Positions 1-64,000 of a stretch of 64,000 bases of DNA are shown piece after piece. The DNA is from Bacilli bacterium. GTDB lineage: Bacteria; Bacillota_I; Bacilli_A; RF39; UBA660. Positions within the stretch are counted from its first letter, which is position 1, and each line of letters opens with the position of its first letter. The stretch covers positions 421-64,420 of the forward strand of contig JAFXOW010000028.1 of the NCBI GenBank assembly GCA_017528315.1, in the 5' to 3' direction. The notes beneath the pieces were generated by a model, which saw nothing but the letters and a program-made list of their open reading frames with translations, did no database searches and was not told the DNA's origin. Position numbers and translations under genes: made by a program.

Positions 1-3000
1 GAAACAAGTGTCGAAGCAACAAAGGTATGGGATGACGCCGATAACCAAGATGGAATAAGAACAACAGTAACATTCCACTTAAATAAACAAGTAGAAGGTG
101 GAGAAGTAACTGTAGTAGAAGGTCAAGATAAGACAATTGCTTTAGATGCAGAAAGCTTAACAGTAACTTGGGAAAACTTACCAGCCTATGAAGGTGGAAA
201 GAAATTAACATATACAGTAACAGAAGATGAAATCGAAGGCTATACAACAGAAATCACTGGAAGTATGGAAGATGGTTATACAGTAACAAATACACATACA
301 CCAGAATTAAGAAATATAGAAGTAAGTAAGAATTGGGTAGATAATAGTAATCAAGATGGAATGCGTCCGGGAAGCATTAATGTAACACTATACAATGGAG
401 AAGAAAAAGTTGATAGTGCAGAATTAAATGAAGGAAATGGATGGAAAGTAGTATTTACAGGAGTACCAAAATATCAAGCAGGACAAATAATAGAATACAA
501 GTCCAGTGAAGATAAAGTACCAGAAGGATATACTGAGAGTGGTGGTACAATGGAAGTAGATGCTAATGGAAATGCAACAATTACAATAACAAATACTCAT
601 GAAACAGAAAAGATAAGTATAACAGTAAAGAAAGCATGGAATGATGCAGATAATCAAGATGGAGTAAGACCAGAAAGTGTAGTAGTACAATTGTATGCTA
701 ATGATAATCCATACGGAGAAAAAGAAACATTAGATGAATCAAATAACTGGAGTCATACATATAGAGATTTAGATAAGAAAGAATCAGGAGAAGATATAGT
801 ATATACAGTAAAAGAGGATGAAGTTGATAAATATACAACAGAAGTAAGTGATTTAACTGATGGAATTATAACTGTAACAAATACACATACACCAGAAAAA
901 ACAAGTGTTAAAGTATCTAAGGTATGGAATGATTCAGATAATCAAGATGGAATTAGACCAGCTAATGTAACTATTGAGTTATACGGAACTGATTTAGAAA
1001 AATCACTTAAGACAGTTATTTTAAGTGAAAGTAACAAATGGTCATATGAATTTACTGATCTTGATAAAAATGCTGCTGGTGAACTAATTAATTATACAAT
1101 TAAAGAAGTTGAAACAGATGTTATTACAGGAGAAGATACTGATAGTACTTACTCTTATGAAATAACTGGTTCAATTAATGATGGATTTGTAGTAACAAAT
1201 ACTCATACACCAATTGAAATTAGTTTAGATGTTGAAAAAGTATGGAAAGATGCAGATAACCAAGATGGATTTAGACCAGATGATATAAAAATTGAATTAT
1301 ATTCAAACGGTGAAAAAACAGATAAGACTTTAACTTTAAGTGATGAAAATAGTTGGAAAGGATCTTTTGATAGATTACCTAAAAACTCTAATGGTCAAGA
1401 AATAGAATATTCTATCAATGAGGTTTCTGTTGAAAATTATAAAGTAACTATTTCTCCTATTACAGATGGAAAAATTACAGTTACTAATGAACATACTCCA
1501 AATGTAATTAAGATTGTTGGAGAAAAAATTTGGATTGATTCTGACAATCAAGATGGAAAACGTCCAGAAAATATAACAGTTCATTTATTTGCTGATGGTA
1601 AAGAAATTAAGAGTCAAGAAGTAAAGGGTTCAGGTAATAATTGGACATATGAATTTACTGATTTACAAGAATATAGAGCTGGAAAAGTTGGAGAAAAGAT
1701 AGATTATACTGTAACTGAAGATGAAGTAGCAGATTATAGTACAAGTATTGATAAATTTACAATTAAAAATACTCATGAAAAAGAAACATTAGAAATATCT
1801 GGAACTAAAACTTGGAATGATGATAATAATCGTGATAATAAGAGACCAGATAGTATTACAGTTCATTTATTAGCTAATGGAGAAACAATTGATACTAAAA
1901 CAGTAACAGTAGGAGAAGATGGTAGTTGGACATATAATTTTGGAACTCATGACAAGTATAAAGCAGGAGTAATTATAAATTATACAATTACTGAAGATGC
2001 TGTTGAAGGTTACTCAACTGCTATCAATAACTTCGATATTACTAATACTCATACACCTGAAACTATAACAATATCTGGAACTAAAACTTGGGATGATGCA
2101 GACAATCAAGATGGAAAGCGTACTGATGATGTTACGATTATCCTAAAAGCAGATGGTGAAGAAATTAAGAGAACAACAGCTTCAGAATCTACAAATTGGG
2201 GTTATGAATTTACAGATTTACCAAAATATAAAACTGGAAGCGTTGGACAATTAATAAATTATACTGTTTCAGAAGTTGAAGTAGATGGTTATGAAACTGA
2301 AATAACAGGAAGTATGGAAGATGGTTATACAGTAACTAATAGTCATACACCAGAATTACTATCATTTACAGTAACAAAGAATTGGGAAGATTATGATAAT
2401 AATGATGGAATAAGACCTGAAAGTATAACTGTAAGATTATCTGCTAATGGAGAAGAAATTAAAACCTACGAGATTAGTAGTGAAAATAATTGGACTTATA
2501 CTTTCGTAGAATTACCAAGATATTGTGATGGAGAAGAAATTGAATATATAATTACAGAAGATGAAGTTGATGGTTATATAACAACTGTTTCTGAAAATGT
2601 AATTGTAGAAAATGACGATCAAACTATTACAATAAATAATACAATTACTAATACACATGAGAAAGAAAAAATTACTATTGAAGGTGTTAAAACTTGGGAA
2701 GACTTTGATAATGAATATAATTCTCGTCCAAATGAAATTACAATTTATTTATACAAAAAAGATGAATTATATAAGACAATTATTGTAACAAGTGAAACAG
2801 ATTGGAAATATGTAATTGACAATCTAGATAAATATGCTGATGGAGAAGAAATTACTTATACAATTAAAGAAGAGGCTGTTGAAGGATATGAAACAACCTA
2901 TGATGGATATAATATTTTAAATAAAATTATTTGGAATATTGGTGATGGAGAAGAAGAATTACCACCACAAACAGGTATTGAAATATCATTTAACAACGTA

Positions 3001-3069
3001 TTATACGTAATAATATCTGGAGTATTATTTATTCTAGGAAGTTACTTAAAACATGAAGAATCAAAATAA
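1..3069 (+). CDS. Wall-anchored surface adhesin with at least 10 tandem Cna-B-type repeats (5' end cut by window edge)
   Basis: Frame 1 is open from nt 1 (ETSVEATKVWDDADNQDGIR...) and joins the listed ORF 265..3069. The motif K-x-W-x-D-x-DNQDG-x-RP recurs every ~90-100 aa, followed by TNTHTPE-type linkers. The C-terminus has PPQTG (2962-2976), a hydrophobic stretch and a KHEESK tail, which together form a sorting signal. Confidence 0.9.
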   Translation, partial: ETSVEATKVWDDADNQDGIRTTVTFHLNKQVEGGEVTVVEGQDKTIALDAESLTVTWENLPAYEGGKKLTYTVTEDEIEGYTTEITGSMEDGYTVTNTHTPELRNIEVSKNWVDNSNQDGMRPGSINVTLYNGEEKVDSAELNEGNGWKVVFTGVPKYQAGQIIEYKSSEDKVPEGYTESGGTMEVDANGNATITITNTHETEKISITVKKAWNDADNQDGVRPESVVVQLYANDNPYGEKETLDESNNWSHTYRDLDKKESGEDIVYTVKEDEVDKYTTEVSDLTDGIITVTNTHTPEKTSVKVSKVWNDSDNQDGIRPANVTIELYGTDLEKSLKTVILSESNKWSYEFTDLDKNAAGELINYTIKEVETDVITGEDTDSTYSYEITGSINDGFVVTNTHTPIEISLDVEKVWKDADNQDGFRPDDIKIELYSNGEKTDKTLTLSDENSWKGSFDRLPKNSNGQEIEYSINEVSVENYKVTISPITDGKITVTNEHTPNVIKIVGEKIWIDSDNQDGKRPENITVHLFADGKEIKSQEVKGSGNNWTYEFTDLQEYRAGKVGEKIDYTVTEDEVADYSTSIDKFTIKNTHEKETLEISGTKTWNDDNNRDNKRPDSITVHLLANGETIDTKTVTVGEDGSWTYNFGTHDKYKAGVIINYTITEDAVEGYSTAINNFDITNTHTPETITISGTKTWDDADNQDGKRTDDVTIILKADGEEIKRTTASESTNWGYEFTDLPKYKTGSVGQLINYTVSEVEVDGYETEITGSMEDGYTVTNSHTPELLSFTVTKNWEDYDNNDGIRPESITVRLSANGEEIKTYEISSENNWTYTFVELPRYCDGEEIEYIITEDEVDGYITTVSENVIVENDDQTITINNTITNTHEKEKITIEGVKTWEDFDNEYNSRPNEITIYLYKKDELYKTIIVTSETDWKYVIDNLDKYADGEEITYTIKEEAVEGYETTYDGYNILNKIIWNIGDGEEELPPQTGIEISFNNVLYVIISGVLFILGSYLKHEESK

Positions 3070-3095
3070 GAAGGATATTAATCCTTCTTATTTCT
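3067..3095 (+). terminator. Hairpin plus short T-run after the adhesin gene (terminator or attenuator before the sortase)
   Basis: A 10-bp stem TAAGAAGGAT/ATCCTTCTTA (3067-3076 / 3081-3090) with loop ATTA, followed by TTTCT. Confidence 0.45.
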
Positions 3096-3112
3096 AAAAA
3101 TGGGGGTTAATC

Positions 3113-3850
3113 GTGAAAAAATATAAAAAAATACTTATAATTATTGGTATTATATTAATAATTGGTTTAATAGGATTTGTTGTTTATAAAAATAAGCAAG
3201 AATCGGAATTTAAAAAATTTATTTTAAATAATGATATAATAGAAGTAGATAATAATATAAATAAAGATACATATAATGAAGAAATCACTAATTTACAAAA
3301 CGAATATAACAATAAAGACATTGTTGGTACTTTAGAAATAGAAAATACTGACTATAAAGTACCTATCGTTCAAGGAAATGATAATAGTTATTATTTAAAT
3401 CATTTACCTAATAAAGAGTATAGTATAATGGGTTCTATATTTTTAGATTATAGAGTAAATATTAATGCTAGTCGTAAGTTATTAATATTTGGTCACAATT
3501 CTAGTATTTATGATATGCCTTTTAAAATACTTGAGAATTATTATGATTTAGATTATTTAAATAATCATAAAAATATTATTATTAAAACTAAAGATAAAGT
3601 AAGAACATATGAAATATTTTCTCTTTATATTGCGACTAGTGATTATAAATATATGAATGTCATATTTGATGATAATAGTTATCAAGAACATGTAAAGTAT
3701 TTAAAGGATAAATCAATGGTTAATATTGATACTAATATCTCATCTAATGATAATATATTAATACTTCAAACGTGTAGTACTCATAAAGATTATTTAAAAT
3801 ATAAAAAGAAGTATTTAGTTATTGCTTTTCACGAAATTAATGTAAATTAG
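3113..3850 (+). CDS. srtB: Class B sortase
   Basis: GTG start 6 nt after GGGGG. It has an N-terminal membrane anchor, a catalytic His context (LLIFGHNSS) and a Cys context (ILILQTCS). Size and layout fit SrtB. It sits directly downstream of a PPQTG substrate. Confidence 0.8.
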   Translation: MKKYKKILIIIGIILIIGLIGFVVYKNKQESEFKKFILNNDIIEVDNNINKDTYNEEITNLQNEYNNKDIVGTLEIENTDYKVPIVQGNDNSYYLNHLPNKEYSIMGSIFLDYRVNINASRKLLIFGHNSSIYDMPFKILENYYDLDYLNNHKNIIIKTKDKVRTYEIFSLYIATSDYKYMNVIFDDNSYQEHVKYLKDKSMVNIDTNISSNDNILILQTCSTHKDYLKYKKKYLVIAFHEINVN

Positions 3851-3875
3851 AGTGTCAAATTGATGCTCTTTTTTT
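3849..3875 (+). terminator. Weak intrinsic terminator after the sortase
   Basis: AGAGTGT / ATGCTCT stem (7 bp including 2 G-U pairs), 7-nt loop, then T6. Confidence 0.35.
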
Positions 3876-3925
3876 GTAAATTTAGTAATTTGTAAAAATT
3901 TGTCATAAAAAAAGTTAATTTTATC

Positions 3926-3954
3926 TTTTTTTTTTATTAATTTTATGATATTAT
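3926..3954 (+). promoter_or_regulatory. Candidate promoter of the capsule operon: extended -10 preceded by a T10 tract
   Basis: TGaTATTAT at 3946-3954. A T10 homopolymer (3926-3935) occupies the -35 region. The same 18-nt string TTTATGATATTATATTAA recurs upstream of murD (23.24 kb). Confidence 0.35.
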
Positions 3955-3995
3955 ATTAAAGAAATATGTAAAAAGAAAGGAATTAAAAAGGCAGT

Positions 3996-4673
3996 ATGGA
4001 AGAAGTAGATTTAAAGGAATTATTTGTTTATTTTATTAAGAGAATATTAATAATAATAGTTGTTGTTGCTTTGTGTTTAATAACAGGTGTTGTTTACACA
4101 TTATTTATTAAGACACCACAGTATAAAGGAGATACAAGTATAATTTTAGTTAATAAAAATGATAATAGTAATCAAACAATGACCCAAAGTGATATTGTTT
4201 TAAATCAAAAATTAGTTGCAACTTATAGTCAAATAGTTAAAAGTAAAAAAGTTTTAAATCAGGTTATTACAAAATTAAATTTGAAATACAGTTATTCTGA
4301 GTTATATAGTCATGTAAACGTTTCTAATTATACCGATACTGAAATTATTAAAATAAGTGTTACTGATGAAAATGCTGAACTTGCAACTACGATTGCTAAT
4401 TCGGTAGCTGAGGTATTTAAAGAAGAAGTTAGTGAAATATATCATTTAGAAAATGTAACTATTATTGATAAAGCAGAAGTTTCAAAAAAACCATTTAATA
4501 TTAATTTGGTTAAAACAATAGGTGTTTGTTTTGTTGGTGGTCTAGCTATTTCATTTATGTTATTGTTTGTACTTTTCTATTTTGATACCAGCATTAAATC
4601 AAGTGAAGAAGTTGAAAAGAAACTTGGTATAGCCGTTATTGGTACTATTCCACATGTTGAAAAGAGAGGTTAA
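3996..4673 (+). CDS. cpsC: Polysaccharide chain-length determinant / tyrosine-kinase modulator (Wzz/CpsC/YveK family)
   Basis: Two TM segments (N- and C-terminal) flank a soluble loop. It lies immediately upstream of the CpsD-type kinase, which is the typical gene order. Confidence 0.8.
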   Translation: MEEVDLKELFVYFIKRILIIIVVVALCLITGVVYTLFIKTPQYKGDTSIILVNKNDNSNQTMTQSDIVLNQKLVATYSQIVKSKKVLNQVITKLNLKYSYSELYSHVNVSNYTDTEIIKISVTDENAELATTIANSVAEVFKEEVSEIYHLENVTIIDKAEVSKKPFNINLVKTIGVCFVGGLAISFMLLFVLFYFDTSIKSSEEVEKKLGIAVIGTIPHVEKRG

Positions 4674-4675
4674 TA

Positions 4676-5365
4676 ATGAAAGAATTAGTAGTAATAGAAA
4701 AGCCAAATTCTACATTTGGGGAACAAATGAAAAAAGTTAGAACTAACTTAATGTTTTCGAATTTAGATGATGATATGAAAGTTATAATGATTACGTCATC
4801 TATTCCAGGAGAAGGCAAAAGTTTTATTTCATCAAATTTAGCAGCAGCTTTTGCTCAAGCTAATGAAAGTACGTTGTTAATTGATTGTGATTTAAGAAAA
4901 GGAAGACTTAAGAAAATATTTAATATTCCGCCGGAAGAAAAAGGATTATCAGAATTATTGATAAATAAAAATTGGCAAGAGGAATATATTAAATATATTA
5001 ATAAAACAGATGTTAATAAATTGTTTGTGATGACTTGTGGAGTTTATCCACCTAATCCATCAGAATTACTTGCTAGTGATAAATTTAAAGATTTATTAGA
5101 TGTTTTGAAAAAGAATTTTCAAATAATTATTCTTGATTGTCCACCGATAGCAGGTCTTAATGATGCTTTTGTACTTGCTAAGAAATCTGATAGATGTGTC
5201 TTAGTTGCTAATTGTGAGAAGACAACCATGGATACTTTGGAAAAATCAGTAAATGAACTTCAAAAAATGGATGTTAAAATATCTGGAATAATTTTAAATG
5301 ATAGTGATATTAAAAATAATAAATATTATTATTATGGTCATTATTATAGAGATGAGAAAGATTAA
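4676..5365 (+). CDS. cpsD: Capsular tyrosine-protein kinase (BY-kinase, CpsD/CapB type)
   Basis: Walker A motif SSIPGEGKS, a DxD (LLIDCDLRKG), Walker B (IIILDCPP) and a C-terminal Tyr cluster YYYYGHYY. Confidence 0.88.
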   Translation: MKELVVIEKPNSTFGEQMKKVRTNLMFSNLDDDMKVIMITSSIPGEGKSFISSNLAAAFAQANESTLLIDCDLRKGRLKKIFNIPPEEKGLSELLINKNWQEEYIKYINKTDVNKLFVMTCGVYPPNPSELLASDKFKDLLDVLKKNFQIIILDCPPIAGLNDAFVLAKKSDRCVLVANCEKTTMDTLEKSVNELQKMDVKISGIILNDSDIKNNKYYYYGHYYRDEKD

Positions 5366-6126
5366 TGAAAGATATTCATAGTCATATATTATTTGATATA
5401 GATGATGGAGCTTATAATATCGAAGAAAGTATTGAAATTATAAAGCAAGCAATTAATAATAAATATACTGATATAGTATTAACACCACATTATAGAAAAA
5501 AACAAAATTTTACGGCAAACAATAAGATTAAATTAGAATTATTTAATAAATTAGTAGATAAAGTTAAAAAAGAAAATTTAAAAATTAATCTATATTTAGG
5601 TAATGAAATAACAGTTAATGAAGATTTAATTTATAATTTAAATACTAAACAAGTTTTAACTATTAATAATAGTAGATATTTATTATTAGAACTTCCATTT
5701 AAAGGAAAACGTAAATATTTAGATGAGTTATTAGATGAACTTATAGAAAATGGATATATGATAATTATAGTTCATCCAGAAAGATATAAGGATTATTATA
5801 TAAAAGATTATAAAAAAATGATATCTAAAGGAATATTATTTCAAGGTAATATAGAAACTTTATATGGAAAGTATGGAAGATCAGTTAAATTAAAGTTAGA
5901 AAATATGTTAAAGAAACATATGATTCATTTTATGGGAAGTGATATTCATAAATCTTATGATATTACTTATGAAAGAAATATTAAAGAAAAATTAGAACAT
6001 TTACTAAATGATGAGATAATGGTAAATGATTTAATAAATAAAAATATTGATAAGGTTATTAAAAATAAAGAAGTAAAACCTTATCCAATTATAGAAAATA
6101 AAAAAATAAAAATATTTAATAAATAG
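5365..6126 (+). CDS. cpsB: PHP-family protein-tyrosine phosphatase (CpsB/Wzh type)
   Basis: N-terminal IHSHILFDIDDGA, plus VHPERY and GSDIH motifs. ATG overlaps the cpsD stop (TAATG). Confidence 0.85.
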   Translation: MKDIHSHILFDIDDGAYNIEESIEIIKQAINNKYTDIVLTPHYRKKQNFTANNKIKLELFNKLVDKVKKENLKINLYLGNEITVNEDLIYNLNTKQVLTINNSRYLLLELPFKGKRKYLDELLDELIENGYMIIIVHPERYKDYYIKDYKKMISKGILFQGNIETLYGKYGRSVKLKLENMLKKHMIHFMGSDIHKSYDITYERNIKEKLEHLLNDEIMVNDLINKNIDKVIKNKEVKPYPIIENKKIKIFNK

Positions 6127-6142
6127 TATAGGGGAATGTAGT

Positions 6143-6811
6143 ATGAATGGAACATTAGAATTAGAAAATGTAGTTACAGGTTTTGGTATAAGAAAGAAAG
6201 TATATAAAATAACTAAAAGAAGTTTCGATGTACTTATGGCAATGTTGGGTGTTATTGTAATGATACCAATTATTTTAGTTATAAAAACTAGTTATTTATT
6301 ATCTGGAGATAAAAAGTCAATTTTTTATAAGCAGATACGTATAGGAAAAGATGGTAAAAAATTTGAACTATTTAAATTTCGTAGTATGGTTTGGAATGCT
6401 GATGAAATATTAAAGGAGTTATTAAAAGAAAAAAAATATAAAGAAGAGTGGGATAGATATCAAAAGATTAATAATGATCCAAGAATTACCAAAGTTGGTA
6501 ATTTATTAAGAAAAACATCTCTTGATGAGTTGCCTCAGATGATTAATATTTTAAAAGGGGATATGTCTTTAATTGGACCTAGGCCACTTATTGAAGGAGA
6601 ACTTGATGAACATCATGGGAATCATGAAATATATGAGAAAGTAAGACCAGGGTTAACTAGTTGGTGGGCAGCTAACGGACGTTCTAATATAGAATATGAA
6701 GATAGATTAGCACTTGAATATTATTATGTTAATCACATGAGTTTTCTATTAGATATTAAATGCATTATAAGGACTGTTAAGGTTGTATTTAAGAAAAGTG
6801 GAGCTAAATAG
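6143..6811 (+). CDS. Undecaprenyl-phosphate sugar phosphotransferase (small bacterial sugar transferase, priming enzyme)
   Basis: FKFRSM...DPRITKVG..LRKTSLDELPQMINILKGDMSLIGPRP is the canonical Bac_transf signature. There is a single N-terminal TM. Confidence 0.85.
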   Translation: MNGTLELENVVTGFGIRKKVYKITKRSFDVLMAMLGVIVMIPIILVIKTSYLLSGDKKSIFYKQIRIGKDGKKFELFKFRSMVWNADEILKELLKEKKYKEEWDRYQKINNDPRITKVGNLLRKTSLDELPQMINILKGDMSLIGPRPLIEGELDEHHGNHEIYEKVRPGLTSWWAANGRSNIEYEDRLALEYYYVNHMSFLLDIKCIIRTVKVVFKKSGAK

Positions 6812-6812
6812 T

Positions 6813-7862
6813 ATGAAAAAGATTAATTTAGAAAATAAAACGGTATTGGTAACTGGTTCATCAGGGTTTATTGGTTCAAATTTATGTTTAAGACTTTTAG
6901 ATGAATATAATAATATTAAAGTAATTGGTCTTGATAACATGAATAACTATTATGATGTGTCTTTAAAAGAATATAGATTATCAAAATTGAAAAAGTTTGA
7001 TAACTTTATTTTTGTAAAGGGAAATTTACAAGATAAAGAATTATTCGATAGCTTATTTAAGAAATATAAGTTTGATATAGTTGTAAACTTAGCAGCTCAA
7101 GCGGGAGTTAGATATTCTATTACTAATCCTGACTCTTATATTGAATCTAATATTATAGGATTTTATAATATTTTGGAATGTTGTAGAAATAATCCGGTAG
7201 AACATTTAGTATATGCATCATCTTCATCTGTTTATGGTGGAAATAAAAAGATTCCATTTTCAACAGATGATAAAGTTGATAATCCTGTTAGTTTATATGC
7301 TGCAACTAAAAAGAGTAATGAGCTACTTGCGCATTCTTATTCAAAATTATATAATATACCTTCGACTGGACTTAGATTTTTTACAGTATATGGTCCGGCA
7401 GGACGTCCTGATATGGCCTATTTTGGGTTTACTGATAAATTAATTAATGGAGAAAAAATTCAAATATTTAATTATGGAAATTGTAAAAGAGATTTTACTT
7501 ATATAGATGATATTGTCGAAGGAATAATTAGAGTAATGCAGGGTGCACCAGAGAAAGTTATAGGTGATGATGGATTACCAATACCTCCATATAATGTTTA
7601 TAATATAGGAAACTCTAATCCTGAAAATTTACTTAATTTTGTAACTATACTTGAGGAAGAGTTGGTAAGAGCTGGAGTTCTTTCAAGTGATTATGATTTT
7701 GAATCACATAAGGAACTTGTACCTATGCAATCAGGTGATGTACCTGTAACCTATGCGGATACAACACCACTTGAAAAGGATTATGGTTTTAAACCTAATA
7801 CGAGCTTAAGAGATGGATTAAGAAAATTTGCAGAATGGTATAAAGAATATTATATGAAGTAG
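6813..7862 (+). CDS. UDP-glucuronate 4-epimerase (SDR family; makes UDP-GalA)
   Basis: Start trimmed to the ATG at 6813 (GGAG 9 nt upstream). Motifs seen: VLVTGSSGFIGSNL, DNMNNYYDVSLKEYRL, AAQAGVRYS, YASSSSVYG, YAATKKSNE, TGLRFFTVYGPAGRPDMA. This matches the pattern I recall for Cap1J/LpsL-type epimerases. Confidence 0.75.
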   Translation: MKKINLENKTVLVTGSSGFIGSNLCLRLLDEYNNIKVIGLDNMNNYYDVSLKEYRLSKLKKFDNFIFVKGNLQDKELFDSLFKKYKFDIVVNLAAQAGVRYSITNPDSYIESNIIGFYNILECCRNNPVEHLVYASSSSVYGGNKKIPFSTDDKVDNPVSLYAATKKSNELLAHSYSKLYNIPSTGLRFFTVYGPAGRPDMAYFGFTDKLINGEKIQIFNYGNCKRDFTYIDDIVEGIIRVMQGAPEKVIGDDGLPIPPYNVYNIGNSNPENLLNFVTILEEELVRAGVLSSDYDFESHKELVPMQSGDVPVTYADTTPLEKDYGFKPNTSLRDGLRKFAEWYKEYYMK

Positions 7863-7868
7863 AAAGAG

Positions 7869-8729
7869 GTGAAGAGTATGAAGCAAAAGACAATTGATAT
7901 AATTTGCCCATTATACAATGCTTCTAATTATATTGAAAAGCTTCACAAATCTTTATTGAAACAAAAAAATATTTTTATCAATAAATTTAGATATGTGTTA
8001 ACTGAGAGTGATGATAATACTGAAAAATATTTAAAAGATAATAATATTAATTGTAGAAAAATAAAAAGAAAAGAATTTTCTCATAGTTTAGTTCGGGAGA
8101 GAGAAGCATTAGCAAGTGATGCAGATATAGTTGTATTTATTACTCAGGATATAGTTATTGAAGATGATCTTTGGTTATATAAATTAGTTAAAGATATAGA
8201 TGATACGAATATAGTAGCTACATATGCAAGACAAATATCTAAATTTAATAATATAGAAAAATATACAAGAGAATCTAATTATCCGGATAAGGATATAATT
8301 AAATCAAAAAAAGATATAGATAAATTAAGATTAAAAACGTTTTTCTTTAGTGATGCAGCTAGTGCGATAAATACAAAAGTATTTAAAGAATTAAATGGAT
8401 ATGATAATAAGAATTTACCAATTAGTGAAGATATGTATATTGCTTATAAAATTATTATGAATGGATATAAAATAAAATATTGTGCTAATTCAATAGTATA
8501 TCATTCTCATAACTTTACATTAAAAGAAATATATAAGAGATATAAATTAACAGGCAAGTTTTTTAAAGAAAATTACTATTTAGATAAATATGGAACCACT
8601 GGAAGTGGTGTAAATCTTGCTAAATATATTCTTAAAAGAATATTTCAAGAAAAAAGATTTTTACTTTTATTTCGATATCCATTTGATATGGCCGCTAGAT
8701 TAATAGGAATGGAAGTAGGGAAGAGATAA
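7869..8729 (+). CDS. Glycosyltransferase family 2
   Basis: IDIICPLYNASNYIEKL (GT2 N-terminus) and an SEDMY acidic motif. The real start is probably ATG 7878, downstream of AGAAAGAGG. Confidence 0.7.
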   Translation: MKSMKQKTIDIICPLYNASNYIEKLHKSLLKQKNIFINKFRYVLTESDDNTEKYLKDNNINCRKIKRKEFSHSLVREREALASDADIVVFITQDIVIEDDLWLYKLVKDIDDTNIVATYARQISKFNNIEKYTRESNYPDKDIIKSKKDIDKLRLKTFFFSDAASAINTKVFKELNGYDNKNLPISEDMYIAYKIIMNGYKIKYCANSIVYHSHNFTLKEIYKRYKLTGKFFKENYYLDKYGTTGSGVNLAKYILKRIFQEKRFLLLFRYPFDMAARLIGMEVGKR

Positions 8730-9940
8730 TGAAAAATAAAGATAATAAATTTAATGTATTAATTATAAATGATTATGATTATGTTCAAGGTGGTGCTTCT
8801 AAAGTTGCCATAGATACTGCTAATTTATTAGTTGAAAACTATTCAAATGTTAATGTTTATTTTTTTTCTGGATGTCATAATGAATCATGTAATTTAGATA
8901 ATAAAGTTATTAAAATATGTACTAATCAACAAGAAGCAATTAAAGATAATAATAAAATACGTGGCATTATAAATGGAATTTATAATTTTAAAGCTAAAAA
9001 AGAATTGAATATGTTACTAAAAGAGCTTCCTAAAAGTAATACAATCATTCATATTCATGGTTGGACAAAATGTTTATCAACTAGTATTTTTCATATTATT
9101 TTTAAAATGAGATATAAAGTTGTATTAACAATGCATGATTATTTTACTGCATGTCCAAATGGAGGATATTATAATTATAAAAAAGATAAAATATGCATTT
9201 ATAAACCAATGTCATTAAAATGTATATTTTGTAATTGTGATTCTAGAAATTATATAATAAAAATATATAGAATATTAAGACAATTTGTTCAGAATAAAAT
9301 TGTTAAGTTAAATGATAATATAGAAAATGTTATTGCAATTTCAGATTTTAGCAAACAAATTTTAAAGAAAACTTTAAATAAAAAGACTAAAATTTATCAA
9401 ATAAATAATCCTATTGATATTAGCAAGGATAATTTTAAGGTAGATATCACAAAAAATAAATATTTTTTATATGTTGGAAGAATTTCTAAAGAAAAAGGTG
9501 TAGATATTTTTTGTGATTCAATTACTGAATTAAATTTAGATGGTATTGTAGTTGGTGATGGTGAAGAAAGAGATAAACTAGAAAAGCAATATCCTGAAAT
9601 AAAATTTGTTGGTTGGAAAAGTAATAATGAAGTAAAAGAATATATGAAAAATGCTAAAGCTTTAATTTTTCCAAGTAAATTGTATGAAGGAGCACCTTTG
9701 ACAACTAAAGAAGCATTATCTTTAGGAATACCTTGTATTGTAAGCGATAATTGTGCTGCTAAAGATGATATATTAAATAATAATGGTTTGCTTTTTAATA
9801 TAGAAAAAAAAGATTTAAGTAAAAAAATATTTGAATTTATAAAAAATGAAATAAAATATACTAAAATAAAATTTGATATTAATGACAATTATGTTAATGA
9901 TATTTATAAATGTTATGATGAAATAATAAATAAAAAATAG
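8729..9940 (+). CDS. Glycosyltransferase family 4 (GT-B, GT1-like)
   Basis: C-terminal YVGRISKEKG ... PSKLYEGAPLTTKEALSLGIPCIVSD (EX7E-type region). Start overlaps the previous stop. Confidence 0.75.
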   Translation: MKNKDNKFNVLIINDYDYVQGGASKVAIDTANLLVENYSNVNVYFFSGCHNESCNLDNKVIKICTNQQEAIKDNNKIRGIINGIYNFKAKKELNMLLKELPKSNTIIHIHGWTKCLSTSIFHIIFKMRYKVVLTMHDYFTACPNGGYYNYKKDKICIYKPMSLKCIFCNCDSRNYIIKIYRILRQFVQNKIVKLNDNIENVIAISDFSKQILKKTLNKKTKIYQINNPIDISKDNFKVDITKNKYFLYVGRISKEKGVDIFCDSITELNLDGIVVGDGEERDKLEKQYPEIKFVGWKSNNEVKEYMKNAKALIFPSKLYEGAPLTTKEALSLGIPCIVSDNCAAKDDILNNNGLLFNIEKKDLSKKIFEFIKNEIKYTKIKFDINDNYVNDIYKCYDEIINKK

Positions 9941-9950
9941 AGGAGTAGTT

Positions 9951-11228
9951 ATGGAAATACTAATTATAATTTCTTTTACAATTGTTTTTTTTGCGATAAT
10001 TTTAACTAAAAAGAAAATATATCATCCTGTAATTCTTTTTAATGGTATATGGTTAATTATTTTTATATTGTATAAAATGCAATTGATAGAATTTATTCCT
10101 ATCTCTAATAAAATAATTTTAATATTATTATTTATGATTGTTTTTTTTCCAATTGGTGTTTTTATAGGTGAAAGAATTACAATAAATAAAAAGGATTGTC
10201 ATCAAAAACAAAATTCATATTCTCTTCGAAAAAAAATATTTTTGTTTGTTTGTTTATTAACTATTATTAAAATGTTTTATGATGAAAGAGACATAATTAT
10301 AAATGTATTAAGCGGTTTATCTTTTCATACTATTATGGTTCAATCAGCTGGTAAGGGGACAGTGTTAATCAAGGGATTTTCGGTTGTTTTGTACATTTTC
10401 TTTATATATCCATGCATGTATTTTATATCTCCAGTATGTGCAAACGTTTTTTTTACAGAAAAAGGAAAAAATAAAATATATTATTTGTTATTAAATTTAG
10501 TGGTAGTTTTTTTGTCAGTAATGCATCATGGAGGAAGAAATTCTATATTTTTGTTTATAATTAGTTATGGTATAACATATTTAATGAAAAAGAAAAAAAT
10601 ATACATAAAACGAAAAACAAAACTATTGATATTTTTTGGATTAGCGATGGCATTTTTAGTAATTAATAATGTGTCAAATTCGAGAGGAATTAATGATATA
10701 GAGAAATCATTTTATGCATATTTTACATGTTCTATTCCTTTAAGTGAGTTATATTTATCCATACCTGTCATTAAAAATGCGTCTTTAGGAGGATATTTAT
10801 CTTTTAGTGGTTATATAACACCGATTATAATAATTTTAAAACATTTTGGTGTTACACCATCTAATAATTATTTGCTGGCATATAATATAAAAGAAATAAT
10901 TGAAAATAATTATTTATCAATAGGTAATTATGCTCTTAATATGAATGCATTTTTACCAGCTGGAACATATTTATATATTGATGGGGGTTATATCTTTGAA
11001 ATTATAGGTATGATAGCTTATGGAATATTTGTTGGTTATATTTTCTCTCTGACACAAAAAACAAATAATGAAAGGTTAAATGTTTTATATGTTTTGCTTT
11101 CAATAAGCCTTATTTTATCATTTATAAGATTTTATTTTACAACAATAAATTTTTCTTTAGCAATATTATATTTAATAATTTTATATAAAAAAGATAACGA
11201 TATAAAGGAGGATAGTAATCATGTCTAA
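9951..11228 (+). CDS. wzy: Polysaccharide/O-antigen polymerase (Wzy-like, polytopic membrane protein)
   Basis: About 10-12 predicted TM helices with a larger loop. No enzyme motifs. Its position inside a Wzx-containing locus supports the call. Confidence 0.55.
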   Translation: MEILIIISFTIVFFAIILTKKKIYHPVILFNGIWLIIFILYKMQLIEFIPISNKIILILLFMIVFFPIGVFIGERITINKKDCHQKQNSYSLRKKIFLFVCLLTIIKMFYDERDIIINVLSGLSFHTIMVQSAGKGTVLIKGFSVVLYIFFIYPCMYFISPVCANVFFTEKGKNKIYYLLLNLVVVFLSVMHHGGRNSIFLFIISYGITYLMKKKKIYIKRKTKLLIFFGLAMAFLVINNVSNSRGINDIEKSFYAYFTCSIPLSELYLSIPVIKNASLGGYLSFSGYITPIIIILKHFGVTPSNNYLLAYNIKEIIENNYLSIGNYALNMNAFLPAGTYLYIDGGYIFEIIGMIAYGIFVGYIFSLTQKTNNERLNVLYVLLSISLILSFIRFYFTTINFSLAILYLIILYKKDNDIKEDSNHV

Positions 11229-12384
11229 AAATAGAGTTATAGCGATATATTTACCTCAATTTCATCCAACTGAAATAAATAATAAAATATGGGGTAAAGG
11301 TTTTACGGAATGGACAAATGTTGCACTAGCGAAACCACAATTTAAAGGTCATTATCAACCTCAAATACCATCAGAACTTGGATTCTATGATTTAAGATTA
11401 GATGAAGTGAGAATTGAACAAGCTAAATTAGCTAAGCAATATGGAATTGAAGGATTCTGTTATTGGCATTATTGGTTTGGAGATGGAAAAAAGGCGTTAG
11501 AGATGCCATTCCAGAGATTACTAGAAACAAAAGAACCAGATTTTCCTTTTTGTTTAGCATGGGCTAATCATTCATGGTCTACTAAAACATGGAATAATGT
11601 TTCAAAAAATAGTAAAGAACAAGAGTTTTTAAAGCAAGAATATTTAGGAAAAGAGGATTATATAAAACATTTTAATTATGTTCTGCCAGCATTTAAAGAT
11701 CAAAGGTATATATGTGTTGATGGTAAGCCTTTATTTGCTATTTTTAATCCTAAAGAAATACCAGAAGATGAATTAAAAAAAATTATTGATCTATGGAATA
11801 GATTAGCAAGAGAGAATGGTTTAAAAGGAATTCATTTTGTTGCAAGAGTAGAAAAAATTGCTAAGTTAACGGATAGTGATATTAAAGAGAGAATTAAAGG
11901 ATCTTCCAAAGATTTTTATCAAAAATATTTGGATATGGGATTTGATGCTATTTGGCCAGAATCAATGAGAAAAGCTGAAATTCTTTCTAAAGGATTTTTT
12001 AAAATGTTTATTAAAAGAGTTTTATATCATAGTTTAAAAATAAGATTAATTGATAAATATAATTATAAAGATATTATTAATAATTTTTATAATGATTATG
12101 AAAAAGAAGAAAATGTTTATCCTATGATTATTCCACGTTGGGATAAAACGCCAAGACAAGGTAAAATTGCTACAATTTATCAAGGTAGTAGTCCAAAAAT
12201 TTTTAAAAAACATGTAAAAGATGCATTAGAATTAGTTAAATCGAAAAAAAGCGAACATCAAATTATTTTTTTACAGGCATGGAATGAATGGGGAGAAGGA
12301 AATTATATAGAACCAGATGTAAAATTTGGAAGAGGTTATTTAGAAGCATTAAAGGAGGCTTTGGATGAAGAAAATAAAGAATAA
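11221..12384 (+). CDS. WbsX-like glycosyltransferase / glycoside-hydrolase-like protein
   Basis: The N-terminus IAIYLPQFHPTEINNKIWGKGFTEWTNV matches the signature I recall for the Glyco_tran_WbsX family. It overlaps wzy by 8 nt. Confidence 0.6.
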   Translation: MSKNRVIAIYLPQFHPTEINNKIWGKGFTEWTNVALAKPQFKGHYQPQIPSELGFYDLRLDEVRIEQAKLAKQYGIEGFCYWHYWFGDGKKALEMPFQRLLETKEPDFPFCLAWANHSWSTKTWNNVSKNSKEQEFLKQEYLGKEDYIKHFNYVLPAFKDQRYICVDGKPLFAIFNPKEIPEDELKKIIDLWNRLARENGLKGIHFVARVEKIAKLTDSDIKERIKGSSKDFYQKYLDMGFDAIWPESMRKAEILSKGFFKMFIKRVLYHSLKIRLIDKYNYKDIINNFYNDYEKEENVYPMIIPRWDKTPRQGKIATIYQGSSPKIFKKHVKDALELVKSKKSEHQIIFLQAWNEWGEGNYIEPDVKFGRGYLEALKEALDEENKE

Positions 12385-13570
12385 TAGTATTAAAATATTG
12401 GTGGTTTTTCATAATTCAATGCTAGAAAGTGGTGCTACAAAGTCTTTGACTGATATATTAAATAATTTAATAACTAATAATATTTATAAATTTGATGTTG
12501 TTTTTCCTTCATCTACAGGTAGTGCAATTGATTATTATCGCAGTAAAAATATAAAAGTTTTTAATTATCAATATGGTAAACTTATGCAAAATTTAAATCA
12601 ATCTTTAATTAAGAGAATAATAAAGTTTCCGTTGTTATTGTATAGATATATAAATATTATAAGGGAAGCAAAGAAAGCAAGCAAAGAATTAAAAAGTAAT
12701 AATTATGATATTGTATATTCCAATACAAGTAGTATAATATTTGGTGCGTTGTTGGGAAAATATATGAAGTGTAAGCATATATGGCATATTAGAGAGTTTA
12801 GAAAGAAAGATCATCAAATATATTTTTTTCTTGGAGAAAAAAGGTTGAAAAAATTTATTAATAAATATTCGAATAAAGTATTATTTGTATCACAAAAAGT
12901 TATGGATGATAATATTGATTTTATTGACTATAACAAATGCATAGTAACATATAATAGTTATTCCAAAGATTTTATTCATAAAAAAGAAAAATTTAATATG
13001 AATGAAAAATTAAATGTGTTAATTGCGGGTGATATACAACCAAGTAAGGGACAATTTGATATTGTAAAAGCTATAGCTTTTTTAAATAATGATAAAGAAA
13101 AATTTAAATTACATATTGCTGGGAATGTATCTATTAATGATTATTATCAAAAAATTCTAAAATTTATTGATGATAACAATATGAAAGATCAGGTTACATT
13201 TTATGGTCACGTAAAAGATATGAAGAGTTTGCGAAAGAATATGGATATTGGAGTTGTTTCTTCAACATGTGAAGCATTTGGAAGAACTACAATTGAAGGA
13301 ATGCTTAGTATGCTTGCAATGATTGGAAGAGATAGTGGAGGTACTACTGAACAAATTGATAATAATGTTACAGGTTTGTTATATGATGGTACTGTAAATG
13401 ATTTAGTTGATAAACTTTTATTATTTTATAATGATAGAAAAAAAATGAAAGAAATAGCTATTAATGGTTTTGAAAATGCAATTGAAGAATATACTAATGG
13501 TCAATGTTATAAAAAAGTTGAACAAGCAATATATGATGTAATGAATACAATGTGTGGTGAAATTGAATGA
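12365..13570 (+). CDS. Glycosyltransferase family 4
   Basis: SSTCEAFGRTTIEGMLSMLAMIGRDSGGTTEQIDNNVTGLLY (GT-B C-terminal domain). It ends with TGA, overlapping the next ATG (ATGA). Confidence 0.75.
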   Translation: MKKIKNNSIKILVVFHNSMLESGATKSLTDILNNLITNNIYKFDVVFPSSTGSAIDYYRSKNIKVFNYQYGKLMQNLNQSLIKRIIKFPLLLYRYINIIREAKKASKELKSNNYDIVYSNTSSIIFGALLGKYMKCKHIWHIREFRKKDHQIYFFLGEKRLKKFINKYSNKVLFVSQKVMDDNIDFIDYNKCIVTYNSYSKDFIHKKEKFNMNEKLNVLIAGDIQPSKGQFDIVKAIAFLNNDKEKFKLHIAGNVSINDYYQKILKFIDDNNMKDQVTFYGHVKDMKSLRKNMDIGVVSSTCEAFGRTTIEGMLSMLAMIGRDSGGTTEQIDNNVTGLLYDGTVNDLVDKLLLFYNDRKKMKEIAINGFENAIEEYTNGQCYKKVEQAIYDVMNTMCGEIE

Positions 13571-14511
13571 ATTTAAAAAAATATTTTAATAATCCTAGTT
13601 TAATACTTTTAAAATTAGATAGAATGGGAATAAGATTATTATCAGATGAAAAATTTGTGAAAATAGTGTATAAAAATTATTTTAATAAAGAACTTAATTT
13701 AGAAGAACCAAAAACTTTTAATGAAAAAATTCAATGGTTAAAATTAAATGATAGAAAAGATATTTATACAACAATGGTAGATAAATATGAAGCGAAAGAA
13801 TATGTTGCTAATATAATAGGTAAGGAGTATATTATCCCAACTCTAGGTATTTATAATAAATTTAGTGATATTGATTTTAATGAATTGCCTGAACAATTTG
13901 TAATAAAGTGTACACATGATTCTGGCAGTATAATCGTTGTAAAAGATAAGAAAAATATAAATACAAAAGAAATGAAACGAAAAATAAATAAATCATTAAG
14001 AAAAAATTTTTATTATCGATATAGAGAGTGGCCATATAAAAATATTAAACCAAGAATAATAGTTGAAAAATATATGGAGGATAAAAAGTATCACGAGCTG
14101 AGAGATTATAAAGTATATGCATTTAATGGTAGATGTGATTATTTAATGTTATGTTTCGATAGAAATAGTGATGAAACAAAATTTGTTTTTTTTGATAGAG
14201 ATTGGAATATAAAAAAAGAGTTTACAAATGCCGGAATTAAATATGGGGATAAATTATGTATTACCAAGCCAAAAACTGTTGATAAGATGTTTGAATTTGC
14301 AAGTATACTTTCCAAAAATATACCATTTGTCCGAGTGGATTTTTATGAAGTTAATGGAAAGTGTTATTTTGGAGAATTAACATTTTATCCAAGTTCTGGG
14401 TTTGACACAAACAGAAGAAAAGAATCAGACGAATTCTTTTCAAGTCAATTAATAATAAATAAAAATAAAGGAGAAATAAATGAAAGAATTGGGATTTATA
14501 AAAAGTCATAA
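13567..14511 (+). CDS. TupA-like ATP-grasp amidoligase
   Basis: LNLEEPKTFNEKIQWLKLNDR... followed by FVIKCTHDSG, LRDYKVYAFNG and VRVDFYEVNGKCYFGELTFYPSSG. This is the ATP-grasp pattern of the teichuronopeptide TupA family. Confidence 0.65.
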   Translation: MNLKKYFNNPSLILLKLDRMGIRLLSDEKFVKIVYKNYFNKELNLEEPKTFNEKIQWLKLNDRKDIYTTMVDKYEAKEYVANIIGKEYIIPTLGIYNKFSDIDFNELPEQFVIKCTHDSGSIIVVKDKKNINTKEMKRKINKSLRKNFYYRYREWPYKNIKPRIIVEKYMEDKKYHELRDYKVYAFNGRCDYLMLCFDRNSDETKFVFFDRDWNIKKEFTNAGIKYGDKLCITKPKTVDKMFEFASILSKNIPFVRVDFYEVNGKCYFGELTFYPSSGFDTNRRKESDEFFSSQLIINKNKGEINERIGIYKKS

Positions 14512-15448
14512 AAATGGAGAAAAGAGAATTGGTTTAATACCTGAAATACTTGAAGGAATAAATCAAAAAGAAAAAATATTTATTGAAAAAGATTATGGAA
14601 AAGATTTAGGCTATGAAGATGTGGAATATGCTAAATATGGAGTTAATATAGTTGATAGAAGTAGAATTCTTAAATGTGATATTATAGTGGATGTTAAATT
14701 AGGAGATGCTGATTATTTGGATGAAATTGAAGACAATAAAATATTGTTTGGTTGGGCTCATGCAGTTCAGAATATTGATTTTACTACTAAGATGATTAAC
14801 AAAAAATGTACAGTAATTGCATGGGAAGAAATGTATGAAAAAGGAAGATATATATTCTATAAAAATAGAGAATTGGCTGGTGAAGCAGGTGTTTTGCAAG
14901 CAATATTGTATTCGGGAATAATGCCATATGATGCAAAAGTTGCAATAATAGGTAACGGTAAGACAGCTAAAGGAGCTTGTAGAGTATTAAATGGATTAGG
15001 AGCAGATGTAGATATATATAATAGAAAATTGGAAAAATTATTTCAAGAGAATATAGGATTATATGATTATATAATTAATTGTGTTATGTGGGATACATCT
15101 AGAAAAGATAAGTTGATATATAGAAAAGATTTGAAAAAGATGAAGGAAAATTCAATAATAATTGATATAAGTTGTGATCCATATTTGGAAATAGAAACAT
15201 CTCATCCTACAACTATTGATAATCCTGTATATAAAGTTGATGGTATTACTCATTATGCTGTAGATAATACACCTTCAATTTTTTATAGAACTGCTACGAT
15301 TAATATAACAAAGGCTATTTCAAATTATTATAATTATTTGATTGAAAGTAAAAAGAATGATGTAATAACAAATGCTGTAGTAATAAAAAATGGTTGTATT
15401 ATTGATAAAAGAATTACAGAGTTTAGAAAAAGTAGAAATATAATATAG
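14480..15448 (+). CDS. N5-(carboxyethyl)ornithine synthase-like opine dehydrogenase (alanine dehydrogenase/PNT fold)
   Basis: AAAGGAG RBS 6 nt before the ATG. Motifs GFIKSHKNGEKRIGLIPE, FGWAH, YKNRELAGEAGV, Rossmann KVAIIGNGKTAKGA, YDYIINCV, IIDISCD, DNPVYKVDGITHYAVDNTPSIFYR. These appear collinear with my recollection of Lactococcus CEOS. Confidence 0.6.
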   Translation: MKELGFIKSHKNGEKRIGLIPEILEGINQKEKIFIEKDYGKDLGYEDVEYAKYGVNIVDRSRILKCDIIVDVKLGDADYLDEIEDNKILFGWAHAVQNIDFTTKMINKKCTVIAWEEMYEKGRYIFYKNRELAGEAGVLQAILYSGIMPYDAKVAIIGNGKTAKGACRVLNGLGADVDIYNRKLEKLFQENIGLYDYIINCVMWDTSRKDKLIYRKDLKKMKENSIIIDISCDPYLEIETSHPTTIDNPVYKVDGITHYAVDNTPSIFYRTATINITKAISNYYNYLIESKKNDVITNAVVIKNGCIIDKRITEFRKSRNII

Positions 15449-15459
15449 AAGGAATTTTA

Positions 15460-16974
15460 ATGAGAAGTAAAAATGCATTTTATAATATTACAAGTAATAT
15501 ATTATTACAATTAATAACTATTATATACGGCTTTATTGTTCCTAAAATAATTATTAGTTCATTTGGTTCAAATGTAAATGGACTTATATCTTCAATTACA
15601 CAATTTTTAGCTTACATAACTCTTCTTGAATCTGGGTTTGGCCCAGTAGTTAGAGCATCTTTATATAAACCGATTGCAAGTAAAAATAATAAAACAATTG
15701 CAAATATTTTAAAAACATCTGAAAAATTTTTCCGAAAAATTGCTTATATCTTTCTAGCCTATATTTTTATTCTTTCTATTTTATATCCATTATTAGTTAG
15801 TAAAAATTTTGATTATTTATATACCATATCTTTAATTATTATTATTGCAATAAGTACTTTTGCTGAGTATTTTTTTGGAATGACGTATAGATTATTTTTA
15901 CAAGCTAAACAAAAAAATTATGTTATTTCTATAATACAAATAGGAACTTATTTATTAAGTATTATTGTAATTATTATATTGACGAGACTAGAAGCAAATA
16001 TTCAAATAATTAAATTAATTAGTGGCATTGTATTTATTTTTCGACCTTTATTACAAAATTTATATGTAAAGAAAAAGTTTGATATAAATTTAAAAAATGC
16101 TGATAATAATTATCAATTAAAAAATAAATGGGATGGTCTTGCACAACATATAGCATCAGTTATTCATAGTAATACTGATATAACAGTTTTAACATTTTTT
16201 TGTAGTTTAAATGAAGTATCAGTTTATTCTGTATATTATTTGGTAATAAAAGGTATAAAATCTCTTATTCAAGCCTTTACTAACGGAATTGATTCATCGT
16301 TTGGTGACATGATTGCAAAAGAAGAGTATGAAAATTTAAATGAAAAATTTAATTTATATGAAATTGGATATTTTACTTTATGCACAATTGTGTTTATTTG
16401 TACAATGATTTTAATTGTGCCATTTATTTCAGTGTATACAAAAGGTATAACAGATACTAATTATATTCGACCTTTATTTGGTTATTTAATTGTTATAAGT
16501 GAATATATTTGGGCTGTTAGGTTACCATATAGTTCTATTACATTAGCAGCAGGTCATTTTAAAGAAACAAGACGTGGCGCTTGGATTGAGGCAATTGTTA
16601 ATATTATTATTTCAATATTTTTAGTAAAAATATATGGAATAGTAGGCGTTGCAATTGGAACTATAATTGCTATGTTAATAAGGACAATAGAATTTATATA
16701 TCATTCTAATAAATATATTTTAAAAAGAAAAATATTTATTAGTGTAAAAAAGGTTATTTTGATTGCTATTGAAACTTTAATTTGTGTTTTTATTTCAAGA
16801 AAAATAAATATAGTTTGGGAAATTAATTATTTTAATTGGTTTATTAATGCATTAATTATTTTTGCAATCAATAGTGTAATTATATTAGCAATTAATATTA
16901 TAGTATATAAAAATGAATTTAAAAAAATATTTATAATTATTATGAAAATTTTAAGAAGAAAAATTCATAAATAA
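15460..16974 (+). CDS. wzx: Polysaccharide flippase (Wzx, MOP superfamily)
   Basis: 504 aa with ~12-14 TM helices. Its position in the locus fits a flippase. Confidence 0.7.
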   Translation: MRSKNAFYNITSNILLQLITIIYGFIVPKIIISSFGSNVNGLISSITQFLAYITLLESGFGPVVRASLYKPIASKNNKTIANILKTSEKFFRKIAYIFLAYIFILSILYPLLVSKNFDYLYTISLIIIIAISTFAEYFFGMTYRLFLQAKQKNYVISIIQIGTYLLSIIVIIILTRLEANIQIIKLISGIVFIFRPLLQNLYVKKKFDINLKNADNNYQLKNKWDGLAQHIASVIHSNTDITVLTFFCSLNEVSVYSVYYLVIKGIKSLIQAFTNGIDSSFGDMIAKEEYENLNEKFNLYEIGYFTLCTIVFICTMILIVPFISVYTKGITDTNYIRPLFGYLIVISEYIWAVRLPYSSITLAAGHFKETRRGAWIEAIVNIIISIFLVKIYGIVGVAIGTIIAMLIRTIEFIYHSNKYILKRKIFISVKKVILIAIETLICVFISRKINIVWEINYFNWFINALIIFAINSVIILAINIIVYKNEFKKIFIIIMKILRRKIHK

Positions 16975-16989
16975 TTAAAAGGAGTATAA

Positions 16990-18117
16990 ATGAAAAAATT
17001 TAATGATAGAGAAAACAATTATGATTTATTAAGAATACTTGCATGTTTTGCTGTAATTGTAGCTCATGTAAGCGCACAGTATATTGATAATATTACATTA
17101 CTTGGTACATTTTATTCAAATGGTGAATTAAGGATTATTATATTGTTTAATGTTTTATCAAGGTTTGCAGTTTCATCATTTGTTATGCTTTCAGGAGCGT
17201 TTTTATTATCGAATTATAAAAATAAAGATAGAAAAACATTTTATAAAAAATCAATAAAAACAATAGTTATTCCAACTCTTATTTTTTCAGTTTTTTATTT
17301 TTTAATTGCAGAAGCAAAAGTTTTGTTGGGAGTGATTAAATATGGAAATAATCTAAATGATATTTTAATTCCTATAAGAAACTTTTTGATAGGTTTACCA
17401 TATTATCATATGTGGTATATGTATATGTTAATTGGATTATATTTAATTATTCCTGATTTAATTTGTTATGTTGAAAAAATTGAAAAGAAAGAAAAAAATA
17501 TCTATTATTACATAGCTATAGTATTAATGTGTCTATATAGTGGTTTAACAACTATTATAACCATTAGATATTCTATTTGTAATGTTATGGTATATTCTGG
17601 CTATTTATTTTTAGGTTATAAAATACGTAAAAGTTTAAATAATAAAAAAAATAATAAAGTAGGATCTTTATTAATATTATCTGGTTTTATTATTTTAGCT
17701 TTATTGTCTATATATGCTTATAATAATTATATGTTAGTTTATAAGGTTCAATATAAATTGTTATCTACAAGTAATTTGGTATTTTCTATTACTAATTTCG
17801 GACCATTTATATGCCTTGCTTCTTCATTAATATTTGCTGGCTTTTCTAAAATGAATATAAAAAGAGATTTTACGAGAATTTCTAATAAAACATTTTTAAT
17901 TTTTTTATTTCACGCTATTGTTATATCAATAATATATATATTTGAAGATGATATATTAAAAATAAAACCTGATATTTTTCTTATAATGATAATAAATAGT
18001 ATTCTTTCATTTATTATTTCATATATATTATCTTGTGCTTATTTATGGTTGTATAAAAAAATAGATGTAAATGATTGCTTTGAAAAAATAGTGATAAAAA
18101 AGTTGCATTTAGATTAA
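16990..18117 (+). CDS. Acyltransferase family 3 (polysaccharide O-acetyltransferase)
   Basis: N-terminal NYDLLRILACFAVIVAHV signature and ~10 TM helices. Confidence 0.75.
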   Translation: MKKFNDRENNYDLLRILACFAVIVAHVSAQYIDNITLLGTFYSNGELRIIILFNVLSRFAVSSFVMLSGAFLLSNYKNKDRKTFYKKSIKTIVIPTLIFSVFYFLIAEAKVLLGVIKYGNNLNDILIPIRNFLIGLPYYHMWYMYMLIGLYLIIPDLICYVEKIEKKEKNIYYYIAIVLMCLYSGLTTIITIRYSICNVMVYSGYLFLGYKIRKSLNNKKNNKVGSLLILSGFIILALLSIYAYNNYMLVYKVQYKLLSTSNLVFSITNFGPFICLASSLIFAGFSKMNIKRDFTRISNKTFLIFLFHAIVISIIYIFEDDILKIKPDIFLIMIINSILSFIISYILSCAYLWLYKKIDVNDCFEKIVIKKLHLD

Positions 18118-18306
18118 ATGAACTAACTTGAAAGTAAAAAGAAAATTAAAATAGGAGTGATATTAATAAAATGCTTGATTCTTGAAACGGAAATGAAACT
18201 ATAAGAACTATATGGAATAACGATGAAGAAAATAAAAAATAAATAATAAACAATAGCTAAGATAAACATGTAAATTATTGTCACGGTTTCATTTTTATTT
18301 TTTATC

Positions 18307-18335
18307 TTGAAATAGATAATATTTTATTATATACT
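18307..18335 (+). promoter_or_regulatory. Sigma-A-type promoter for ugd
   Basis: TTGAAA (18307-18312), a 17-nt spacer, then TATACT (18330-18335). It lies in a 233-bp gap after the acyltransferase. Confidence 0.4.
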
Positions 18336-18369
18336 ATACAAGTGAATTTAATTGAGAAGGAGTAGTATA

Positions 18370-19536
18370 ATGAAAATAGCAGTAGCAGGAACAGGATATG
18401 TAGGATTATCTTTAGCAACATTATTAAGTGTTAAAAATGAAGTAATTGCACTTGATATAATACCTGAAAAAGTAGAAATGATTAATAATCGTATATCACC
18501 TATAAAAGATGAATATATAGAAGAATATTTTAAAGAAAAAAAATTAAATCTAAAAGCAACACTTGATTATAAAGAAGCCATTAATGGTTCGGATTTTGTA
18601 ATTATTTCAACACCAACTAACTATGATGATGAAAAAAATTATTTTGATACATCAAGTGTTGAAGATATAATAGAGAAAGTAATAGAACTTGGAAATAATA
18701 CAACTATGGTAGTTAAATCAACTATACCAGTTGGATTTATAAAAAGTATGAGAGAAAAATATGAAATAGATAATATTTTCTTCTCACCAGAATTTTTAAG
18801 AGAAGGACAAGCTTTATATGATAATTTATATCCATCACGTATAATAGTTGGTGATAAAACAGAAAAAGCACATGAATTTGCTCAATTACTTAAAGAAGGT
18901 GCTTTAAAAGATGATATTGAAGTAAAATATATGGAATCAACGGAAGCGGAAGCAGTTAAATTATTTGCTAATACTTATTTAGCACTTCGAGTATCTTTTT
19001 TTAATGAACTTGATACTTATGCTGAACTTAAAGGACTTAATACCAAAGATATAATTGAGGGAGTATCTCTTGATCCAAGGATAGGAAATCATTATAATAA
19101 TCCATCTTTTGGATATGGTGGATATTGTTTACCAAAGGATACTAAACAATTACTTGCTAACTATAAAGATGTCCCTCAAAATTTAATTGAAGCTATAGTT
19201 AAATCTAATGATACCAGAAAAGATCATATAGCAAATATGATATTAAAAAATAATCCTAGTGTTGTTGGAATATATAGATTAACTATGAAAACTAATAGTG
19301 ATAATTTTAGAGCATCAGCTATTCAAGGAATAATAGAAAGACTTAAAAATAATAATGTTAAAGTAGTAATCTATGAACCAACCTTAAACAGTAATACTTT
19401 TAATGATTGTGAAGTAATAAAAGATTTCGAAGAATTTTCAAATATCTCCGATATAGTACTTGTAAATAGATTAGATGATAATACGAAAAAAATAGAAAAT
19501 ATGATTTATACAAGAGATTTATATAGTAGAGACTAA
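18370..19536 (+). CDS. ugd: UDP-glucose 6-dehydrogenase
   Basis: Start trimmed to MKIAVAGTGYVGLS (GAAGGAG upstream). Contains FSPEFLREG and the catalytic GYGGYCLPKD. Confidence 0.9.
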   Translation: MKIAVAGTGYVGLSLATLLSVKNEVIALDIIPEKVEMINNRISPIKDEYIEEYFKEKKLNLKATLDYKEAINGSDFVIISTPTNYDDEKNYFDTSSVEDIIEKVIELGNNTTMVVKSTIPVGFIKSMREKYEIDNIFFSPEFLREGQALYDNLYPSRIIVGDKTEKAHEFAQLLKEGALKDDIEVKYMESTEAEAVKLFANTYLALRVSFFNELDTYAELKGLNTKDIIEGVSLDPRIGNHYNNPSFGYGGYCLPKDTKQLLANYKDVPQNLIEAIVKSNDTRKDHIANMILKNNPSVVGIYRLTMKTNSDNFRASAIQGIIERLKNNNVKVVIYEPTLNSNTFNDCEVIKDFEEFSNISDIVLVNRLDDNTKKIENMIYTRDLYSRD

Positions 19537-19613
19537 TAAGTCTTTTTTTCATTCCTTTATTTACAATTATCGTATCTTATTATATAATTAATATATCTTA
19601 AGGTAGGTGTCAT

Positions 19614-20111
19614 ATGAATAAAAAAGGGTTTACAACTGTTGAACTTATTTTAACAGTAGCCATAGTATCAGTTTTAATGGTAACTATTACAGGTGTTACA
19701 TATGTTTATCAAGAAAGAACAGTCTATGAAAGAGGTAAAAATGAACTTATTAATTATAAAAATACTGTTACTAAAATAATATATGATGATATTTTTGATA
19801 TTGGAGGAGATAAAAATGTTGTAAAGTTATCCAAAGAATCAAATAATACTTATCATTTAATAAAAAATGATAATACATATTACAAGTTAATAATCCTTAA
19901 TGAGACAGGAAAAGTCGGTATTAAATATGGAAGTGATGATTCAATGGTTGACTATGTTGTACCAGGTTCAGATAAAGGATTAGTTAGAATTAAAAGTGTA
20001 GAAATGTACCCCGAGGGTGGTGGAGAATCAGATATATATAAATTGGACATTATTTTTGAACATTTAGGATTAAATCAAGAATTTAAAATTCACTTAATAT
20101 TTTCAAAATAA
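19614..20111 (+). CDS. Prepilin-type N-terminal cleavage/methylation domain protein (pseudopilin-like)
   Basis: MNKKG|FTTVELILTVAIVSVLMV shows the canonical G/F cleavage site with Glu at +5 and a hydrophobic helix. The remainder has no recognisable motif. Confidence 0.65.
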   Translation: MNKKGFTTVELILTVAIVSVLMVTITGVTYVYQERTVYERGKNELINYKNTVTKIIYDDIFDIGGDKNVVKLSKESNNTYHLIKNDNTYYKLIILNETGKVGIKYGSDDSMVDYVVPGSDKGLVRIKSVEMYPEGGGESDIYKLDIIFEHLGLNQEFKIHLIFSK

Positions 20112-21018
20112 TATAAACAAAACATGAAGAAATAAGACCATGTAATAATCTTGCCTTTAAATAACTAGAATATTTTACTTTATATTTACTTAAAATACCA
20201 AATACTTGCATATGAATACTTAACCCTCCAAAAGATAAAAAGAAAGTAATGAGACAAGCTTTATAAATTAAATTAATATTTAATAAACTTATATAATAAA
20301 TACCACTTGTAATTTCTAAAATGCTTGTTAATATACATTTTAGAATTGGATTGATAGTAATATTTACATTAATAATAGAAATTAAAATCATAAACATAGT
20401 AATAATACCATATAATAAAAATAATATTTTAATAGTATTATAAATAGAATTAGTAAGAGTAGTTATAAAATTTTTCTTTATATTATTATAACTATTTTTT
20501 TTATTTAAATTTACATTGTAATTTCTAGATAAAATACCTATTATAAAATTAGTTACATAATGACATATTAAGATAACTATAGCAACATTTTTATTATGTA
20601 AAAAATTAATACCAATACTATTAATAATAAATAAGGGATTAGAAAAATGGGTAAATAATAAAAGTTTATTAGCATCATTCATATTTATATTCTTATTATC
20701 TAACATTGTATTTATATATTTACTATTACTTGGAAATCCTGAAAGAATAGATAAAACAAAAATGATACTAGAATTAATATTTATTTTAAATAATTTACTT
20801 ATAGGGTTTAAAATAAATTCTAAATAATTTAAAAGCTTATAATTAATTAATAAATCAATTAATATATACATTGGTAAGATACTGGGTATTAAATTATAAA
20901 ACCATATTTTAGAACTATCAATAATACTATTAGATACTATGTTAGAATGATTAAATATTTCGTATAAAAATAAAAATAATAATATTATTATTAAAGTATT
21001 AACATATTTTTTATTCAT
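20083..21018 (-). CDS. ylbJ: Sporulation integral membrane protein YlbJ-like (nucleoside-recognition/Gate domain)
   Basis: Polytopic membrane protein. SFGGLSIHMQV and SILPMYILIDLL resemble YlbJ. It neighbours a ylbL-like gene. Its 3' end overlaps the convergent pseudopilin gene by 29 nt. Confidence 0.55.
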   Translation of the reverse strand: MNKKYVNTLIIILLFLFLYEIFNHSNIVSNSIIDSSKIWFYNLIPSILPMYILIDLLINYKLLNYLEFILNPISKLFKININSSIIFVLSILSGFPSNSKYINTMLDNKNINMNDANKLLLFTHFSNPLFIINSIGINFLHNKNVAIVILICHYVTNFIIGILSRNYNVNLNKKNSYNNIKKNFITTLTNSIYNTIKILFLLYGIITMFMILISIINVNITINPILKCILTSILEITSGIYYISLLNINLIYKACLITFFLSFGGLSIHMQVFGILSKYKVKYSSYLKARLLHGLISSCFVYIILKILSEF

Positions 21019-21058
21019 AAAATACCTTCTTTTTGATATAATTGTTATGGTGATATAA

Positions 21059-22063
21059 ATGACTACTAAAATATATGATAAATTTAAAAAATTTATTAAA
21101 GAGAATTATAAAGAACTAGTTACTTATTTAATCGTATTTATTATTTTAACTTTTAGACTACCATATTATATTTATATAGGTGGAGGGATAATTGATTTAG
21201 ATAAAAGAATTGATATTAAAGGAAATGAAAGTGGGAGTTACAATATGGCTTATGTAAAAGAAATTCATGCGACTATTCCCACCTATTTATTATCATTTAT
21301 AATACCTTCATGGGATTTAGAAAGTATAAATGAAAATAAAATAGATGAAAATGAAGATATAAAAAGTATAGAATTAAGGGACAAATTGTATTTAGAAGAA
21401 GCTAATAACAATGCTATAATAAATGCTTATAAATTATCAAATAGTAATATTACAATAAAAGAGTCTAGTTATAAAGTAATATATATAAGTCCTAAAGCTA
21501 ATACTGATATTAAAGTAGGAGATAAATTAATAAGTGTAAATGGAGTAAGTATTAATAGTAATACTGAATATAAAAAATATTTAAAAACTTTAAATATTGG
21601 TGATGAATTAAAAGTAGTTGTTATAAGAGATGGAAAAGAAATTAATTGTCAGGCTCGTTTAATTGAATTAAATGGTGAAAAAATTATAGGTTTATATCTT
21701 GTGAATTTAGTAAATTTTGAAGTAGATCCAAAAGTTAAATTAAACTTTAAATGGAATGAATCAGGTCCTTCTGGTGGATTCATGTTATCACTTGCTCTTT
21801 TTGATAAATTAGTTGATGATGATTTAACGAAAGGACGAAAGATTGTTGGAACTGGTACTATTGATATAAATGGAAATATTGGAGAAATTGGTGGAATTAA
21901 ATATAAACTTATGGGAGCAGTAAAAAATAAAGCCAATATTTTCTTTGTCCCAACTGATAATTATGAAGAAGCAATGAAAGTAAAAAAACAATTTAATTAT
22001 AAAATTAATATTATTAAAGTTGATACTTTAGAAGATGCTGTAAATTATTTAAAAAATAATTAA
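21059..22063 (+). CDS. YlbL/SepM-type PDZ plus Lon-like (S16) serine protease
   Basis: N-terminal TM, a PDZ domain (IKVGDKLISVNGVSI) and a Lon C-terminal catalytic region (ESGPSGGFMLSLALFDKL ... GTGTIDINGNIGEIGGIKYKLMGA). Confidence 0.8.
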   Translation: MTTKIYDKFKKFIKENYKELVTYLIVFIILTFRLPYYIYIGGGIIDLDKRIDIKGNESGSYNMAYVKEIHATIPTYLLSFIIPSWDLESINENKIDENEDIKSIELRDKLYLEEANNNAIINAYKLSNSNITIKESSYKVIYISPKANTDIKVGDKLISVNGVSINSNTEYKKYLKTLNIGDELKVVVIRDGKEINCQARLIELNGEKIIGLYLVNLVNFEVDPKVKLNFKWNESGPSGGFMLSLALFDKLVDDDLTKGRKIVGTGTIDINGNIGEIGGIKYKLMGAVKNKANIFFVPTDNYEEAMKVKKQFNYKINIIKVDTLEDAVNYLKNN

Positions 22064-22126
22064 AAAATGCAAATTTTTAATTGTTATTTTTTTGAATTTA
22101 GTTTAATATATATATTGGTGATATTA

Positions 22127-22543
22127 ATGAATTTAATCATTTATTATGGAAATAGTAAAGATATTTTAAATATTGTAGAAAAATATAAAAAAGATTATAA
22201 TGCCAGTATTTATGAAATAGAAACAATAAATCCCGTTGGATTTTTTACGAAATTAAAAAATGAAATGGTTTCTATTAAAAGATGTCCTTTAAATATAGGA
22301 GAATTCGATAATATTATTTTAATATCTGAATTATGGTATGATAAAGTACCAAGTCCGGTTATTAGATTTTTAGAACAGATGACTGGTAGAATTAAAAATA
22401 TAATGTATGTATTATATAATAAAAATAAAGATGATAAACCAAAAGAATTTGATAAAATGGATAAAATTCTTAATTTAAGAAGATTAAAATCTTTCTTTGT
22501 AACTTTAGATAAGAAAGAAATACGAGTTAGAGTATATCAGTAG
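22127..22543 (+). CDS. Flavodoxin-like fold protein (Flavodoxin_4-like)
   Basis: Start trimmed to MNLIIYYGNSK (GGTGA upstream). Has DNIILISELWYDKVPSPVIRFLE, which resembles the flavodoxin_4 pattern. Confidence 0.4.
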   Translation: MNLIIYYGNSKDILNIVEKYKKDYNASIYEIETINPVGFFTKLKNEMVSIKRCPLNIGEFDNIILISELWYDKVPSPVIRFLEQMTGRIKNIMYVLYNKNKDDKPKEFDKMDKILNLRRLKSFFVTLDKKEIRVRVYQ

Positions 22544-22566
22544 TATAGTAGTTTTAGGGGTGAAGT

Positions 22567-23181
22567 ATGAAAAGAAAAATTATTTTAATTATATTAGTAT
22601 TTTTATTTAATATGATTTGGGTTAATGCTATAACAGCAACCAATAATTTTGTTAATCATAACAATTTAATAATAAAAATAAAACAAAAAACTAATTTAAA
22701 TAATACCGGTATTATGGATGATTTAGATGTAATGCTTGATAATAATTTAAGTTATGAAGATGTTGATGCCATTACAATTGGAAATAAAATTAATAATAAT
22801 TTAAAAGGTGAACTATCGGGATATGGAGAATTAATTGCTAAATATTCTATTGTAAATGAAGTAAATCCGTATTTAGTGTCAGCTATGATAATTGAAAACT
22901 CTGATTGTGATGAAGTTTGTAGTGTGTTAGTTACTAAATGTAATAATGTTGGTAAACTACTTTATCATAAAGATAGTTTAACAGAAAGTTCTTGCTTTGG
23001 AGGTAATTATCAAAATTTTAGTTCAATTGATTCTTCTATTAAAGCTTATATTAAATATATAAAAACTAATTTTTATGATAAAGAATTAACAACACCTGGA
23101 GCTATTTATAAGATTTATAATAAAGATGTTAGATGGGTATTTAAGGTAAATAATTTGATTGATCAAATTAAGAATAGTTAA
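22567..23181 (+). CDS. Secreted protein, possibly with a muramidase/glucosaminidase-like domain
   Basis: Signal peptide (ILVFLFNMIWVNA). VNPYLVSAMIIENS resembles the catalytic-Glu region of glucosaminidase-type domains. Support is weak. Confidence 0.3.
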   Translation: MKRKIILIILVFLFNMIWVNAITATNNFVNHNNLIIKIKQKTNLNNTGIMDDLDVMLDNNLSYEDVDAITIGNKINNNLKGELSGYGELIAKYSIVNEVNPYLVSAMIIENSDCDEVCSVLVTKCNNVGKLLYHKDSLTESSCFGGNYQNFSSIDSSIKAYIKYIKTNFYDKELTTPGAIYKIYNKDVRWVFKVNNLIDQIKNS

Positions 23182-23220
23182 AGAAATGTTGAAATCAGTT
23201 AACATTCTTTTTTTCTAATT

Positions 23221-23248
23221 TTGCTAATTTTTTAATTTATGATATTAT
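23221..23248 (+). promoter_or_regulatory. Promoter of murD
   Basis: TTGCTA (23221-23226), 16 nt, then TG-n-TATTAT (23240-23248). Confidence 0.45.
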
Positions 23249-23283
23249 ATTAATGTTAATAAACATTAAGAAAGGAGATTTTT

Positions 23284-24622
23284 ATGTTTCAAAATAAAAA
23301 AGTACTAATACTTGGAATGGCTAGAAGTGGTTATAGTGTTGCTTTAACTTTAAAAAAACAGGGTTGTGAAATAATTGTAAATGATTATAATATGGAAGAT
23401 AAACTTAATAAGGAACAAGTAGATAATTTAAAAAAATTAAATATTAAATGTATATTTGGAAGTCATCCAGATAACTTATTAGATAAATCATTTGACTATT
23501 TAATTAAAAATCCTGGTATTAGAAATGATCATAAATATGTAACATTAGCCAATAAGTTAGGAATTCCAGTGATAAATGAAGTAGAAGTTGCTTATCAATT
23601 GTTACCAAAAGATGTAAAAATAATATCAATTACTGGATCAAATGGGAAAACAACAACAACAACTTTAACATATAACATTTTAAAAAAAGCGGGATTACCT
23701 GTTCATCTAGCTGGAAATATTGGTTATCCTTTATGTAGTATAATTGATGAAGTTAAAAGTGGAGATATTATAGTATCTGAAATATCTTGTCAACAATTGG
23801 CTAATATAAAAAATTTTAAACCAAATATCGCGGTGCTTACCAATCTAAGCCCAGCACATATAGATTTTTTTGGTAGTTATGAAGTATATAAAGAAACTAA
23901 AATAAAATTATTTAAAAATCAAACTAATTCGGATTTAGCAATAATAAACTATGATAATTCGGATAGTTTAGAATATCTTAATAAAATAAAAGCATCTAAG
24001 TTATATATTTCTTTAAAAGAAGAAAAGAACGGTTATTTTAAAAATAATAAACTATATTATAATGATGAAGTTGTTATGAATCGAGATGACTACTTCTTAA
24101 AGGGTGATCATAATGTAGCTAATGCGTTAGGGGCAATTTTAGTTGCTAAACAATTTAATATAGAAAATGAAATAATTAAAGATGTTTTAGAAACCTTTCG
24201 AGGGGTTCCTCATCGCCTTGAATATGTTGATACAGTAAAGGGAATTGTCTTTTATAATGATACGGAAGCAACTAATATTAAATGTACTCAAATTGCTTTA
24301 TCATCGTTTACTAAACCAATTATTCTTTTTTTAGGAGGACTTGAAAGAGGACAAGATTTTAATGAATTAAAAGATTATATGAGAGAGGTTAAAGTCATAA
24401 TTGGAATAGGTGAATGTCGAAAAAGAGTTAAAGATTTTGCAGAATCATTAGGAATTGAATGTTATATATTTGAACATCTTAAAGATAGTTTTAAAAAAGT
24501 AATAGAAAAAGCCCAAAAGGATGATATAGTTTTACTTAGTCCAGCCAGTGCTTCCTGGGATCAATATAAGGAATGTGAAGAAAGAGGCGACGAGTTTAAA
24601 AAATTAGTTGAGGAGTATAAAA

Positions 24623-24636
<14 letters not shown>
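23284..24636 (+). CDS. murD: UDP-N-acetylmuramoylalanine--D-glutamate ligase
   Basis: [16 protein letters not shown], the P-loop [13 protein letters not shown], and [11 protein letters not shown]; ~450 aa. Confidence 0.92.
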
Positions 24637-26111
<1,475 letters not shown>

Positions 26112-26117
26112 TATATA

Positions 26118-26312
26118 TTAATGCTGTTTATTATTGTCTAAAATATAAAATAATTGATAATAATTAGATAATAAATCTTCTAGAATAATTAATTGTTTTT
26201 TATCTTCATGTCTTGTAAAATTTATTTTTTGATTAATTTTTTTCTTTAAATATTTAATTTCTTTCTCTAAATAAATAATATTATTATTTAATTTTTTTTT
26301 ATAAAAGTACAT
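26118..26312 (-). CDS. Small hypothetical protein (64 aa, Lys/Asn-rich, helical), divergent from the XRE regulator
   Basis: Good SD (AGGAAG 7 nt before the ATG on the minus strand). No recognisable motif. Confidence 0.45.
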   Translation of the reverse strand: MYFYKKKLNNNIIYLEKEIKYLKKKINQKINFTRHEDKKQLIILEDLLSNYYQLFYILDNNKQH

Positions 26313-26335
26313 TTTCTCACTTCCTAAGAAATATT

Positions 26336-26378
26336 TTATGCGTATTCAGCATAAAAGTCAATATGCGACAAATGCATA
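26336..26378. promoter_or_regulatory. Two copies of an inverted-repeat operator TATGC-N7-GCATA in a divergent promoter region
   Basis: TTATGC-gtattca-GCATAA (26336-26354) and TATGC-gacaaat-GCATA (26362-26378). Their centres are 25 bp apart. Confidence 0.5.
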
Positions 26379-26408
26379 ATATACAATTTACTTGGTGGTA
26401 AATATTTT

Positions 26409-26633
26409 ATGAAAAGACTTAGGGACTTGAGAGAAGATAGAGACCTAACACAAAGTAAAGTTGCCAAAATAATTGGCTGTTCTCAGACGACTTACTCAAG
26501 ATATGAAAATGGAATAATTGATGTTCCAAACGATATTCTTAATAAGTTAGCTGATATTTATGAGGTAAGTGTTGATTTTATCATGGATAGAACTGATATA
26601 AGGAAACCTTATAAGAAGAGGAAAGATAAATAA
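26409..26633 (+). CDS. XRE-family helix-turn-helix transcriptional regulator (74 aa)
   Basis: LRDLREDRDLTQSKVAKIIGCSQTTYSRYENG is a classic Cro/CI HTH. Confidence 0.85.
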   Translation: MKRLRDLREDRDLTQSKVAKIIGCSQTTYSRYENGIIDVPNDILNKLADIYEVSVDFIMDRTDIRKPYKKRKDK

Positions 26634-26655
26634 GTGTTGGCTATTTATCTTTTTT
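26624..26655 (+). terminator. Intrinsic terminator of the XRE gene
   Basis: 9-bp stem AGATAAATA/TATTTATCT, 9-nt loop, T5 run. It overlaps the stop codon. Confidence 0.6.
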
Positions 26656-26683
26656 CGTTTATAATTATTATGGTGATAGGAAT

Positions 26684-28012
26684 ATGAATGAAATTGCTTT
26701 AGAACTTTGTCCGCTTGATTCAAGATATGTGGATATTAAAGAAATGTTATCCTCTTATTTTTCAGAATATGCTTATGTAAAATATAGAGTATTTGTAGAA
26801 ATTAAATGGCTTATTTATTTAATTAATAATAAATTAATTAAGGGAGATACTAAAAAAATTATAGAAATATATAATAAATTTGATATTAAGTCTTTTAAAG
26901 AGTTTAAAAAATATGAAAAGATAACTAACCATGACGTAAAGGCAATAGAATATTTTATTGATAAAAAATTAGAGCGTATAAATTTAAGTAATTTAAAATG
27001 TTTGGTTCATTTTGGTTTAACATCTGAGGATGTAAATAATACTTCATATGCTTTAATGATAAAAGATTTTTTAGATAATATTTATTATAAAAAGATTAAT
27101 GAACTACTTAATTATTTAAAAGATTTAAGTTTAGAATATAAAGATATTAGTATGTTAGCTCATACTCATGGACAACCAGCAACTCCGACAACCGTTGGTA
27201 AAGAATTTAAAATATATATTTATAGAATCGAAGAAGAATTAAAAAAATTAAAAAAAATTGCTATTAAAGCTAAATTTAATGGGGCAACCGGCAATTATAG
27301 TGCTATTCATACTGTTTATCCTAAACTTAAAGTAGATAGATTTTGTAAAGAGTTTATTGAAAGTTTAGATCTATCTTTTAATCCTTTAACAACTCAAATT
27401 GAAAGTCATGATTATATAGTATCAATTGTAGATATAATAAGACATATAAACAATATAATAAATGATTTAAATTTAGATATGTGGTTATATATTAGTTATG
27501 GTTATTTTAAATTAAAAGTAGTTAATAGAGAAGTTGGAAGTAGTACCATGCCTCATAAAGTTAATCCTATTAATTTTGAAAATAGTGAATCTAATATGGA
27601 AACTAGTAACAGTTTACTCATGATGTTATCTAATAAATTACCAAGATCTAGAATGCAAAGAGATTTATCAGATTCAAGTACGCTTAGAAATTTAGGAATA
27701 GCTTTTGGATATAGTATGCAGGGAGTTAAAGAAACTTTAAAAGGTTTAAGTAGAGTAAGTATTAATAAGGAAGTAATAGATAAAGAACTTGAAGAAAATT
27801 ATGAAGTATTAGCTGAACCAATTCAAACAATGCTTAGAAAAAATAATATAGAAAACAGTTATGAAAAATTAAAAGAATTAACAAGAGGAAAAAAAATAAC
27901 TAAAGAAATGTTAACATCTTTTATAGAAAATTTAGATATACCAAATTCTGATAAAGAGATATTGCTAAAATTAGAACCTAAAAATTATATAGGCCTTGCA
28001 AATATATTATAA
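26684..28012 (+). CDS. purB: Adenylosuccinate lyase
   Basis: LCPLDSRY, GLTSEDVNNT, AHTHGQPATPTTVGKE and the signature GSSTMPHKVNPINFENSE. Confidence 0.93.
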   Translation: MNEIALELCPLDSRYVDIKEMLSSYFSEYAYVKYRVFVEIKWLIYLINNKLIKGDTKKIIEIYNKFDIKSFKEFKKYEKITNHDVKAIEYFIDKKLERINLSNLKCLVHFGLTSEDVNNTSYALMIKDFLDNIYYKKINELLNYLKDLSLEYKDISMLAHTHGQPATPTTVGKEFKIYIYRIEEELKKLKKIAIKAKFNGATGNYSAIHTVYPKLKVDRFCKEFIESLDLSFNPLTTQIESHDYIVSIVDIIRHINNIINDLNLDMWLYISYGYFKLKVVNREVGSSTMPHKVNPINFENSESNMETSNSLLMMLSNKLPRSRMQRDLSDSSTLRNLGIAFGYSMQGVKETLKGLSRVSINKEVIDKELEENYEVLAEPIQTMLRKNNIENSYEKLKELTRGKKITKEMLTSFIENLDIPNSDKEILLKLEPKNYIGLANIL

Positions 28013-28125
28013 AAAATAATCGTTTGACTATTTTTATATAAGCTAATAAATTAACTATAATTACAGTTTTTGATAAAAATAAATGTCAAGAGAAATGTCA
28101 ATTTTTTAGAAAATTTTTTCTTAAT

Positions 28126-28154
28126 TTGACGATTAAGTTTATTTTTGGTAGAAT
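28126..28154 (+). promoter_or_regulatory. Near-consensus orphan promoter in the purB-downstream gap
   Basis: TTGACG (28126-28131), a 17-nt spacer ending in TGG, then TAGAAT (28149-28154). Confidence 0.45.
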
Positions 28155-28160
28155 AAATAT

Positions 28161-28247
28161 GAGTCCATGATAAATAGTCTTATTTTATTAAACTCACGCA
28201 TTAGAATAAATTAAGATATCAAACAGGTAGCAATATCTGTTTTTTTC
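28161..28247 (+). ncRNA. Candidate small RNA (~85 nt), defined only by a promoter and a terminator-like hairpin
   Basis: The transcript would start ~28161. The hairpin is AGATAT/ATATCT or AAACAG/CTGTTT (28214-28242), followed by T7. The only ORF inside is MSP-stop. Confidence 0.25.
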
Positions 28248-28356
28248 TATTTAATATTTACAAAATATGACATATTTAGTTAATAAAACCTTAAAAATAT
28301 TGAATTAAATTATAAATTCTTGTATAATCTAATTATTGGAATAAAAGGAGTAGTTT

Positions 28357-29613
28357 ATGACAAAAAGAAGAAGACATAGAAAAAGAATATTTTTACCTAA
28401 AGTACAAACAACTTTTTGTATTTTAAGTTTAATTTTTATACTTGGATGTTTCGTATATTACGGAAGTCGTTTATATAAATATTATAAGATATATAATCCT
28501 AAAAATGAAGCCGGAGAAATACTTTTAAATTTACCATCTAAAATAATTGATGATTCAATGATTGTTGAATCAGGATCGGGTTTATACTTAATTAATAATA
28601 ATTATGTTTATAAAGGAGAAGAAGTTGATAATTATATTTTAATTAATAATATATTATTTAGAATTATTAGAATAAACTCTGATAAGACGATGGACTTAGT
28701 AATGGATGAATATGTTAATAAAGTAATGTGGAATAAAGAAATTACAACATATGATAAATCAAGTATTAAAACCTATTTAGAAAAGACAATTTTACCACTT
28801 GTAAATGAAAATTATTTAGTTAAAACATCTTATTGTACTGATAAAATTTATGAATTAAAGGAAGTTAGTTGTGATAACACTAATAATGATTCTTATATTA
28901 GACTTTTAGGAATTAATGATTATTTAAATAGTTTAGATGATGATAAATCTTACATGAGTGGAGACTATGTATGGTTATATAATTCTGGTAAAAATAATGC
29001 ATGGCATACAACGGAAAAATATATTTCTAATAGTGATCCTAATAATTTATATGGAGTAAAAGCAGTTATCACTTTAAAAAATTCGGTTACTTATTTAAAA
29101 GGAAATGGAACAAAAGATAATCCTTATACCTTAGAAGAAAATAATCAAGATATTAAAGTAGTAAGTTATCTAGATATAAATGATAATGTTTATATTGTTT
29201 ATGAAGTTGGAAGTAATTATTTAAAAGTTGAAAGTAATAAATTATTAAAAGATAAACAAATGTTTGATAAAACTAGTACTAATTATGAAAAATCATCTTT
29301 AAAGACTTATTTAGAAAATACTTATCTTGATAAATTAAAGATAAATAATTATTTAACAACAGTAGATTTTAATGGTATAGAGTCAAAAATTGGCCTTTTA
29401 AGTAGTAAAGATTTAAAATTTAATAGTGACTTAAATAATTATTATTTAAATGACGTTGAAGATGAGGAAGTAGTTGTCTATAATGGAAGTGTTTTAAAAA
29501 GTGCACCTTCTACAAAACGAAATATAAGATATGCCTTAGGAATAAAGAAAAATCTGAAAATTGTAAGTGGAAATGGTTCTAAATATGCACCATTTATCGT
29601 GGAGGTAAACTAA
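28357..29613 (+). CDS. Membrane-anchored secreted protein with two repeated modules each ending G-N-G-[TS]-K-x-x-P-[YF]
   Basis: Basic N-terminus plus a TM. Module ends: GVKAVITLKNSVTYLKGNGTKDNPYTLEE and IRYALGIKKNLKIVSGNGSKYAPFIVEVN. It is paralogous in layout to 49148..50743. It resembles what I recall as DUF6273, but I am not sure of that. Confidence 0.5.
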   Translation: MTKRRRHRKRIFLPKVQTTFCILSLIFILGCFVYYGSRLYKYYKIYNPKNEAGEILLNLPSKIIDDSMIVESGSGLYLINNNYVYKGEEVDNYILINNILFRIIRINSDKTMDLVMDEYVNKVMWNKEITTYDKSSIKTYLEKTILPLVNENYLVKTSYCTDKIYELKEVSCDNTNNDSYIRLLGINDYLNSLDDDKSYMSGDYVWLYNSGKNNAWHTTEKYISNSDPNNLYGVKAVITLKNSVTYLKGNGTKDNPYTLEENNQDIKVVSYLDINDNVYIVYEVGSNYLKVESNKLLKDKQMFDKTSTNYEKSSLKTYLENTYLDKLKINNYLTTVDFNGIESKIGLLSSKDLKFNSDLNNYYLNDVEDEEVVVYNGSVLKSAPSTKRNIRYALGIKKNLKIVSGNGSKYAPFIVEVN

Positions 29614-30623
29614 TGAGAAAGACAACAATATTTTTTCTATTAATTGACTTAATTGCAGCAGCTTGTTTTGTTCTTTTCTATGGACCATATGAAGATTTCC
29701 GTAATACAATTATTAATACAGCTATGGTTACTAAGACTCATCAATATATTGCTTATACGTTTTATAATGAAAATATTGTAAATAAAGTTTTGGAATTAAA
29801 TAAATATATTCCAGTTTCAGGCAACTTAGATTTAGATGCTATTGTAATAGACACATCCGAAAAAAAGCATTATGATAATGAATATGACGAAGCCGTTCTA
29901 AAAAGAGAAAATGGTAATCAAGATTATAAATATTTAAAAGTAAAAGTTGGTAAATATAATGCTCATATGGTAGCTGTATATCATCCGGAAAATGTTAAAC
30001 TTTTGACCATTAAGTCTTTTAATAAAGGTGGAAACCAAGAAACAGTTCTTAATATGTGTAAGCGTACTGGTGGAATTGTATGTATTAATGGTGGAGGTTT
30101 TAAAGATCCTGATGGTTGGGGTAGTGATATTCCTAATGGCTATGTAATAAAAGATGGCGAAGTTGTTTTTGCTGAAAATAAAGATAAACAAGATATCATT
30201 GGAATTACTAAAGACAATAAATTATTGTTAGTAAATGCAACTGGTGAAGAAGCAGTAGCTATGGGAATGCGTGATGGTATTCAATTTGGACCTTTCTTAA
30301 TTTTAAATGGTGAAAGTATTAAATATTCTAGTAGTGCCGGAGGATACGATAGAGCAGCACGAGTTGCAATTGCTCAAAGAAAAGATGGAGTAATATTATT
30401 CTTAGCCACAGAAGGAACTCATGGAAGTGGTCCAACTATGAAAGAAGTAATTGATACTTTGGAGTTATATGGTGCTTATAATGCTGCAAATCTTGATGGT
30501 GGAACGAGTGCTCAAATGGTTATAAATAATAAATTGGTTAACAATCCTAAAAACGTCTTTGGTCAATCAGTAGCTGGTGGTAGACGAGTAGTTACCGGTT
30601 TTGGATTAATGCCTAGTAAGTAA
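29613..30623 (+). CDS. Phosphodiester glycosidase family protein (NAGPA-like domain)
   Basis: N-terminal TM, VCINGGGFKD and AANLDGGTSAQMV motifs. ATG overlaps the upstream stop (TAATG). Confidence 0.6.
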   Translation: MRKTTIFFLLIDLIAAACFVLFYGPYEDFRNTIINTAMVTKTHQYIAYTFYNENIVNKVLELNKYIPVSGNLDLDAIVIDTSEKKHYDNEYDEAVLKRENGNQDYKYLKVKVGKYNAHMVAVYHPENVKLLTIKSFNKGGNQETVLNMCKRTGGIVCINGGGFKDPDGWGSDIPNGYVIKDGEVVFAENKDKQDIIGITKDNKLLLVNATGEEAVAMGMRDGIQFGPFLILNGESIKYSSSAGGYDRAARVAIAQRKDGVILFLATEGTHGSGPTMKEVIDTLELYGAYNAANLDGGTSAQMVINNKLVNNPKNVFGQSVAGGRRVVTGFGLMPSK

Positions 30624-30648
30624 AGAGAATAATGATTCTCTTTTTTTT
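30622..30648 (+). terminator. Intrinsic terminator
   Basis: 9-bp stem AAAGAGAAT/ATTCTCTTT, loop AATG, and a T-run. Confidence 0.7.
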
Positions 30649-30650
30649 AT

Positions 30651-30679
30651 TTGACAATTATGCAAAAATGTGGTATAAT
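30651..30679 (+). promoter_or_regulatory. Consensus sigma-A promoter
   Basis: TTGACA (30651-30656), a 17-nt spacer ending in TGg, then TATAAT (30674-30679). Confidence 0.7.
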
Positions 30680-30724
30680 ATGTGCAACTTTATGGTAGTA
30701 TGCAGTAGTTTATAAGGGGGGAAT

Positions 30725-31459
30725 ATGGAGATATTAGAATATAGTCCTTTTACACTTAAAGATGTAATAGAAGATGCTAAGTTAATAAGTGATAAAGGTT
30801 ATAGTGGTGCAGTATTCTTATATGATGGAAAATTAATAAAATTACACAAAAGACTTTATCAAGATTTGAAAGTAAATTCTAGAAATCTTTCTGAAAGACG
30901 ATTTAATGATATTTATAGATGGGATAAAAGACCATTTGTTGAAAGAGAACAAATAGAATATTTATGCAATATTCAACCAGAAATTCATCTAACCGACTTT
31001 GATAAAGGTTTAGTTTTAGTTAATGACCAAATATGTGGTACAATTTTAACTAAACATCTAGATTATCAAGATTTGACTGATATAGAATTTGATAATCCTA
31101 AAAGACTTATTGTTATATTAAAAAATATTTTATTAGCTTTAAAAGAACTAGAAAACCATGAAATAAGTCATTTAGATTTAGCAAAAGGGGAAACAGGTAA
31201 AAATATAACTTTAAATATTTTATATAAAAATAATGATATAAAATTATGTGATGTAAGTGGAAAATATTTAACTTATAAAGAAACATTTGATGCTGAAGAA
31301 ATGTATAGAGAATATATGAGAACAGTTGTATTTTTATTAGAAAAAATTGTAAAAGTATATCCTGAATATACTAATTTATTAAATCTTTTTAATAAGGAAT
31401 TAACAACTTATGAAGAAAGCTTAAATATGATTGATTGTATAGAAAATAAATTAAAATAA
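30725..31459 (+). CDS. Atypical protein-kinase-like fold protein (hypothetical)
   Basis: GAVFLYDGKLIKL (beta3-Lys-like). ENHEISHLDLAKGE...NILY resembles an HxD catalytic loop with an insertion. LCDVSG resembles DFG. No glycine-rich loop is seen. Confidence 0.35.
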   Translation: MEILEYSPFTLKDVIEDAKLISDKGYSGAVFLYDGKLIKLHKRLYQDLKVNSRNLSERRFNDIYRWDKRPFVEREQIEYLCNIQPEIHLTDFDKGLVLVNDQICGTILTKHLDYQDLTDIEFDNPKRLIVILKNILLALKELENHEISHLDLAKGETGKNITLNILYKNNDIKLCDVSGKYLTYKETFDAEEMYREYMRTVVFLLEKIVKVYPEYTNLLNLFNKELTTYEESLNMIDCIENKLK

Positions 31460-31471
31460 GGGGGAATTATA

Positions 31472-32323
31472 ATGAAAGATAATATTATGGATTTTAATGC
31501 TTTAAAAAGATTAAAATTAATTGAAAATATATTAAAAAGTAATGGGAACTATCGTTTATTATGTATAGACGTTGATGATGTTATTTTTAATACTGAACCA
31601 TTAATGCAAGAACAATTAAAGGAAATTGATTATCGAGCAACTAGTAAATATCGTGAAAAAATAGCTCATAGATCAAGTGAAGATACTCGTGAATTAAATG
31701 AAAAATCATATGATATTTTAGATGCTATTTTAGAAGAGATGTCTTATGTTGATTATGATGATGAAAAAGAAAAAACAACTATAAAAAATTTTAAACCAGT
31801 TGATTATAAAAAAATTTATCAAAGACAAAATTTATTAGAAAATGCGGTTTTATTTGTTAAAAGTATATTAGATAGTAGAGAGGAAAGTGATTTTGTAATT
31901 TTCTTATCTCATAGAAATCCAGAACGAGAAGGAATTGTTAAAACCAAAATATTATATGAGTTGTTTCCAGAAGTAGATGCTATTGAAATTTTACCATTTC
32001 ATTTAGAACGTGGTTCAAAAGTAGTTAATAGTAAAGCTTTATGGTTAAAACAAGTTTATAATTTAGAAAGTTTAAATAATTGTTATTTAATAGATAATGC
32101 TAGAAAAAATTGTAAAGATTTTAAAATGCATGGTGGAAATTTTATAAGATATTTACAAGATGGATTTGATGAAGAAAGCACACTTTCTGATTATATGTCA
32201 AAATTAACCAACTTAGATCCGTATATGTTACAATTTGCTGTTTCTTTTGTCAACTATTGTCGAAATAACCCGGATTACTTAAAAGAAGTTGATATAAGTA
32301 TGGATAAAGTAAAAAGTTTATAG
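31472..32323 (+). CDS. HAD-superfamily protein resembling 5'(3')-deoxyribonucleotidase (NT5C-like)
   Basis: HAD motif I LLCIDVDDVIF (DxDxV), motif II FLSH, and motif IV-like YLIDNARKN. Confidence 0.4.
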   Translation: MKDNIMDFNALKRLKLIENILKSNGNYRLLCIDVDDVIFNTEPLMQEQLKEIDYRATSKYREKIAHRSSEDTRELNEKSYDILDAILEEMSYVDYDDEKEKTTIKNFKPVDYKKIYQRQNLLENAVLFVKSILDSREESDFVIFLSHRNPEREGIVKTKILYELFPEVDAIEILPFHLERGSKVVNSKALWLKQVYNLESLNNCYLIDNARKNCKDFKMHGGNFIRYLQDGFDEESTLSDYMSKLTNLDPYMLQFAVSFVNYCRNNPDYLKEVDISMDKVKSL

Positions 32324-32325
32324 TA

Positions 32326-32351
32326 AAAAGACGTCCTAAAAAACGTCTTTT
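32326..32351. terminator. Bidirectional terminator between convergent genes
   Basis: AAAAGACGT / ACGTCTTTT 9-bp stem with an 8-nt loop. An A-run and a T-run flank it. Confidence 0.7.
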
Positions 32352-32613
32352 AATAATAGAAATTTTGAGTATATGGAACAGGATATCCTTGATATGGGAC
32401 ACCACTTGGAAAATAAACAGGAATTGGTCCACCATAATTATAGTTTGGTCTACCAAGTAGATATCCTCCAACTCCTCCTAAAAGGAATGGACCTAAAAAT
32501 CCTCCTCCAAAAAATCTATCATCGTCGGAGAAGTTTGGTCTCATTGGAGGTGTTGGTCTATTAAAATTTCTTTGATTAAAATTTCTATTTTGTGGTATAT
32601 TATATGTATACAT
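32350..32613 (-). CDS. Small Gly/Pro/Tyr/Asn-rich low-complexity protein (87 aa)
   Basis: Strong SD AAAGGAG 7 nt before the ATG on the minus strand, and a terminator directly downstream. The sequence contains FFGGGFLGPFLLGGVGGYLLGRPNYNYGGPIPVYFPSGVPYQGYPVPY. Confidence 0.6.
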   Translation of the reverse strand: MYTYNIPQNRNFNQRNFNRPTPPMRPNFSDDDRFFGGGFLGPFLLGGVGGYLLGRPNYNYGGPIPVYFPSGVPYQGYPVPYTQNFYY

Positions 32614-32660
32614 AAATACTCCTTTCCATGGTATTTTATGTAAATTAGGAGGAATGTTTA

Positions 32661-33764
32661 ATGGATAGAATAAAAAAATTAAGTGAAATAATCGTTAATC
32701 ATAGTGTTAAAGTAAAAGAAAATGATAAAGTTTTAATAACTTATATGGCAAGGGATGCTGATTATTTTGTTAAATGCTTGGTTAAAAATGTTTTAAAAAA
32801 TAAAGGAATACCTTGTGTTAAATATAAGGATCCAGAACTTGAAGATTTAATTAAAAATAAATTAAATGATAAAATTATCGAAAATAGAAAAAATATTTTA
32901 GAATTTGAAGTATCTGAATATGATAGTTTTATTCAAATACATTCTAATTTAAGTGATTATTATGAAAAAAATGTTGATAAAAATATGTCTAATAAAATGA
33001 AAGAGACATTAAAACCTTTTAAAGATATTTTAGTAAATAAAAGGCATTGGGTTCTTTTGAATTATCCTAGTTTAGTGGATGCTTATAAAGCTGGAATGAC
33101 GTATGAAGAGTTTTTTAACTTTGCGTTAGATGTAATGACAGTTGATTATGATAAAATGTATAAAGATATGTTACCTTTAAAAAAATTAATGGAGCGTACT
33201 GATAAAGTAAGAATAACAGGAAAAAACACTGATATTACTTTTAGTATTAAAGGACTTCCAGCTATTATTTGTAGTGGGGAATCAAATATTCCTGATGGTG
33301 AAGTATTTACTGCACCGGTTAAAAATTTCGTAAATGGAACAATTACTTATAATACTCCAAGTCCTTATAATGGGTATGTTTATCATGATGTAAGCTTAAC
33401 TTTTAAAGATGGGAAAATAGTGGAATGTCATGCATCTAATGATGAAGATAAATTACAGGAATTATTTGAAACTGATGAAGGGAGTAAATATGTTGGAGAG
33501 TTCTCTTTTGGTTTAAACCCTAAAATAATGAAACCAATGGGAGATATATTGTTTGACGAGAAAATAGCTGGTAGTATTCATTTTACACCGGGATCAGCTT
33601 ATTCGGAATGTGACAATGGTAATAAATCCAACATTCACTTTGATATGGTTTTAATTCAAAGAGAAGAATTTGGTGGAGGAGATATCTATTTTGATGATGT
33701 TTTAGTAAGACATGATGGAAAGTTTGTTCTAGAAGAATTAAAAAATTTAAATTACGAAGAATAG
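32661..33764 (+). CDS. Aminopeptidase, M29 (AmpS/PepS) family
   Basis: 367 aa with LNYPS...AGMTYEEF, IPDGEVFTAP, GEFSFGLNP and AGSIHFTPGSAY. Confidence 0.75.
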   Translation: MDRIKKLSEIIVNHSVKVKENDKVLITYMARDADYFVKCLVKNVLKNKGIPCVKYKDPELEDLIKNKLNDKIIENRKNILEFEVSEYDSFIQIHSNLSDYYEKNVDKNMSNKMKETLKPFKDILVNKRHWVLLNYPSLVDAYKAGMTYEEFFNFALDVMTVDYDKMYKDMLPLKKLMERTDKVRITGKNTDITFSIKGLPAIICSGESNIPDGEVFTAPVKNFVNGTITYNTPSPYNGYVYHDVSLTFKDGKIVECHASNDEDKLQELFETDEGSKYVGEFSFGLNPKIMKPMGDILFDEKIAGSIHFTPGSAYSECDNGNKSNIHFDMVLIQREEFGGGDIYFDDVLVRHDGKFVLEELKNLNYEE

Positions 33765-33783
33765 TTTTTTAACTATTTTTTTC
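33760..33783 (+). terminator. Intrinsic terminator
   Basis: AATAGTT/AACTATT stem, TTTT loop, then a T-run. Confidence 0.55.
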
Positions 33784-33836
33784 TTGAAAAAAATTTTATC
33801 TATGATAATATATAATTATAATAGGAGTTATATAAT

Positions 33837-35078
33837 ATGGTGAAAAAAAATAAAAAGAAAATAGTAATTATATTCTTGTTTATATTAGGTATTTGTTTAG
33901 TAACAATTGGAACTATTTATTTTATTAAAAGAAATAATGCTATAAAACAAGAACAGTTAGAACAAGAAAAAATTAAGAATACAATTGTTTCAACTTTAAC
34001 AATAGATGTTAATCCAAGTATAGAAATAAATTTAAATAAAGATAATCTTGTAGTATTAGTTAAAGGATTAAATGAAGAGAGTATAAATTTATTAAATAAT
34101 CAAGATTTTAAATATCAAAAATTAGAGAAAGTTTTTGATAATTTAGTTAAATTATTGAAAGATAATAAGTATTTAGAAAGTGATACTAATACTATTTTAG
34201 TAAATGTTACAAGTGAAGATAAAAATGTTGAAAGTTTAGTTAAAGAAAATTTAGAAAAAGTAACCAAAGAAAATAATATCAGTACCGAAATAATAATATT
34301 AGCACTTGAAGAAACAGAAGAATTAAAGAAAATTGCTGAAGAAAATAATATAACTATTGGAAAGGCTTACTATATAGAAGAACAATTAAAGAATCAAGAG
34401 GGATTAACGATAGAAGATTTAAAAGATACATCTATTAATGAAATAAAGAATAAAATAGAAGATGTAAAAACACAATTAGAACAAGAAAAATTAAAGAAGG
34501 AGGAAGAAGAAAAGACTAATACTAATGTTAATAATAATGGTGGTAGTTCTAGTAGTTGTACGCCTCCAAGTAATTTAAAGGATCCTAGTTGGTGTAGTTT
34601 TAATGTTTCTCGTCCTCAATGGTGCGAATATTATTATTCAGAAAAGATGAATCAGTATACTAATTCTCAAAAGCAATTACAAAGACTTGGAATAGGAGAA
34701 TTTGGTACTATTGGAAGATATGCAACTGAAAAACAGGATTCTAGAAGTTCTTATTGTTTAGCTTATAAAGATGTTATTACTACTCGTGAATATCGTTATA
34801 CAATACTATCAGATTCCGTAACTGGAGAATTAATTGAAGAAACCTACGAAAAAGTTCCAACTTTTGTCGATGAAAATATAGTAAAACAACATTCTTTAAA
34901 TTATTTCAATTTACAAGAAGAAGATTGTCGAATGGTTTGGGTATCATTAAGTACAGAAGCAGAAGGTGGACCAAATTGGTATTACCGTTATCAAGTAAAT
35001 ATAGATCTTCCTGATGGCACAATTCATACAGTAAACTATAATGCTATAACGGGTAATTTAGTAAATGTTTTTAGATAA
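33837..35078 (+). CDS. Membrane-anchored protein with a coiled-coil/Glu-Lys-rich linker and a Cys/Trp-rich C-terminal domain (hypothetical)
   Basis: N-terminal TM. IDVNPSIEINLNKDNLVVLVKGLNEES resembles the segment after the TM in RsgI-type anti-sigma-like proteins. The C-terminus ends NYNAITGNLVNVFR, which is PepSY-like. Confidence 0.35.
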   Translation: MVKKNKKKIVIIFLFILGICLVTIGTIYFIKRNNAIKQEQLEQEKIKNTIVSTLTIDVNPSIEINLNKDNLVVLVKGLNEESINLLNNQDFKYQKLEKVFDNLVKLLKDNKYLESDTNTILVNVTSEDKNVESLVKENLEKVTKENNISTEIIILALEETEELKKIAEENNITIGKAYYIEEQLKNQEGLTIEDLKDTSINEIKNKIEDVKTQLEQEKLKKEEEEKTNTNVNNNGGSSSSCTPPSNLKDPSWCSFNVSRPQWCEYYYSEKMNQYTNSQKQLQRLGIGEFGTIGRYATEKQDSRSSYCLAYKDVITTREYRYTILSDSVTGELIEETYEKVPTFVDENIVKQHSLNYFNLQEEDCRMVWVSLSTEAEGGPNWYYRYQVNIDLPDGTIHTVNYNAITGNLVNVFR

Positions 35079-35124
35079 AAATATTGTCAAAAATTAACAT
35101 GTAAAGAGAAAAAATATTCTGGAA

Positions 35125-35147
35125 TTTAGATTATATATATATCTAAA
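35125..35147. promoter_or_regulatory. 23-bp perfect palindrome upstream of nrdD (candidate operator)
   Basis: TTTAGAT-TATATATAT-ATCTAAA. Confidence 0.35.
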
Positions 35148-35289
35148 AGGAAAGAATGTTTTTTTTGTAACTTTTTTATAAAACCGGAAATGTAAATATA
35201 AAAATATTTTTAAAAAATGAACAAAAAAACATTTACAAAATATAATAATTATAATATGATTAGTGTACAGAAAACAGAGAGGTAAAGAT

Positions 35290-37563
35290 ATGGAAAGAAA
35301 TATTTTAACAGACATAGTAGTTGTAAAACGAAGTGGTCAAAGAGTTAGTTTTAATCCAACTAAAGTAGCAATTGCTATTAAAAAAGGATTTGATAGTATC
35401 TATTCAGATTATGATGAAAAGATAGTTAATAAAGTAAAAGAAAAGGTACTTGATACCATTGAGAAAGAATATAAAGATAGAAAAACAATTGGTGTTGAAG
35501 ATATTCAAGATGTAATAGAAAATGTTTTAAAGAAAATGAAGTATGAAGATGTTTATGAATCATATAAAGAATATCGTGAAAGGCGTGCAGCGAGCCGTGA
35601 TGCGTTTGTTGGAAAGCAACAACATAAATTTGTTAAAGCAATAGAGGCTTTAGGTCTTAAAAGTGCAGCTGAAGAGAATTCTAAGAGGGAAAACGCGAAT
35701 GTTGATGGAGATGGACCAATGGGAACAATGCTTCATTTTGGTTCAACGGTTTCTAAAGAATTTGCTAAAGCTTATCTTATGGATAACAAATATGCTAAAG
35801 CTCATGATGAGGGAGCAATTCATATTCATGATTTAGATTTTTGGGCAATGGGAACAACAACTTGTACACAGATAGATTTAAATAAATTATTTAAAAATGG
35901 TTTTTCAACAGGACATGGTTATTTAAGAACTCCTAATTCAATTGGAAGTTATGCAAGTCTTGCTGCTATTGCTATTCAATCTAATCAAAATGAACAACAT
36001 GGTGGACAAAGTATTCCAGCTTTTGATTATTATATGGCTCCTGGGGTACTTAAAACATTTAAAAAAGAATTTAAACAAGAATTAAGTGAAATGTTAGAAC
36101 TTGAAGGATTTATAGGTTTAATAAAATTTGATAAAGTAATTGAAATAATAGATAAATTAGAAAGTATAGAGTTTGATTTAGAAATATTTAAAGAATATAT
36201 AGAAAAATCAGAAAGACTTGAAGAAATATTTAAAAAAGCTTATCAGAATGCTTGGAATAAAACAGATAGACAAACTTATCAAGCAATGGAAGGATTTATT
36301 CATAACTTAAATACAATGCACTCTCGTGCTGGAGCTCAAGTACCATTTTCTAGTGTAAACTTTGGAACTGATATATCGCCAGAAGGTCGAATGGTAATTA
36401 AAAATTATTTACTAGCAACTGATGCTGGACTTGGTCATGGTGAAACACCAATCTTCCCAATTTCAATTTTTAAAGTAAAAGAAGGAGTAAACTATAATAA
36501 AGAAGATCCAAGTTATGATTTATTTAGACTTGCTTGCAAGGTATCAGCTAAAAGATTATTTCCTAATTTCTCATTTTTAGATTCAAGCTTTAATAAGGCT
36601 TTATATAAAGAAGGAGATTATACAACTGAAGTTGGTTATATGGGATGTCGTACTCGTGTTCTTGCAAATGTCTGTGGTCCTCAAGTTACACCTGGACGTG
36701 GAAATTTAAGCTTTACATCAGTTAACTTACCAAGACTTGGTATAAAATATGGTATTGCATTAGGTGAACGTGATAAGGCTGATATGAAAGGCTTCTATAA
36801 AGAACTTGATGATATGATGGATTTAGTTAAAGGACAACTTCTTCAAAGATTTGAATGTCAATGTTCTAAATCTCAAAGAAATTTCAAATTTTTACTTGGT
36901 TCACATGTTTGGATCAATAGTGAAAAATTAGAACCTAATTCTAAACTTAGAACCGTTTTAAAACACGGAACTTTATCAATTGGTTTTATTGGACTTGCTG
37001 AAACCCTTAAAGCTTTAATAGGTGAACATCACGGAGAAAGTGAAAAAGCTCAAAAATTAGGACTTGAAATTATTAAGCATATGCGTGAAAAGTGTGATGA
37101 ATATACTAAAGAATACAATTTGAATTTTACTTGTCTTGCAACACCAGCTGAAGGACTTTCAGGAAGGTTTGTAGCTATTGATAAATCAATTTATGGAAAA
37201 CTTAAAGGAATTACGGATAGAGATTATTATACCAATTCTTTCCATGTACCAGTTTATTATAAGACAACCGTAAAACATAAAATGGAAGTGGAAGGTAAAT
37301 ATCATAAACTTACTAATGCTGGGCATATTTCTTATGTAGAACTTGATGGTGATACTGTTAATAATGTTGATGCTTTTGAAAGTGTTGTGAGAATTATGCA
37401 TGACTCTGATGTTGGCTATGGTGCTATTAATCATCCAGTTGATAGGGATCCGGTATGTGGATATGTTGGAGTTATCAAAGATGTTTGTCCAAGATGTGGT
37501 CGTCATGAAGGTGAAGGAGTTGAAATGGAAAAAGTAAATTGTTACGATTGTTGTGGTCGTTAA
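35290..37563 (+). CDS. nrdD: Anaerobic ribonucleoside-triphosphate reductase large chain (class III RNR), ending after the Zn ribbon and lacking the glycyl-radical loop
   Basis: Start trimmed to the ATG after AGAGAGG. Has an N-terminal ATP-cone (VVKRSGQRVSFNPTKVAIAIKKGF), then IHIHDLD, TTCTQIDL, PFSSVNFGT and GRGNLSFTSVNLPRLG. The C-terminal Zn ribbon is CPRCG...CYDCCGR, followed by TAA at 37561-37563. Confidence 0.9.
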   Translation: MERNILTDIVVVKRSGQRVSFNPTKVAIAIKKGFDSIYSDYDEKIVNKVKEKVLDTIEKEYKDRKTIGVEDIQDVIENVLKKMKYEDVYESYKEYRERRAASRDAFVGKQQHKFVKAIEALGLKSAAEENSKRENANVDGDGPMGTMLHFGSTVSKEFAKAYLMDNKYAKAHDEGAIHIHDLDFWAMGTTTCTQIDLNKLFKNGFSTGHGYLRTPNSIGSYASLAAIAIQSNQNEQHGGQSIPAFDYYMAPGVLKTFKKEFKQELSEMLELEGFIGLIKFDKVIEIIDKLESIEFDLEIFKEYIEKSERLEEIFKKAYQNAWNKTDRQTYQAMEGFIHNLNTMHSRAGAQVPFSSVNFGTDISPEGRMVIKNYLLATDAGLGHGETPIFPISIFKVKEGVNYNKEDPSYDLFRLACKVSAKRLFPNFSFLDSSFNKALYKEGDYTTEVGYMGCRTRVLANVCGPQVTPGRGNLSFTSVNLPRLGIKYGIALGERDKADMKGFYKELDDMMDLVKGQLLQRFECQCSKSQRNFKFLLGSHVWINSEKLEPNSKLRTVLKHGTLSIGFIGLAETLKALIGEHHGESEKAQKLGLEIIKHMREKCDEYTKEYNLNFTCLATPAEGLSGRFVAIDKSIYGKLKGITDRDYYTNSFHVPVYYKTTVKHKMEVEGKYHKLTNAGHISYVELDGDTVNNVDAFESVVRIMHDSDVGYGAINHPVDRDPVCGYVGVIKDVCPRCGRHEGEGVEMEKVNCYDCCGR

Positions 37564-37599
37564 TTGATAATTAAAGAAAAAAGGAAGGAGAAATTTATT

Positions 37600-37755
37600 A
37601 TGGAAAAAGAAAAAAGAAATGTTAAAACAATTGGAGAAGGAGTTAAATTTGATAGAATTAGAAGAATAACAGGATATCTTGTTGGTACTCTAGATAGATT
37701 CAACAATGCTAAAAAAGAAGAAGTAAACGATAGAGTATGTCATGGAACTAAATAA
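37600..37755 (+). CDS. Free-standing glycyl-radical domain peptide of class III RNR (51 aa)
   Basis: AGGAAGGAG (37582-37590) lies 9 nt before the ATG. MEKEKRNVKTIGEGVKFDRIRRITGYLVGTLDRFNNAKKEEVNDRVCHGTK carries the R-x-x-G-Y-L radical motif and the N-x-x-K-x-x-E-x-x-x-R-V-x-H tail, which normally form the NrdD C-terminus. It is in the same frame as nrdD. Confidence 0.6.
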   Translation: MEKEKRNVKTIGEGVKFDRIRRITGYLVGTLDRFNNAKKEEVNDRVCHGTK

Positions 37756-38314
37756 AAAAGGATACATAAGACTTGCAGCTGACTTACAAACGGATAGTAT
37801 AGTAGATGGACCTGGACTTCGAGCTGTTCTTTGGACTCAGGGGTGTGGACATCACTGTCGTGGATGTCAAAATCCCCAGACTTGGGATTTTAATGGTGGA
37901 GGACTAGTTCCAATTAGTATGGTTAAGGATGCTATAGCAGAACTTGAATATCATACTGGACTTACTATCAGTGGAGGCGATCCGATGTATCAAGTTGAAT
38001 CTTGTTTAGAAATTGCTAAATATGCAAAATCTTTAGGATTAAATATTTGGGTTTATACAGGATTTACTTTTGAAGAACTTTTAAAATTATCCAAAACTGA
38101 ACCGATTTATTTAGAATTTTTAAAAATAATAGATGTTTTAGTTGATGGAAGATTCATTCTAGAAGAAAGAGATTTAAGTATTCTTTTTCGAGGTTCAAGA
38201 AATCAGAGGTTAATTGATGTACAAAAAACTCTTGAAAATAAAAATGTTGTCTTATTTGATGAACAAGAATATTTAGAACAAGGAAAGTTTAAAAAAACTC
38301 CAATGTTTATATAA
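37742..38314 (+). CDS. nrdG: Anaerobic ribonucleotide reductase activating protein (radical SAM)
   Basis: DGPGLRAVLWTQGCGHHCRGCQNPQTW contains the CxxxCxxC cluster motif. ATG overlaps the preceding ORF by 14 nt. Confidence 0.9.
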   Translation: MELNKKGYIRLAADLQTDSIVDGPGLRAVLWTQGCGHHCRGCQNPQTWDFNGGGLVPISMVKDAIAELEYHTGLTISGGDPMYQVESCLEIAKYAKSLGLNIWVYTGFTFEELLKLSKTEPIYLEFLKIIDVLVDGRFILEERDLSILFRGSRNQRLIDVQKTLENKNVVLFDEQEYLEQGKFKKTPMFI

Positions 38315-38319
38315 AATAA

Positions 38320-38350
38320 AAAGCTTATTAATCAATAATAAGTTTTTTTT
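38320..38350 (+). terminator. Intrinsic terminator of the nrd operon
   Basis: CTTATTA/TAATAAG stem (extendable through A-T and G-U pairs), loop ATCAA, then T8. Confidence 0.65.
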
Positions 38351-38482
38351 AGATAAAATTAAGATTACTAATCTATATTTATAAACTATAATTTATATGA
38401 TTAGGGTAAATTTTATTTAAAAAAAATTAAAATCGACAAAAATTGACATAATTTGAGTTATTAATTACTTATAATTGTACTG

Positions 38483-38581
38483 ATGCATATGATAATAGTT
38501 ATATTTTTAATAATAATTTTTTTGTTTATAATTTGGACAATGCTTCGAATTGCCAGTATTTCTGATAAAAGAAGAAAGTAA
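38483..38581 (+). CDS. Possible small hydrophobic peptide (32 aa, type-I-toxin-like shape)
   Basis: MHMIIVIFLIIIFLFIIWTMLRIASISDKRRK has one TM plus a basic tail. There is no SD. TATAAT (38470-38475) sits 7 nt upstream, so it would have to be leaderless. Confidence 0.2.
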   Translation: MHMIIVIFLIIIFLFIIWTMLRIASISDKRRK

Positions 38582-38672
38582 ATAATAAACTGTAATAATT
38601 TTATAAAAAAGTATTTGCTATAAAAAGAATTTAATTAAGATAATTAACAAATAATTAAAACTTAAGTAAGCT

Positions 38673-38693
38673 ATTTGACAATATATGTCAAAT
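38673..38693. promoter_or_regulatory. Inverted repeat ATTTGAC-N7-GTCAAAT upstream of 38755 (candidate operator)
   Basis: Perfect 7-bp arms. It contains a TTGACA hexamer. Confidence 0.35.
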
Positions 38694-38754
38694 ATATTTC
38701 TTTTTTAATTTATTTTTCTTATAATAATTATGTAATATAGAGAGTAGATGAAAT

Positions 38755-39369
38755 ATGGAAAATAAATTAAAAGAAATATGTCGTTTATCACTTGATATTT
38801 TTACAATTATTAAAGAGGAATATAGTATATATTTGTCACCGGAAAAGGGGAAATTTTTAGCTAATTTAAATATAGATAATTTTTATAAAATAATTAATAA
38901 AGCTTCTTTACCTGAAATTTTTTTTATGGGTGATAAATATTATTTAAATTCTTATTATAATTTTAATAATATAGAAAAATTAATTCCTTTTTTATGCTTA
39001 TCATCCCTTATTACTAATTTAAATCCTTTAAAAATTGGTTTAATAGAAGTAGAACTTTCTTATTTAAAAAATAAATATAATTTGGATATTGATACTTATT
39101 TTGTTAAAGAATTAGAAGTTGCTAATTTGGTAAATGAAGCTATGCTAATAAATGTTCCATATAAAGTTATATTTAAAGAAAGTGATTCCGATATTTTTAG
39201 TTATTTAACAGAGGAATTAGGAAGTAACTATGCAATATGTTATAATAATGTATCACTTGCAATGAAAAAAATATGGGGTAATAGAAATTATTTTAAAGAA
39301 CATAAAGAGATAGATTATTTAGAAGTAATTGATTATATATATACTTTTATAATTAATAAAGTTAAATAA
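38755..39369 (+). CDS. Hypothetical protein (204 aa)
   Basis: Long ORF with plausible codon usage. No motif recognised. Confidence 0.5.
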   Translation: MENKLKEICRLSLDIFTIIKEEYSIYLSPEKGKFLANLNIDNFYKIINKASLPEIFFMGDKYYLNSYYNFNNIEKLIPFLCLSSLITNLNPLKIGLIEVELSYLKNKYNLDIDTYFVKELEVANLVNEAMLINVPYKVIFKESDSDIFSYLTEELGSNYAICYNNVSLAMKKIWGNRNYFKEHKEIDYLEVIDYIYTFIINKVK

Positions 39370-39415
39370 TTTTTTCTATTTTAAAAAAAATTGCATATTA
39401 TTTAGTGGTGATAAA

Positions 39416-39889
39416 ATGAAAAAAAATAATTTTAAAACTATAATAATTGCAATTCTTATTCCGTTAGTAGGTGGATTTATTATTTCAATATTTACTAGAA
39501 ATGGAGTTCATAATTATATAGAAAATTTAATTAAACCATCCTTTGCTCCTTCAAAAGTTTTATTTCCTATCGTTTGGACAATTCTTTATATTTTAATGGG
39601 ATATTCAAGCTATTTAATATCTGATTCTATGGTTTGTGATAAAACATCATGTTTACTTTTATATGGATTAAATCTTTTCCTTAATTTTATGTGGCCTTTA
39701 ATATTTTTTAATTTAGAAGCTAGACTATTTGCACTTTTATTTATAATTCTTTTGGATATAGTAGTATTAATAATGATTTATTGTTTTTACGGTATCAATA
39801 GAAAAGCTGCAATTTTAAATATTCCGTATTTTATTTGGTTAATATATGCAACTATTTTAAATTTTTCGGTTTATATATTAAATAGATAA
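39416..39889 (+). CDS. tspO: TspO/MBR family tryptophan-rich sensory protein
   Basis: Five TM helices, with PSFAPSKVLFPIVWTILYILMGYSSY and NFMWPLIFF motifs. Confidence 0.8.
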   Translation: MKKNNFKTIIIAILIPLVGGFIISIFTRNGVHNYIENLIKPSFAPSKVLFPIVWTILYILMGYSSYLISDSMVCDKTSCLLLYGLNLFLNFMWPLIFFNLEARLFALLFIILLDIVVLIMIYCFYGINRKAAILNIPYFIWLIYATILNFSVYILNR

Positions 39890-39951
39890 AATAAATTATA
39901 ACTATATTAAAAAAATTGATTTTGTTTTATAATATAGAAAAGAGGTGGATT

Positions 39952-41712
39952 ATGTTTAAGGAAAAGTTATCTTTAGTACCAGACTTACCAGGAAGTTATC
40001 AAATGAAAGATAAAGATGGAGTAATTATATATGTTGGTAAAGCTAAAAATTTAAAAAGAAGGCTCAAGAGTTATTTTACAGGAAATGTAACAGGAAAGAC
40101 TAAAAAATTGGTAAGTGAAATAGCCAGTTTTGAATACATAGTAACTAGTTCAGAGTTAGAAAGTTTAATATTAGAAATAACTTTAATAAAAAAATATAAT
40201 CCCAAGTACAATATTTTATTAAAAGATGATAAAAGCTATCCTTATATAGAGTTTACAAAAGATAAATATCCTATTTTAAAAGTAGTTAGAAATATTAAAA
40301 TTAAAAAAAATAAAAATAATTTATATGGACCTTTTCCCAATGTTGGAGCAGCTAGAAGGGTAGTTGAAATGTTAAATAGAATTTATCCTTTAAGAAAATG
40401 TGAAAGATTAGGAAAAGAGTATTGTTTATACTATCATATTGGAGAATGTCTTGGTTATTGTAAGAATGAAGTAGATAAAGAAAGATTAGAAACTATGAAA
40501 AGGGAAATAATTTCATTCTTAAATGGAGATTCTGGTCATGTTTTAATTGAACTTTATAAAAAAATGGATGATGCAAGTAATAAAATGAATTTTGAAAAGG
40601 CTTTAGAATATAAAAATATGATAAATGATGTAAATATTACTTTAAAAAATCAAAAAATAGTTTTAAATCGGGATGTTAATTTAGATTTATTTAACTTTTA
40701 TAGTAAAGAAAATTATTTATCAGTACAAGTTTTTTTTATTAGAAGTGGTACTTTATTTGGAAGAAGTAAAAAAATTATTAATTATTCAGATACCAAAGAA
40801 GATGCTTTTTTAGAATACATTATTAGGTTTTATGAAAAAGAAATTATTCCTCGTGAGATACTTGTACCAGATGGGATTGATGCTTTAATACTTAGTAAAT
40901 ATTTAAATACTAGTGTTAAGACTCCTTATAGAGGAGATATGAAGAATCTTATGGAACTAGCAGGAGAAAATGCTAAAATTATTTTAGAAGAAGAATTAAA
41001 GACGATTACTAATGATGAAAAAATTAGAATGGATGCAGTAAGAGAATTATCAGGAATACTTGGAAAAACTAAAGTAAATAGAATTGAAACTTTTGATAAT
41101 TCACATTTGTTTGGAACTTATTATGTTTCAGGAATGGTAGTATTTGAAAATTTTCAACCACTTCGCAATGAATATCGTAAATATAAAATAGATGCTAATG
41201 TTAAAGATGATTTAAAAGCTATGGAAGAGGTTATTTACAGAAGATATTATAGGTTGCTAATGGAAAAAGGTACTCTTCCTGATTTAATCATTGTTGATGG
41301 AGGAGAAACTCAAGTAACGGTTGCTCGGAAAATACTTGATGATTTAGGTTTAAATATTAATTTAATAGGTTTAAAAAAAGATGATCATCATAGGACTAGT
41401 TTAATTGTTACCAGTGATTTAGTGAGTATTGAACTTGATATTCATGGACATTTATTTCATTTTTTAACAATGATTCAAGATGAAGTGCATCGATTTGCTA
41501 TTACTTATCATAGACAGATTAAAAATAAAGGAGCCCTTTCAAGTATTTTAGAAATGGTTCCAGGTATAGGAGTTAAACGTCGTCAGGAATTACTTAGAAA
41601 ATTTTCATCTTTAAAAAAGATAAAAGAAGCTAGTGTTTCTGAATTATCAAGTATTATTCCTATAGAAGTAGCTAAAGAATTAAAAGAATATTTAAAAGAA
41701 AATAGTAATTAG
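39952..41712 (+). CDS. uvrC: Excinuclease ABC subunit C
   Basis: Start trimmed to the ATG after AGAGGTGG. Has a GIY-YIG domain (PGSYQMKDKDGVIIYVGKAKNLKRRLKSYF), a UVR domain, an endonuclease V-like region and a C-terminal HhH (VPGIGVKRRQELL). Confidence 0.95.
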   Translation: MFKEKLSLVPDLPGSYQMKDKDGVIIYVGKAKNLKRRLKSYFTGNVTGKTKKLVSEIASFEYIVTSSELESLILEITLIKKYNPKYNILLKDDKSYPYIEFTKDKYPILKVVRNIKIKKNKNNLYGPFPNVGAARRVVEMLNRIYPLRKCERLGKEYCLYYHIGECLGYCKNEVDKERLETMKREIISFLNGDSGHVLIELYKKMDDASNKMNFEKALEYKNMINDVNITLKNQKIVLNRDVNLDLFNFYSKENYLSVQVFFIRSGTLFGRSKKIINYSDTKEDAFLEYIIRFYEKEIIPREILVPDGIDALILSKYLNTSVKTPYRGDMKNLMELAGENAKIILEEELKTITNDEKIRMDAVRELSGILGKTKVNRIETFDNSHLFGTYYVSGMVVFENFQPLRNEYRKYKIDANVKDDLKAMEEVIYRRYYRLLMEKGTLPDLIIVDGGETQVTVARKILDDLGLNINLIGLKKDDHHRTSLIVTSDLVSIELDIHGHLFHFLTMIQDEVHRFAITYHRQIKNKGALSSILEMVPGIGVKRRQELLRKFSSLKKIKEASVSELSSIIPIEVAKELKEYLKENSN

Positions 41713-41735
41713 AATTTTCATAATTACTATTTTCT
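41701..41735 (+). terminator. Hairpin overlapping the uvrC stop
   Basis: AATAGTAATT/AATTACTATT 10-bp stem with an 11-nt loop, then TTC. Confidence 0.45.
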
Positions 41736-41757
41736 TATATTAAAATTAATTACTTAA

Positions 41758-41831
41758 TGGTGCCAAATGTAAGAATTGAACTTACCTCTGATGCTTACCA
41801 TGCATCTGTTCTACCACTAAACTAAATTGGC
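41758..41831 (-). tRNA. tRNA-Thr (anticodon GGU), CCA encoded
   Basis: The reverse complement folds by hand into a cloverleaf. Acceptor stem is GCCAATT/ATTTGGC (one U-U at 6:67). D arm is GTTT-AGTGGTA-GAAC. Anticodon arm is GATGC-AUGGUAA-GCATC. T arm is GTAAG-TTCAATT-CTTAC. Discriminator is A, then CCA. Confidence 0.8.
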
Positions 41832-41837
41832 GAGAAA

Positions 41838-42191
41838 TTATTTTATTAAGCGAAAAATTTTATTATCTTCATGTTTTTTATGTAAAAAGTCTATTAAGTT
41901 AGAATTCTGATAATAATCTAAAATTTGATTTAGTTTAAAAATTATTATTTCTTTAAAATTATCAGATAATTCAGAATGAAATAGGTTCCAGATTTCTTCA
42001 ATAGTAAATTTATTAATAATTAAATTTGCTATTTCATTAGAAATAATTAAATTACTTAAATCTCGTTTTAAAAATTCTTCTTTAGCAAGGGTAGAAATTA
42101 ATATATTATTTGATAATATTTTATTAATTAATTGCTCATTACTTAAATTCATAAAATTAGTTCTCATTTTTAACATTAATTTTGTATACAT
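41838..42191 (-). CDS. Hypothetical protein (~117 aa)
   Basis: Start trimmed to MYTKLML after AGGTGG. No motif recognised. Confidence 0.4.
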   Translation of the reverse strand: MYTKLMLKMRTNFMNLSNEQLINKILSNNILISTLAKEEFLKRDLSNLIISNEIANLIINKFTIEEIWNLFHSELSDNFKEIIIFKLNQILDYYQNSNLIDFLHKKHEDNKIFRLIK

Positions 42192-42321
42192 ATAACCACC
42201 TGCTATTAATAATATATTATTAAACATGAATAAAGTCAATAAGATATGATAAGTTTGACATCAAATTTGCATTTTTAAGTAAATTATAGTATAATACACG
42301 CTTTGAAAAGAGGGGATTTAG

Positions 42322-43587
42322 TTGAAAAAGAAGGTATTGCTAATTGTTGGAAGCGGATTATTTATATTATTTGTATTAATTAGTTCTTTATATGTTTTTA
42401 GTTTTAGATTAAATGGTAAGAGAACTATTGAAGTAGAATATCTTGATACCTATAAAGATTTAGGTTATACTGCTAATATTTTTGGCTTATCATTAAAAGG
42501 CTTTGTTAAAACTGAAAATAATGTTAATACTTCAAAAATAGGTACTTATAAGGTAACTTATAAATTGCCATTTAAAATATTAACTCGTGAGGTCCATGTT
42601 GTTGATAAAGAAGTTCCTAATCTAACTTTAAATGGAGAAAGTGAGATAGAATTAAACATTGGAAGTGAATATGAAGAACTTGGGGCAGTAGCAATTGATA
42701 ATGTTGATAATGATATAACGGATAAAATATCAATTGAAAATTTAATAGATATCAATAAATTAGGAGAATATCAAGTAATTTATAAAGTTGAAGATTCAAG
42801 TGGCAACAAAGTTGAAAAAATAAGAACTGTTAAAGTTCTTGATAAAGAAGTACCAGTTATAACTTTAAAAGGAAACAAAAAAAATACTGTTAAATTAAAT
42901 GGAGAATATACAGAAGAAGGATATACAGCAATTGACAATGTGGACTCTGATATTACTAAAAATGTTAAAATAGAAAGAAATATTGATTTTAGTAAATCAG
43001 GAACTTATACTATAAAGTACTCTGTATGTGATTCAAGTTCTAATTGTACTGAAATTACAAGAACAATTGAAGTAATTGAACAAATAGATATTACTTATAT
43101 CAAAGGAATATTACTTGTTAATAAAAAATATCACTTGCCTGCAAATTATAATCCCGGAGTTAACAGTGAGGCCTATCAAGCTTTAACTAAGTTACAAAAT
43201 GATGCTTCAAGTAATGGTTATTCTTTACCTCTTTTATCAGGATTTCGTTCTTATGAAACGCAAAAAAATTTATTTAATAGTTATGTTGCTCGTAATGGAT
43301 ATGAAAAAGCTAATACTTTTTCGGCAAGACCAGGTGAATCGGAACATCAAACAGGACTTGCTTTTGATATTGGAGAAATAAGTGATAGTTTTGGTAATAC
43401 AAAAGCAGGTATTTGGTTATCTGAAAATGCTCATAGATATGGATTTATTATTAGATACTTAAAAGGAAAAGAAAGTATAACTGGTTATAAATATGAACCA
43501 TGGCATATTAGATATGTAGGAGTAAGTGCAGCTACAGAAATAAAAACACAAGGAATAACTCTTGAAGAATACTTAGGAGTAGCTTAA
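42322..43587 (+). CDS. D-alanyl-D-alanine carboxypeptidase (VanY/M15B) with two N-terminal Ig-like repeats
   Basis: TTG start after GAGGGGA, then a TM. Two ~85-aa repeats (DKEVP.ITL.G......LN.EY.E.G..AIDNVD.DIT) resemble DUF5011-like Ig domains. The C-terminus has SGFRSYETQ, SEHQTGLAFDI and EPWHIRYVG. Confidence 0.8.
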   Translation: MKKKVLLIVGSGLFILFVLISSLYVFSFRLNGKRTIEVEYLDTYKDLGYTANIFGLSLKGFVKTENNVNTSKIGTYKVTYKLPFKILTREVHVVDKEVPNLTLNGESEIELNIGSEYEELGAVAIDNVDNDITDKISIENLIDINKLGEYQVIYKVEDSSGNKVEKIRTVKVLDKEVPVITLKGNKKNTVKLNGEYTEEGYTAIDNVDSDITKNVKIERNIDFSKSGTYTIKYSVCDSSSNCTEITRTIEVIEQIDITYIKGILLVNKKYHLPANYNPGVNSEAYQALTKLQNDASSNGYSLPLLSGFRSYETQKNLFNSYVARNGYEKANTFSARPGESEHQTGLAFDIGEISDSFGNTKAGIWLSENAHRYGFIIRYLKGKESITGYKYEPWHIRYVGVSAATEIKTQGITLEEYLGVA

Positions 43588-43604
43588 TTTAAATAGGAGA
43601 AAAA

Positions 43605-44111
43605 ATGGTAGGAAATGAGATGTTATCAGCAAAAAGATTAGGAGAAAAAATATTTTTAACTGCTGAAGAAATGAATACACTATTAAAAGAATCTGGATAT
43701 TTAAAAGGAGAACCAGGTAATTATAGCCCAACTGAAAAAACAATGGAATATGTTAGTGAAAAAAGTTGGGATAATGGTTATGGTGGATATGCTCTTCGAG
43801 GATATTCTTATAATGTTTGGAATGAAAAAATATTGGATAAGTTAGATACATCTAGTCATCATAGAGAAATAATTCGTGAATTAACAGCTAATAATAGAAA
43901 AGAACGTAATTTATTGAGAAAAAAAACATATGAAGAACAATTAAAAAGCACTATAAAAATTAAAGATGAGGAAATTAATAACAGTTTTTTAAATTCAAAA
44001 TATTTTATAACCATATTGGCTTTTGTTGGTTTATCATTAGGATGTTATTTTGTAATTAAATATATTAAAAAAAATAATAAAAAAAATGAAGAAGAAAAGG
44101 AACAGATTTAA
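43605..44111 (+). CDS. Hypothetical tail-anchored protein
   Basis: AGGAG RBS and a single C-terminal TM. No known motif. Confidence 0.45.
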   Translation: MVGNEMLSAKRLGEKIFLTAEEMNTLLKESGYLKGEPGNYSPTEKTMEYVSEKSWDNGYGGYALRGYSYNVWNEKILDKLDTSSHHREIIRELTANNRKERNLLRKKTYEEQLKSTIKIKDEEINNSFLNSKYFITILAFVGLSLGCYFVIKYIKKNNKKNEEEKEQI

Positions 44112-45514
44112 TTTTTCTGTTCCTTTTTGTTTTTTGGTATAATAAACCAGAAGGTTGTACCTTTATTAGGTGTAGAATCGATACCATATTGATATTTATG
44201 AAGAATAAAAATATTTTTAACGATTGATAGTCCAATTCCAGTTCCAATTGTATTTCTTTTATATTTTTTTTCAGATTTATAATACTTATCCCAAACTTTA
44301 TCTATATCTTCTTTTTTAATACCTTTACCAGTATCCTTAATTTCTATTCTAATTCCTTTTTTAGAATCAATTAAATTAACAAATACTTTATGATCATCTC
44401 CGGTATAGTTAATAGCATTTCCAACTAAATTATAAATAACTTGTTCTAACTTTTGTTTATCAGCTTTTACTATTAAAGGCTTATTATAATCAAAGATAAA
44501 TTCATAGTTTTTAGTATAAGCAAATATTTTAAAACGATTTAAAATAGTATTAATTAAAGATGTTAAATCAAATTTTTCTATATTTAAAGTATCCATATTA
44601 CTTTCTAATTTTGATAAATTTAAAATATCGTTTACAAGAATGGTTAATCTATCTACTTCTTCGATTATAATATTCATATTATTTTTATGCTTTTCTTTAG
44701 ATATCTCCAAATCTCTTTCCATTTCAGCATAGGCTTTAATCATTGTAAGAGGAGTTTTTAAATCATGAGAAACATTACTAAGTAAATCGCGTCTTATTTC
44801 ATCAGTTTTCTTGATTTCCGATTTAGCAAAGTCAAGACTTTCACCTAATTCTTGAATTTCTAGAATATCACTTTGAACATTAAAATTAACGTTATAATTA
44901 CCATCTGATAGTTCTTTAGCTGATTTAGTTAATTTAGTAATAGGCTTACTTAGGGATCTTGATATAAAGTAAGCTATAATAGTAGCTAAAATAATAACAA
45001 TAAGAGATACTATAATAAATTGATTTTTTAAAACATTTATAGTTGTATCAATTGGTTCTAGAGAAGTGTTAAGAAATAAATAATTGTTATCATCAAGTTT
45101 GGTTCCATAAAGAAGAGTCATATTATTAAATCTTGGATTTATAATTTTTAATTTAAAATTAGAATTACCACTTTGAATAAAAGATTGTTTTTCAGTTAAA
45201 ACTTTTACATTATTATTAGTATCAATACATCCTTTATTATTTTGAATATTAGAATAGATTGGATTTTCTTCATTCATTATTTCAACACAAAAATCAGTAT
45301 TATAAGCAACTTCTTCTAAAATGGAATTAAAGTTATCTTTATTGTAATTATTTTTTAATAAAGATAAAGTTGTAGTTAATTCATTAGTTTTATAATATTC
45401 ATAATAGTTATTTAAAAGAAGAATTTGAAGGATCCATAAAAAGAAAAGTATTAGTAAAGAGAAAATAATAAGATAGATAAATATTTTAAAAATTAAAGAT
45501 TTATGCTTTTTCAT
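44108..45514 (-). CDS. Sensor histidine kinase (two TM, HAMP, HisKA, HATPase_c)
   Basis: H-box SNVSHDLKTPLT, N-box GNAINYT, G1 DTGKGI, G2 GTGIGLSIV. Confidence 0.9.
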   Translation of the reverse strand: MKKHKSLIFKIFIYLIIFSLLILFFLWILQILLLNNYYEYYKTNELTTTLSLLKNNYNKDNFNSILEEVAYNTDFCVEIMNEENPIYSNIQNNKGCIDTNNNVKVLTEKQSFIQSGNSNFKLKIINPRFNNMTLLYGTKLDDNNYLFLNTSLEPIDTTINVLKNQFIIVSLIVIILATIIAYFISRSLSKPITKLTKSAKELSDGNYNVNFNVQSDILEIQELGESLDFAKSEIKKTDEIRRDLLSNVSHDLKTPLTMIKAYAEMERDLEISKEKHKNNMNIIIEEVDRLTILVNDILNLSKLESNMDTLNIEKFDLTSLINTILNRFKIFAYTKNYEFIFDYNKPLIVKADKQKLEQVIYNLVGNAINYTGDDHKVFVNLIDSKKGIRIEIKDTGKGIKKEDIDKVWDKYYKSEKKYKRNTIGTGIGLSIVKNIFILHKYQYGIDSTPNKGTTFWFIIPKNKKEQKN

Positions 45515-46169
45515 ATATAAATTTATATCCTATACTTCTAACGGTTACAATTGAATCTCGATATGGACCAAGTTTGTTTCTTAAAATTTTAATATGAGTG
45601 TCTATCGTTCTATCATCTCCAAAATAATCATATCCCCAAACTTTATTTAATATTTGTTCACGAGATATTGCAGTATTGGGATTTTCTATAAAATATTTAA
45701 GTAAATCAAATTCTTTGGGAGTAATTTGTATTTCTTCATTATCAATATATAAAACTCTTCCTTTAAAATCAATTTTAATGCCAAGATAGGTAAATTCATC
45801 AATTTCTTCTTTGGTAAAGCGCTTTAAAATAGCTTTAATTCTGGCAATTAATTCTTTAGGAGAAAATGGTTTAGTTAAATAGTCATCTATTCCAATAGAA
45901 AAGCCAAATAATTTATCATATTCTTCACCTCGAGCTGATAAAACAATGGTTGGAATATTATATTTTTCTTTCATTTTAGAAAAAAATGTATAACCATCCA
46001 TTTTAGGCATCATGATATCAAGAACAATAATATCAACTTTTTCTTTATCCAATATTTCTAATCCTTCAATTCCATTTGCCGCTTCTAATACTTTAAAACC
46101 TTCATTTAAACAGTATTCTTTCACAACATCTCGAATTAATAATTCATCATCAATAATTAAAACATTCAT
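45501..46169 (-). CDS. OmpR-family response regulator
   Basis: Receiver domain (VLIIDDE...DIIVLDIMMPKMDG...KPF) plus a winged-helix C-terminus (TVRSIGYKF). It overlaps the kinase gene by 14 nt. Confidence 0.92.
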   Translation of the reverse strand: MNVLIIDDELLIRDVVKEYCLNEGFKVLEAANGIEGLEILDKEKVDIIVLDIMMPKMDGYTFFSKMKEKYNIPTIVLSARGEEYDKLFGFSIGIDDYLTKPFSPKELIARIKAILKRFTKEEIDEFTYLGIKIDFKGRVLYIDNEEIQITPKEFDLLKYFIENPNTAISREQILNKVWGYDYFGDDRTIDTHIKILRNKLGPYRDSIVTVRSIGYKFIYEKA

Positions 46170-46242
46170 TTAAATCACCAATATCATTATAACTTTAATT
46201 TGTGTTTTTTGTGTGAAAAATATTAACTTTTTAAAAATTTGA

Positions 46243-46271
46243 AAAAATAGTGAAAATAATTCACTATTTTT
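46243..46271. other. 12-bp perfect hairpin between divergent genes
   Basis: AAAAATAGTGAA-aataa-TTCACTATTTTT. Confidence 0.5.
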
Positions 46272-46351
46272 AGAATGTAAATCGTTGATTTATAAGGTTA
46301 TAAAAAAATATATATTTTTTATCCAAAAGTACTTTTTTTCGCGTATATTAT

Positions 46352-46443
46352 ATATGAGGGATGTTTTTATATTTTTCTTCTCTTAAATAATATCTTTGAA
46401 GTCATAAAATATAATTTGCCACCAGCAAAAACATCCCTTATAT
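46352..46443. repeat. 17-bp inverted repeat pair enclosing 58 nt, abutting the rlmCD-like promoter
   Basis: ATATGAGGGATGTTTTT (46352-46368) and AAAAACATCCCTTATAT (46427-46443) are complementary apart from one G-U position. The extended -10 TGaTATAAT follows at 46447-46455. Confidence 0.55.
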
Positions 46444-46485
46444 TTATGATATAATATTGTATATAAAAAAGAAAGGAAGTAATTT

Positions 46486-47664
46486 ATGAAAGTAAATATT
46501 TCTAAATATGATGATTTAGGTCAAGGAATTACTAAAATAAATGATAAAGTATGTTTTGTAAAATATGGATTACCTAAAGAAGAGTTAGATATAAAAATAT
46601 TAAAAGAAAATAAAAATTATTCTAAAGGAATTATTGAAAAAATTATTAGAGAAAGTGAACATAGAATAGAACCAGTTTGCAAATATTATTATAAGTGTGG
46701 TGGTTGTGATTTTTTACATATGAACTTTGAAGAAGAGAAAAAATTTAAAATAAATAGAACTAAAGATCTATTTGGTAAAATAGATAAATTTTATGAAACA
46801 AAAGAATATAATTATCGTAATAAAATAATTTTGCATGTAAAAGAGGGTGATTTAGGATTTTATAAAGAAAAGAGTAACGATTTAATTAATATTAATTATT
46901 GTTATTTAGCAAATGATAAAATAAATGAAATTATAAAATTGTTAAAAGCAAACAAAGATATTAATTTTAATGGTGAAGTTTTAATTAGAGTAAACAGTTT
47001 AGATGAATTATTAATATCTATTAGCGGTAACTATAAATATTTAAATAATTTAGTTAATAGTATTTTAATTGATAACTTAATATATAATGATAAGATATTA
47101 AAAGGTAATGATTTCTTTTATGAACATATAAATAATTTTCAGTTTAAAGTTAATTATAAATCTTTCTTTCAAGTTAATATTAAAGGATTAGAAAGTATCT
47201 TTAACTCGTTAACTACTTTTTTACGAGATAAAAAAATAAATAATGCTTTAGATTTATATAGTGGTACTAGTGTTCTAGGAATTCTTATTTCAAAGTATGT
47301 AGATAAGGTTACTAGTATTGAAATAAATAGTAATGCAACTACTGATGCTAAAGAAAATATTAAACTTAATAAGATAAATAATTTAAAAATTATAAATGGA
47401 AAAGTTGAAGATTATATTAATAATTTCTCTGATATTGATTTAATTATAGTTGATCCAGCAAGATGTGGACTTGCTAAAAAAACAATTGATTATTTAACTA
47501 AATTTAAACCTTTATATTTAATTTATATTTCTTGTAATATAGATTCTTTAAAAAGAGATTTAAAAATTTTAAATAACTATTACAATCTTGAAAAAGTAGA
47601 AGTAGTAGATATGTTTCCAAGAACAAATAATCAAGAAACTATATGTTTTATGAAAATAAAATAA
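46486..47664 (+). CDS. 23S rRNA (uracil-5-)-methyltransferase, RumA/RlmCD family
   Basis: TRAM-like N-terminus, Fe-S cysteines CKYYYKCGGCDFLHM, SAM motif LDLYSGTSVLG, and catalytic region YISCN. Confidence 0.8.
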   Translation: MKVNISKYDDLGQGITKINDKVCFVKYGLPKEELDIKILKENKNYSKGIIEKIIRESEHRIEPVCKYYYKCGGCDFLHMNFEEEKKFKINRTKDLFGKIDKFYETKEYNYRNKIILHVKEGDLGFYKEKSNDLININYCYLANDKINEIIKLLKANKDINFNGEVLIRVNSLDELLISISGNYKYLNNLVNSILIDNLIYNDKILKGNDFFYEHINNFQFKVNYKSFFQVNIKGLESIFNSLTTFLRDKKINNALDLYSGTSVLGILISKYVDKVTSIEINSNATTDAKENIKLNKINNLKIINGKVEDYINNFSDIDLIIVDPARCGLAKKTIDYLTKFKPLYLIYISCNIDSLKRDLKILNNYYNLEKVEVVDMFPRTNNQETICFMKIK

Positions 47665-47711
47665 AAGTATCTTTTTGCATATCATTTACATATAATTTAA
47701 TAGGTGGTTTT

Positions 47712-48068
47712 ATGTCTAAAATAGAGTTTAAGGAGTTTGTTAAAAAGAATACTAGCTTAATAAATTATGTTGAAAAAGGAGAAACTACATGGCAAAAATT
47801 ATATGAATTATATGATTTATATGGAGAGAATAGCAACGTTTGGGATAAATATTTAAATGCATCTAATGTGACTAATAATAGTTCTAATTTTAAGGATTTA
47901 GTTAATATGATTAAGGGAGTAGATTTAAATACAGTTCAAAATTGTTTAGAGAGTGTAGATAAAGCAATAGATGCATTTAAAGGAATAATACCAGCAAGTG
48001 CTACTAAAGAGGTTTCTAATATAAATAATTATGAACCACGTCCAACATATAAATATTTTGAGGATTAG
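47712..48068 (+). CDS. YlbD-like protein (putative coat protein family)
   Basis: Start trimmed (AGGTGG RBS). EFKEFVKKNTSLINYVEKGETTWQKLYELYDLYGENSNVWDKYL closely resembles my recollection of B. subtilis YlbD. Confidence 0.55.
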   Translation: MSKIEFKEFVKKNTSLINYVEKGETTWQKLYELYDLYGENSNVWDKYLNASNVTNNSSNFKDLVNMIKGVDLNTVQNCLESVDKAIDAFKGIIPASATKEVSNINNYEPRPTYKYFED

Positions 48069-48069
48069 T

Positions 48070-48291
48070 ATGAGTATAGAAAACCAATTTTATTTAAATA
48101 ATAATCCTTTGTTAAAAAAATATTTACATGAGAATCCTAAGTATTATAAAGCATTAAATAGAGAGCCTGAATTTATTCTAGAACTTAATGAACTTATGAA
48201 AGAAAAATATAAATTAACATTACCAGATAAAATAGATAAAATAAAAGAAAGATTAGAAATGCTTAATACTTTTATTGATATTTTGAATTAA
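48070..48291 (+). CDS. YlbE-like protein
   Basis: Start trimmed (GAGGA RBS). NNPLLKKYLHENPKYYKALNREP is the YlbE-like pattern. Its position between ylbD-like and ylbF-like genes supports the call. Confidence 0.5.
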   Translation: MSIENQFYLNNNPLLKKYLHENPKYYKALNREPEFILELNELMKEKYKLTLPDKIDKIKERLEMLNTFIDILN

Positions 48292-48309
48292 ATTTGATAA
48301 AATATAGAT

Positions 48310-48597
48310 GTGATTTATATGGAATACAACGAATTAATAAATGAATTAATTGATTTATTAGATAAAAATTTAGATATTAAAAATATTAAAAGATTGAAAA
48401 CTAAATTATTAAATAATTTAGATTTTTTAAGTGAATTAGAAAATTATAAATTAAATAAAAATATAGAAAATAAGAAAAAATTATATGAGAATAAAGATTA
48501 TTTAAGTTATTTAAAAAGTGAAACTAATGTTAATTTATTAATTTTAAGTATAAAAAATAAATTTAAAATATTAGAAAGTCGTGAGTGTTTTAAATGA
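48310..48597 (+). CDS. YlbF/YmcA-like regulatory protein
   Basis: Helical ~90-aa protein lying directly before rsmD, as in Bacillus. Motif support is weak. The start may be ATG 48319. Confidence 0.4.
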   Translation: MIYMEYNELINELIDLLDKNLDIKNIKRLKTKLLNNLDFLSELENYKLNKNIENKKKLYENKDYLSYLKSETNVNLLILSIKNKFKILESRECFK

Positions 48598-49145
48598 AAG
48601 TTATAAGTGGTAAATTAAAGGGTAGAAATATTCTTGGATATAATATTGTTGGTACTCGTCCAACAATGGATAGAGTAAAAGAAAGTATATTTTCAATGAT
48701 ACAGGATAAAGTTTCAGATAGTGTAGTACTTGATTTATTTGCAGGAAGTGGAAATTATGGAATAGAAGCAATAAGCAATTATGCTAAATTAGTTTATTTT
48801 AATGATAAAAATAAAGAATGTTTAAAAATAAATAAAAAAAACTTAGATAATTTTGAAGTATTAAATCAGAGTATATTATTAAATTTAGATTATTTAAAAT
48901 GTTTAGAGTATTTAAAAGATAAAAATATTAAATTTGATTTAGTATTTTTAGATCCTCCCTATAAGTTAAATTGTTTAAATAAAATACTAGAATATTTAAC
49001 TAAAAATCAATTGTTAAATATTAATAGTTATGTTATAGTAGAATTAGTAAATGATAATTTAAAAGATGATTATGATGGTTTAGTTAAATTTAAATCAAGA
49101 AATTATGGTGAAAAAAAAGTTTATATATATAAATATGGAGGATAA
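48594..49145 (+). CDS. rsmD: 16S rRNA (guanine966-N2)-methyltransferase
   Basis: GTRPTMDRVKESIFSMI, LDLFAGSGNYGIEAIS and FLDPPY. Confidence 0.9.
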   Translation: MKVISGKLKGRNILGYNIVGTRPTMDRVKESIFSMIQDKVSDSVVLDLFAGSGNYGIEAISNYAKLVYFNDKNKECLKINKKNLDNFEVLNQSILLNLDYLKCLEYLKDKNIKFDLVFLDPPYKLNCLNKILEYLTKNQLLNINSYVIVELVNDNLKDDYDGLVKFKSRNYGEKKVYIYKYGG

Positions 49146-49147
49146 AA

Positions 49148-50743
49148 ATGAATAAAAAGGGATTTGCTATTTCAACGATACTTTATGGACTTATTTTTGT
49201 TACGATAGCTGTACTTTATTTAGTACTTAAGCTTGAAAGTACAAGACATATTGCAAATACTAATTATATTAATAATTTAAGAGAACAATTATTAGAAGGT
49301 AGTAGTAGTAGTATAGAAAATGATAATAATATAGGCAGTGAAAAAATAATGGCTGTTATAAGAGAAAAAGAAGCAGATGGAATTATTACTTATGTAACAG
49401 ACTCAGATTGTAATAGTCCAACAGAAAATAGTGTAATCTATTTATCAGGTAGTAAAGAAGATATAGATTTTAACTATGTATGGTATAGTGGTAAAATGTG
49501 GAGAGTAACAGCCATATACCCAGATGGTTCAATGAAGATGATAACTGATAATGCTATGACTTCTATAGCTTTTGGGGCATCTGATAGTGAAACATTTAAT
49601 AGTAATTCATATATATGGCAATGGTTAAATGAGGATTTTTATGATACTTTAAATGATTATAATGCTTCGGTTATAGATACTACTAAAAATTGGAATATAG
49701 AAACTCAAAATTCTGTAACAACAAAATTATCAGATTCTTCTACTTCAGTGGTTTCTACCAATGTTGCTATGGTCGGACTTTTAAATAGTTATGAATATTA
49801 TTTAAGTTATAAGAAATTGGGTAGTAGTGCTAATGGGTACTTAAATACCGGCTATTATTGGTGGCTTTTGAATCCCTATAGTTCTTCTGCTGCTTGGATG
49901 GTTAAACCAGATGGTGATGCTTTAAAAATTGGAGCATCTGGTTCAAATGGACGAGGTATACGCCCGGTTATTTATTTAAAACCTGGAGTAACGATGACAG
50001 GAAATGGAACTAAATATGATCCATATATAGTAAACAATGATTATGAAAAAGCTAGTGATGGAGATTTGCTTAATACAAGAAATAATGGAGAATATCTAAA
50101 ATTTTCCGATAGTAATGCTTTATATCGAATTATAGAAATAGATAGTTCTAATTCTTCAACTAAAATAGTAGCCATGGATTATGCCTTAGATGGTGCTCGT
50201 AAGAATTCTGGAGTCTCTGAAACTGATACATCTTTTGGAGTTGGAACAACAAGTGATACATGGGATTATTATTTGAATAATGATTGGTATGATAGTTTGT
50301 CATTTAAGAGTATTCTAACAACTGGAACCTATTACTTAGGTCCAGTTATAAGTAATGGCCAAACACCTTTTTGCTATAAGTTGAGTATTTGTTCTGAGTA
50401 TTCTCCAAGTACTACAACCAAAAATTGTAATAAAACAACTCATTGGACTGGGTACAGTGAAAAATCATATGCAATTGGATTACTAAGGTATGGAGAAATG
50501 TTTTCAACTCAACAGGGAAGCGAAATGACTCCATCCTTAGATATGGTTTTAATAACTAGACAAGCCTATGAAGGTTCTTCAACATCTTCAGCTTTATTGA
50601 GAGTTTATAAAGAAGGGTATAATACAATGGGAGGTCCAAATTTTCCATATAGTGTTCGTCCAACTTATAACCTTTCAAGTGAAGTTACAATTTCATCTGG
50701 TTCTGGAACTTTAAATGATCCATTTGTTATATTAAATGAATAA
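49148..50743 (+). CDS. Large pilin-like-N-terminus protein with two modules ending GNGTKYDPY / GSGTLNDPF
   Basis: GGAGG RBS. MNKKGFAISTILYGLIFVTIAVL is prepilin-like but has no Glu at +5. Module ends: GIRPVIYLKPGVTMTGNGTKYDPYIV and SVRPTYNLSSEVTISSGSGTLNDPFVIL. Same layout as 28357..29613. Confidence 0.5.
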   Translation: MNKKGFAISTILYGLIFVTIAVLYLVLKLESTRHIANTNYINNLREQLLEGSSSSIENDNNIGSEKIMAVIREKEADGIITYVTDSDCNSPTENSVIYLSGSKEDIDFNYVWYSGKMWRVTAIYPDGSMKMITDNAMTSIAFGASDSETFNSNSYIWQWLNEDFYDTLNDYNASVIDTTKNWNIETQNSVTTKLSDSSTSVVSTNVAMVGLLNSYEYYLSYKKLGSSANGYLNTGYYWWLLNPYSSSAAWMVKPDGDALKIGASGSNGRGIRPVIYLKPGVTMTGNGTKYDPYIVNNDYEKASDGDLLNTRNNGEYLKFSDSNALYRIIEIDSSNSSTKIVAMDYALDGARKNSGVSETDTSFGVGTTSDTWDYYLNNDWYDSLSFKSILTTGTYYLGPVISNGQTPFCYKLSICSEYSPSTTTKNCNKTTHWTGYSEKSYAIGLLRYGEMFSTQQGSEMTPSLDMVLITRQAYEGSSTSSALLRVYKEGYNTMGGPNFPYSVRPTYNLSSEVTISSGSGTLNDPFVILNE

Positions 50744-50821
50744 TAGTTATTGAAATAAAATTAGAATTATTGTTTTTATTAAAACGTAGAATTAAAATTA
50801 AACGTAATGGAGGTAAAATAT

Positions 50822-51907
50822 ATGCTGTGTGAAAATGTATTGTTTTTAAGATTATTAAATTATTTTAATGTTGCTATAAATGTTTTAAGATTTTTAGTAC
50901 CACTTTTTTTGATGATAAAATTAACATTAGATATTTATAAAGGAATAATAAACCCAAATGATAATGATGCAAAAGAAAAAATTGCTAAGCGTATATTTAC
51001 TTCAGTTATAATCTTTTTAATCCCAACTATTGTAAATATATTTTTAGGATTAATGGAAGGTATTACTGGAACAACCTTTAATTATTCAGAATGTAATTCC
51101 AATATAAAAAATATTAGTTATCTAGAAGAACAGAAAGAATTAGAAAAACAATTATTAGAAACTAAAAATAATCAAGAGCTTTTAAGAAAATATGAAGATT
51201 ATCAAAAAGAGTTAGAAAAATTAAGAAATCAGTCGAGAAGTCAATCTGGTGGTTCAAGCGATGGTTCAAGTGGAACTGGCGGTTCTCAAAGTACCACTGA
51301 TGGTTCAACTAGAACCATTGGGAAAAAATATAAATTATCAGCAAGTGAGCTTAAAGGATTATGTGGTGTTGCAAAGGCTGAACAGGGTTCAATTGATGGT
51401 GCTAAAGCAGAAGCAACTCTAATGGCTAACAGATATGAGTTATTAAAATCATCAAGTAAATATTATGGAAAAGGACTATATAATTATGTTCGTAATAGCG
51501 GATGGTTTGCTCATGCAGCAAAGCATATGTCACAGGGATGTCCAAGTGATTATTTACAAGCTGTTCGTGATGTTTTAGTAAATGGAAATCGAACTATGCC
51601 TTTATATGTTGATGAACATGATTGTTTTAATTGTAATAGTAAAAAATGTAGTAATGGAAATAAAGGTGATATTTGTAAATTAGAAGTAAATGGAAAAACT
51701 ATATCATCGATGAGTAAAATAAAAACTAGGTCAAATGATTATTATATTAAAAACGTAACGAAAGTATATACAATTTATAAACAATCAAGTTCTGTTAAAT
51801 ATTGGACATTTTATGCATTTGCTAAAAAAGCTGACGGAAGTAATAGAGGAGATCCGTTTGGATATACCAAAAGTGCTAAAGATAAAATTGATAGCTTAAA
51901 TAAATAG
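50822..51907 (+). CDS. Membrane protein with a Ser/Gly linker and a C-terminal cell-wall-hydrolase-like (SleB-type) domain
   Basis: Start trimmed to the ATG after GGAGG. Two TM segments, a coiled coil, then SQSGGSSDGSSGTGGSQS. LCGVAKAEQGSIDGAKAEATLMANRY resembles the AEA..E...G..AV..V..NR motif of the Hydrolase_2 family. Confidence 0.4.
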   Translation: MLCENVLFLRLLNYFNVAINVLRFLVPLFLMIKLTLDIYKGIINPNDNDAKEKIAKRIFTSVIIFLIPTIVNIFLGLMEGITGTTFNYSECNSNIKNISYLEEQKELEKQLLETKNNQELLRKYEDYQKELEKLRNQSRSQSGGSSDGSSGTGGSQSTTDGSTRTIGKKYKLSASELKGLCGVAKAEQGSIDGAKAEATLMANRYELLKSSSKYYGKGLYNYVRNSGWFAHAAKHMSQGCPSDYLQAVRDVLVNGNRTMPLYVDEHDCFNCNSKKCSNGNKGDICKLEVNGKTISSMSKIKTRSNDYYIKNVTKVYTIYKQSSSVKYWTFYAFAKKADGSNRGDPFGYTKSAKDKIDSLNK

Positions 51908-51920
51908 TATGGTGATTAAT

Positions 51921-52454
51921 ATGAAAAATGAAACTAATTATGTAAAAAAATATCTTAAATATGGAATTATCTTAATTATAGTTATTGGTCTTTTTATGGG
52001 ATTAAAATATTTATTAGTACCCAGTATGGATTCTCAGATAAAAGAATATTTAAAAGATCTTGGGTATATCATTGGTGATTATGATGATTTATTAGTAAAA
52101 AATGTTGATGATAAAAAGTATACTTTTAGTTTAGGAGATTATTCTTATACTTTAGAAAGGGATAATTTTGATGATTCACTTGAAAAATCTTTAACAGCAA
52201 CTTATAATTACAAAAATGAAAGTATGGTTTATTCATATCGTGTTTACTATAGTGATTCTATTAATGTTTATTTTAAAGGAACATATAATAATGATAATTT
52301 TGCTTGTGAAAAGGAATTTTCCAGTGCATCTTTAAGTGAAGATGAAGAAGAGAATATTTGTTCTTTAGCTAAAATAGATATTGAAATGTTTAAATTAGAA
52401 GCTGAAACATTATTTACTAAATATAAATTTATTGATTATATAAAAAATAGATAA
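51921..52454 (+). CDS. Membrane-anchored hypothetical protein
   Basis: N-terminal TM. No motif recognised. Confidence 0.4.
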   Translation: MKNETNYVKKYLKYGIILIIVIGLFMGLKYLLVPSMDSQIKEYLKDLGYIIGDYDDLLVKNVDDKKYTFSLGDYSYTLERDNFDDSLEKSLTATYNYKNESMVYSYRVYYSDSINVYFKGTYNNDNFACEKEFSSASLSEDEEENICSLAKIDIEMFKLEAETLFTKYKFIDYIKNR

Positions 52455-52473
52455 CAGAAAAAGGAGAAACAAA

Positions 52474-54120
52474 ATGAGCAAAATTAATGTATTTGCCCTT
52501 GGTGGTTTAAATGAAGATGGAAAAAATATGTATGTTGTAGAAGTTGATTCTAATATATACATATTTGATGCAGGCCTTAAATATCCTAAAGATAGATATT
52601 TAGGAATTGATTATATAATTCCATCATTTGATTATTTAAAAACAAATAAGAAAAAAATTAAGGGAATATTTTTATCACATGGACATGAATCAAATATAGG
52701 AGCAATTTCTGATATAGTAATAGATATACCAGATATTCCCATTTATGGAGCTAAATATACAATTGAAATGTTGAAAATTCAATTAAGTTATGATAACGTA
52801 ATTGCTAATAATTTACACGAAATAAAATTTAATGTGCCAATTGATTTTAAAAAGGAGACAATATTTCCAATTAGAGTAACTCATTCAATTCCTGATAGTA
52901 CGCTTTATGTCTTAAATACAACGGATGGTAGTGTTGTTTATTCAGGTGATTTTATATTTGATCCAACAATGCCTTTACAATTTTCATGTGATATTGGACG
53001 TCTTGCCTATGTTGGAAAGCAAAATGTATTGTGCCTTATGACTGAATCAATGTATGCAGATAAACCTGGATTTACAACACCTGAACACCGAGTAGGTGGC
53101 TTTATCAGAAAAGTACTTAATTCAGAAGATAATCGAATAATTATGAGTGTATTACCGGCTCATATTTATCGTATTCAAGAAATATTTGATGAAGTTTCCA
53201 AAACAAATCGTCAAGTTGTAATAATGGGAAAACTCTTAAATGATATTATAAATCGATCTTTAGATTTAAAATATTTAAATATTAATCGCAATAAAATAGG
53301 TGATTTAACTAATTTAAATGATAAAGGTGTTGTGGTACTTGTTAGTGATTTAAAAGAAAAACCTTATGCTAACTTAGAAAGAATTTTAAAAGATAATGAT
53401 AAATATATAAAACTAAAAAGTGATGATACGATTTTTATAACTGAACCAATGTATATGGGTGTTGAAAAAAGAATGGTTTTAATCATGGATGAATTTGCTA
53501 AAAGACAAATTAATGTAGTAGCCCTTGATTCTAAAGAGCATTTATTATTTCACCCATCTAAAGAAGATATTATGTTAATGATTCAATTAATGAATCCGAA
53601 ATATTATTTTCCAGTTAAAGGAAATTATAAAGATCAAGTAGAAAATGCCAATTTAGCAAATAAACTTGGAATAAAACGTGAAAATATTATTTTAAAACAA
53701 AATGGTGATATTGTAACATTTCTAAATGGTAAACTTATAGAAAATAATGAAAAAATTAAAACTGATGAAATATTAATCGATGGTAAAAGTCAAAATGATA
53801 TAGGAGAAGTAGTATTAAAAGATAGAGAAATGTTAGCAGAAGCTGGTATTGTCATTGTAACTGCAACTCTTGATAAGAAAACTAAAGAGATACTTGCTGG
53901 ACCAGAAATATTAACCAGAGGATGTATATATGTAAAAGATAATATGGACATATTAAAAGAAGGTAGTGACATATCAAAAGATATAATTATTAAAAATACT
54001 TCTAATAATTATGTTGATTATAATAATATTAAACAAGAAATAAGAAGTACTTTAGGTAAATATTTCTATGAAACAACAGAATGTCGTCCTATGATTATAA
54101 CGGTAATTGGAGAAATTTAA
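52474..54120 (+). CDS. Ribonuclease J paralogue with degenerate metal-binding motifs
   Basis: FALGGLNEDGKNMYVVEV, RVTHSIPDS and YSGDFIFD are typical of RNase J. However, motif II reads HGHESN (52678-52695) instead of HxHxDH, and the C-terminal PxHGE reads PVKGN. Confidence 0.8.
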   Translation: MSKINVFALGGLNEDGKNMYVVEVDSNIYIFDAGLKYPKDRYLGIDYIIPSFDYLKTNKKKIKGIFLSHGHESNIGAISDIVIDIPDIPIYGAKYTIEMLKIQLSYDNVIANNLHEIKFNVPIDFKKETIFPIRVTHSIPDSTLYVLNTTDGSVVYSGDFIFDPTMPLQFSCDIGRLAYVGKQNVLCLMTESMYADKPGFTTPEHRVGGFIRKVLNSEDNRIIMSVLPAHIYRIQEIFDEVSKTNRQVVIMGKLLNDIINRSLDLKYLNINRNKIGDLTNLNDKGVVVLVSDLKEKPYANLERILKDNDKYIKLKSDDTIFITEPMYMGVEKRMVLIMDEFAKRQINVVALDSKEHLLFHPSKEDIMLMIQLMNPKYYFPVKGNYKDQVENANLANKLGIKRENIILKQNGDIVTFLNGKLIENNEKIKTDEILIDGKSQNDIGEVVLKDREMLAEAGIVIVTATLDKKTKEILAGPEILTRGCIYVKDNMDILKEGSDISKDIIIKNTSNNYVDYNNIKQEIRSTLGKYFYETTECRPMIITVIGEI

Positions 54121-55220
54121 TGAATATTTTTAATATTATTATCATAATAGTTTTATCTATATTAGTAGTTATAAATATAATTCTTTTAATAAAATCTTTA
54201 AAACCTAAGAATGAAACCATGGATTTATTAGAAAGACTTGGTAAGTTTGAATTATCAATTAATAGAGAAATAATTTCTTTAAAAGAAAAAATGAATACCG
54301 ATATTACCAATAATTTTATTAATATTAATGAAAAAATAGAAAATAAATTAAATGATATAAATAGCAAAGTTAATATGACTTTAGATGAGAATTTTGCTAA
54401 AACTAATAAAACATTTACTGATGTATTAGAAAGACTTTCTAAAATAGATGAAGCTCAGAAGAAAATAGATAATTTATCTTTAGATATAATATCTCTTGAG
54501 AGTGTTTTAACTGATAAGAAAACCAGAGGAATATTTGGAGAAGTAAATTTATATAATATTTTAAAAAATGTATTTGGTGAAAGAAACGATACAATTTATA
54601 GGCAACAATATAAATTATCAAATGGGTATATTGCTGATTCGGTTATATTTGCACCCAAGCCTATGGGAACTATTGCTATTGATTCAAAGTTTCCTTTAGA
54701 AAACTATCGAATTATGGTTGATAAAAATAAAAGTGATGAAGAAAGATCAATTGCTTATAAAAAATTTAAAAGTGATGTAAAAAAACATATTGATGATATA
54801 AGTTATAAATATATAATAGAAGGTGAAACTAGTAATCAAGCTATGATGTTTATACCAGCTGAGGCAATATTTGCTGAAATAAATGCCTATCACACAGAGC
54901 TAATTGAATATGCTTATAAAAAACGAGTATGGCTTGTAAGTCCAACTACTTTAATTTCTACTTTAACAATGATTTTGATGATAATTCAAAATATAGAAAG
55001 AGATAAATATACTAGTATTATTCATGAAGAATTAAATAAATTAGGAATATTATTTAATAATTTTAAAGATAGATTTGATAAGTTATCTCGTAGTGTTGTA
55101 ACAGTTAATAAAGATATTGAATCATTTAGTATAACAACTGATAAAATTAAAAGAAAATTTGATAGTATTTCTAATGTTGAAATAAAAGATAAAGTTATTG
55201 AAATAGATGAAGAAATATAA
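54120..55220 (+). CDS. rmuC: DNA recombination protein RmuC
   Basis: Start trimmed to the ATG overlapping the rnj stop (TAATG). N-terminal TM, a coiled coil, then DSVIFAP...IAIDSKFPLE and AMMFIPAEAIFAEI. Confidence 0.8.
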   Translation: MNIFNIIIIIVLSILVVINIILLIKSLKPKNETMDLLERLGKFELSINREIISLKEKMNTDITNNFININEKIENKLNDINSKVNMTLDENFAKTNKTFTDVLERLSKIDEAQKKIDNLSLDIISLESVLTDKKTRGIFGEVNLYNILKNVFGERNDTIYRQQYKLSNGYIADSVIFAPKPMGTIAIDSKFPLENYRIMVDKNKSDEERSIAYKKFKSDVKKHIDDISYKYIIEGETSNQAMMFIPAEAIFAEINAYHTELIEYAYKKRVWLVSPTTLISTLTMILMIIQNIERDKYTSIIHEELNKLGILFNNFKDRFDKLSRSVVTVNKDIESFSITTDKIKRKFDSISNVEIKDKVIEIDEEI

Positions 55221-55245
55221 AAAACAACCAAAAAGGTTGTTTTTT
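55219..55245. terminator. Bidirectional terminator
   Basis: AAAAAACAACC-aaaaa-GGTTGTTTTTT between convergent genes. Confidence 0.75.
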
Positions 55246-56095
55246 AGTATTTTGTTAACCTGTAAAAATTAATAGATGGATGATTAAAGTAACGAATATT
55301 ACTTAAGTTACCTAAACCATTGGAAATATAAAAATCCGTTTCCTGAATTTTATAATAATCATTATTATATTTATGATTATCAAATAATGGTTTACCAAAT
55401 AATTTTATTTCTCCACCGAGAGTACTAGAAGCCATTGCTAAATTGCAATTTGTATGTTCAAGTATTTCTTCAATTTTATCAGGATTAGAAAAAATACATA
55501 TTTTATAATTATTACTTTCAGAAATATTATCATAACTTATATCATTAGTATTAAATCCAATTATTTCTATAGGACTAAGATCTTTAAAATATAATAATTC
55601 TTTAGAATTATTAAGTATTTTAAAATTATTTTCCATGACTACATTAAAGCTATCATCATCATTATTACCAATTACAGCATATTTAGAAAGTTTAGCATTT
55701 ATTTCACTAAAAAAATTCTTAAGTATTTCTAAGTCATTTTTATATAAATTATATTTGTTTTTTATATTACCAGTAAAAATTACTATATCAGGATTTATTT
55801 CATTTATTTGATTCTTAATTTTTATCAAATCATTGTTATTTAAACTATTATAAAGTATATCACTTATATGAATAATTTTTGTTCCGTGAAAACTGCTAGG
55901 AATTAATTCATTTGTAATTTTTACTTCATTTACAATTACAATTTTAGCTCCTATATACATACCATATAAAATTATTAAAACTAAACTTCCTAAGATAATT
56001 CCTGCAATCTTAGAAATTTTTTTAATTTTTTTAGCATTTTCTTCATATAATATCTTTTCCCTAATTTTTTTATTTTTTTCAGCTCTTGTTATCAT
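55244..56095 (-). CDS. Membrane-anchored metallophosphoesterase (YkuE-like)
   Basis: IIHISDILY, IVIFTGNI and AVIGNNDD motifs. Confidence 0.7.
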   Translation of the reverse strand: MITRAEKNKKIREKILYEENAKKIKKISKIAGIILGSLVLIILYGMYIGAKIVIVNEVKITNELIPSSFHGTKIIHISDILYNSLNNNDLIKIKNQINEINPDIVIFTGNIKNKYNLYKNDLEILKNFFSEINAKLSKYAVIGNNDDDSFNVVMENNFKILNNSKELLYFKDLSPIEIIGFNTNDISYDNISESNNYKICIFSNPDKIEEILEHTNCNLAMASSTLGGEIKLFGKPLFDNHKYNNDYYKIQETDFYISNGLGNLSNIRYFNHPSINFYRLTKY

Positions 56096-56784
56096 GATAT
56101 CACCGTTAATAATATAGATAGAATTATTAGAATACTATTATGTAAAAAATGAAAAGTTATTGGTATAAATATATTGTCTTTCTTATATAAAGTATAAGCA
56201 AAACCTCCCCCAAGCATTCCATATGGAATAATATAAAGTAAATCCCATGGGGTTTTTATGGAAAATATAACATGTAAAAATCCAAAAAATAAACCACTGG
56301 CAATTACCATTATTTTTTTATTTTTAAAAATATCTCCAAAACTTTTTCTAAATAACATTTCTTCTAGAAAAGGTGCTAAGATAGATGCACTTATAAAACT
56401 AAGAATTGGAGCTTTTTTCAACATTTCTTGAACTAATACTTCATTATTAGCTTCTTTCACTGGAGAAAATAACATTATTAATATATTAAAAATAAACATA
56501 CCAAATAATCCTACTAAATAATACTTTAATCCTAAATCTAAAAAATTACTTATATTTTTTTTATATTCAATAAATTTTTCTTTTAAATATTTATAATAGA
56601 TAATTATAAATATTATAACTAAAATTAAAGAGGAACAAATAGATAGAAAAATTTGCATATTATAACTTAAAGTATCAAAATTAATATTTAATACTTTTAA
56701 GGGTATTAAATAAAAAATATCCTTATATAAAAATATAAAAAATAATATAATAAATATTCCTAAGTTCTTTAAACTGTTTTTCAT
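56092..56784 (-). CDS. CPBP-family intramembrane glutamic endopeptidase (CAAX protease-like)
   Basis: APFLEEMLFRKSF, FGFLHV and HFLHNS motifs. Polytopic. Confidence 0.8.
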   Translation of the reverse strand: MKNSLKNLGIFIILFFIFLYKDIFYLIPLKVLNINFDTLSYNMQIFLSICSSLILVIIFIIIYYKYLKEKFIEYKKNISNFLDLGLKYYLVGLFGMFIFNILIMLFSPVKEANNEVLVQEMLKKAPILSFISASILAPFLEEMLFRKSFGDIFKNKKIMVIASGLFFGFLHVIFSIKTPWDLLYIIPYGMLGGGFAYTLYKKDNIFIPITFHFLHNSILIILSILLTVIS

Positions 56785-56844
56785 TTCATCACCATATTAA
56801 TTTTAACACATATTTTTAAAATATAAAGAAAAAAGATAATAATT

Positions 56845-57126
56845 TTAGAAATCATCATCTATATTTACATCAAAAAAATTAATGTTTTGAGAATCTATAT
56901 TATCATTTGCTATGAGTTCTACATCAGTTATTTCTGGTATTTCATTAATAAGTGCTTCTTTAATACCTTCATTTAATGTTACATTCATTAGTGAACAAGT
57001 AGCACAGTGACCTAAAAATTTTAAATAGCAAATTCCATCTTTATAATCAACAAATTCAATATCTCCGCCATCATTCATTAAATAGGGGCGAAGTCTATCT
57101 AAAACAGCTTCAATTTGTTCTTTCAT
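56845..57126 (-). CDS. NifU-like (Nfu) Fe-S cluster carrier domain protein
   Basis: LDRLRPYLMNDGGDIEFV ... GHCATCSLMNVTLNEGIKEAL (CxxC). Confidence 0.8.
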   Translation of the reverse strand: MKEQIEAVLDRLRPYLMNDGGDIEFVDYKDGICYLKFLGHCATCSLMNVTLNEGIKEALINEIPEITDVELIANDNIDSQNINFFDVNIDDDF

Positions 57127-57128
57127 TT

Positions 57129-57575
57129 TTAACCTATTCTTTTAAAACTTGGATTATCGGAAATGGTATCTGCATCAATTCCAAATTCGCCTGCAAATTT
57201 TTTTCTTTCATCAAGATACTCTTGTTCACCTTTTAAATACATTTCTAGAGTATCTTTTATTAAAGTTGACAACGTATTTATATATTCTTCCATATGATTT
57301 TCTCTTATATCAGTCATCATTTCCATAGCTTGTTCACGAGATAATTTTTCTCCAATTCTTCCAATAAAACCTGCTTGACTTTTAAATACTTTATGTCCAT
57401 CAAATACTTCATTCTTATTCATTAAAAAAACTTTTTCTTTTAAAGCAAGTTCACGGTAGTCGTTATAATCTTTTTCAAGTATTACTTTATATTCGTTTAC
57501 TGTTTCAAATCCGTCTTTTGGTTTATCTTTAGGATTTCTTAAATATCCAACATAATATTCTTTTTCCATATTCAT
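57129..57575 (-). CDS. Hypothetical cytosolic protein (148 aa)
   Basis: AGGAG RBS. No motif recognised. Confidence 0.45.
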   Translation of the reverse strand: MNMEKEYYVGYLRNPKDKPKDGFETVNEYKVILEKDYNDYRELALKEKVFLMNKNEVFDGHKVFKSQAGFIGRIGEKLSREQAMEMMTDIRENHMEEYINTLSTLIKDTLEMYLKGEQEYLDERKKFAGEFGIDADTISDNPSFKRIG

Positions 57576-57607
57576 AAATAAATTCTCCTTTTTTATAATA
57601 TAATAAA

Positions 57608-58546
57608 TTATTGGTTATCGCTTGTCAAGATTTTTTCAGTATTTTTAAAACTCAATTTAGCAATATTTTCTAAAATATCTTTACCATATTTTTTTACAAG
57701 TTGTTTTCCGATTTCATCAACATTACTTCCAGCACCTTTTGGAAGTTTGATATTTAATTTTTTATTTAATTTATCATATTCTTTTAAAAATAAATAACGA
57801 CATATTATACTACTACAGGCAACTGCCATATTTAAGCTTTCGGCTTTGGTCATAAAAGTAATATTTCTTTGAATATTAGGTGTATCTTTTAAATAATTAT
57901 AATAGACAAACGGTTCAGCAAATTGGTCAACTATAATATAATCTATATCAGGTTTTTCTTCCATTATTTTAAGTAAAACTTTATTATGTAAAATAGCTTT
58001 AACTTTATTCATATTATATTGACTATGATATTTATTATAATCAGAGTTAGATAGTATTAAACTAGTATATTTTATTTTTTTAGCAACTAGAGGAGCAATT
58101 TCTAGGATTTTTTCATCAGTTAATTTTTTAGAGTCCGTACATCCAAGTTCTTTTAAATAAGGTACATCATCTCGTTTTACGTAAGATGCAGTTACAACAA
58201 TTGGACCAAAGTAGTCTCCAGTTCCGACTTCATCACTTCCAATCGAATTTACATACATATATTTAGAAGTTTTTGGTTTATCTATTTCTTGTTTTTTCTT
58301 ATCATCAGAATTAGTAACTTGAACATATCCTGAATTTATTCTTTCAGTTTCAACCCAATATTCACTTGCAAGATCTGCATCTTTACCTTGAAAGACGCAC
58401 TTACCAGATTCATATAAAGTAACAACAGTATCACCATCAATTGCTTGAAAAACTGCATAAGGTGGGGTTTTATCTTTTTTTAAATCTTCATAATATTCTT
58501 GCATCATTTCTTTTGTCTTTTCACTTGTTTTAACTGTAATAGTCAT
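57608..58546 (-). CDS. rnhC: Ribonuclease HIII
   Basis: N-terminal substrate-binding domain, then IGSDEVGTGDYFGPIVV and DSKKL. Start trimmed to the second ATG after GGTGA. Confidence 0.88.
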   Translation of the reverse strand: MTITVKTSEKTKEMMQEYYEDLKKDKTPPYAVFQAIDGDTVVTLYESGKCVFQGKDADLASEYWVETERINSGYVQVTNSDDKKKQEIDKPKTSKYMYVNSIGSDEVGTGDYFGPIVVTASYVKRDDVPYLKELGCTDSKKLTDEKILEIAPLVAKKIKYTSLILSNSDYNKYHSQYNMNKVKAILHNKVLLKIMEEKPDIDYIIVDQFAEPFVYYNYLKDTPNIQRNITFMTKAESLNMAVACSSIICRYLFLKEYDKLNKKLNIKLPKGAGSNVDEIGKQLVKKYGKDILENIAKLSFKNTEKILTSDNQ

Positions 58547-58651
58547 ATTAATCACCAACTAAATTATATAAAAGATACTTGCATTTAGCAAGTAATATTT
58601 GACTATAATTATAAAATATGCTATTATATGGGCGATTAAAGGGGATTTAAT

Positions 58652-59206
58652 ATGAAATTAGTTATTAATTATGATTTAGTAAATGCTATTTTAAATGTTA
58701 ATGAAGAATTAACACCGGCAAAAATTATTAGAAATAATAAAAAAAGATGGGCAACATTAAATGTTCCAGTTTATTTAATTATCGATACGATAGTTTTAAG
58801 AAAAATACAATCTATTTTAGAATGTTTTATTTTTCAACTTGGAGTAATAATTCCGTTTGAAGTAATAATGCAAGCTGTATTTGCATCAGAAGATAAATAT
58901 AAAATAAAATCAGTGAATGATTTAAATCAATTGGTTTTGGATTTACGTGAAAATTTATATATTAATACAGATTATAATTTACTAAGACAATCGGAACTTA
59001 TATCTAAAAACTATAAAATTCATTTAAATGAAAATAGTATACCAAGTTTACTAGAAAATAAATATATTTTAGTGCCAACATATGACTTTAATGGTGATTT
59101 AAAAAATATAGGATTATTACAAGAACATGAAGTAGGAACCAATGATTATATATTATCAAATGGTAGTCCCAAAAAAGAAATAAAACTTGCTTATGCAAGC
59201 AGATAG
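58652..59206 (+). CDS. Hypothetical membrane protein
   Basis: GGGGA RBS and two central TM segments. No motif recognised. Confidence 0.4.
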   Translation: MKLVINYDLVNAILNVNEELTPAKIIRNNKKRWATLNVPVYLIIDTIVLRKIQSILECFIFQLGVIIPFEVIMQAVFASEDKYKIKSVNDLNQLVLDLRENLYINTDYNLLRQSELISKNYKIHLNENSIPSLLENKYILVPTYDFNGDLKNIGLLQEHEVGTNDYILSNGSPKKEIKLAYASR

Positions 59207-59270
59207 AATATAAAAAAATGATAGTTTTCATATAATTATCATTTTTTTCATATTCTTTATAGGTGAAGAT

Positions 59271-61178
59271 ATGTTTAATAAAAAAATAGATAGCAGAATT
59301 AAATTAATTTTAATTTTTTTTATTAGCTTTTTTGTTGTAATATTTTTAAAAGTAATATATATAGAAATGATTGATTATCAAAAATTATCAAATTTAGCAA
59401 TGGATCTTTGGAGTAGAGATTTACCAATAGAAGCGAGTCGTGGTTTAATACTTGATCGAAATGGAGTAGTACTAGCAGATAATATTACAACAACAAGTTT
59501 AGTTTTAATACCTAGTCAAATTAAGAATAAAGAAGAGGTAACAACTGTACTTTCTGATATATTAAATGTAAGTTTAGAGGAAATGAAAGAGCATGTCTAT
59601 AAAAAGACATCGATAGAAAGGGTTCATCCAGAAGGAAGAAGACTTAGTTATGAAATAGCAGATAAAATTAATTCTTATAATTTTAAAGGAGTTTATTTAG
59701 TTAAAGAATCAAAGAGATATTATCCCTATGGAGAGACTTTATCTCATGTTTTAGGTTATGTTGGAATTGATAATCAAGGACTTGGGGGAATAGAACTTAT
59801 GTATGATGAATATTTAACAGGAGAAAATGGGGCTATTAAATATTTTAGTGATGCTAAAGGGAATAAAATTAATTTAAGTGAAATATATTTACAACCAGCA
59901 AGTGGTATGAATATTACATTAACTATTGATATAAATATTCAATTAGCAGTAGAAAGAGAACTTAATAATGTTTCAAGTACTTTAAAACCAGACAATAGTT
60001 TAGCAATAGTTGTAGATCCTAATACTTTAGAAATACTAGCTATGGCTAGTCGTCCTACTTTTAATCCTAATAATTATAAGTTATTTTCAACGGAGGTTTT
60101 AAATCGAAATTTACCTATATGGATGACATATGAACCAGGTAGTACTTTTAAAATAATAACAATGAGTAGTGCTGTTGAAGAAAAAGTAATCGATATTTAT
60201 AATGATCATTTTTATGACTTTGGAAGTGTACATATAAATGGTACAAGAATCGGGTGTTGGAAATCATCTGGGCATGGTGATCAAACTTTTTTACAAGTTT
60301 TAGAAAATTCATGTAATCCGGGATTTGTTAAACTTGGCCAATTACTTGGTAAAGAAAGATTGTTTTCTTATTTTGATTTATTTGGATTTGGAGAAAAAAC
60401 AGGAATAGATTTAAATGGTGAAGGAGAAGGTATAATGTTTTCTCTTGATAAAGTAGGAGAATTAGAACTGGTAACAAGTGCTTTTGGACAAGGAATAAGT
60501 GTAACACCTATTCAACAGGTAACAGCTGTTGCTAGTGTTGTAAATGGGGGTAATTTATTTAAACCTTATGTTGTTAAAAGTATTAATGAGCCAGTTAATA
60601 ATACTGTTATTGTTCATGATGATCCGATATTTGTTAGAAGAACAATAAGTGAAAAAACTAGTAGTACGATGAGATATGCATTAGAGTCAGTAGTTGCTAG
60701 GGGTGGAGGAAGATATGCATACATTGATGGATATCGAGTAGGTGGAAAAACGGGAACAGCCCAAAAAGTTCAAGATGGACATTATTTAGATAACAATTAT
60801 ATAATGAGTTTTATGTCCGTAGTGCCTAGTAATGATCCGAAAGCTATTTTATATGTTGCTATTGATAATCCTAAAAACACAGCACTTTTATCAAGTTATA
60901 CAACAGCACCAGTTGCTAGAAGAATTCTTTTAGATATCATTGATATTATGAATATTAAAAGACAAGATGATGCTATTCCTAAAGTTCATTATTGGGATGA
61001 TGAAATTTATTATACTTTGCCAGATACGATTGGTAAAACTAAAAAAGAAGCAAGTAGAGAATTATTTTATTATAATGTTGAATATTCAGGGATAGGTGAT
61101 AAAGTAATAGACCAAAGTCCAATTGGAGGCACTTATTTATCAGCAGGATCAACAGTTAGATTATTACTTGGAAATTAA
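59271..61178 (+). CDS. Class B penicillin-binding protein (PBP2B/SpoVD-like) with a C-terminal PASTA domain
   Basis: N-terminal TM and a dimerisation domain. Contains STFK (GSTFKIIT), SxN (NSCNPG) and KTGT (GGKTGTAQK). A PASTA-like tail follows (YTLPDTIGKTKKEA...STVRLLLG). Confidence 0.9.
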   Translation: MFNKKIDSRIKLILIFFISFFVVIFLKVIYIEMIDYQKLSNLAMDLWSRDLPIEASRGLILDRNGVVLADNITTTSLVLIPSQIKNKEEVTTVLSDILNVSLEEMKEHVYKKTSIERVHPEGRRLSYEIADKINSYNFKGVYLVKESKRYYPYGETLSHVLGYVGIDNQGLGGIELMYDEYLTGENGAIKYFSDAKGNKINLSEIYLQPASGMNITLTIDINIQLAVERELNNVSSTLKPDNSLAIVVDPNTLEILAMASRPTFNPNNYKLFSTEVLNRNLPIWMTYEPGSTFKIITMSSAVEEKVIDIYNDHFYDFGSVHINGTRIGCWKSSGHGDQTFLQVLENSCNPGFVKLGQLLGKERLFSYFDLFGFGEKTGIDLNGEGEGIMFSLDKVGELELVTSAFGQGISVTPIQQVTAVASVVNGGNLFKPYVVKSINEPVNNTVIVHDDPIFVRRTISEKTSSTMRYALESVVARGGGRYAYIDGYRVGGKTGTAQKVQDGHYLDNNYIMSFMSVVPSNDPKAILYVAIDNPKNTALLSSYTTAPVARRILLDIIDIMNIKRQDDAIPKVHYWDDEIYYTLPDTIGKTKKEASRELFYYNVEYSGIGDKVIDQSPIGGTYLSAGSTVRLLLGN

Positions 61179-61232
61179 GGGTTACAAAATAAAAAAAATA
61201 AGATATAATATAAATAGTTAAAAGGAGTTTAT

Positions 61233-61808
61233 ATGATGAATATATTAAAAAACGGATTAATGGAATTGAAAACGGATATAAAAGAAGGAAATATAAAGAA
61301 ACAGATTGCTAACATGTTAACATTATCAAGATTTTTTTCACCTTTTATACTTTTACCTTTATACTATTTTAATAAAATGACTATATTTTTAATAATGATT
61401 ATTATATTTTCTTTAACTGATACTTTTGATGGATACTTTGCTAGAAAATATACTAAAGAAAATTTGTTTGGAAGATATTTAGATGCTGTTGTTGATAAAA
61501 TATTTGTAGCAACTTTATTAATTCCTTTATTTTCAAATAAATATAGTATTATTATCTTTTTATTTGAGGCTTTGATAACCGGAGTTAATATATATGCTTT
61601 TTGTAATAATTTAAATCCTAAAACTAAATATATTGGAAAAATAAAAACCACTTTTTTGTTTATTTTAATATGTTCATTATATCTTAGAAAATTTATTTAT
61701 TTTAATAATATTTATTTAGATTTAATAATTATAGTTACCATTTGTTTACAAATAATAACTGTCATTTCTTATATAGTTGTACTAAAAAGTAAAAATAAAA
61801 CATTGTAA
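61233..61808 (+). CDS. CDP-alcohol phosphatidyltransferase family protein
   Basis: DTFDGYFARKY...GRYLDAVVDK matches D-x2-DG-x2-AR...G-x3-D-x3-D. Polytopic. Confidence 0.8.
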   Translation: MMNILKNGLMELKTDIKEGNIKKQIANMLTLSRFFSPFILLPLYYFNKMTIFLIMIIIFSLTDTFDGYFARKYTKENLFGRYLDAVVDKIFVATLLIPLFSNKYSIIIFLFEALITGVNIYAFCNNLNPKTKYIGKIKTTFLFILICSLYLRKFIYFNNIYLDLIIIVTICLQIITVISYIVVLKSKNKTL

Positions 61809-61809
61809 A

Positions 61810-62274
61810 CTAAATTTTAGTTTTCAATGTTTTAATATTGATTGTATTACTTCTTCCTGCAAGATAGTCAAGGCTAACATTAAAATATTTAGCATAATTA
61901 TATAAGAATGCTGTTAATATTAAAGTGTTACCGTTTTCATATGAACTAATATTTGATTGAGTAGTATTTAAAATATTAGCAAGTTCTTTTTGAGTTAATT
62001 TGTTTTTAAGTCTAAGCATCTTTAATCTTCTACCAATTTCATTAGATTTTAATTTGTATTTTTTGTTATCTACAATATTGGTTTTAGTTAGATTGCATAC
62101 AAAATCCATTGACACATGAAAAGTATTACAAAAATTATTTAAATGTTTAAGAGGAATTATATGTTCTCCTGTTTCAAAGTAATTATAACTAGATTTACTA
62201 ATTTTTAGTATTTTAGCTATTTCTCTTTGAGTTAGTTCATATGATTCTCTTATTATTTTTAGATCATAAAACAT
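61810..62274 (-). CDS. Tandem-HTH XRE-family transcriptional regulator
   Basis: Start trimmed to MFYDLKI (GGTGG RBS). It has two Cro/CI HTH units: LTQREIAKILKISKSSYNYFETG and LTQKELANILNTTQSNISSYENG. Confidence 0.8.
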   Translation of the reverse strand: MFYDLKIIRESYELTQREIAKILKISKSSYNYFETGEHIIPLKHLNNFCNTFHVSMDFVCNLTKTNIVDNKKYKLKSNEIGRRLKMLRLKNKLTQKELANILNTTQSNISSYENGNTLILTAFLYNYAKYFNVSLDYLAGRSNTINIKTLKTKI

Positions 62275-62457
62275 AATACAAACCACCAAATAAATTTTCT
62301 CATTAATTACCAATATTTGGTGATTTTGTCCACCCATTATGATAAAAACGCATAATTAAACTTTAAAAAGATTAGAAATTGTTATCGATGTGTAAAGTTA
62401 TTTTTTTTTATTAGTTAAAAAATTAAATTTGATGATTTTAACAAAAATAAAAAAAAC

Positions 62458-62486
62458 TTGCATTTTTTTTTGTTTTGTGATAGAAT
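62458..62486 (+). promoter_or_regulatory. Promoter of the thioester adhesin gene, with a T9 tract in the spacer
   Basis: TTGCAT (62458-62463), a 17-nt spacer containing T9 (62463-62471), then TG-n-TAGAAT (62478-62486). Confidence 0.5.
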
Positions 62487-62490
62487 AGTG

Positions 62491-62503
62491 AACAATTATT
62501 GTT
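62491..62503. promoter_or_regulatory. Perfect palindrome AACAAT-T-ATTGTT between the -10 and the SD (candidate operator)
   Basis: Seen directly. It lies 5 nt downstream of the -10 hexamer. Confidence 0.4.
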
Positions 62504-62519
62504 ATGGGGGGGAATATAT

Positions 62520-64000
62520 ATGAAAATAACAAATAATTTGAAAGGTTTAGTTTTATTATTTGTTGGGCTAGTGTTAAGCTTATCTGTATTAGATGTAAAC
62601 GCTGCACCAAGTTCAATAAAAGTTAAATCTAAATCATCATTATATTATTATACAGAAAAGAAAGGTACAGATTATATTAGTGGATATAATTTCTATCGAA
62701 AACAATTAACGAATGGTACATACGCATATTGTTCTAGTAATATAAATACACATGTACCTGCTGGTAAAACTTTAAAATTGAAAGGTGTGGTAAGTGATAA
62801 AGGACTTGCTTACATAATACAAAATGGTTATCCACATAAAAGCTTTACAGGTAATGCTAAAAAGGACTATTATATAACACAATCTGCTATATGGAGATAT
62901 TTTGATGAAACTAAAGGTTCAAGTAACTGGAGTAAATCAACATTTAAAAGTAGTTCAACTGGTATGAAAAAACATGTATATAATTTAGTTCAAGCTGCTA
63001 AGAAAGCTAAAAGTGCAACTGAAGTTCATAAAGTAAGTGCAACAATTTCTAATAAGAAGATGAAATTAGTAGGTAATGAATTTGTTTCAGAAGCAATTAA
63101 AGTAACTTTAACAAATACCACTGGAACTTATAAAGTTACTTTAACAAGTGCTCCTACAGGAACAATTGTAAGAAGTACAACAGGACAAGTTAAAAATACA
63201 TTTAATAATGGAGAAAGTTTTGTTGTAGTAACACCAAGTAGCAATACTAAAGGCAATATAAAAATTAAAATATCAGCAACAGGTCAAGGAACACGTGTTT
63301 ATGAATATACAACAGGTAGTTCATATTATCAAAAACTAATACCAGTTACTACTTATAAAGTAACAACAGGTGAAGTTTCAACTACTCTTGATTTAAATTT
63401 TGAAAAAGAAGTAACGAAAGTTAAAATAAGTAAGCAAGATATAGCAAGTAATGAAGAAGTTGAAGGAGCAACTCTAATAATAAAAGATGCAAATGGTGTA
63501 GAAGTAGCAAGATGGGTATCAACTACTGAACCACATTATATCGAAGGACTTGCTGAAGGAAGTTATACATTAACTGAGGAATTAGCACCAAAAGGATACA
63601 AATTATCAAGTGAAACAATTAACTTTACACTTGAAGCTGATGGAACAATAAAATCAGTTGTAATGTACAATGAAAGAGAAGTAACGAAAGTTAAAATAAG
63701 TAAGCAAGATATAGCAAATGGTGAAGAAGTAGAGGGAGCAACTCTAATAATAAAAGATGCAAATGGTGTAGAAGTAGCAAGATGGGTATCGACTACTGAA
63801 CCACATTATATTGAAGGACTTGCTGAAGGAAGTTATACATTAACTGAGGAAATAGCACCAAAAGGATATAAATTATCGAGTGAAACAATATCATTTAGAT
63901 TACTTGCTGATGGTGAAATTCAAAGTGTAATAATGTATAACGAGAGAGAAATTACTCGTGTTAGAATTAGTAAACAAGATATAGCAAGTAGCGAAGAAGT
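62520..64000 (+). CDS. Secreted thioester-domain (TQxA) adhesin with SpaA/prealbumin-like repeats (3' end cut by window edge)
   Basis: Not in the ORF track because it has no stop inside the window. GGGGGG SD, then an ATG at 62520. Signal peptide MKITNNLKGLVLLFVGLVLSLSVLDVNA. YAYCSS (Cys) ... NGYPHKS ... YYITQSAIWRYF matches the Cys-Gln thioester domain pattern. 90-aa repeats follow: VKISKQDIA..EEVEGATLIIKDANG... Confidence 0.8.
   Translation, partial: MKITNNLKGLVLLFVGLVLSLSVLDVNAAPSSIKVKSKSSLYYYTEKKGTDYISGYNFYRKQLTNGTYAYCSSNINTHVPAGKTLKLKGVVSDKGLAYIIQNGYPHKSFTGNAKKDYYITQSAIWRYFDETKGSSNWSKSTFKSSSTGMKKHVYNLVQAAKKAKSATEVHKVSATISNKKMKLVGNEFVSEAIKVTLTNTTGTYKVTLTSAPTGTIVRSTTGQVKNTFNNGESFVVVTPSSNTKGNIKIKISATGQGTRVYEYTTGSSYYQKLIPVTTYKVTTGEVSTTLDLNFEKEVTKVKISKQDIASNEEVEGATLIIKDANGVEVARWVSTTEPHYIEGLAEGSYTLTEELAPKGYKLSSETINFTLEADGTIKSVVMYNEREVTKVKISKQDIANGEEVEGATLIIKDANGVEVARWVSTTEPHYIEGLAEGSYTLTEEIAPKGYKLSSETISFRLLADGEIQSVIMYNEREITRVRISKQDIASSEE
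63408..64000 (+). repeat. Tandem 270-bp coding repeats (about 90% identical), at least 2.2 copies, continuing past the window
   Basis: Units start at 63408, 63678 and 63948, each beginning GAA GTA/ATT AC. AA(A) GTT A.A ATA AGT AAG CAA GAT ATA GCA. Long stretches are identical between units 1 and 2. Confidence 0.85.

What the first reader, a model, noticed from the sequence alone, without database searches (positions are those of the whole stretch)
13567..15448. ATP-grasp amidoligase plus opine-dehydrogenase pair inside the capsule locus: possible amino-acid/opine-decorated uronic acid polysaccharide
Two translationally coupled genes sit between the last glycosyltransferase and the flippase (the 14480 start lies inside the 13567..14511 ORF). 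The first is a TupA-like ATP-grasp enzyme. That family is linked to teichuronopeptide synthesis, meaning amide linkage of amino acids to uronic acids. The second looks like Lactococcus N5-(carboxyethyl)ornithine synthase, which reductively condenses pyruvate with the side-chain amine of ornithine or lysine. The same locus encodes UDP-glucose dehydrogenase (18370-19536) and a UDP-glucuronate 4-epimerase (6813-7862), so UDP-GlcA and UDP-GalA should be available. Together this predicts a GalA/GlcA residue amidated with Lys/Orn that is further N-carboxyethylated. As far as I recall, N-epsilon-(1-carboxyethyl)lysine amide-linked to GalA is known chemically from some Providencia/Proteus O-antigens. 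A gene pair for it in a Gram-positive capsule would be unusual.
Basis: inference. Interest (0 to 1): 0.65.

Follow-up and report, generated by a model that had tools for sequence, protein, structure and literature searches.

The report
Capsule amino-acid ligase plus opine synthase
A capsule-making gene cluster of a low-GC gut anaerobe carries a two-gene cassette that most likely makes an unusual amino acid, carboxyethyl-lysine or carboxyethyl-ornithine, and attaches it to acidic sugars; the cassette is common across many bacterial phyla, but no experiment has linked it to this chemistry.

Summary
ORFs 13567..14511 (TupA-like ATP-grasp, Pfam 5e-68) and 14480..15448 (AlaDh_PNT fold) overlap by 32 nt. 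They sit inside a tightly packed Gram-positive Wzy-type capsule operon that also encodes Ugd and a probable UDP-GlcA 4-epimerase.

The second protein is not an alanine dehydrogenase. In a tree rooted on PntA it groups with Lactococcus N5-(carboxyethyl)ornithine synthase (CEOS) in 200/200 bootstraps. It keeps the pyruvate-binding and catalytic residues, lacks both AlaDH insertions, and has the NADPH-type Y-x-R-K motif. It is only 31% identical to CEOS, so it belongs to a separate subfamily.

That subfamily is not rare. It was found in 231 GTDB species across eight or more phyla, at 54-64% identity. An ATP-grasp ligase lies within 6 kb in 49 of 80 loci, and a TupA-type one is directly adjacent in 21. 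A sister subfamily sits next to a probable ATP-grasp gene, Gla and Ugd in Providencia rettgeri, Shewanella, Aeromonas and Vibrio O-antigen/capsule loci. An ATP-grasp::CEOS-like fusion protein also exists.

Best reading: the dehydrogenase makes free N-(1-carboxyethyl)-Lys/Orn, and the ligase then amidates GlcA/GalA with it. The chemistry is inferred, not shown.

The parts
13567..14511 (+). TupA-like ATP-grasp carboxylate-amine ligase; predicted uronic-acid amidoligase
   Evidence: Pfam PF14305 at E 5.3e-68. The AF2 model has pLDDT 89.8. Foldseek top hits are D-Ala-D-Ala ligases, DcsG, LysX/ArgX and PsnB, with 194 hits at E<=1e-3. No hydrophobic segment. The last 13 residues, in the overlap region, are low-confidence and not conserved.
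14480..15448 (+). CEOS-like NADPH-dependent reductive amine-pyruvate condensing enzyme (AlaDh_PNT fold); predicted N-(1-carboxyethyl)-Lys/Orn synthase
   Evidence: Pfam AlaDh_PNT_N and _C. TIGR00518 alaDH scores 103.5 bits against a cut-off of 391.85. It is 31% identical to Lactococcus CEOS, E 8e-45. It is monophyletic with CEOS in 200/200 bootstraps when rooted on PntA. R16, K73, H94 and D233 are conserved, the NRK motif replaces the acidic NAD residue, and both AlaDH insertions are absent.
14468..14473 (+). Shine-Dalgarno-like AAGGAG for the 14480 start, inside the upstream ORF
   Evidence: Read directly from the sequence.
6813..7862 (+). SDR epimerase, probable UDP-glucuronate 4-epimerase (UDP-GalA supply)
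   Evidence: Pfam Epimerase at 2.7e-55. PDB 5u4q (Klebsiella) at 1.6e-115; 6zl6 (B. cereus UDP-GlcA 4-epimerase) at 1.5e-41.
18370..19536 (+). UDP-glucose 6-dehydrogenase (UDP-GlcA supply)
   Evidence: NCBIfam NF011631 at 3.8e-168 and TIGR03026 above its cut-off. PDB 3phl at 2.8e-154.
15460..16974 (+). Wzx-type flippase (multi-TM)
   Evidence: No Pfam hit. There are 100 hydrophobic 19-residue windows. It is a jackhmmer homologue of Polysacc_synt proteins at the same position in related loci.
3996..18117 (+). Gram-positive Wzy-dependent capsule operon. Gene order: Wzz/CpsC, CpsD kinase, CpsB phosphatase, Bac_transf, epimerase, GT2, GT4, Wzy-like, WbsX GT, GT4, TupA-like, CEOS-like, flippase, Acyl_transf_3
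   Evidence: Pfam hits. Gaps between genes are -32 to +16 nt. The same gene order is seen in independent metagenome contigs.

Best explanation
This is a two-gene decoration cassette inside a capsule operon. Both proteins are soluble and cytoplasmic. The product of 14480..15448 is predicted to be an NADPH-dependent opine-type synthase of the CEOS clade. It reductively condenses pyruvate with the side-chain amine of free L-lysine or L-ornithine, giving N-epsilon-(1-carboxyethyl)lysine or N-delta-(1-carboxyethyl)ornithine. The product of 13567..14511 is predicted to be an ATP-grasp amidoligase. It activates the C6 carboxylate of a GlcA or GalA residue of the undecaprenyl-linked repeat unit as an acyl phosphate. 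It then joins that carboxylate to the alpha-amino group of the modified amino acid, before Wzx flips the unit. UDP-GlcA and UDP-GalA come from Ugd and the epimerase in the same operon. What is shown: gene structure, fold and family membership, clade placement, conserved catalytic residues, and recurrent linkage with ATP-grasp ligases and Ugd. What is inferred: the identity of the amine and the oxo acid, which sugar is modified, and the order of the two steps.
For: Family and fold. CEOS clade rather than AlaDH or PntA: NJ tree rooted on E. coli PntA, with all CEOS-like sequences monophyletic in 200/200 replicates. AlaDH pyruvate and catalytic residues are conserved as R16/K73/H94/D233. The acidic NAD-specifying residue is replaced by N-R-K (CEOS has Y-R-K). 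Both AlaDH-specific insertions are missing, as in CEOS. Linkage: of 80 GTDB loci, 21 have a TupA-like gene directly adjacent, 27 have one within 5 kb, and 49 have some ATP-grasp within 6 kb. Ugd occurs in 13/27 TupA-linked loci against 0/53 others, p = 6e-8. Individual contexts agree: Bhargavaea has flippase-TupA-CEOS-epimerase-Ugd, and P0042 has GT2-GT2-TupA-TupA-CEOS-TupA-Ugd on more than 500 contigs. The sister subfamily in Providencia rettgeri, Shewanella and an E. coli plasmid sits next to a probable ATP-grasp, Wzx, GTs, Gla and Ugd. A natural fusion of ATP-grasp and CEOS-like domains exists, P0461. A TupA-like domain, Cj1438C, is an experimentally shown GlcA amidoligase acting on the growing chain (PMC11800379). 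CE-Lys amide-linked to GalA exists in Providencia rustigianii O14 and Proteus O13 (PMC10609480, PMC11989651). On step order: the dehydrogenase is far more conserved than its ligase partners and also occurs alone.
Against: There are no biochemical or structural-chemistry data for this organism or for any member of this subfamily. Identity to the only characterised CEOS is 31%. Family-specific invariant residues (S231-C232-D233, R130-E131, D262) differ from CEOS, so the substrate could differ. None of the Gram-negative strains found here has a chemically defined CE-Lys antigen. In 31 of 80 loci no ATP-grasp lies nearby, so the enzyme is not tied to glycan decoration in every genome. The identity of L008 with the purified K1 enzyme rests on my memory of its N-terminal sequence.
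Confidence: 0.55

Rival explanations
1. Same chemistry, opposite order. The TupA-like ligase first amidates the uronic acid with plain Lys/Orn. The CEOS-like enzyme then carboxyethylates the free side-chain amine of the glycan-bound amino acid.
For: The two genes are translationally coupled. Plain lysine amides of GalA/GlcA also occur in Proteus O-antigens (PMC10609480), so Lys-accepting ligases exist. ATP-grasp::CEOS-like fusions fit either order.
Against: The dehydrogenase stays 54-64% identical across phyla with TupA, ATPgrasp_ST, ATP-grasp_3 or no ligase beside it, while the ligases and glycans vary. The characterised CEOS acts on free amino acids (established knowledge of EC 1.5.1.24).
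Confidence: 0.2
2. The dehydrogenase makes a different secondary-amine or amino-acid product. It might use another amine (alanine to give alanopine, a diamine, ethanolamine) or another 2-oxo acid (glyoxylate, 2-oxoglutarate). The ligase would then attach that product to the uronic acid.
For: Identity to CEOS is only 31%, and subfamily-specific invariant residues lie near the active site. Alanopine-type and other amide substituents are known in O-antigens (PMC10609480). Cj1438C uses ethanolamine phosphate or serinol phosphate (PMC11800379).
Against: The pyruvate-binding Arg/Lys/His are conserved with AlaDH and CEOS. The locus has no amino-sugar (DegT-type) genes that an alanopine-acyl linkage would need. 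The only known uronic-acid opine amide is CE-Lys.
Confidence: 0.17
3. The second gene is a functional alanine (or other amino-acid) dehydrogenase. It would supply an ordinary amino acid for the ligase, or be unrelated to the capsule.
For: The best PDB sequence matches are alanine dehydrogenases, E 1.8e-25. Some database entries of the sister subfamily are named alanine dehydrogenase.
Against: TIGR00518 scores 103.5 against a cut-off of 391.85. The protein is separated from AlaDH in 200/200 bootstraps. It lacks both AlaDH insertions and the acidic NAD residue. It is embedded in the operon with overlapping reading frames.
Confidence: 0.05

Closest known systems
N5-(carboxyethyl)ornithine synthase (CEOS, EC 1.5.1.24) of Lactococcus lactis
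   Same: Same AlaDh_PNT fold and length class (310 vs 322 aa). Same clade when rooted on PntA. Same conserved Arg/Lys/His/Asp, the NTP motif, the Y-x-R-K NADPH-type motif, and the same two deletions relative to AlaDH.
   Different: Only 31% identical. It has distinct invariant residues: SCD, RE, D262, AWEE. The Lactococcus, Vagococcus and Enterococcus genes stand alone among stress and metal-resistance genes on plasmids, whereas this one is translationally coupled to a ligase inside a capsule operon.
Cj1438 C-terminal domain of Campylobacter jejuni HS:2 (TupA-like ATP-grasp glucuronate amidoligase)
   Same: [quoted passage not shown] It forms an amide at C6 of GlcA on the growing chain (PMC11800379).
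   Different: Cj1438C is fused to a GT2 domain and uses ethanolamine phosphate or serinol phosphate. The window protein is free-standing, and its amine donor is predicted to be an opine-type amino acid. Sequence relatedness to Cj1438C was not measured here.
Gamma-proteobacterial O-antigen/capsule cassette (Providencia rettgeri, Shewanella, Aeromonas, Vibrio, E. coli plasmid p2017-01-4CC_1)
   Same: A CEOS-like gene overlaps the end of an upstream ligase-like gene. It is followed by Wzx, GTs and Wzy, with a Gla-type epimerase and Ugd. The genera include those where CE-Lys-GalA is chemically known (Providencia from PMC10609480; Shewanella from my memory).
   Different: The dehydrogenase is a separate 371-aa subfamily, about 30% identical, with a roughly 30-residue insertion. 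The partner is not TupA-like. The evidence that it is an ATP-grasp is weak: a faint RimK hit, and PDB profile hits to Ddl, PurD and ArgX at E 0.017-0.7 (hhalign against TupA E 0.32).
TupA and the teichuronopeptide of Bacillus halodurans C-125
   Same: It is the founding member of PF14305 and is linked to a uronic-acid/amino-acid wall polymer (established knowledge; not re-tested here).
   Different: Teichuronopeptide is a polyglutamate/polyglucuronate polymer. No opine synthase is known to be involved.

Membership tests
TupA-like ATP-grasp (Pfam PF14305) | Match to the family HMM above the gathering score over the full domain | tested here: met
   229.6 bits against 25; residues 53-291 cover model positions 1-236 of 241.
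TupA-like ATP-grasp (Pfam PF14305) | ATP-grasp carboxylate-amine ligase fold | tested here: met
   The AF2 model has pLDDT 89.8 and pTM 0.87. Foldseek top hits are Ddl, DcsG, LysX/ArgX and PsnB with probability 1.0, E down to 5.7e-07 and TM 0.38-0.44.
TupA-like ATP-grasp (Pfam PF14305) | ATP-dependent amide formation on a uronic-acid carboxylate | not testable with these tools
   Shown only for Cj1438C (PMC11800379). Here the support is Ugd co-occurrence: 13/27 against 0/53 loci.
N5-(carboxyethyl)ornithine synthase clade (EC 1.5.1.24) | AlaDh_PNT N- and C-terminal domains | tested here: met
   PF05222 at 5e-17 and PF01262 at 4.6e-27.
N5-(carboxyethyl)ornithine synthase clade (EC 1.5.1.24) | Groups with Lactococcus CEOS to the exclusion of alanine dehydrogenases and PntA | tested here: met
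   NJ tree rooted on E. coli PntA dI: the CEOS-like group is monophyletic in 200/200 bootstraps and AlaDH in 92.5%.
N5-(carboxyethyl)ornithine synthase clade (EC 1.5.1.24) | NADPH-type dinucleotide site and CEOS-type indel pattern | tested here: met
   N181-R182-K183 in place of the AlaDH D/E. The 14-residue and roughly 21-residue AlaDH insertions are absent in both this protein and CEOS. Cofactor preference itself is inferred.
N5-(carboxyethyl)ornithine synthase clade (EC 1.5.1.24) | Close enough to the characterised enzyme to assume the same substrates | tested here: inconclusive
   31% identity, E 8e-45. It is a separate subfamily that collapses to a single 50%-identity cluster.
N5-(carboxyethyl)ornithine synthase clade (EC 1.5.1.24) | Reductive condensation of pyruvate with Orn/Lys side-chain amine | not testable with these tools
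   Needs an enzyme assay.
Alanine dehydrogenase (TIGR00518) | Score above the equivalog cut-off | tested here: not met
   103.5 bits against 391.85.
Classical opine dehydrogenases (octopine/nopaline DH, Pfam Octopine_DH) | Match to the Octopine_DH domain | tested here: not met
   No such hit at E<=0.01. It may work like an opine synthase, but it belongs to a different fold family.
Gram-positive Wzy-dependent capsule locus | CpsC/Wzz, CpsD kinase, CpsB phosphatase, initiating Bac_transf, GTs, Wzy and Wzx in one operon | tested here: met
   Wzy support is weak (O-ag_pol_Wzy E 0.0028, multi-TM). Wzx is assigned by homology to Polysacc_synt proteins of related loci.

The most novel reading that the evidence does not exclude
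The CEOS-like gene family is the so-far unassigned genetic determinant of N-(1-carboxyethyl)-lysine/ornithine decoration of surface polysaccharides. Together with interchangeable ATP-grasp ligases it forms a horizontally mobile cassette present in more than 200 species, from gut Bacillota and Bacteroidota to Providencia, Shewanella and Vibrio. Many commensals would then display carboxyethyl-lysine on their capsules. This is the same structure as the host glycation end-product CEL, so it could affect anti-AGE antibodies or RAGE signalling.
Probability: 0.35. Interest if true: 0.7.

Novelty: new variant of a known kind. Interest (0 to 1): 0.5.

Why it matters
Amino-acid amides of uronic acids are major serological determinants of O-antigens and capsules. 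Their genetics are barely known: only one TupA-like amidoligase has been characterised. The reading here has three consequences if correct. It would give a testable gene assignment for the carboxyethyl-lysine substituent known chemically since the 1990s. It would reassign a widespread family, annotated as 'N5-(carboxyethyl)ornithine synthase' or 'alanine dehydrogenase', from amino-acid metabolism to glycan decoration. It would also predict that opine-type, zwitterion-forming decorations are common on capsules of uncultured gut anaerobes. Such charge motifs affect immune recognition and phage adsorption.

Tried and rejected
1. NCBIfam has no CEOS-specific model, and only sub-threshold alaDH/pntA hits appeared.
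2. A PDB sequence search with the TupA-like protein found nothing, so the fold was shown through an AF2 model and Foldseek instead.
3. A single-query phmmer neighbour census turned out not to be the limiting step. The jackhmmer re-run gave the same TupA picture, and the 'empty' loci truly lack TupA. They carry ATPgrasp_ST proteins or nothing. The jackhmmer GT2 query did not generalise, so the glycosyltransferase context of those loci is under-called.
4. I checked whether the 'empty' loci were masked with N. They were not.
5. The 'PntA' outgroup taken from a Photobacterium plasmid hit was really a truncated AlaDH-like fragment. It was replaced by E. coli PntA.
7. hhalign of the gamma-proteobacterial partner against TupA was not significant (E 0.32). 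Its ATP-grasp nature rests on weak but consistent PDB hits and a faint RimK hit.
8. Literature searches for any paper linking CEOS-like genes to polysaccharides, or assigning genes for CE-Lys in Proteus or Providencia, found none in the held library. Iyer et al. 2009 and Riegert et al. 2022 were not held.
9. Cluster members of the Providencia, Aeromonas, Shewanella and Vibrio proteins did not include a strain with a chemically defined CE-Lys antigen.
10. The promoter scan was uninformative in this AT-rich DNA: 172 sites found against 171.5 expected.
Full report
**1. Observation**

- The second start lies 32 nt inside the first ORF, 6 nt after a GGAG at 14470-14473.
- The first ORF starts in an ATGA overlap with the preceding glycosyltransferase gene.
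- The start at 14480 matches the invariant Met and conserved N-terminus of homologues.
- Gaps between the fourteen genes from 3996 to 18117 range from -32 to +16 nt. A terminator-like hairpin precedes the block at 3849-3869. This is one operon.

The gene content is that of a Gram-positive Wzy-dependent capsule locus:
- Wzz/CpsC, a CpsD-type kinase and a CpsB phosphatase
- an initiating Bac_transf sugar transferase
- an SDR epimerase
- GT2, GT4, a Wzy-like multi-TM protein, a WbsX glycosyltransferase and a second GT4
- the two genes of interest
- a multi-TM flippase and an Acyl_transf_3 O-acyltransferase
- after a 252-nt gap, Ugd

The window is chromosomal DNA of a 24% GC anaerobic Firmicute known only from metagenomes. 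It also carries NrdD, MurD, enolase, a PASTA-domain PBP and a Cna_B/sortase pair.

**2. The first gene**

It matches ATPgrasp_TupA at E 5.3e-68 over the whole domain. An AlphaFold2 model built on 37 homologues has mean pLDDT 89.8. In the PDB the model matches ATP-grasp carboxylate-amine ligases: D-Ala-D-Ala ligases, DcsG, LysX/ArgX and PsnB, with 194 hits at E<=1e-3. The protein has no hydrophobic segment, so it is cytoplasmic. One member of this Pfam family, the C-terminal domain of C. jejuni Cj1438, has been shown to amidate the C6 carboxylate of glucuronic acid in the growing capsule chain (PMC11800379).

**3. The second gene**

It has both AlaDh_PNT domains. Its best PDB sequence matches are alanine dehydrogenases (E about 1e-25). 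It scores far below the alaDH equivalog cut-off, 103.5 against 391.85 bits.

Annotated CEOS genes on Lactococcus, Vagococcus and Enterococcus plasmids were retrieved for comparison. The Lactococcus protein begins with the N-terminal sequence I remember for the purified K1 enzyme. That link rests on memory and was not tested. Identity to the window protein is 31%, E 8e-45.

A neighbour-joining tree rooted on E. coli PntA domain I shows two clean groups.
- All CEOS-like sequences are monophyletic in 200 of 200 bootstrap replicates. The group comprises the window protein, its close family, more distant representatives, the gamma-proteobacterial type, two fusion proteins and the Lactococcus group.
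- The four alanine dehydrogenases are monophyletic in 92.5% of replicates.

The alignment explains the split.
- The AlaDH pyruvate-binding and catalytic Arg15, Lys74, His95 and Asp270 are kept as R16, K73, H94 and D233.
- The acidic residue that specifies NAD in AlaDH is replaced by N-R-K. CEOS has Y-R-K there, and CEOS is an NADP enzyme.
- Two AlaDH-specific insertions are missing in both the window protein and CEOS.
- The NTP motif is shared with CEOS.

The window protein still belongs to its own subfamily, with invariant residues that CEOS lacks: SCD 231-233, RE 130-131 and D262.

**4. Distribution**

The subfamily is very coherent.
- 1360 clusters at 90% identity were found at E<=1e-5, most of them 58-76% identical to the query.
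- In a library clustered at 50% identity the subfamily collapses to essentially one representative. Only 69 representatives reach E<=1e-30.
- A pattern scan of one genome per GTDB species found it in 231 species.

The best 80 loci are 54-64% identical. They come from:
- Bacillota (Oscillospiraceae, Lachnospiraceae, Planococcaceae, Erysipelotrichaceae, Negativicutes)
- Bacteroidota
- Actinomycetota (Eggerthella, Collinsella)
- Fibrobacter and Lentisphaeria
- Alphaproteobacteria MAGs
- a Patescibacteria MAG and a Chloroflexota MAG

A gene pair of this kind in a Gram-positive is therefore not unusual at the sequence level.

**5. Linkage**

Iterative profile searches over the 80 loci gave these counts:

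| Feature near the CEOS-like gene | Loci (of 80) |
|---|---|
| TupA-like gene directly adjacent (upstream only 8, downstream only 5, both sides 8) | 21 |
| TupA-like gene within 5 kb | 27 |
| Any ATP-grasp (TupA, ATPgrasp_ST or ATP-grasp_3) within 6 kb | 49 |
| No ATP-grasp nearby (mostly Planococcus) | 31 |

- Ugd lies within 10 kb in 13 of the 27 TupA-linked loci and in none of the other 53 (Fisher p = 6e-8).
- Precomputed Pfam contexts agree. Bhargavaea has flippase, TupA, CEOS-like, epimerase, Ugd, Bac_transf.
- The very common gut protein P0042 sits in GT2, GT2, TupA, TupA, CEOS-like, TupA, Ugd, ABC transporter.
- Merdibacter has ATP-grasp_3, ATPgrasp_ST, PGA_cap, CEOS-like, Wzy, flippase.
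- In Oscillospiraceae the gene overlaps the end of a 749-aa ATPgrasp_ST protein.
- A metagenomic protein, P0461, fuses an ATP-grasp domain to a CEOS-like domain.

**6. Gram-negative counterpart**

An E. coli IncFIB/IncY plasmid carries an IS91-bracketed capsule locus. In it a 371-aa CEOS-like gene overlaps the end of a 322-aa gene of unknown family. It is followed by Wzx, glycosyltransferases, an EpsG-type Wzy, a Gla-type epimerase and Ugd.

Close relatives of the dehydrogenase, all named CEOS or alanine dehydrogenase by their sources:

| Organism | Identity |
|---|---|
| Aeromonas hydrophila | 99% |
| Shewanella | 87-88% |
| Vibrio cholerae | 78% |
| Providencia rettgeri | 77% |
| Edwardsiella | 72% |
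| Pseudoalteromonas | 70% |

The same gene order is found beside cpxA in Providencia rettgeri and in Shewanella sp. SM95. The upstream partner is probably a divergent ATP-grasp. It has a faint RimK hit, and the only PDB profile hits are Ddl, PurD and ArgX at E 0.017-0.7. This is weak evidence, and hhalign against TupA is not significant.

N-epsilon-(1-carboxyethyl)-N-alpha-(D-galacturonoyl)-L-lysine is a documented constituent of Providencia rustigianii O14 and Proteus O13 (PMC10609480, PMC11989651). From memory, it also occurs in Shewanella fidelis. None of the strains recovered here is known to be one of those serotypes, so the link between gene and chemistry remains circumstantial. No paper in the held library assigns genes to this substituent or connects CEOS-like genes with polysaccharides.

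**7. Mechanism**

The most likely pathway is given in the Best explanation section. In short, the dehydrogenase makes free N-(1-carboxyethyl)-Lys or -Orn from pyruvate, the amino acid and NADPH. The ligase then joins the alpha-amino group of that product to the C6 carboxylate of a GlcA or GalA residue of the lipid-linked repeat unit, on the cytoplasmic face before flipping.

- The dehydrogenase stays 54-64% identical across phyla, whichever ligase family accompanies it or none. The adjacent TupA-like ligases are only 33-59% identical to the window's. That pattern fits an enzyme acting on universal small metabolites and a ligase that must read a variable glycan.
- The characterised CEOS acts on free amino acids.

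The reverse order, a different amine or oxo acid, and a genuine amino-acid dehydrogenase remain as rivals, in decreasing likelihood.

**8. Verdict**

- Relatedness to CEOS is at subfamily level only (31% identity).
- The cassette is widespread, not rare.

The window's locus is one ordinary member of a large, horizontally spread set. What is new is the pathway assignment, which to my knowledge and in the searched literature has not been made or tested. Interest is moderate.

Noticed in passing
window 265-3850: A 934-aa surface protein with nine Cna_B repeats is followed by a sortase gene, immediately upstream of the capsule operon. A terminator-like hairpin at 3849-3869 separates them.
   Followed up: partly
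P0461 (metagenomic protein, 784 aa) and P0399 (990 aa): P0461 is a natural fusion of an N-terminal ATP-grasp domain (ATP-grasp_4/CPSase_L_D2, residues 112-290) with a C-terminal CEOS-like domain of the gamma-proteobacterial subtype. P0399 joins an unknown 645-aa N-terminus with (DTGTL)n repeats to a CEOS-like C-terminus.
   Followed up: partly
L007 (E. coli plasmid NZ_AP027746.1, 162124-181188): A complete Wza/Wzb/Wzc capsule locus is bracketed by two identical IS91 transposase copies on an IncFIB/IncY plasmid. Its CEOS-like gene is 99% identical to an Aeromonas hydrophila protein, which suggests recent transfer of a surface-polysaccharide locus between genera.
   Followed up: partly
L049, L061, L063-L068, L073, L074, L078, L079, L082, L083, L085-L087 (Planococcus and relatives): In these genomes the CEOS-like gene (54-57% identical to the window's) stands alone, with no ATP-grasp or polysaccharide genes within 6-10 kb. 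In L063 it is flanked by an S8 peptidase with CWB2 domains and a large TPR/C39 protein. Its role there is unexplained. It might make a free opine.
   Followed up: partly
L011-L034 (Oscillospiraceae-type loci), e.g. L012 5517-12393: The CEOS-like gene overlaps the end of a 749-aa protein whose C-terminus is an ATPgrasp_ST domain. A second 670-aa ATPgrasp_ST protein is divergently placed, and MoaA and MOSC genes lie downstream. The N-terminal 400-500 residues of the large proteins have no Pfam match.
   Followed up: no
L027, L029, L032: Contigs from MAG bins labelled Escherichia coli, Phascolarctobacterium succinatutens and Collinsella aerofaciens carry the Oscillospiraceae-type locus (about 54% GC where checked). 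They cluster tightly with Oscillospiraceae sequences in the tree, so they are probably mis-binned.
   Followed up: no
L037, L038, L039, L043, L045, L052, L055, L062, L089, L090: Many loci have two to four TupA-like paralogues around the CEOS-like gene, and eight of 80 have one on each side. Some are long multidomain proteins of 577-1007 aa. This hints at several different amide decorations or short peptide side chains on one polymer.
   Followed up: no
window 19614-20111: A small ORF just after Ugd has a weak N-terminal prepilin-type methylation motif (N_methyl, E 0.0047). It could be a type IV pilin-like or competence pseudopilin gene.
   Followed up: no
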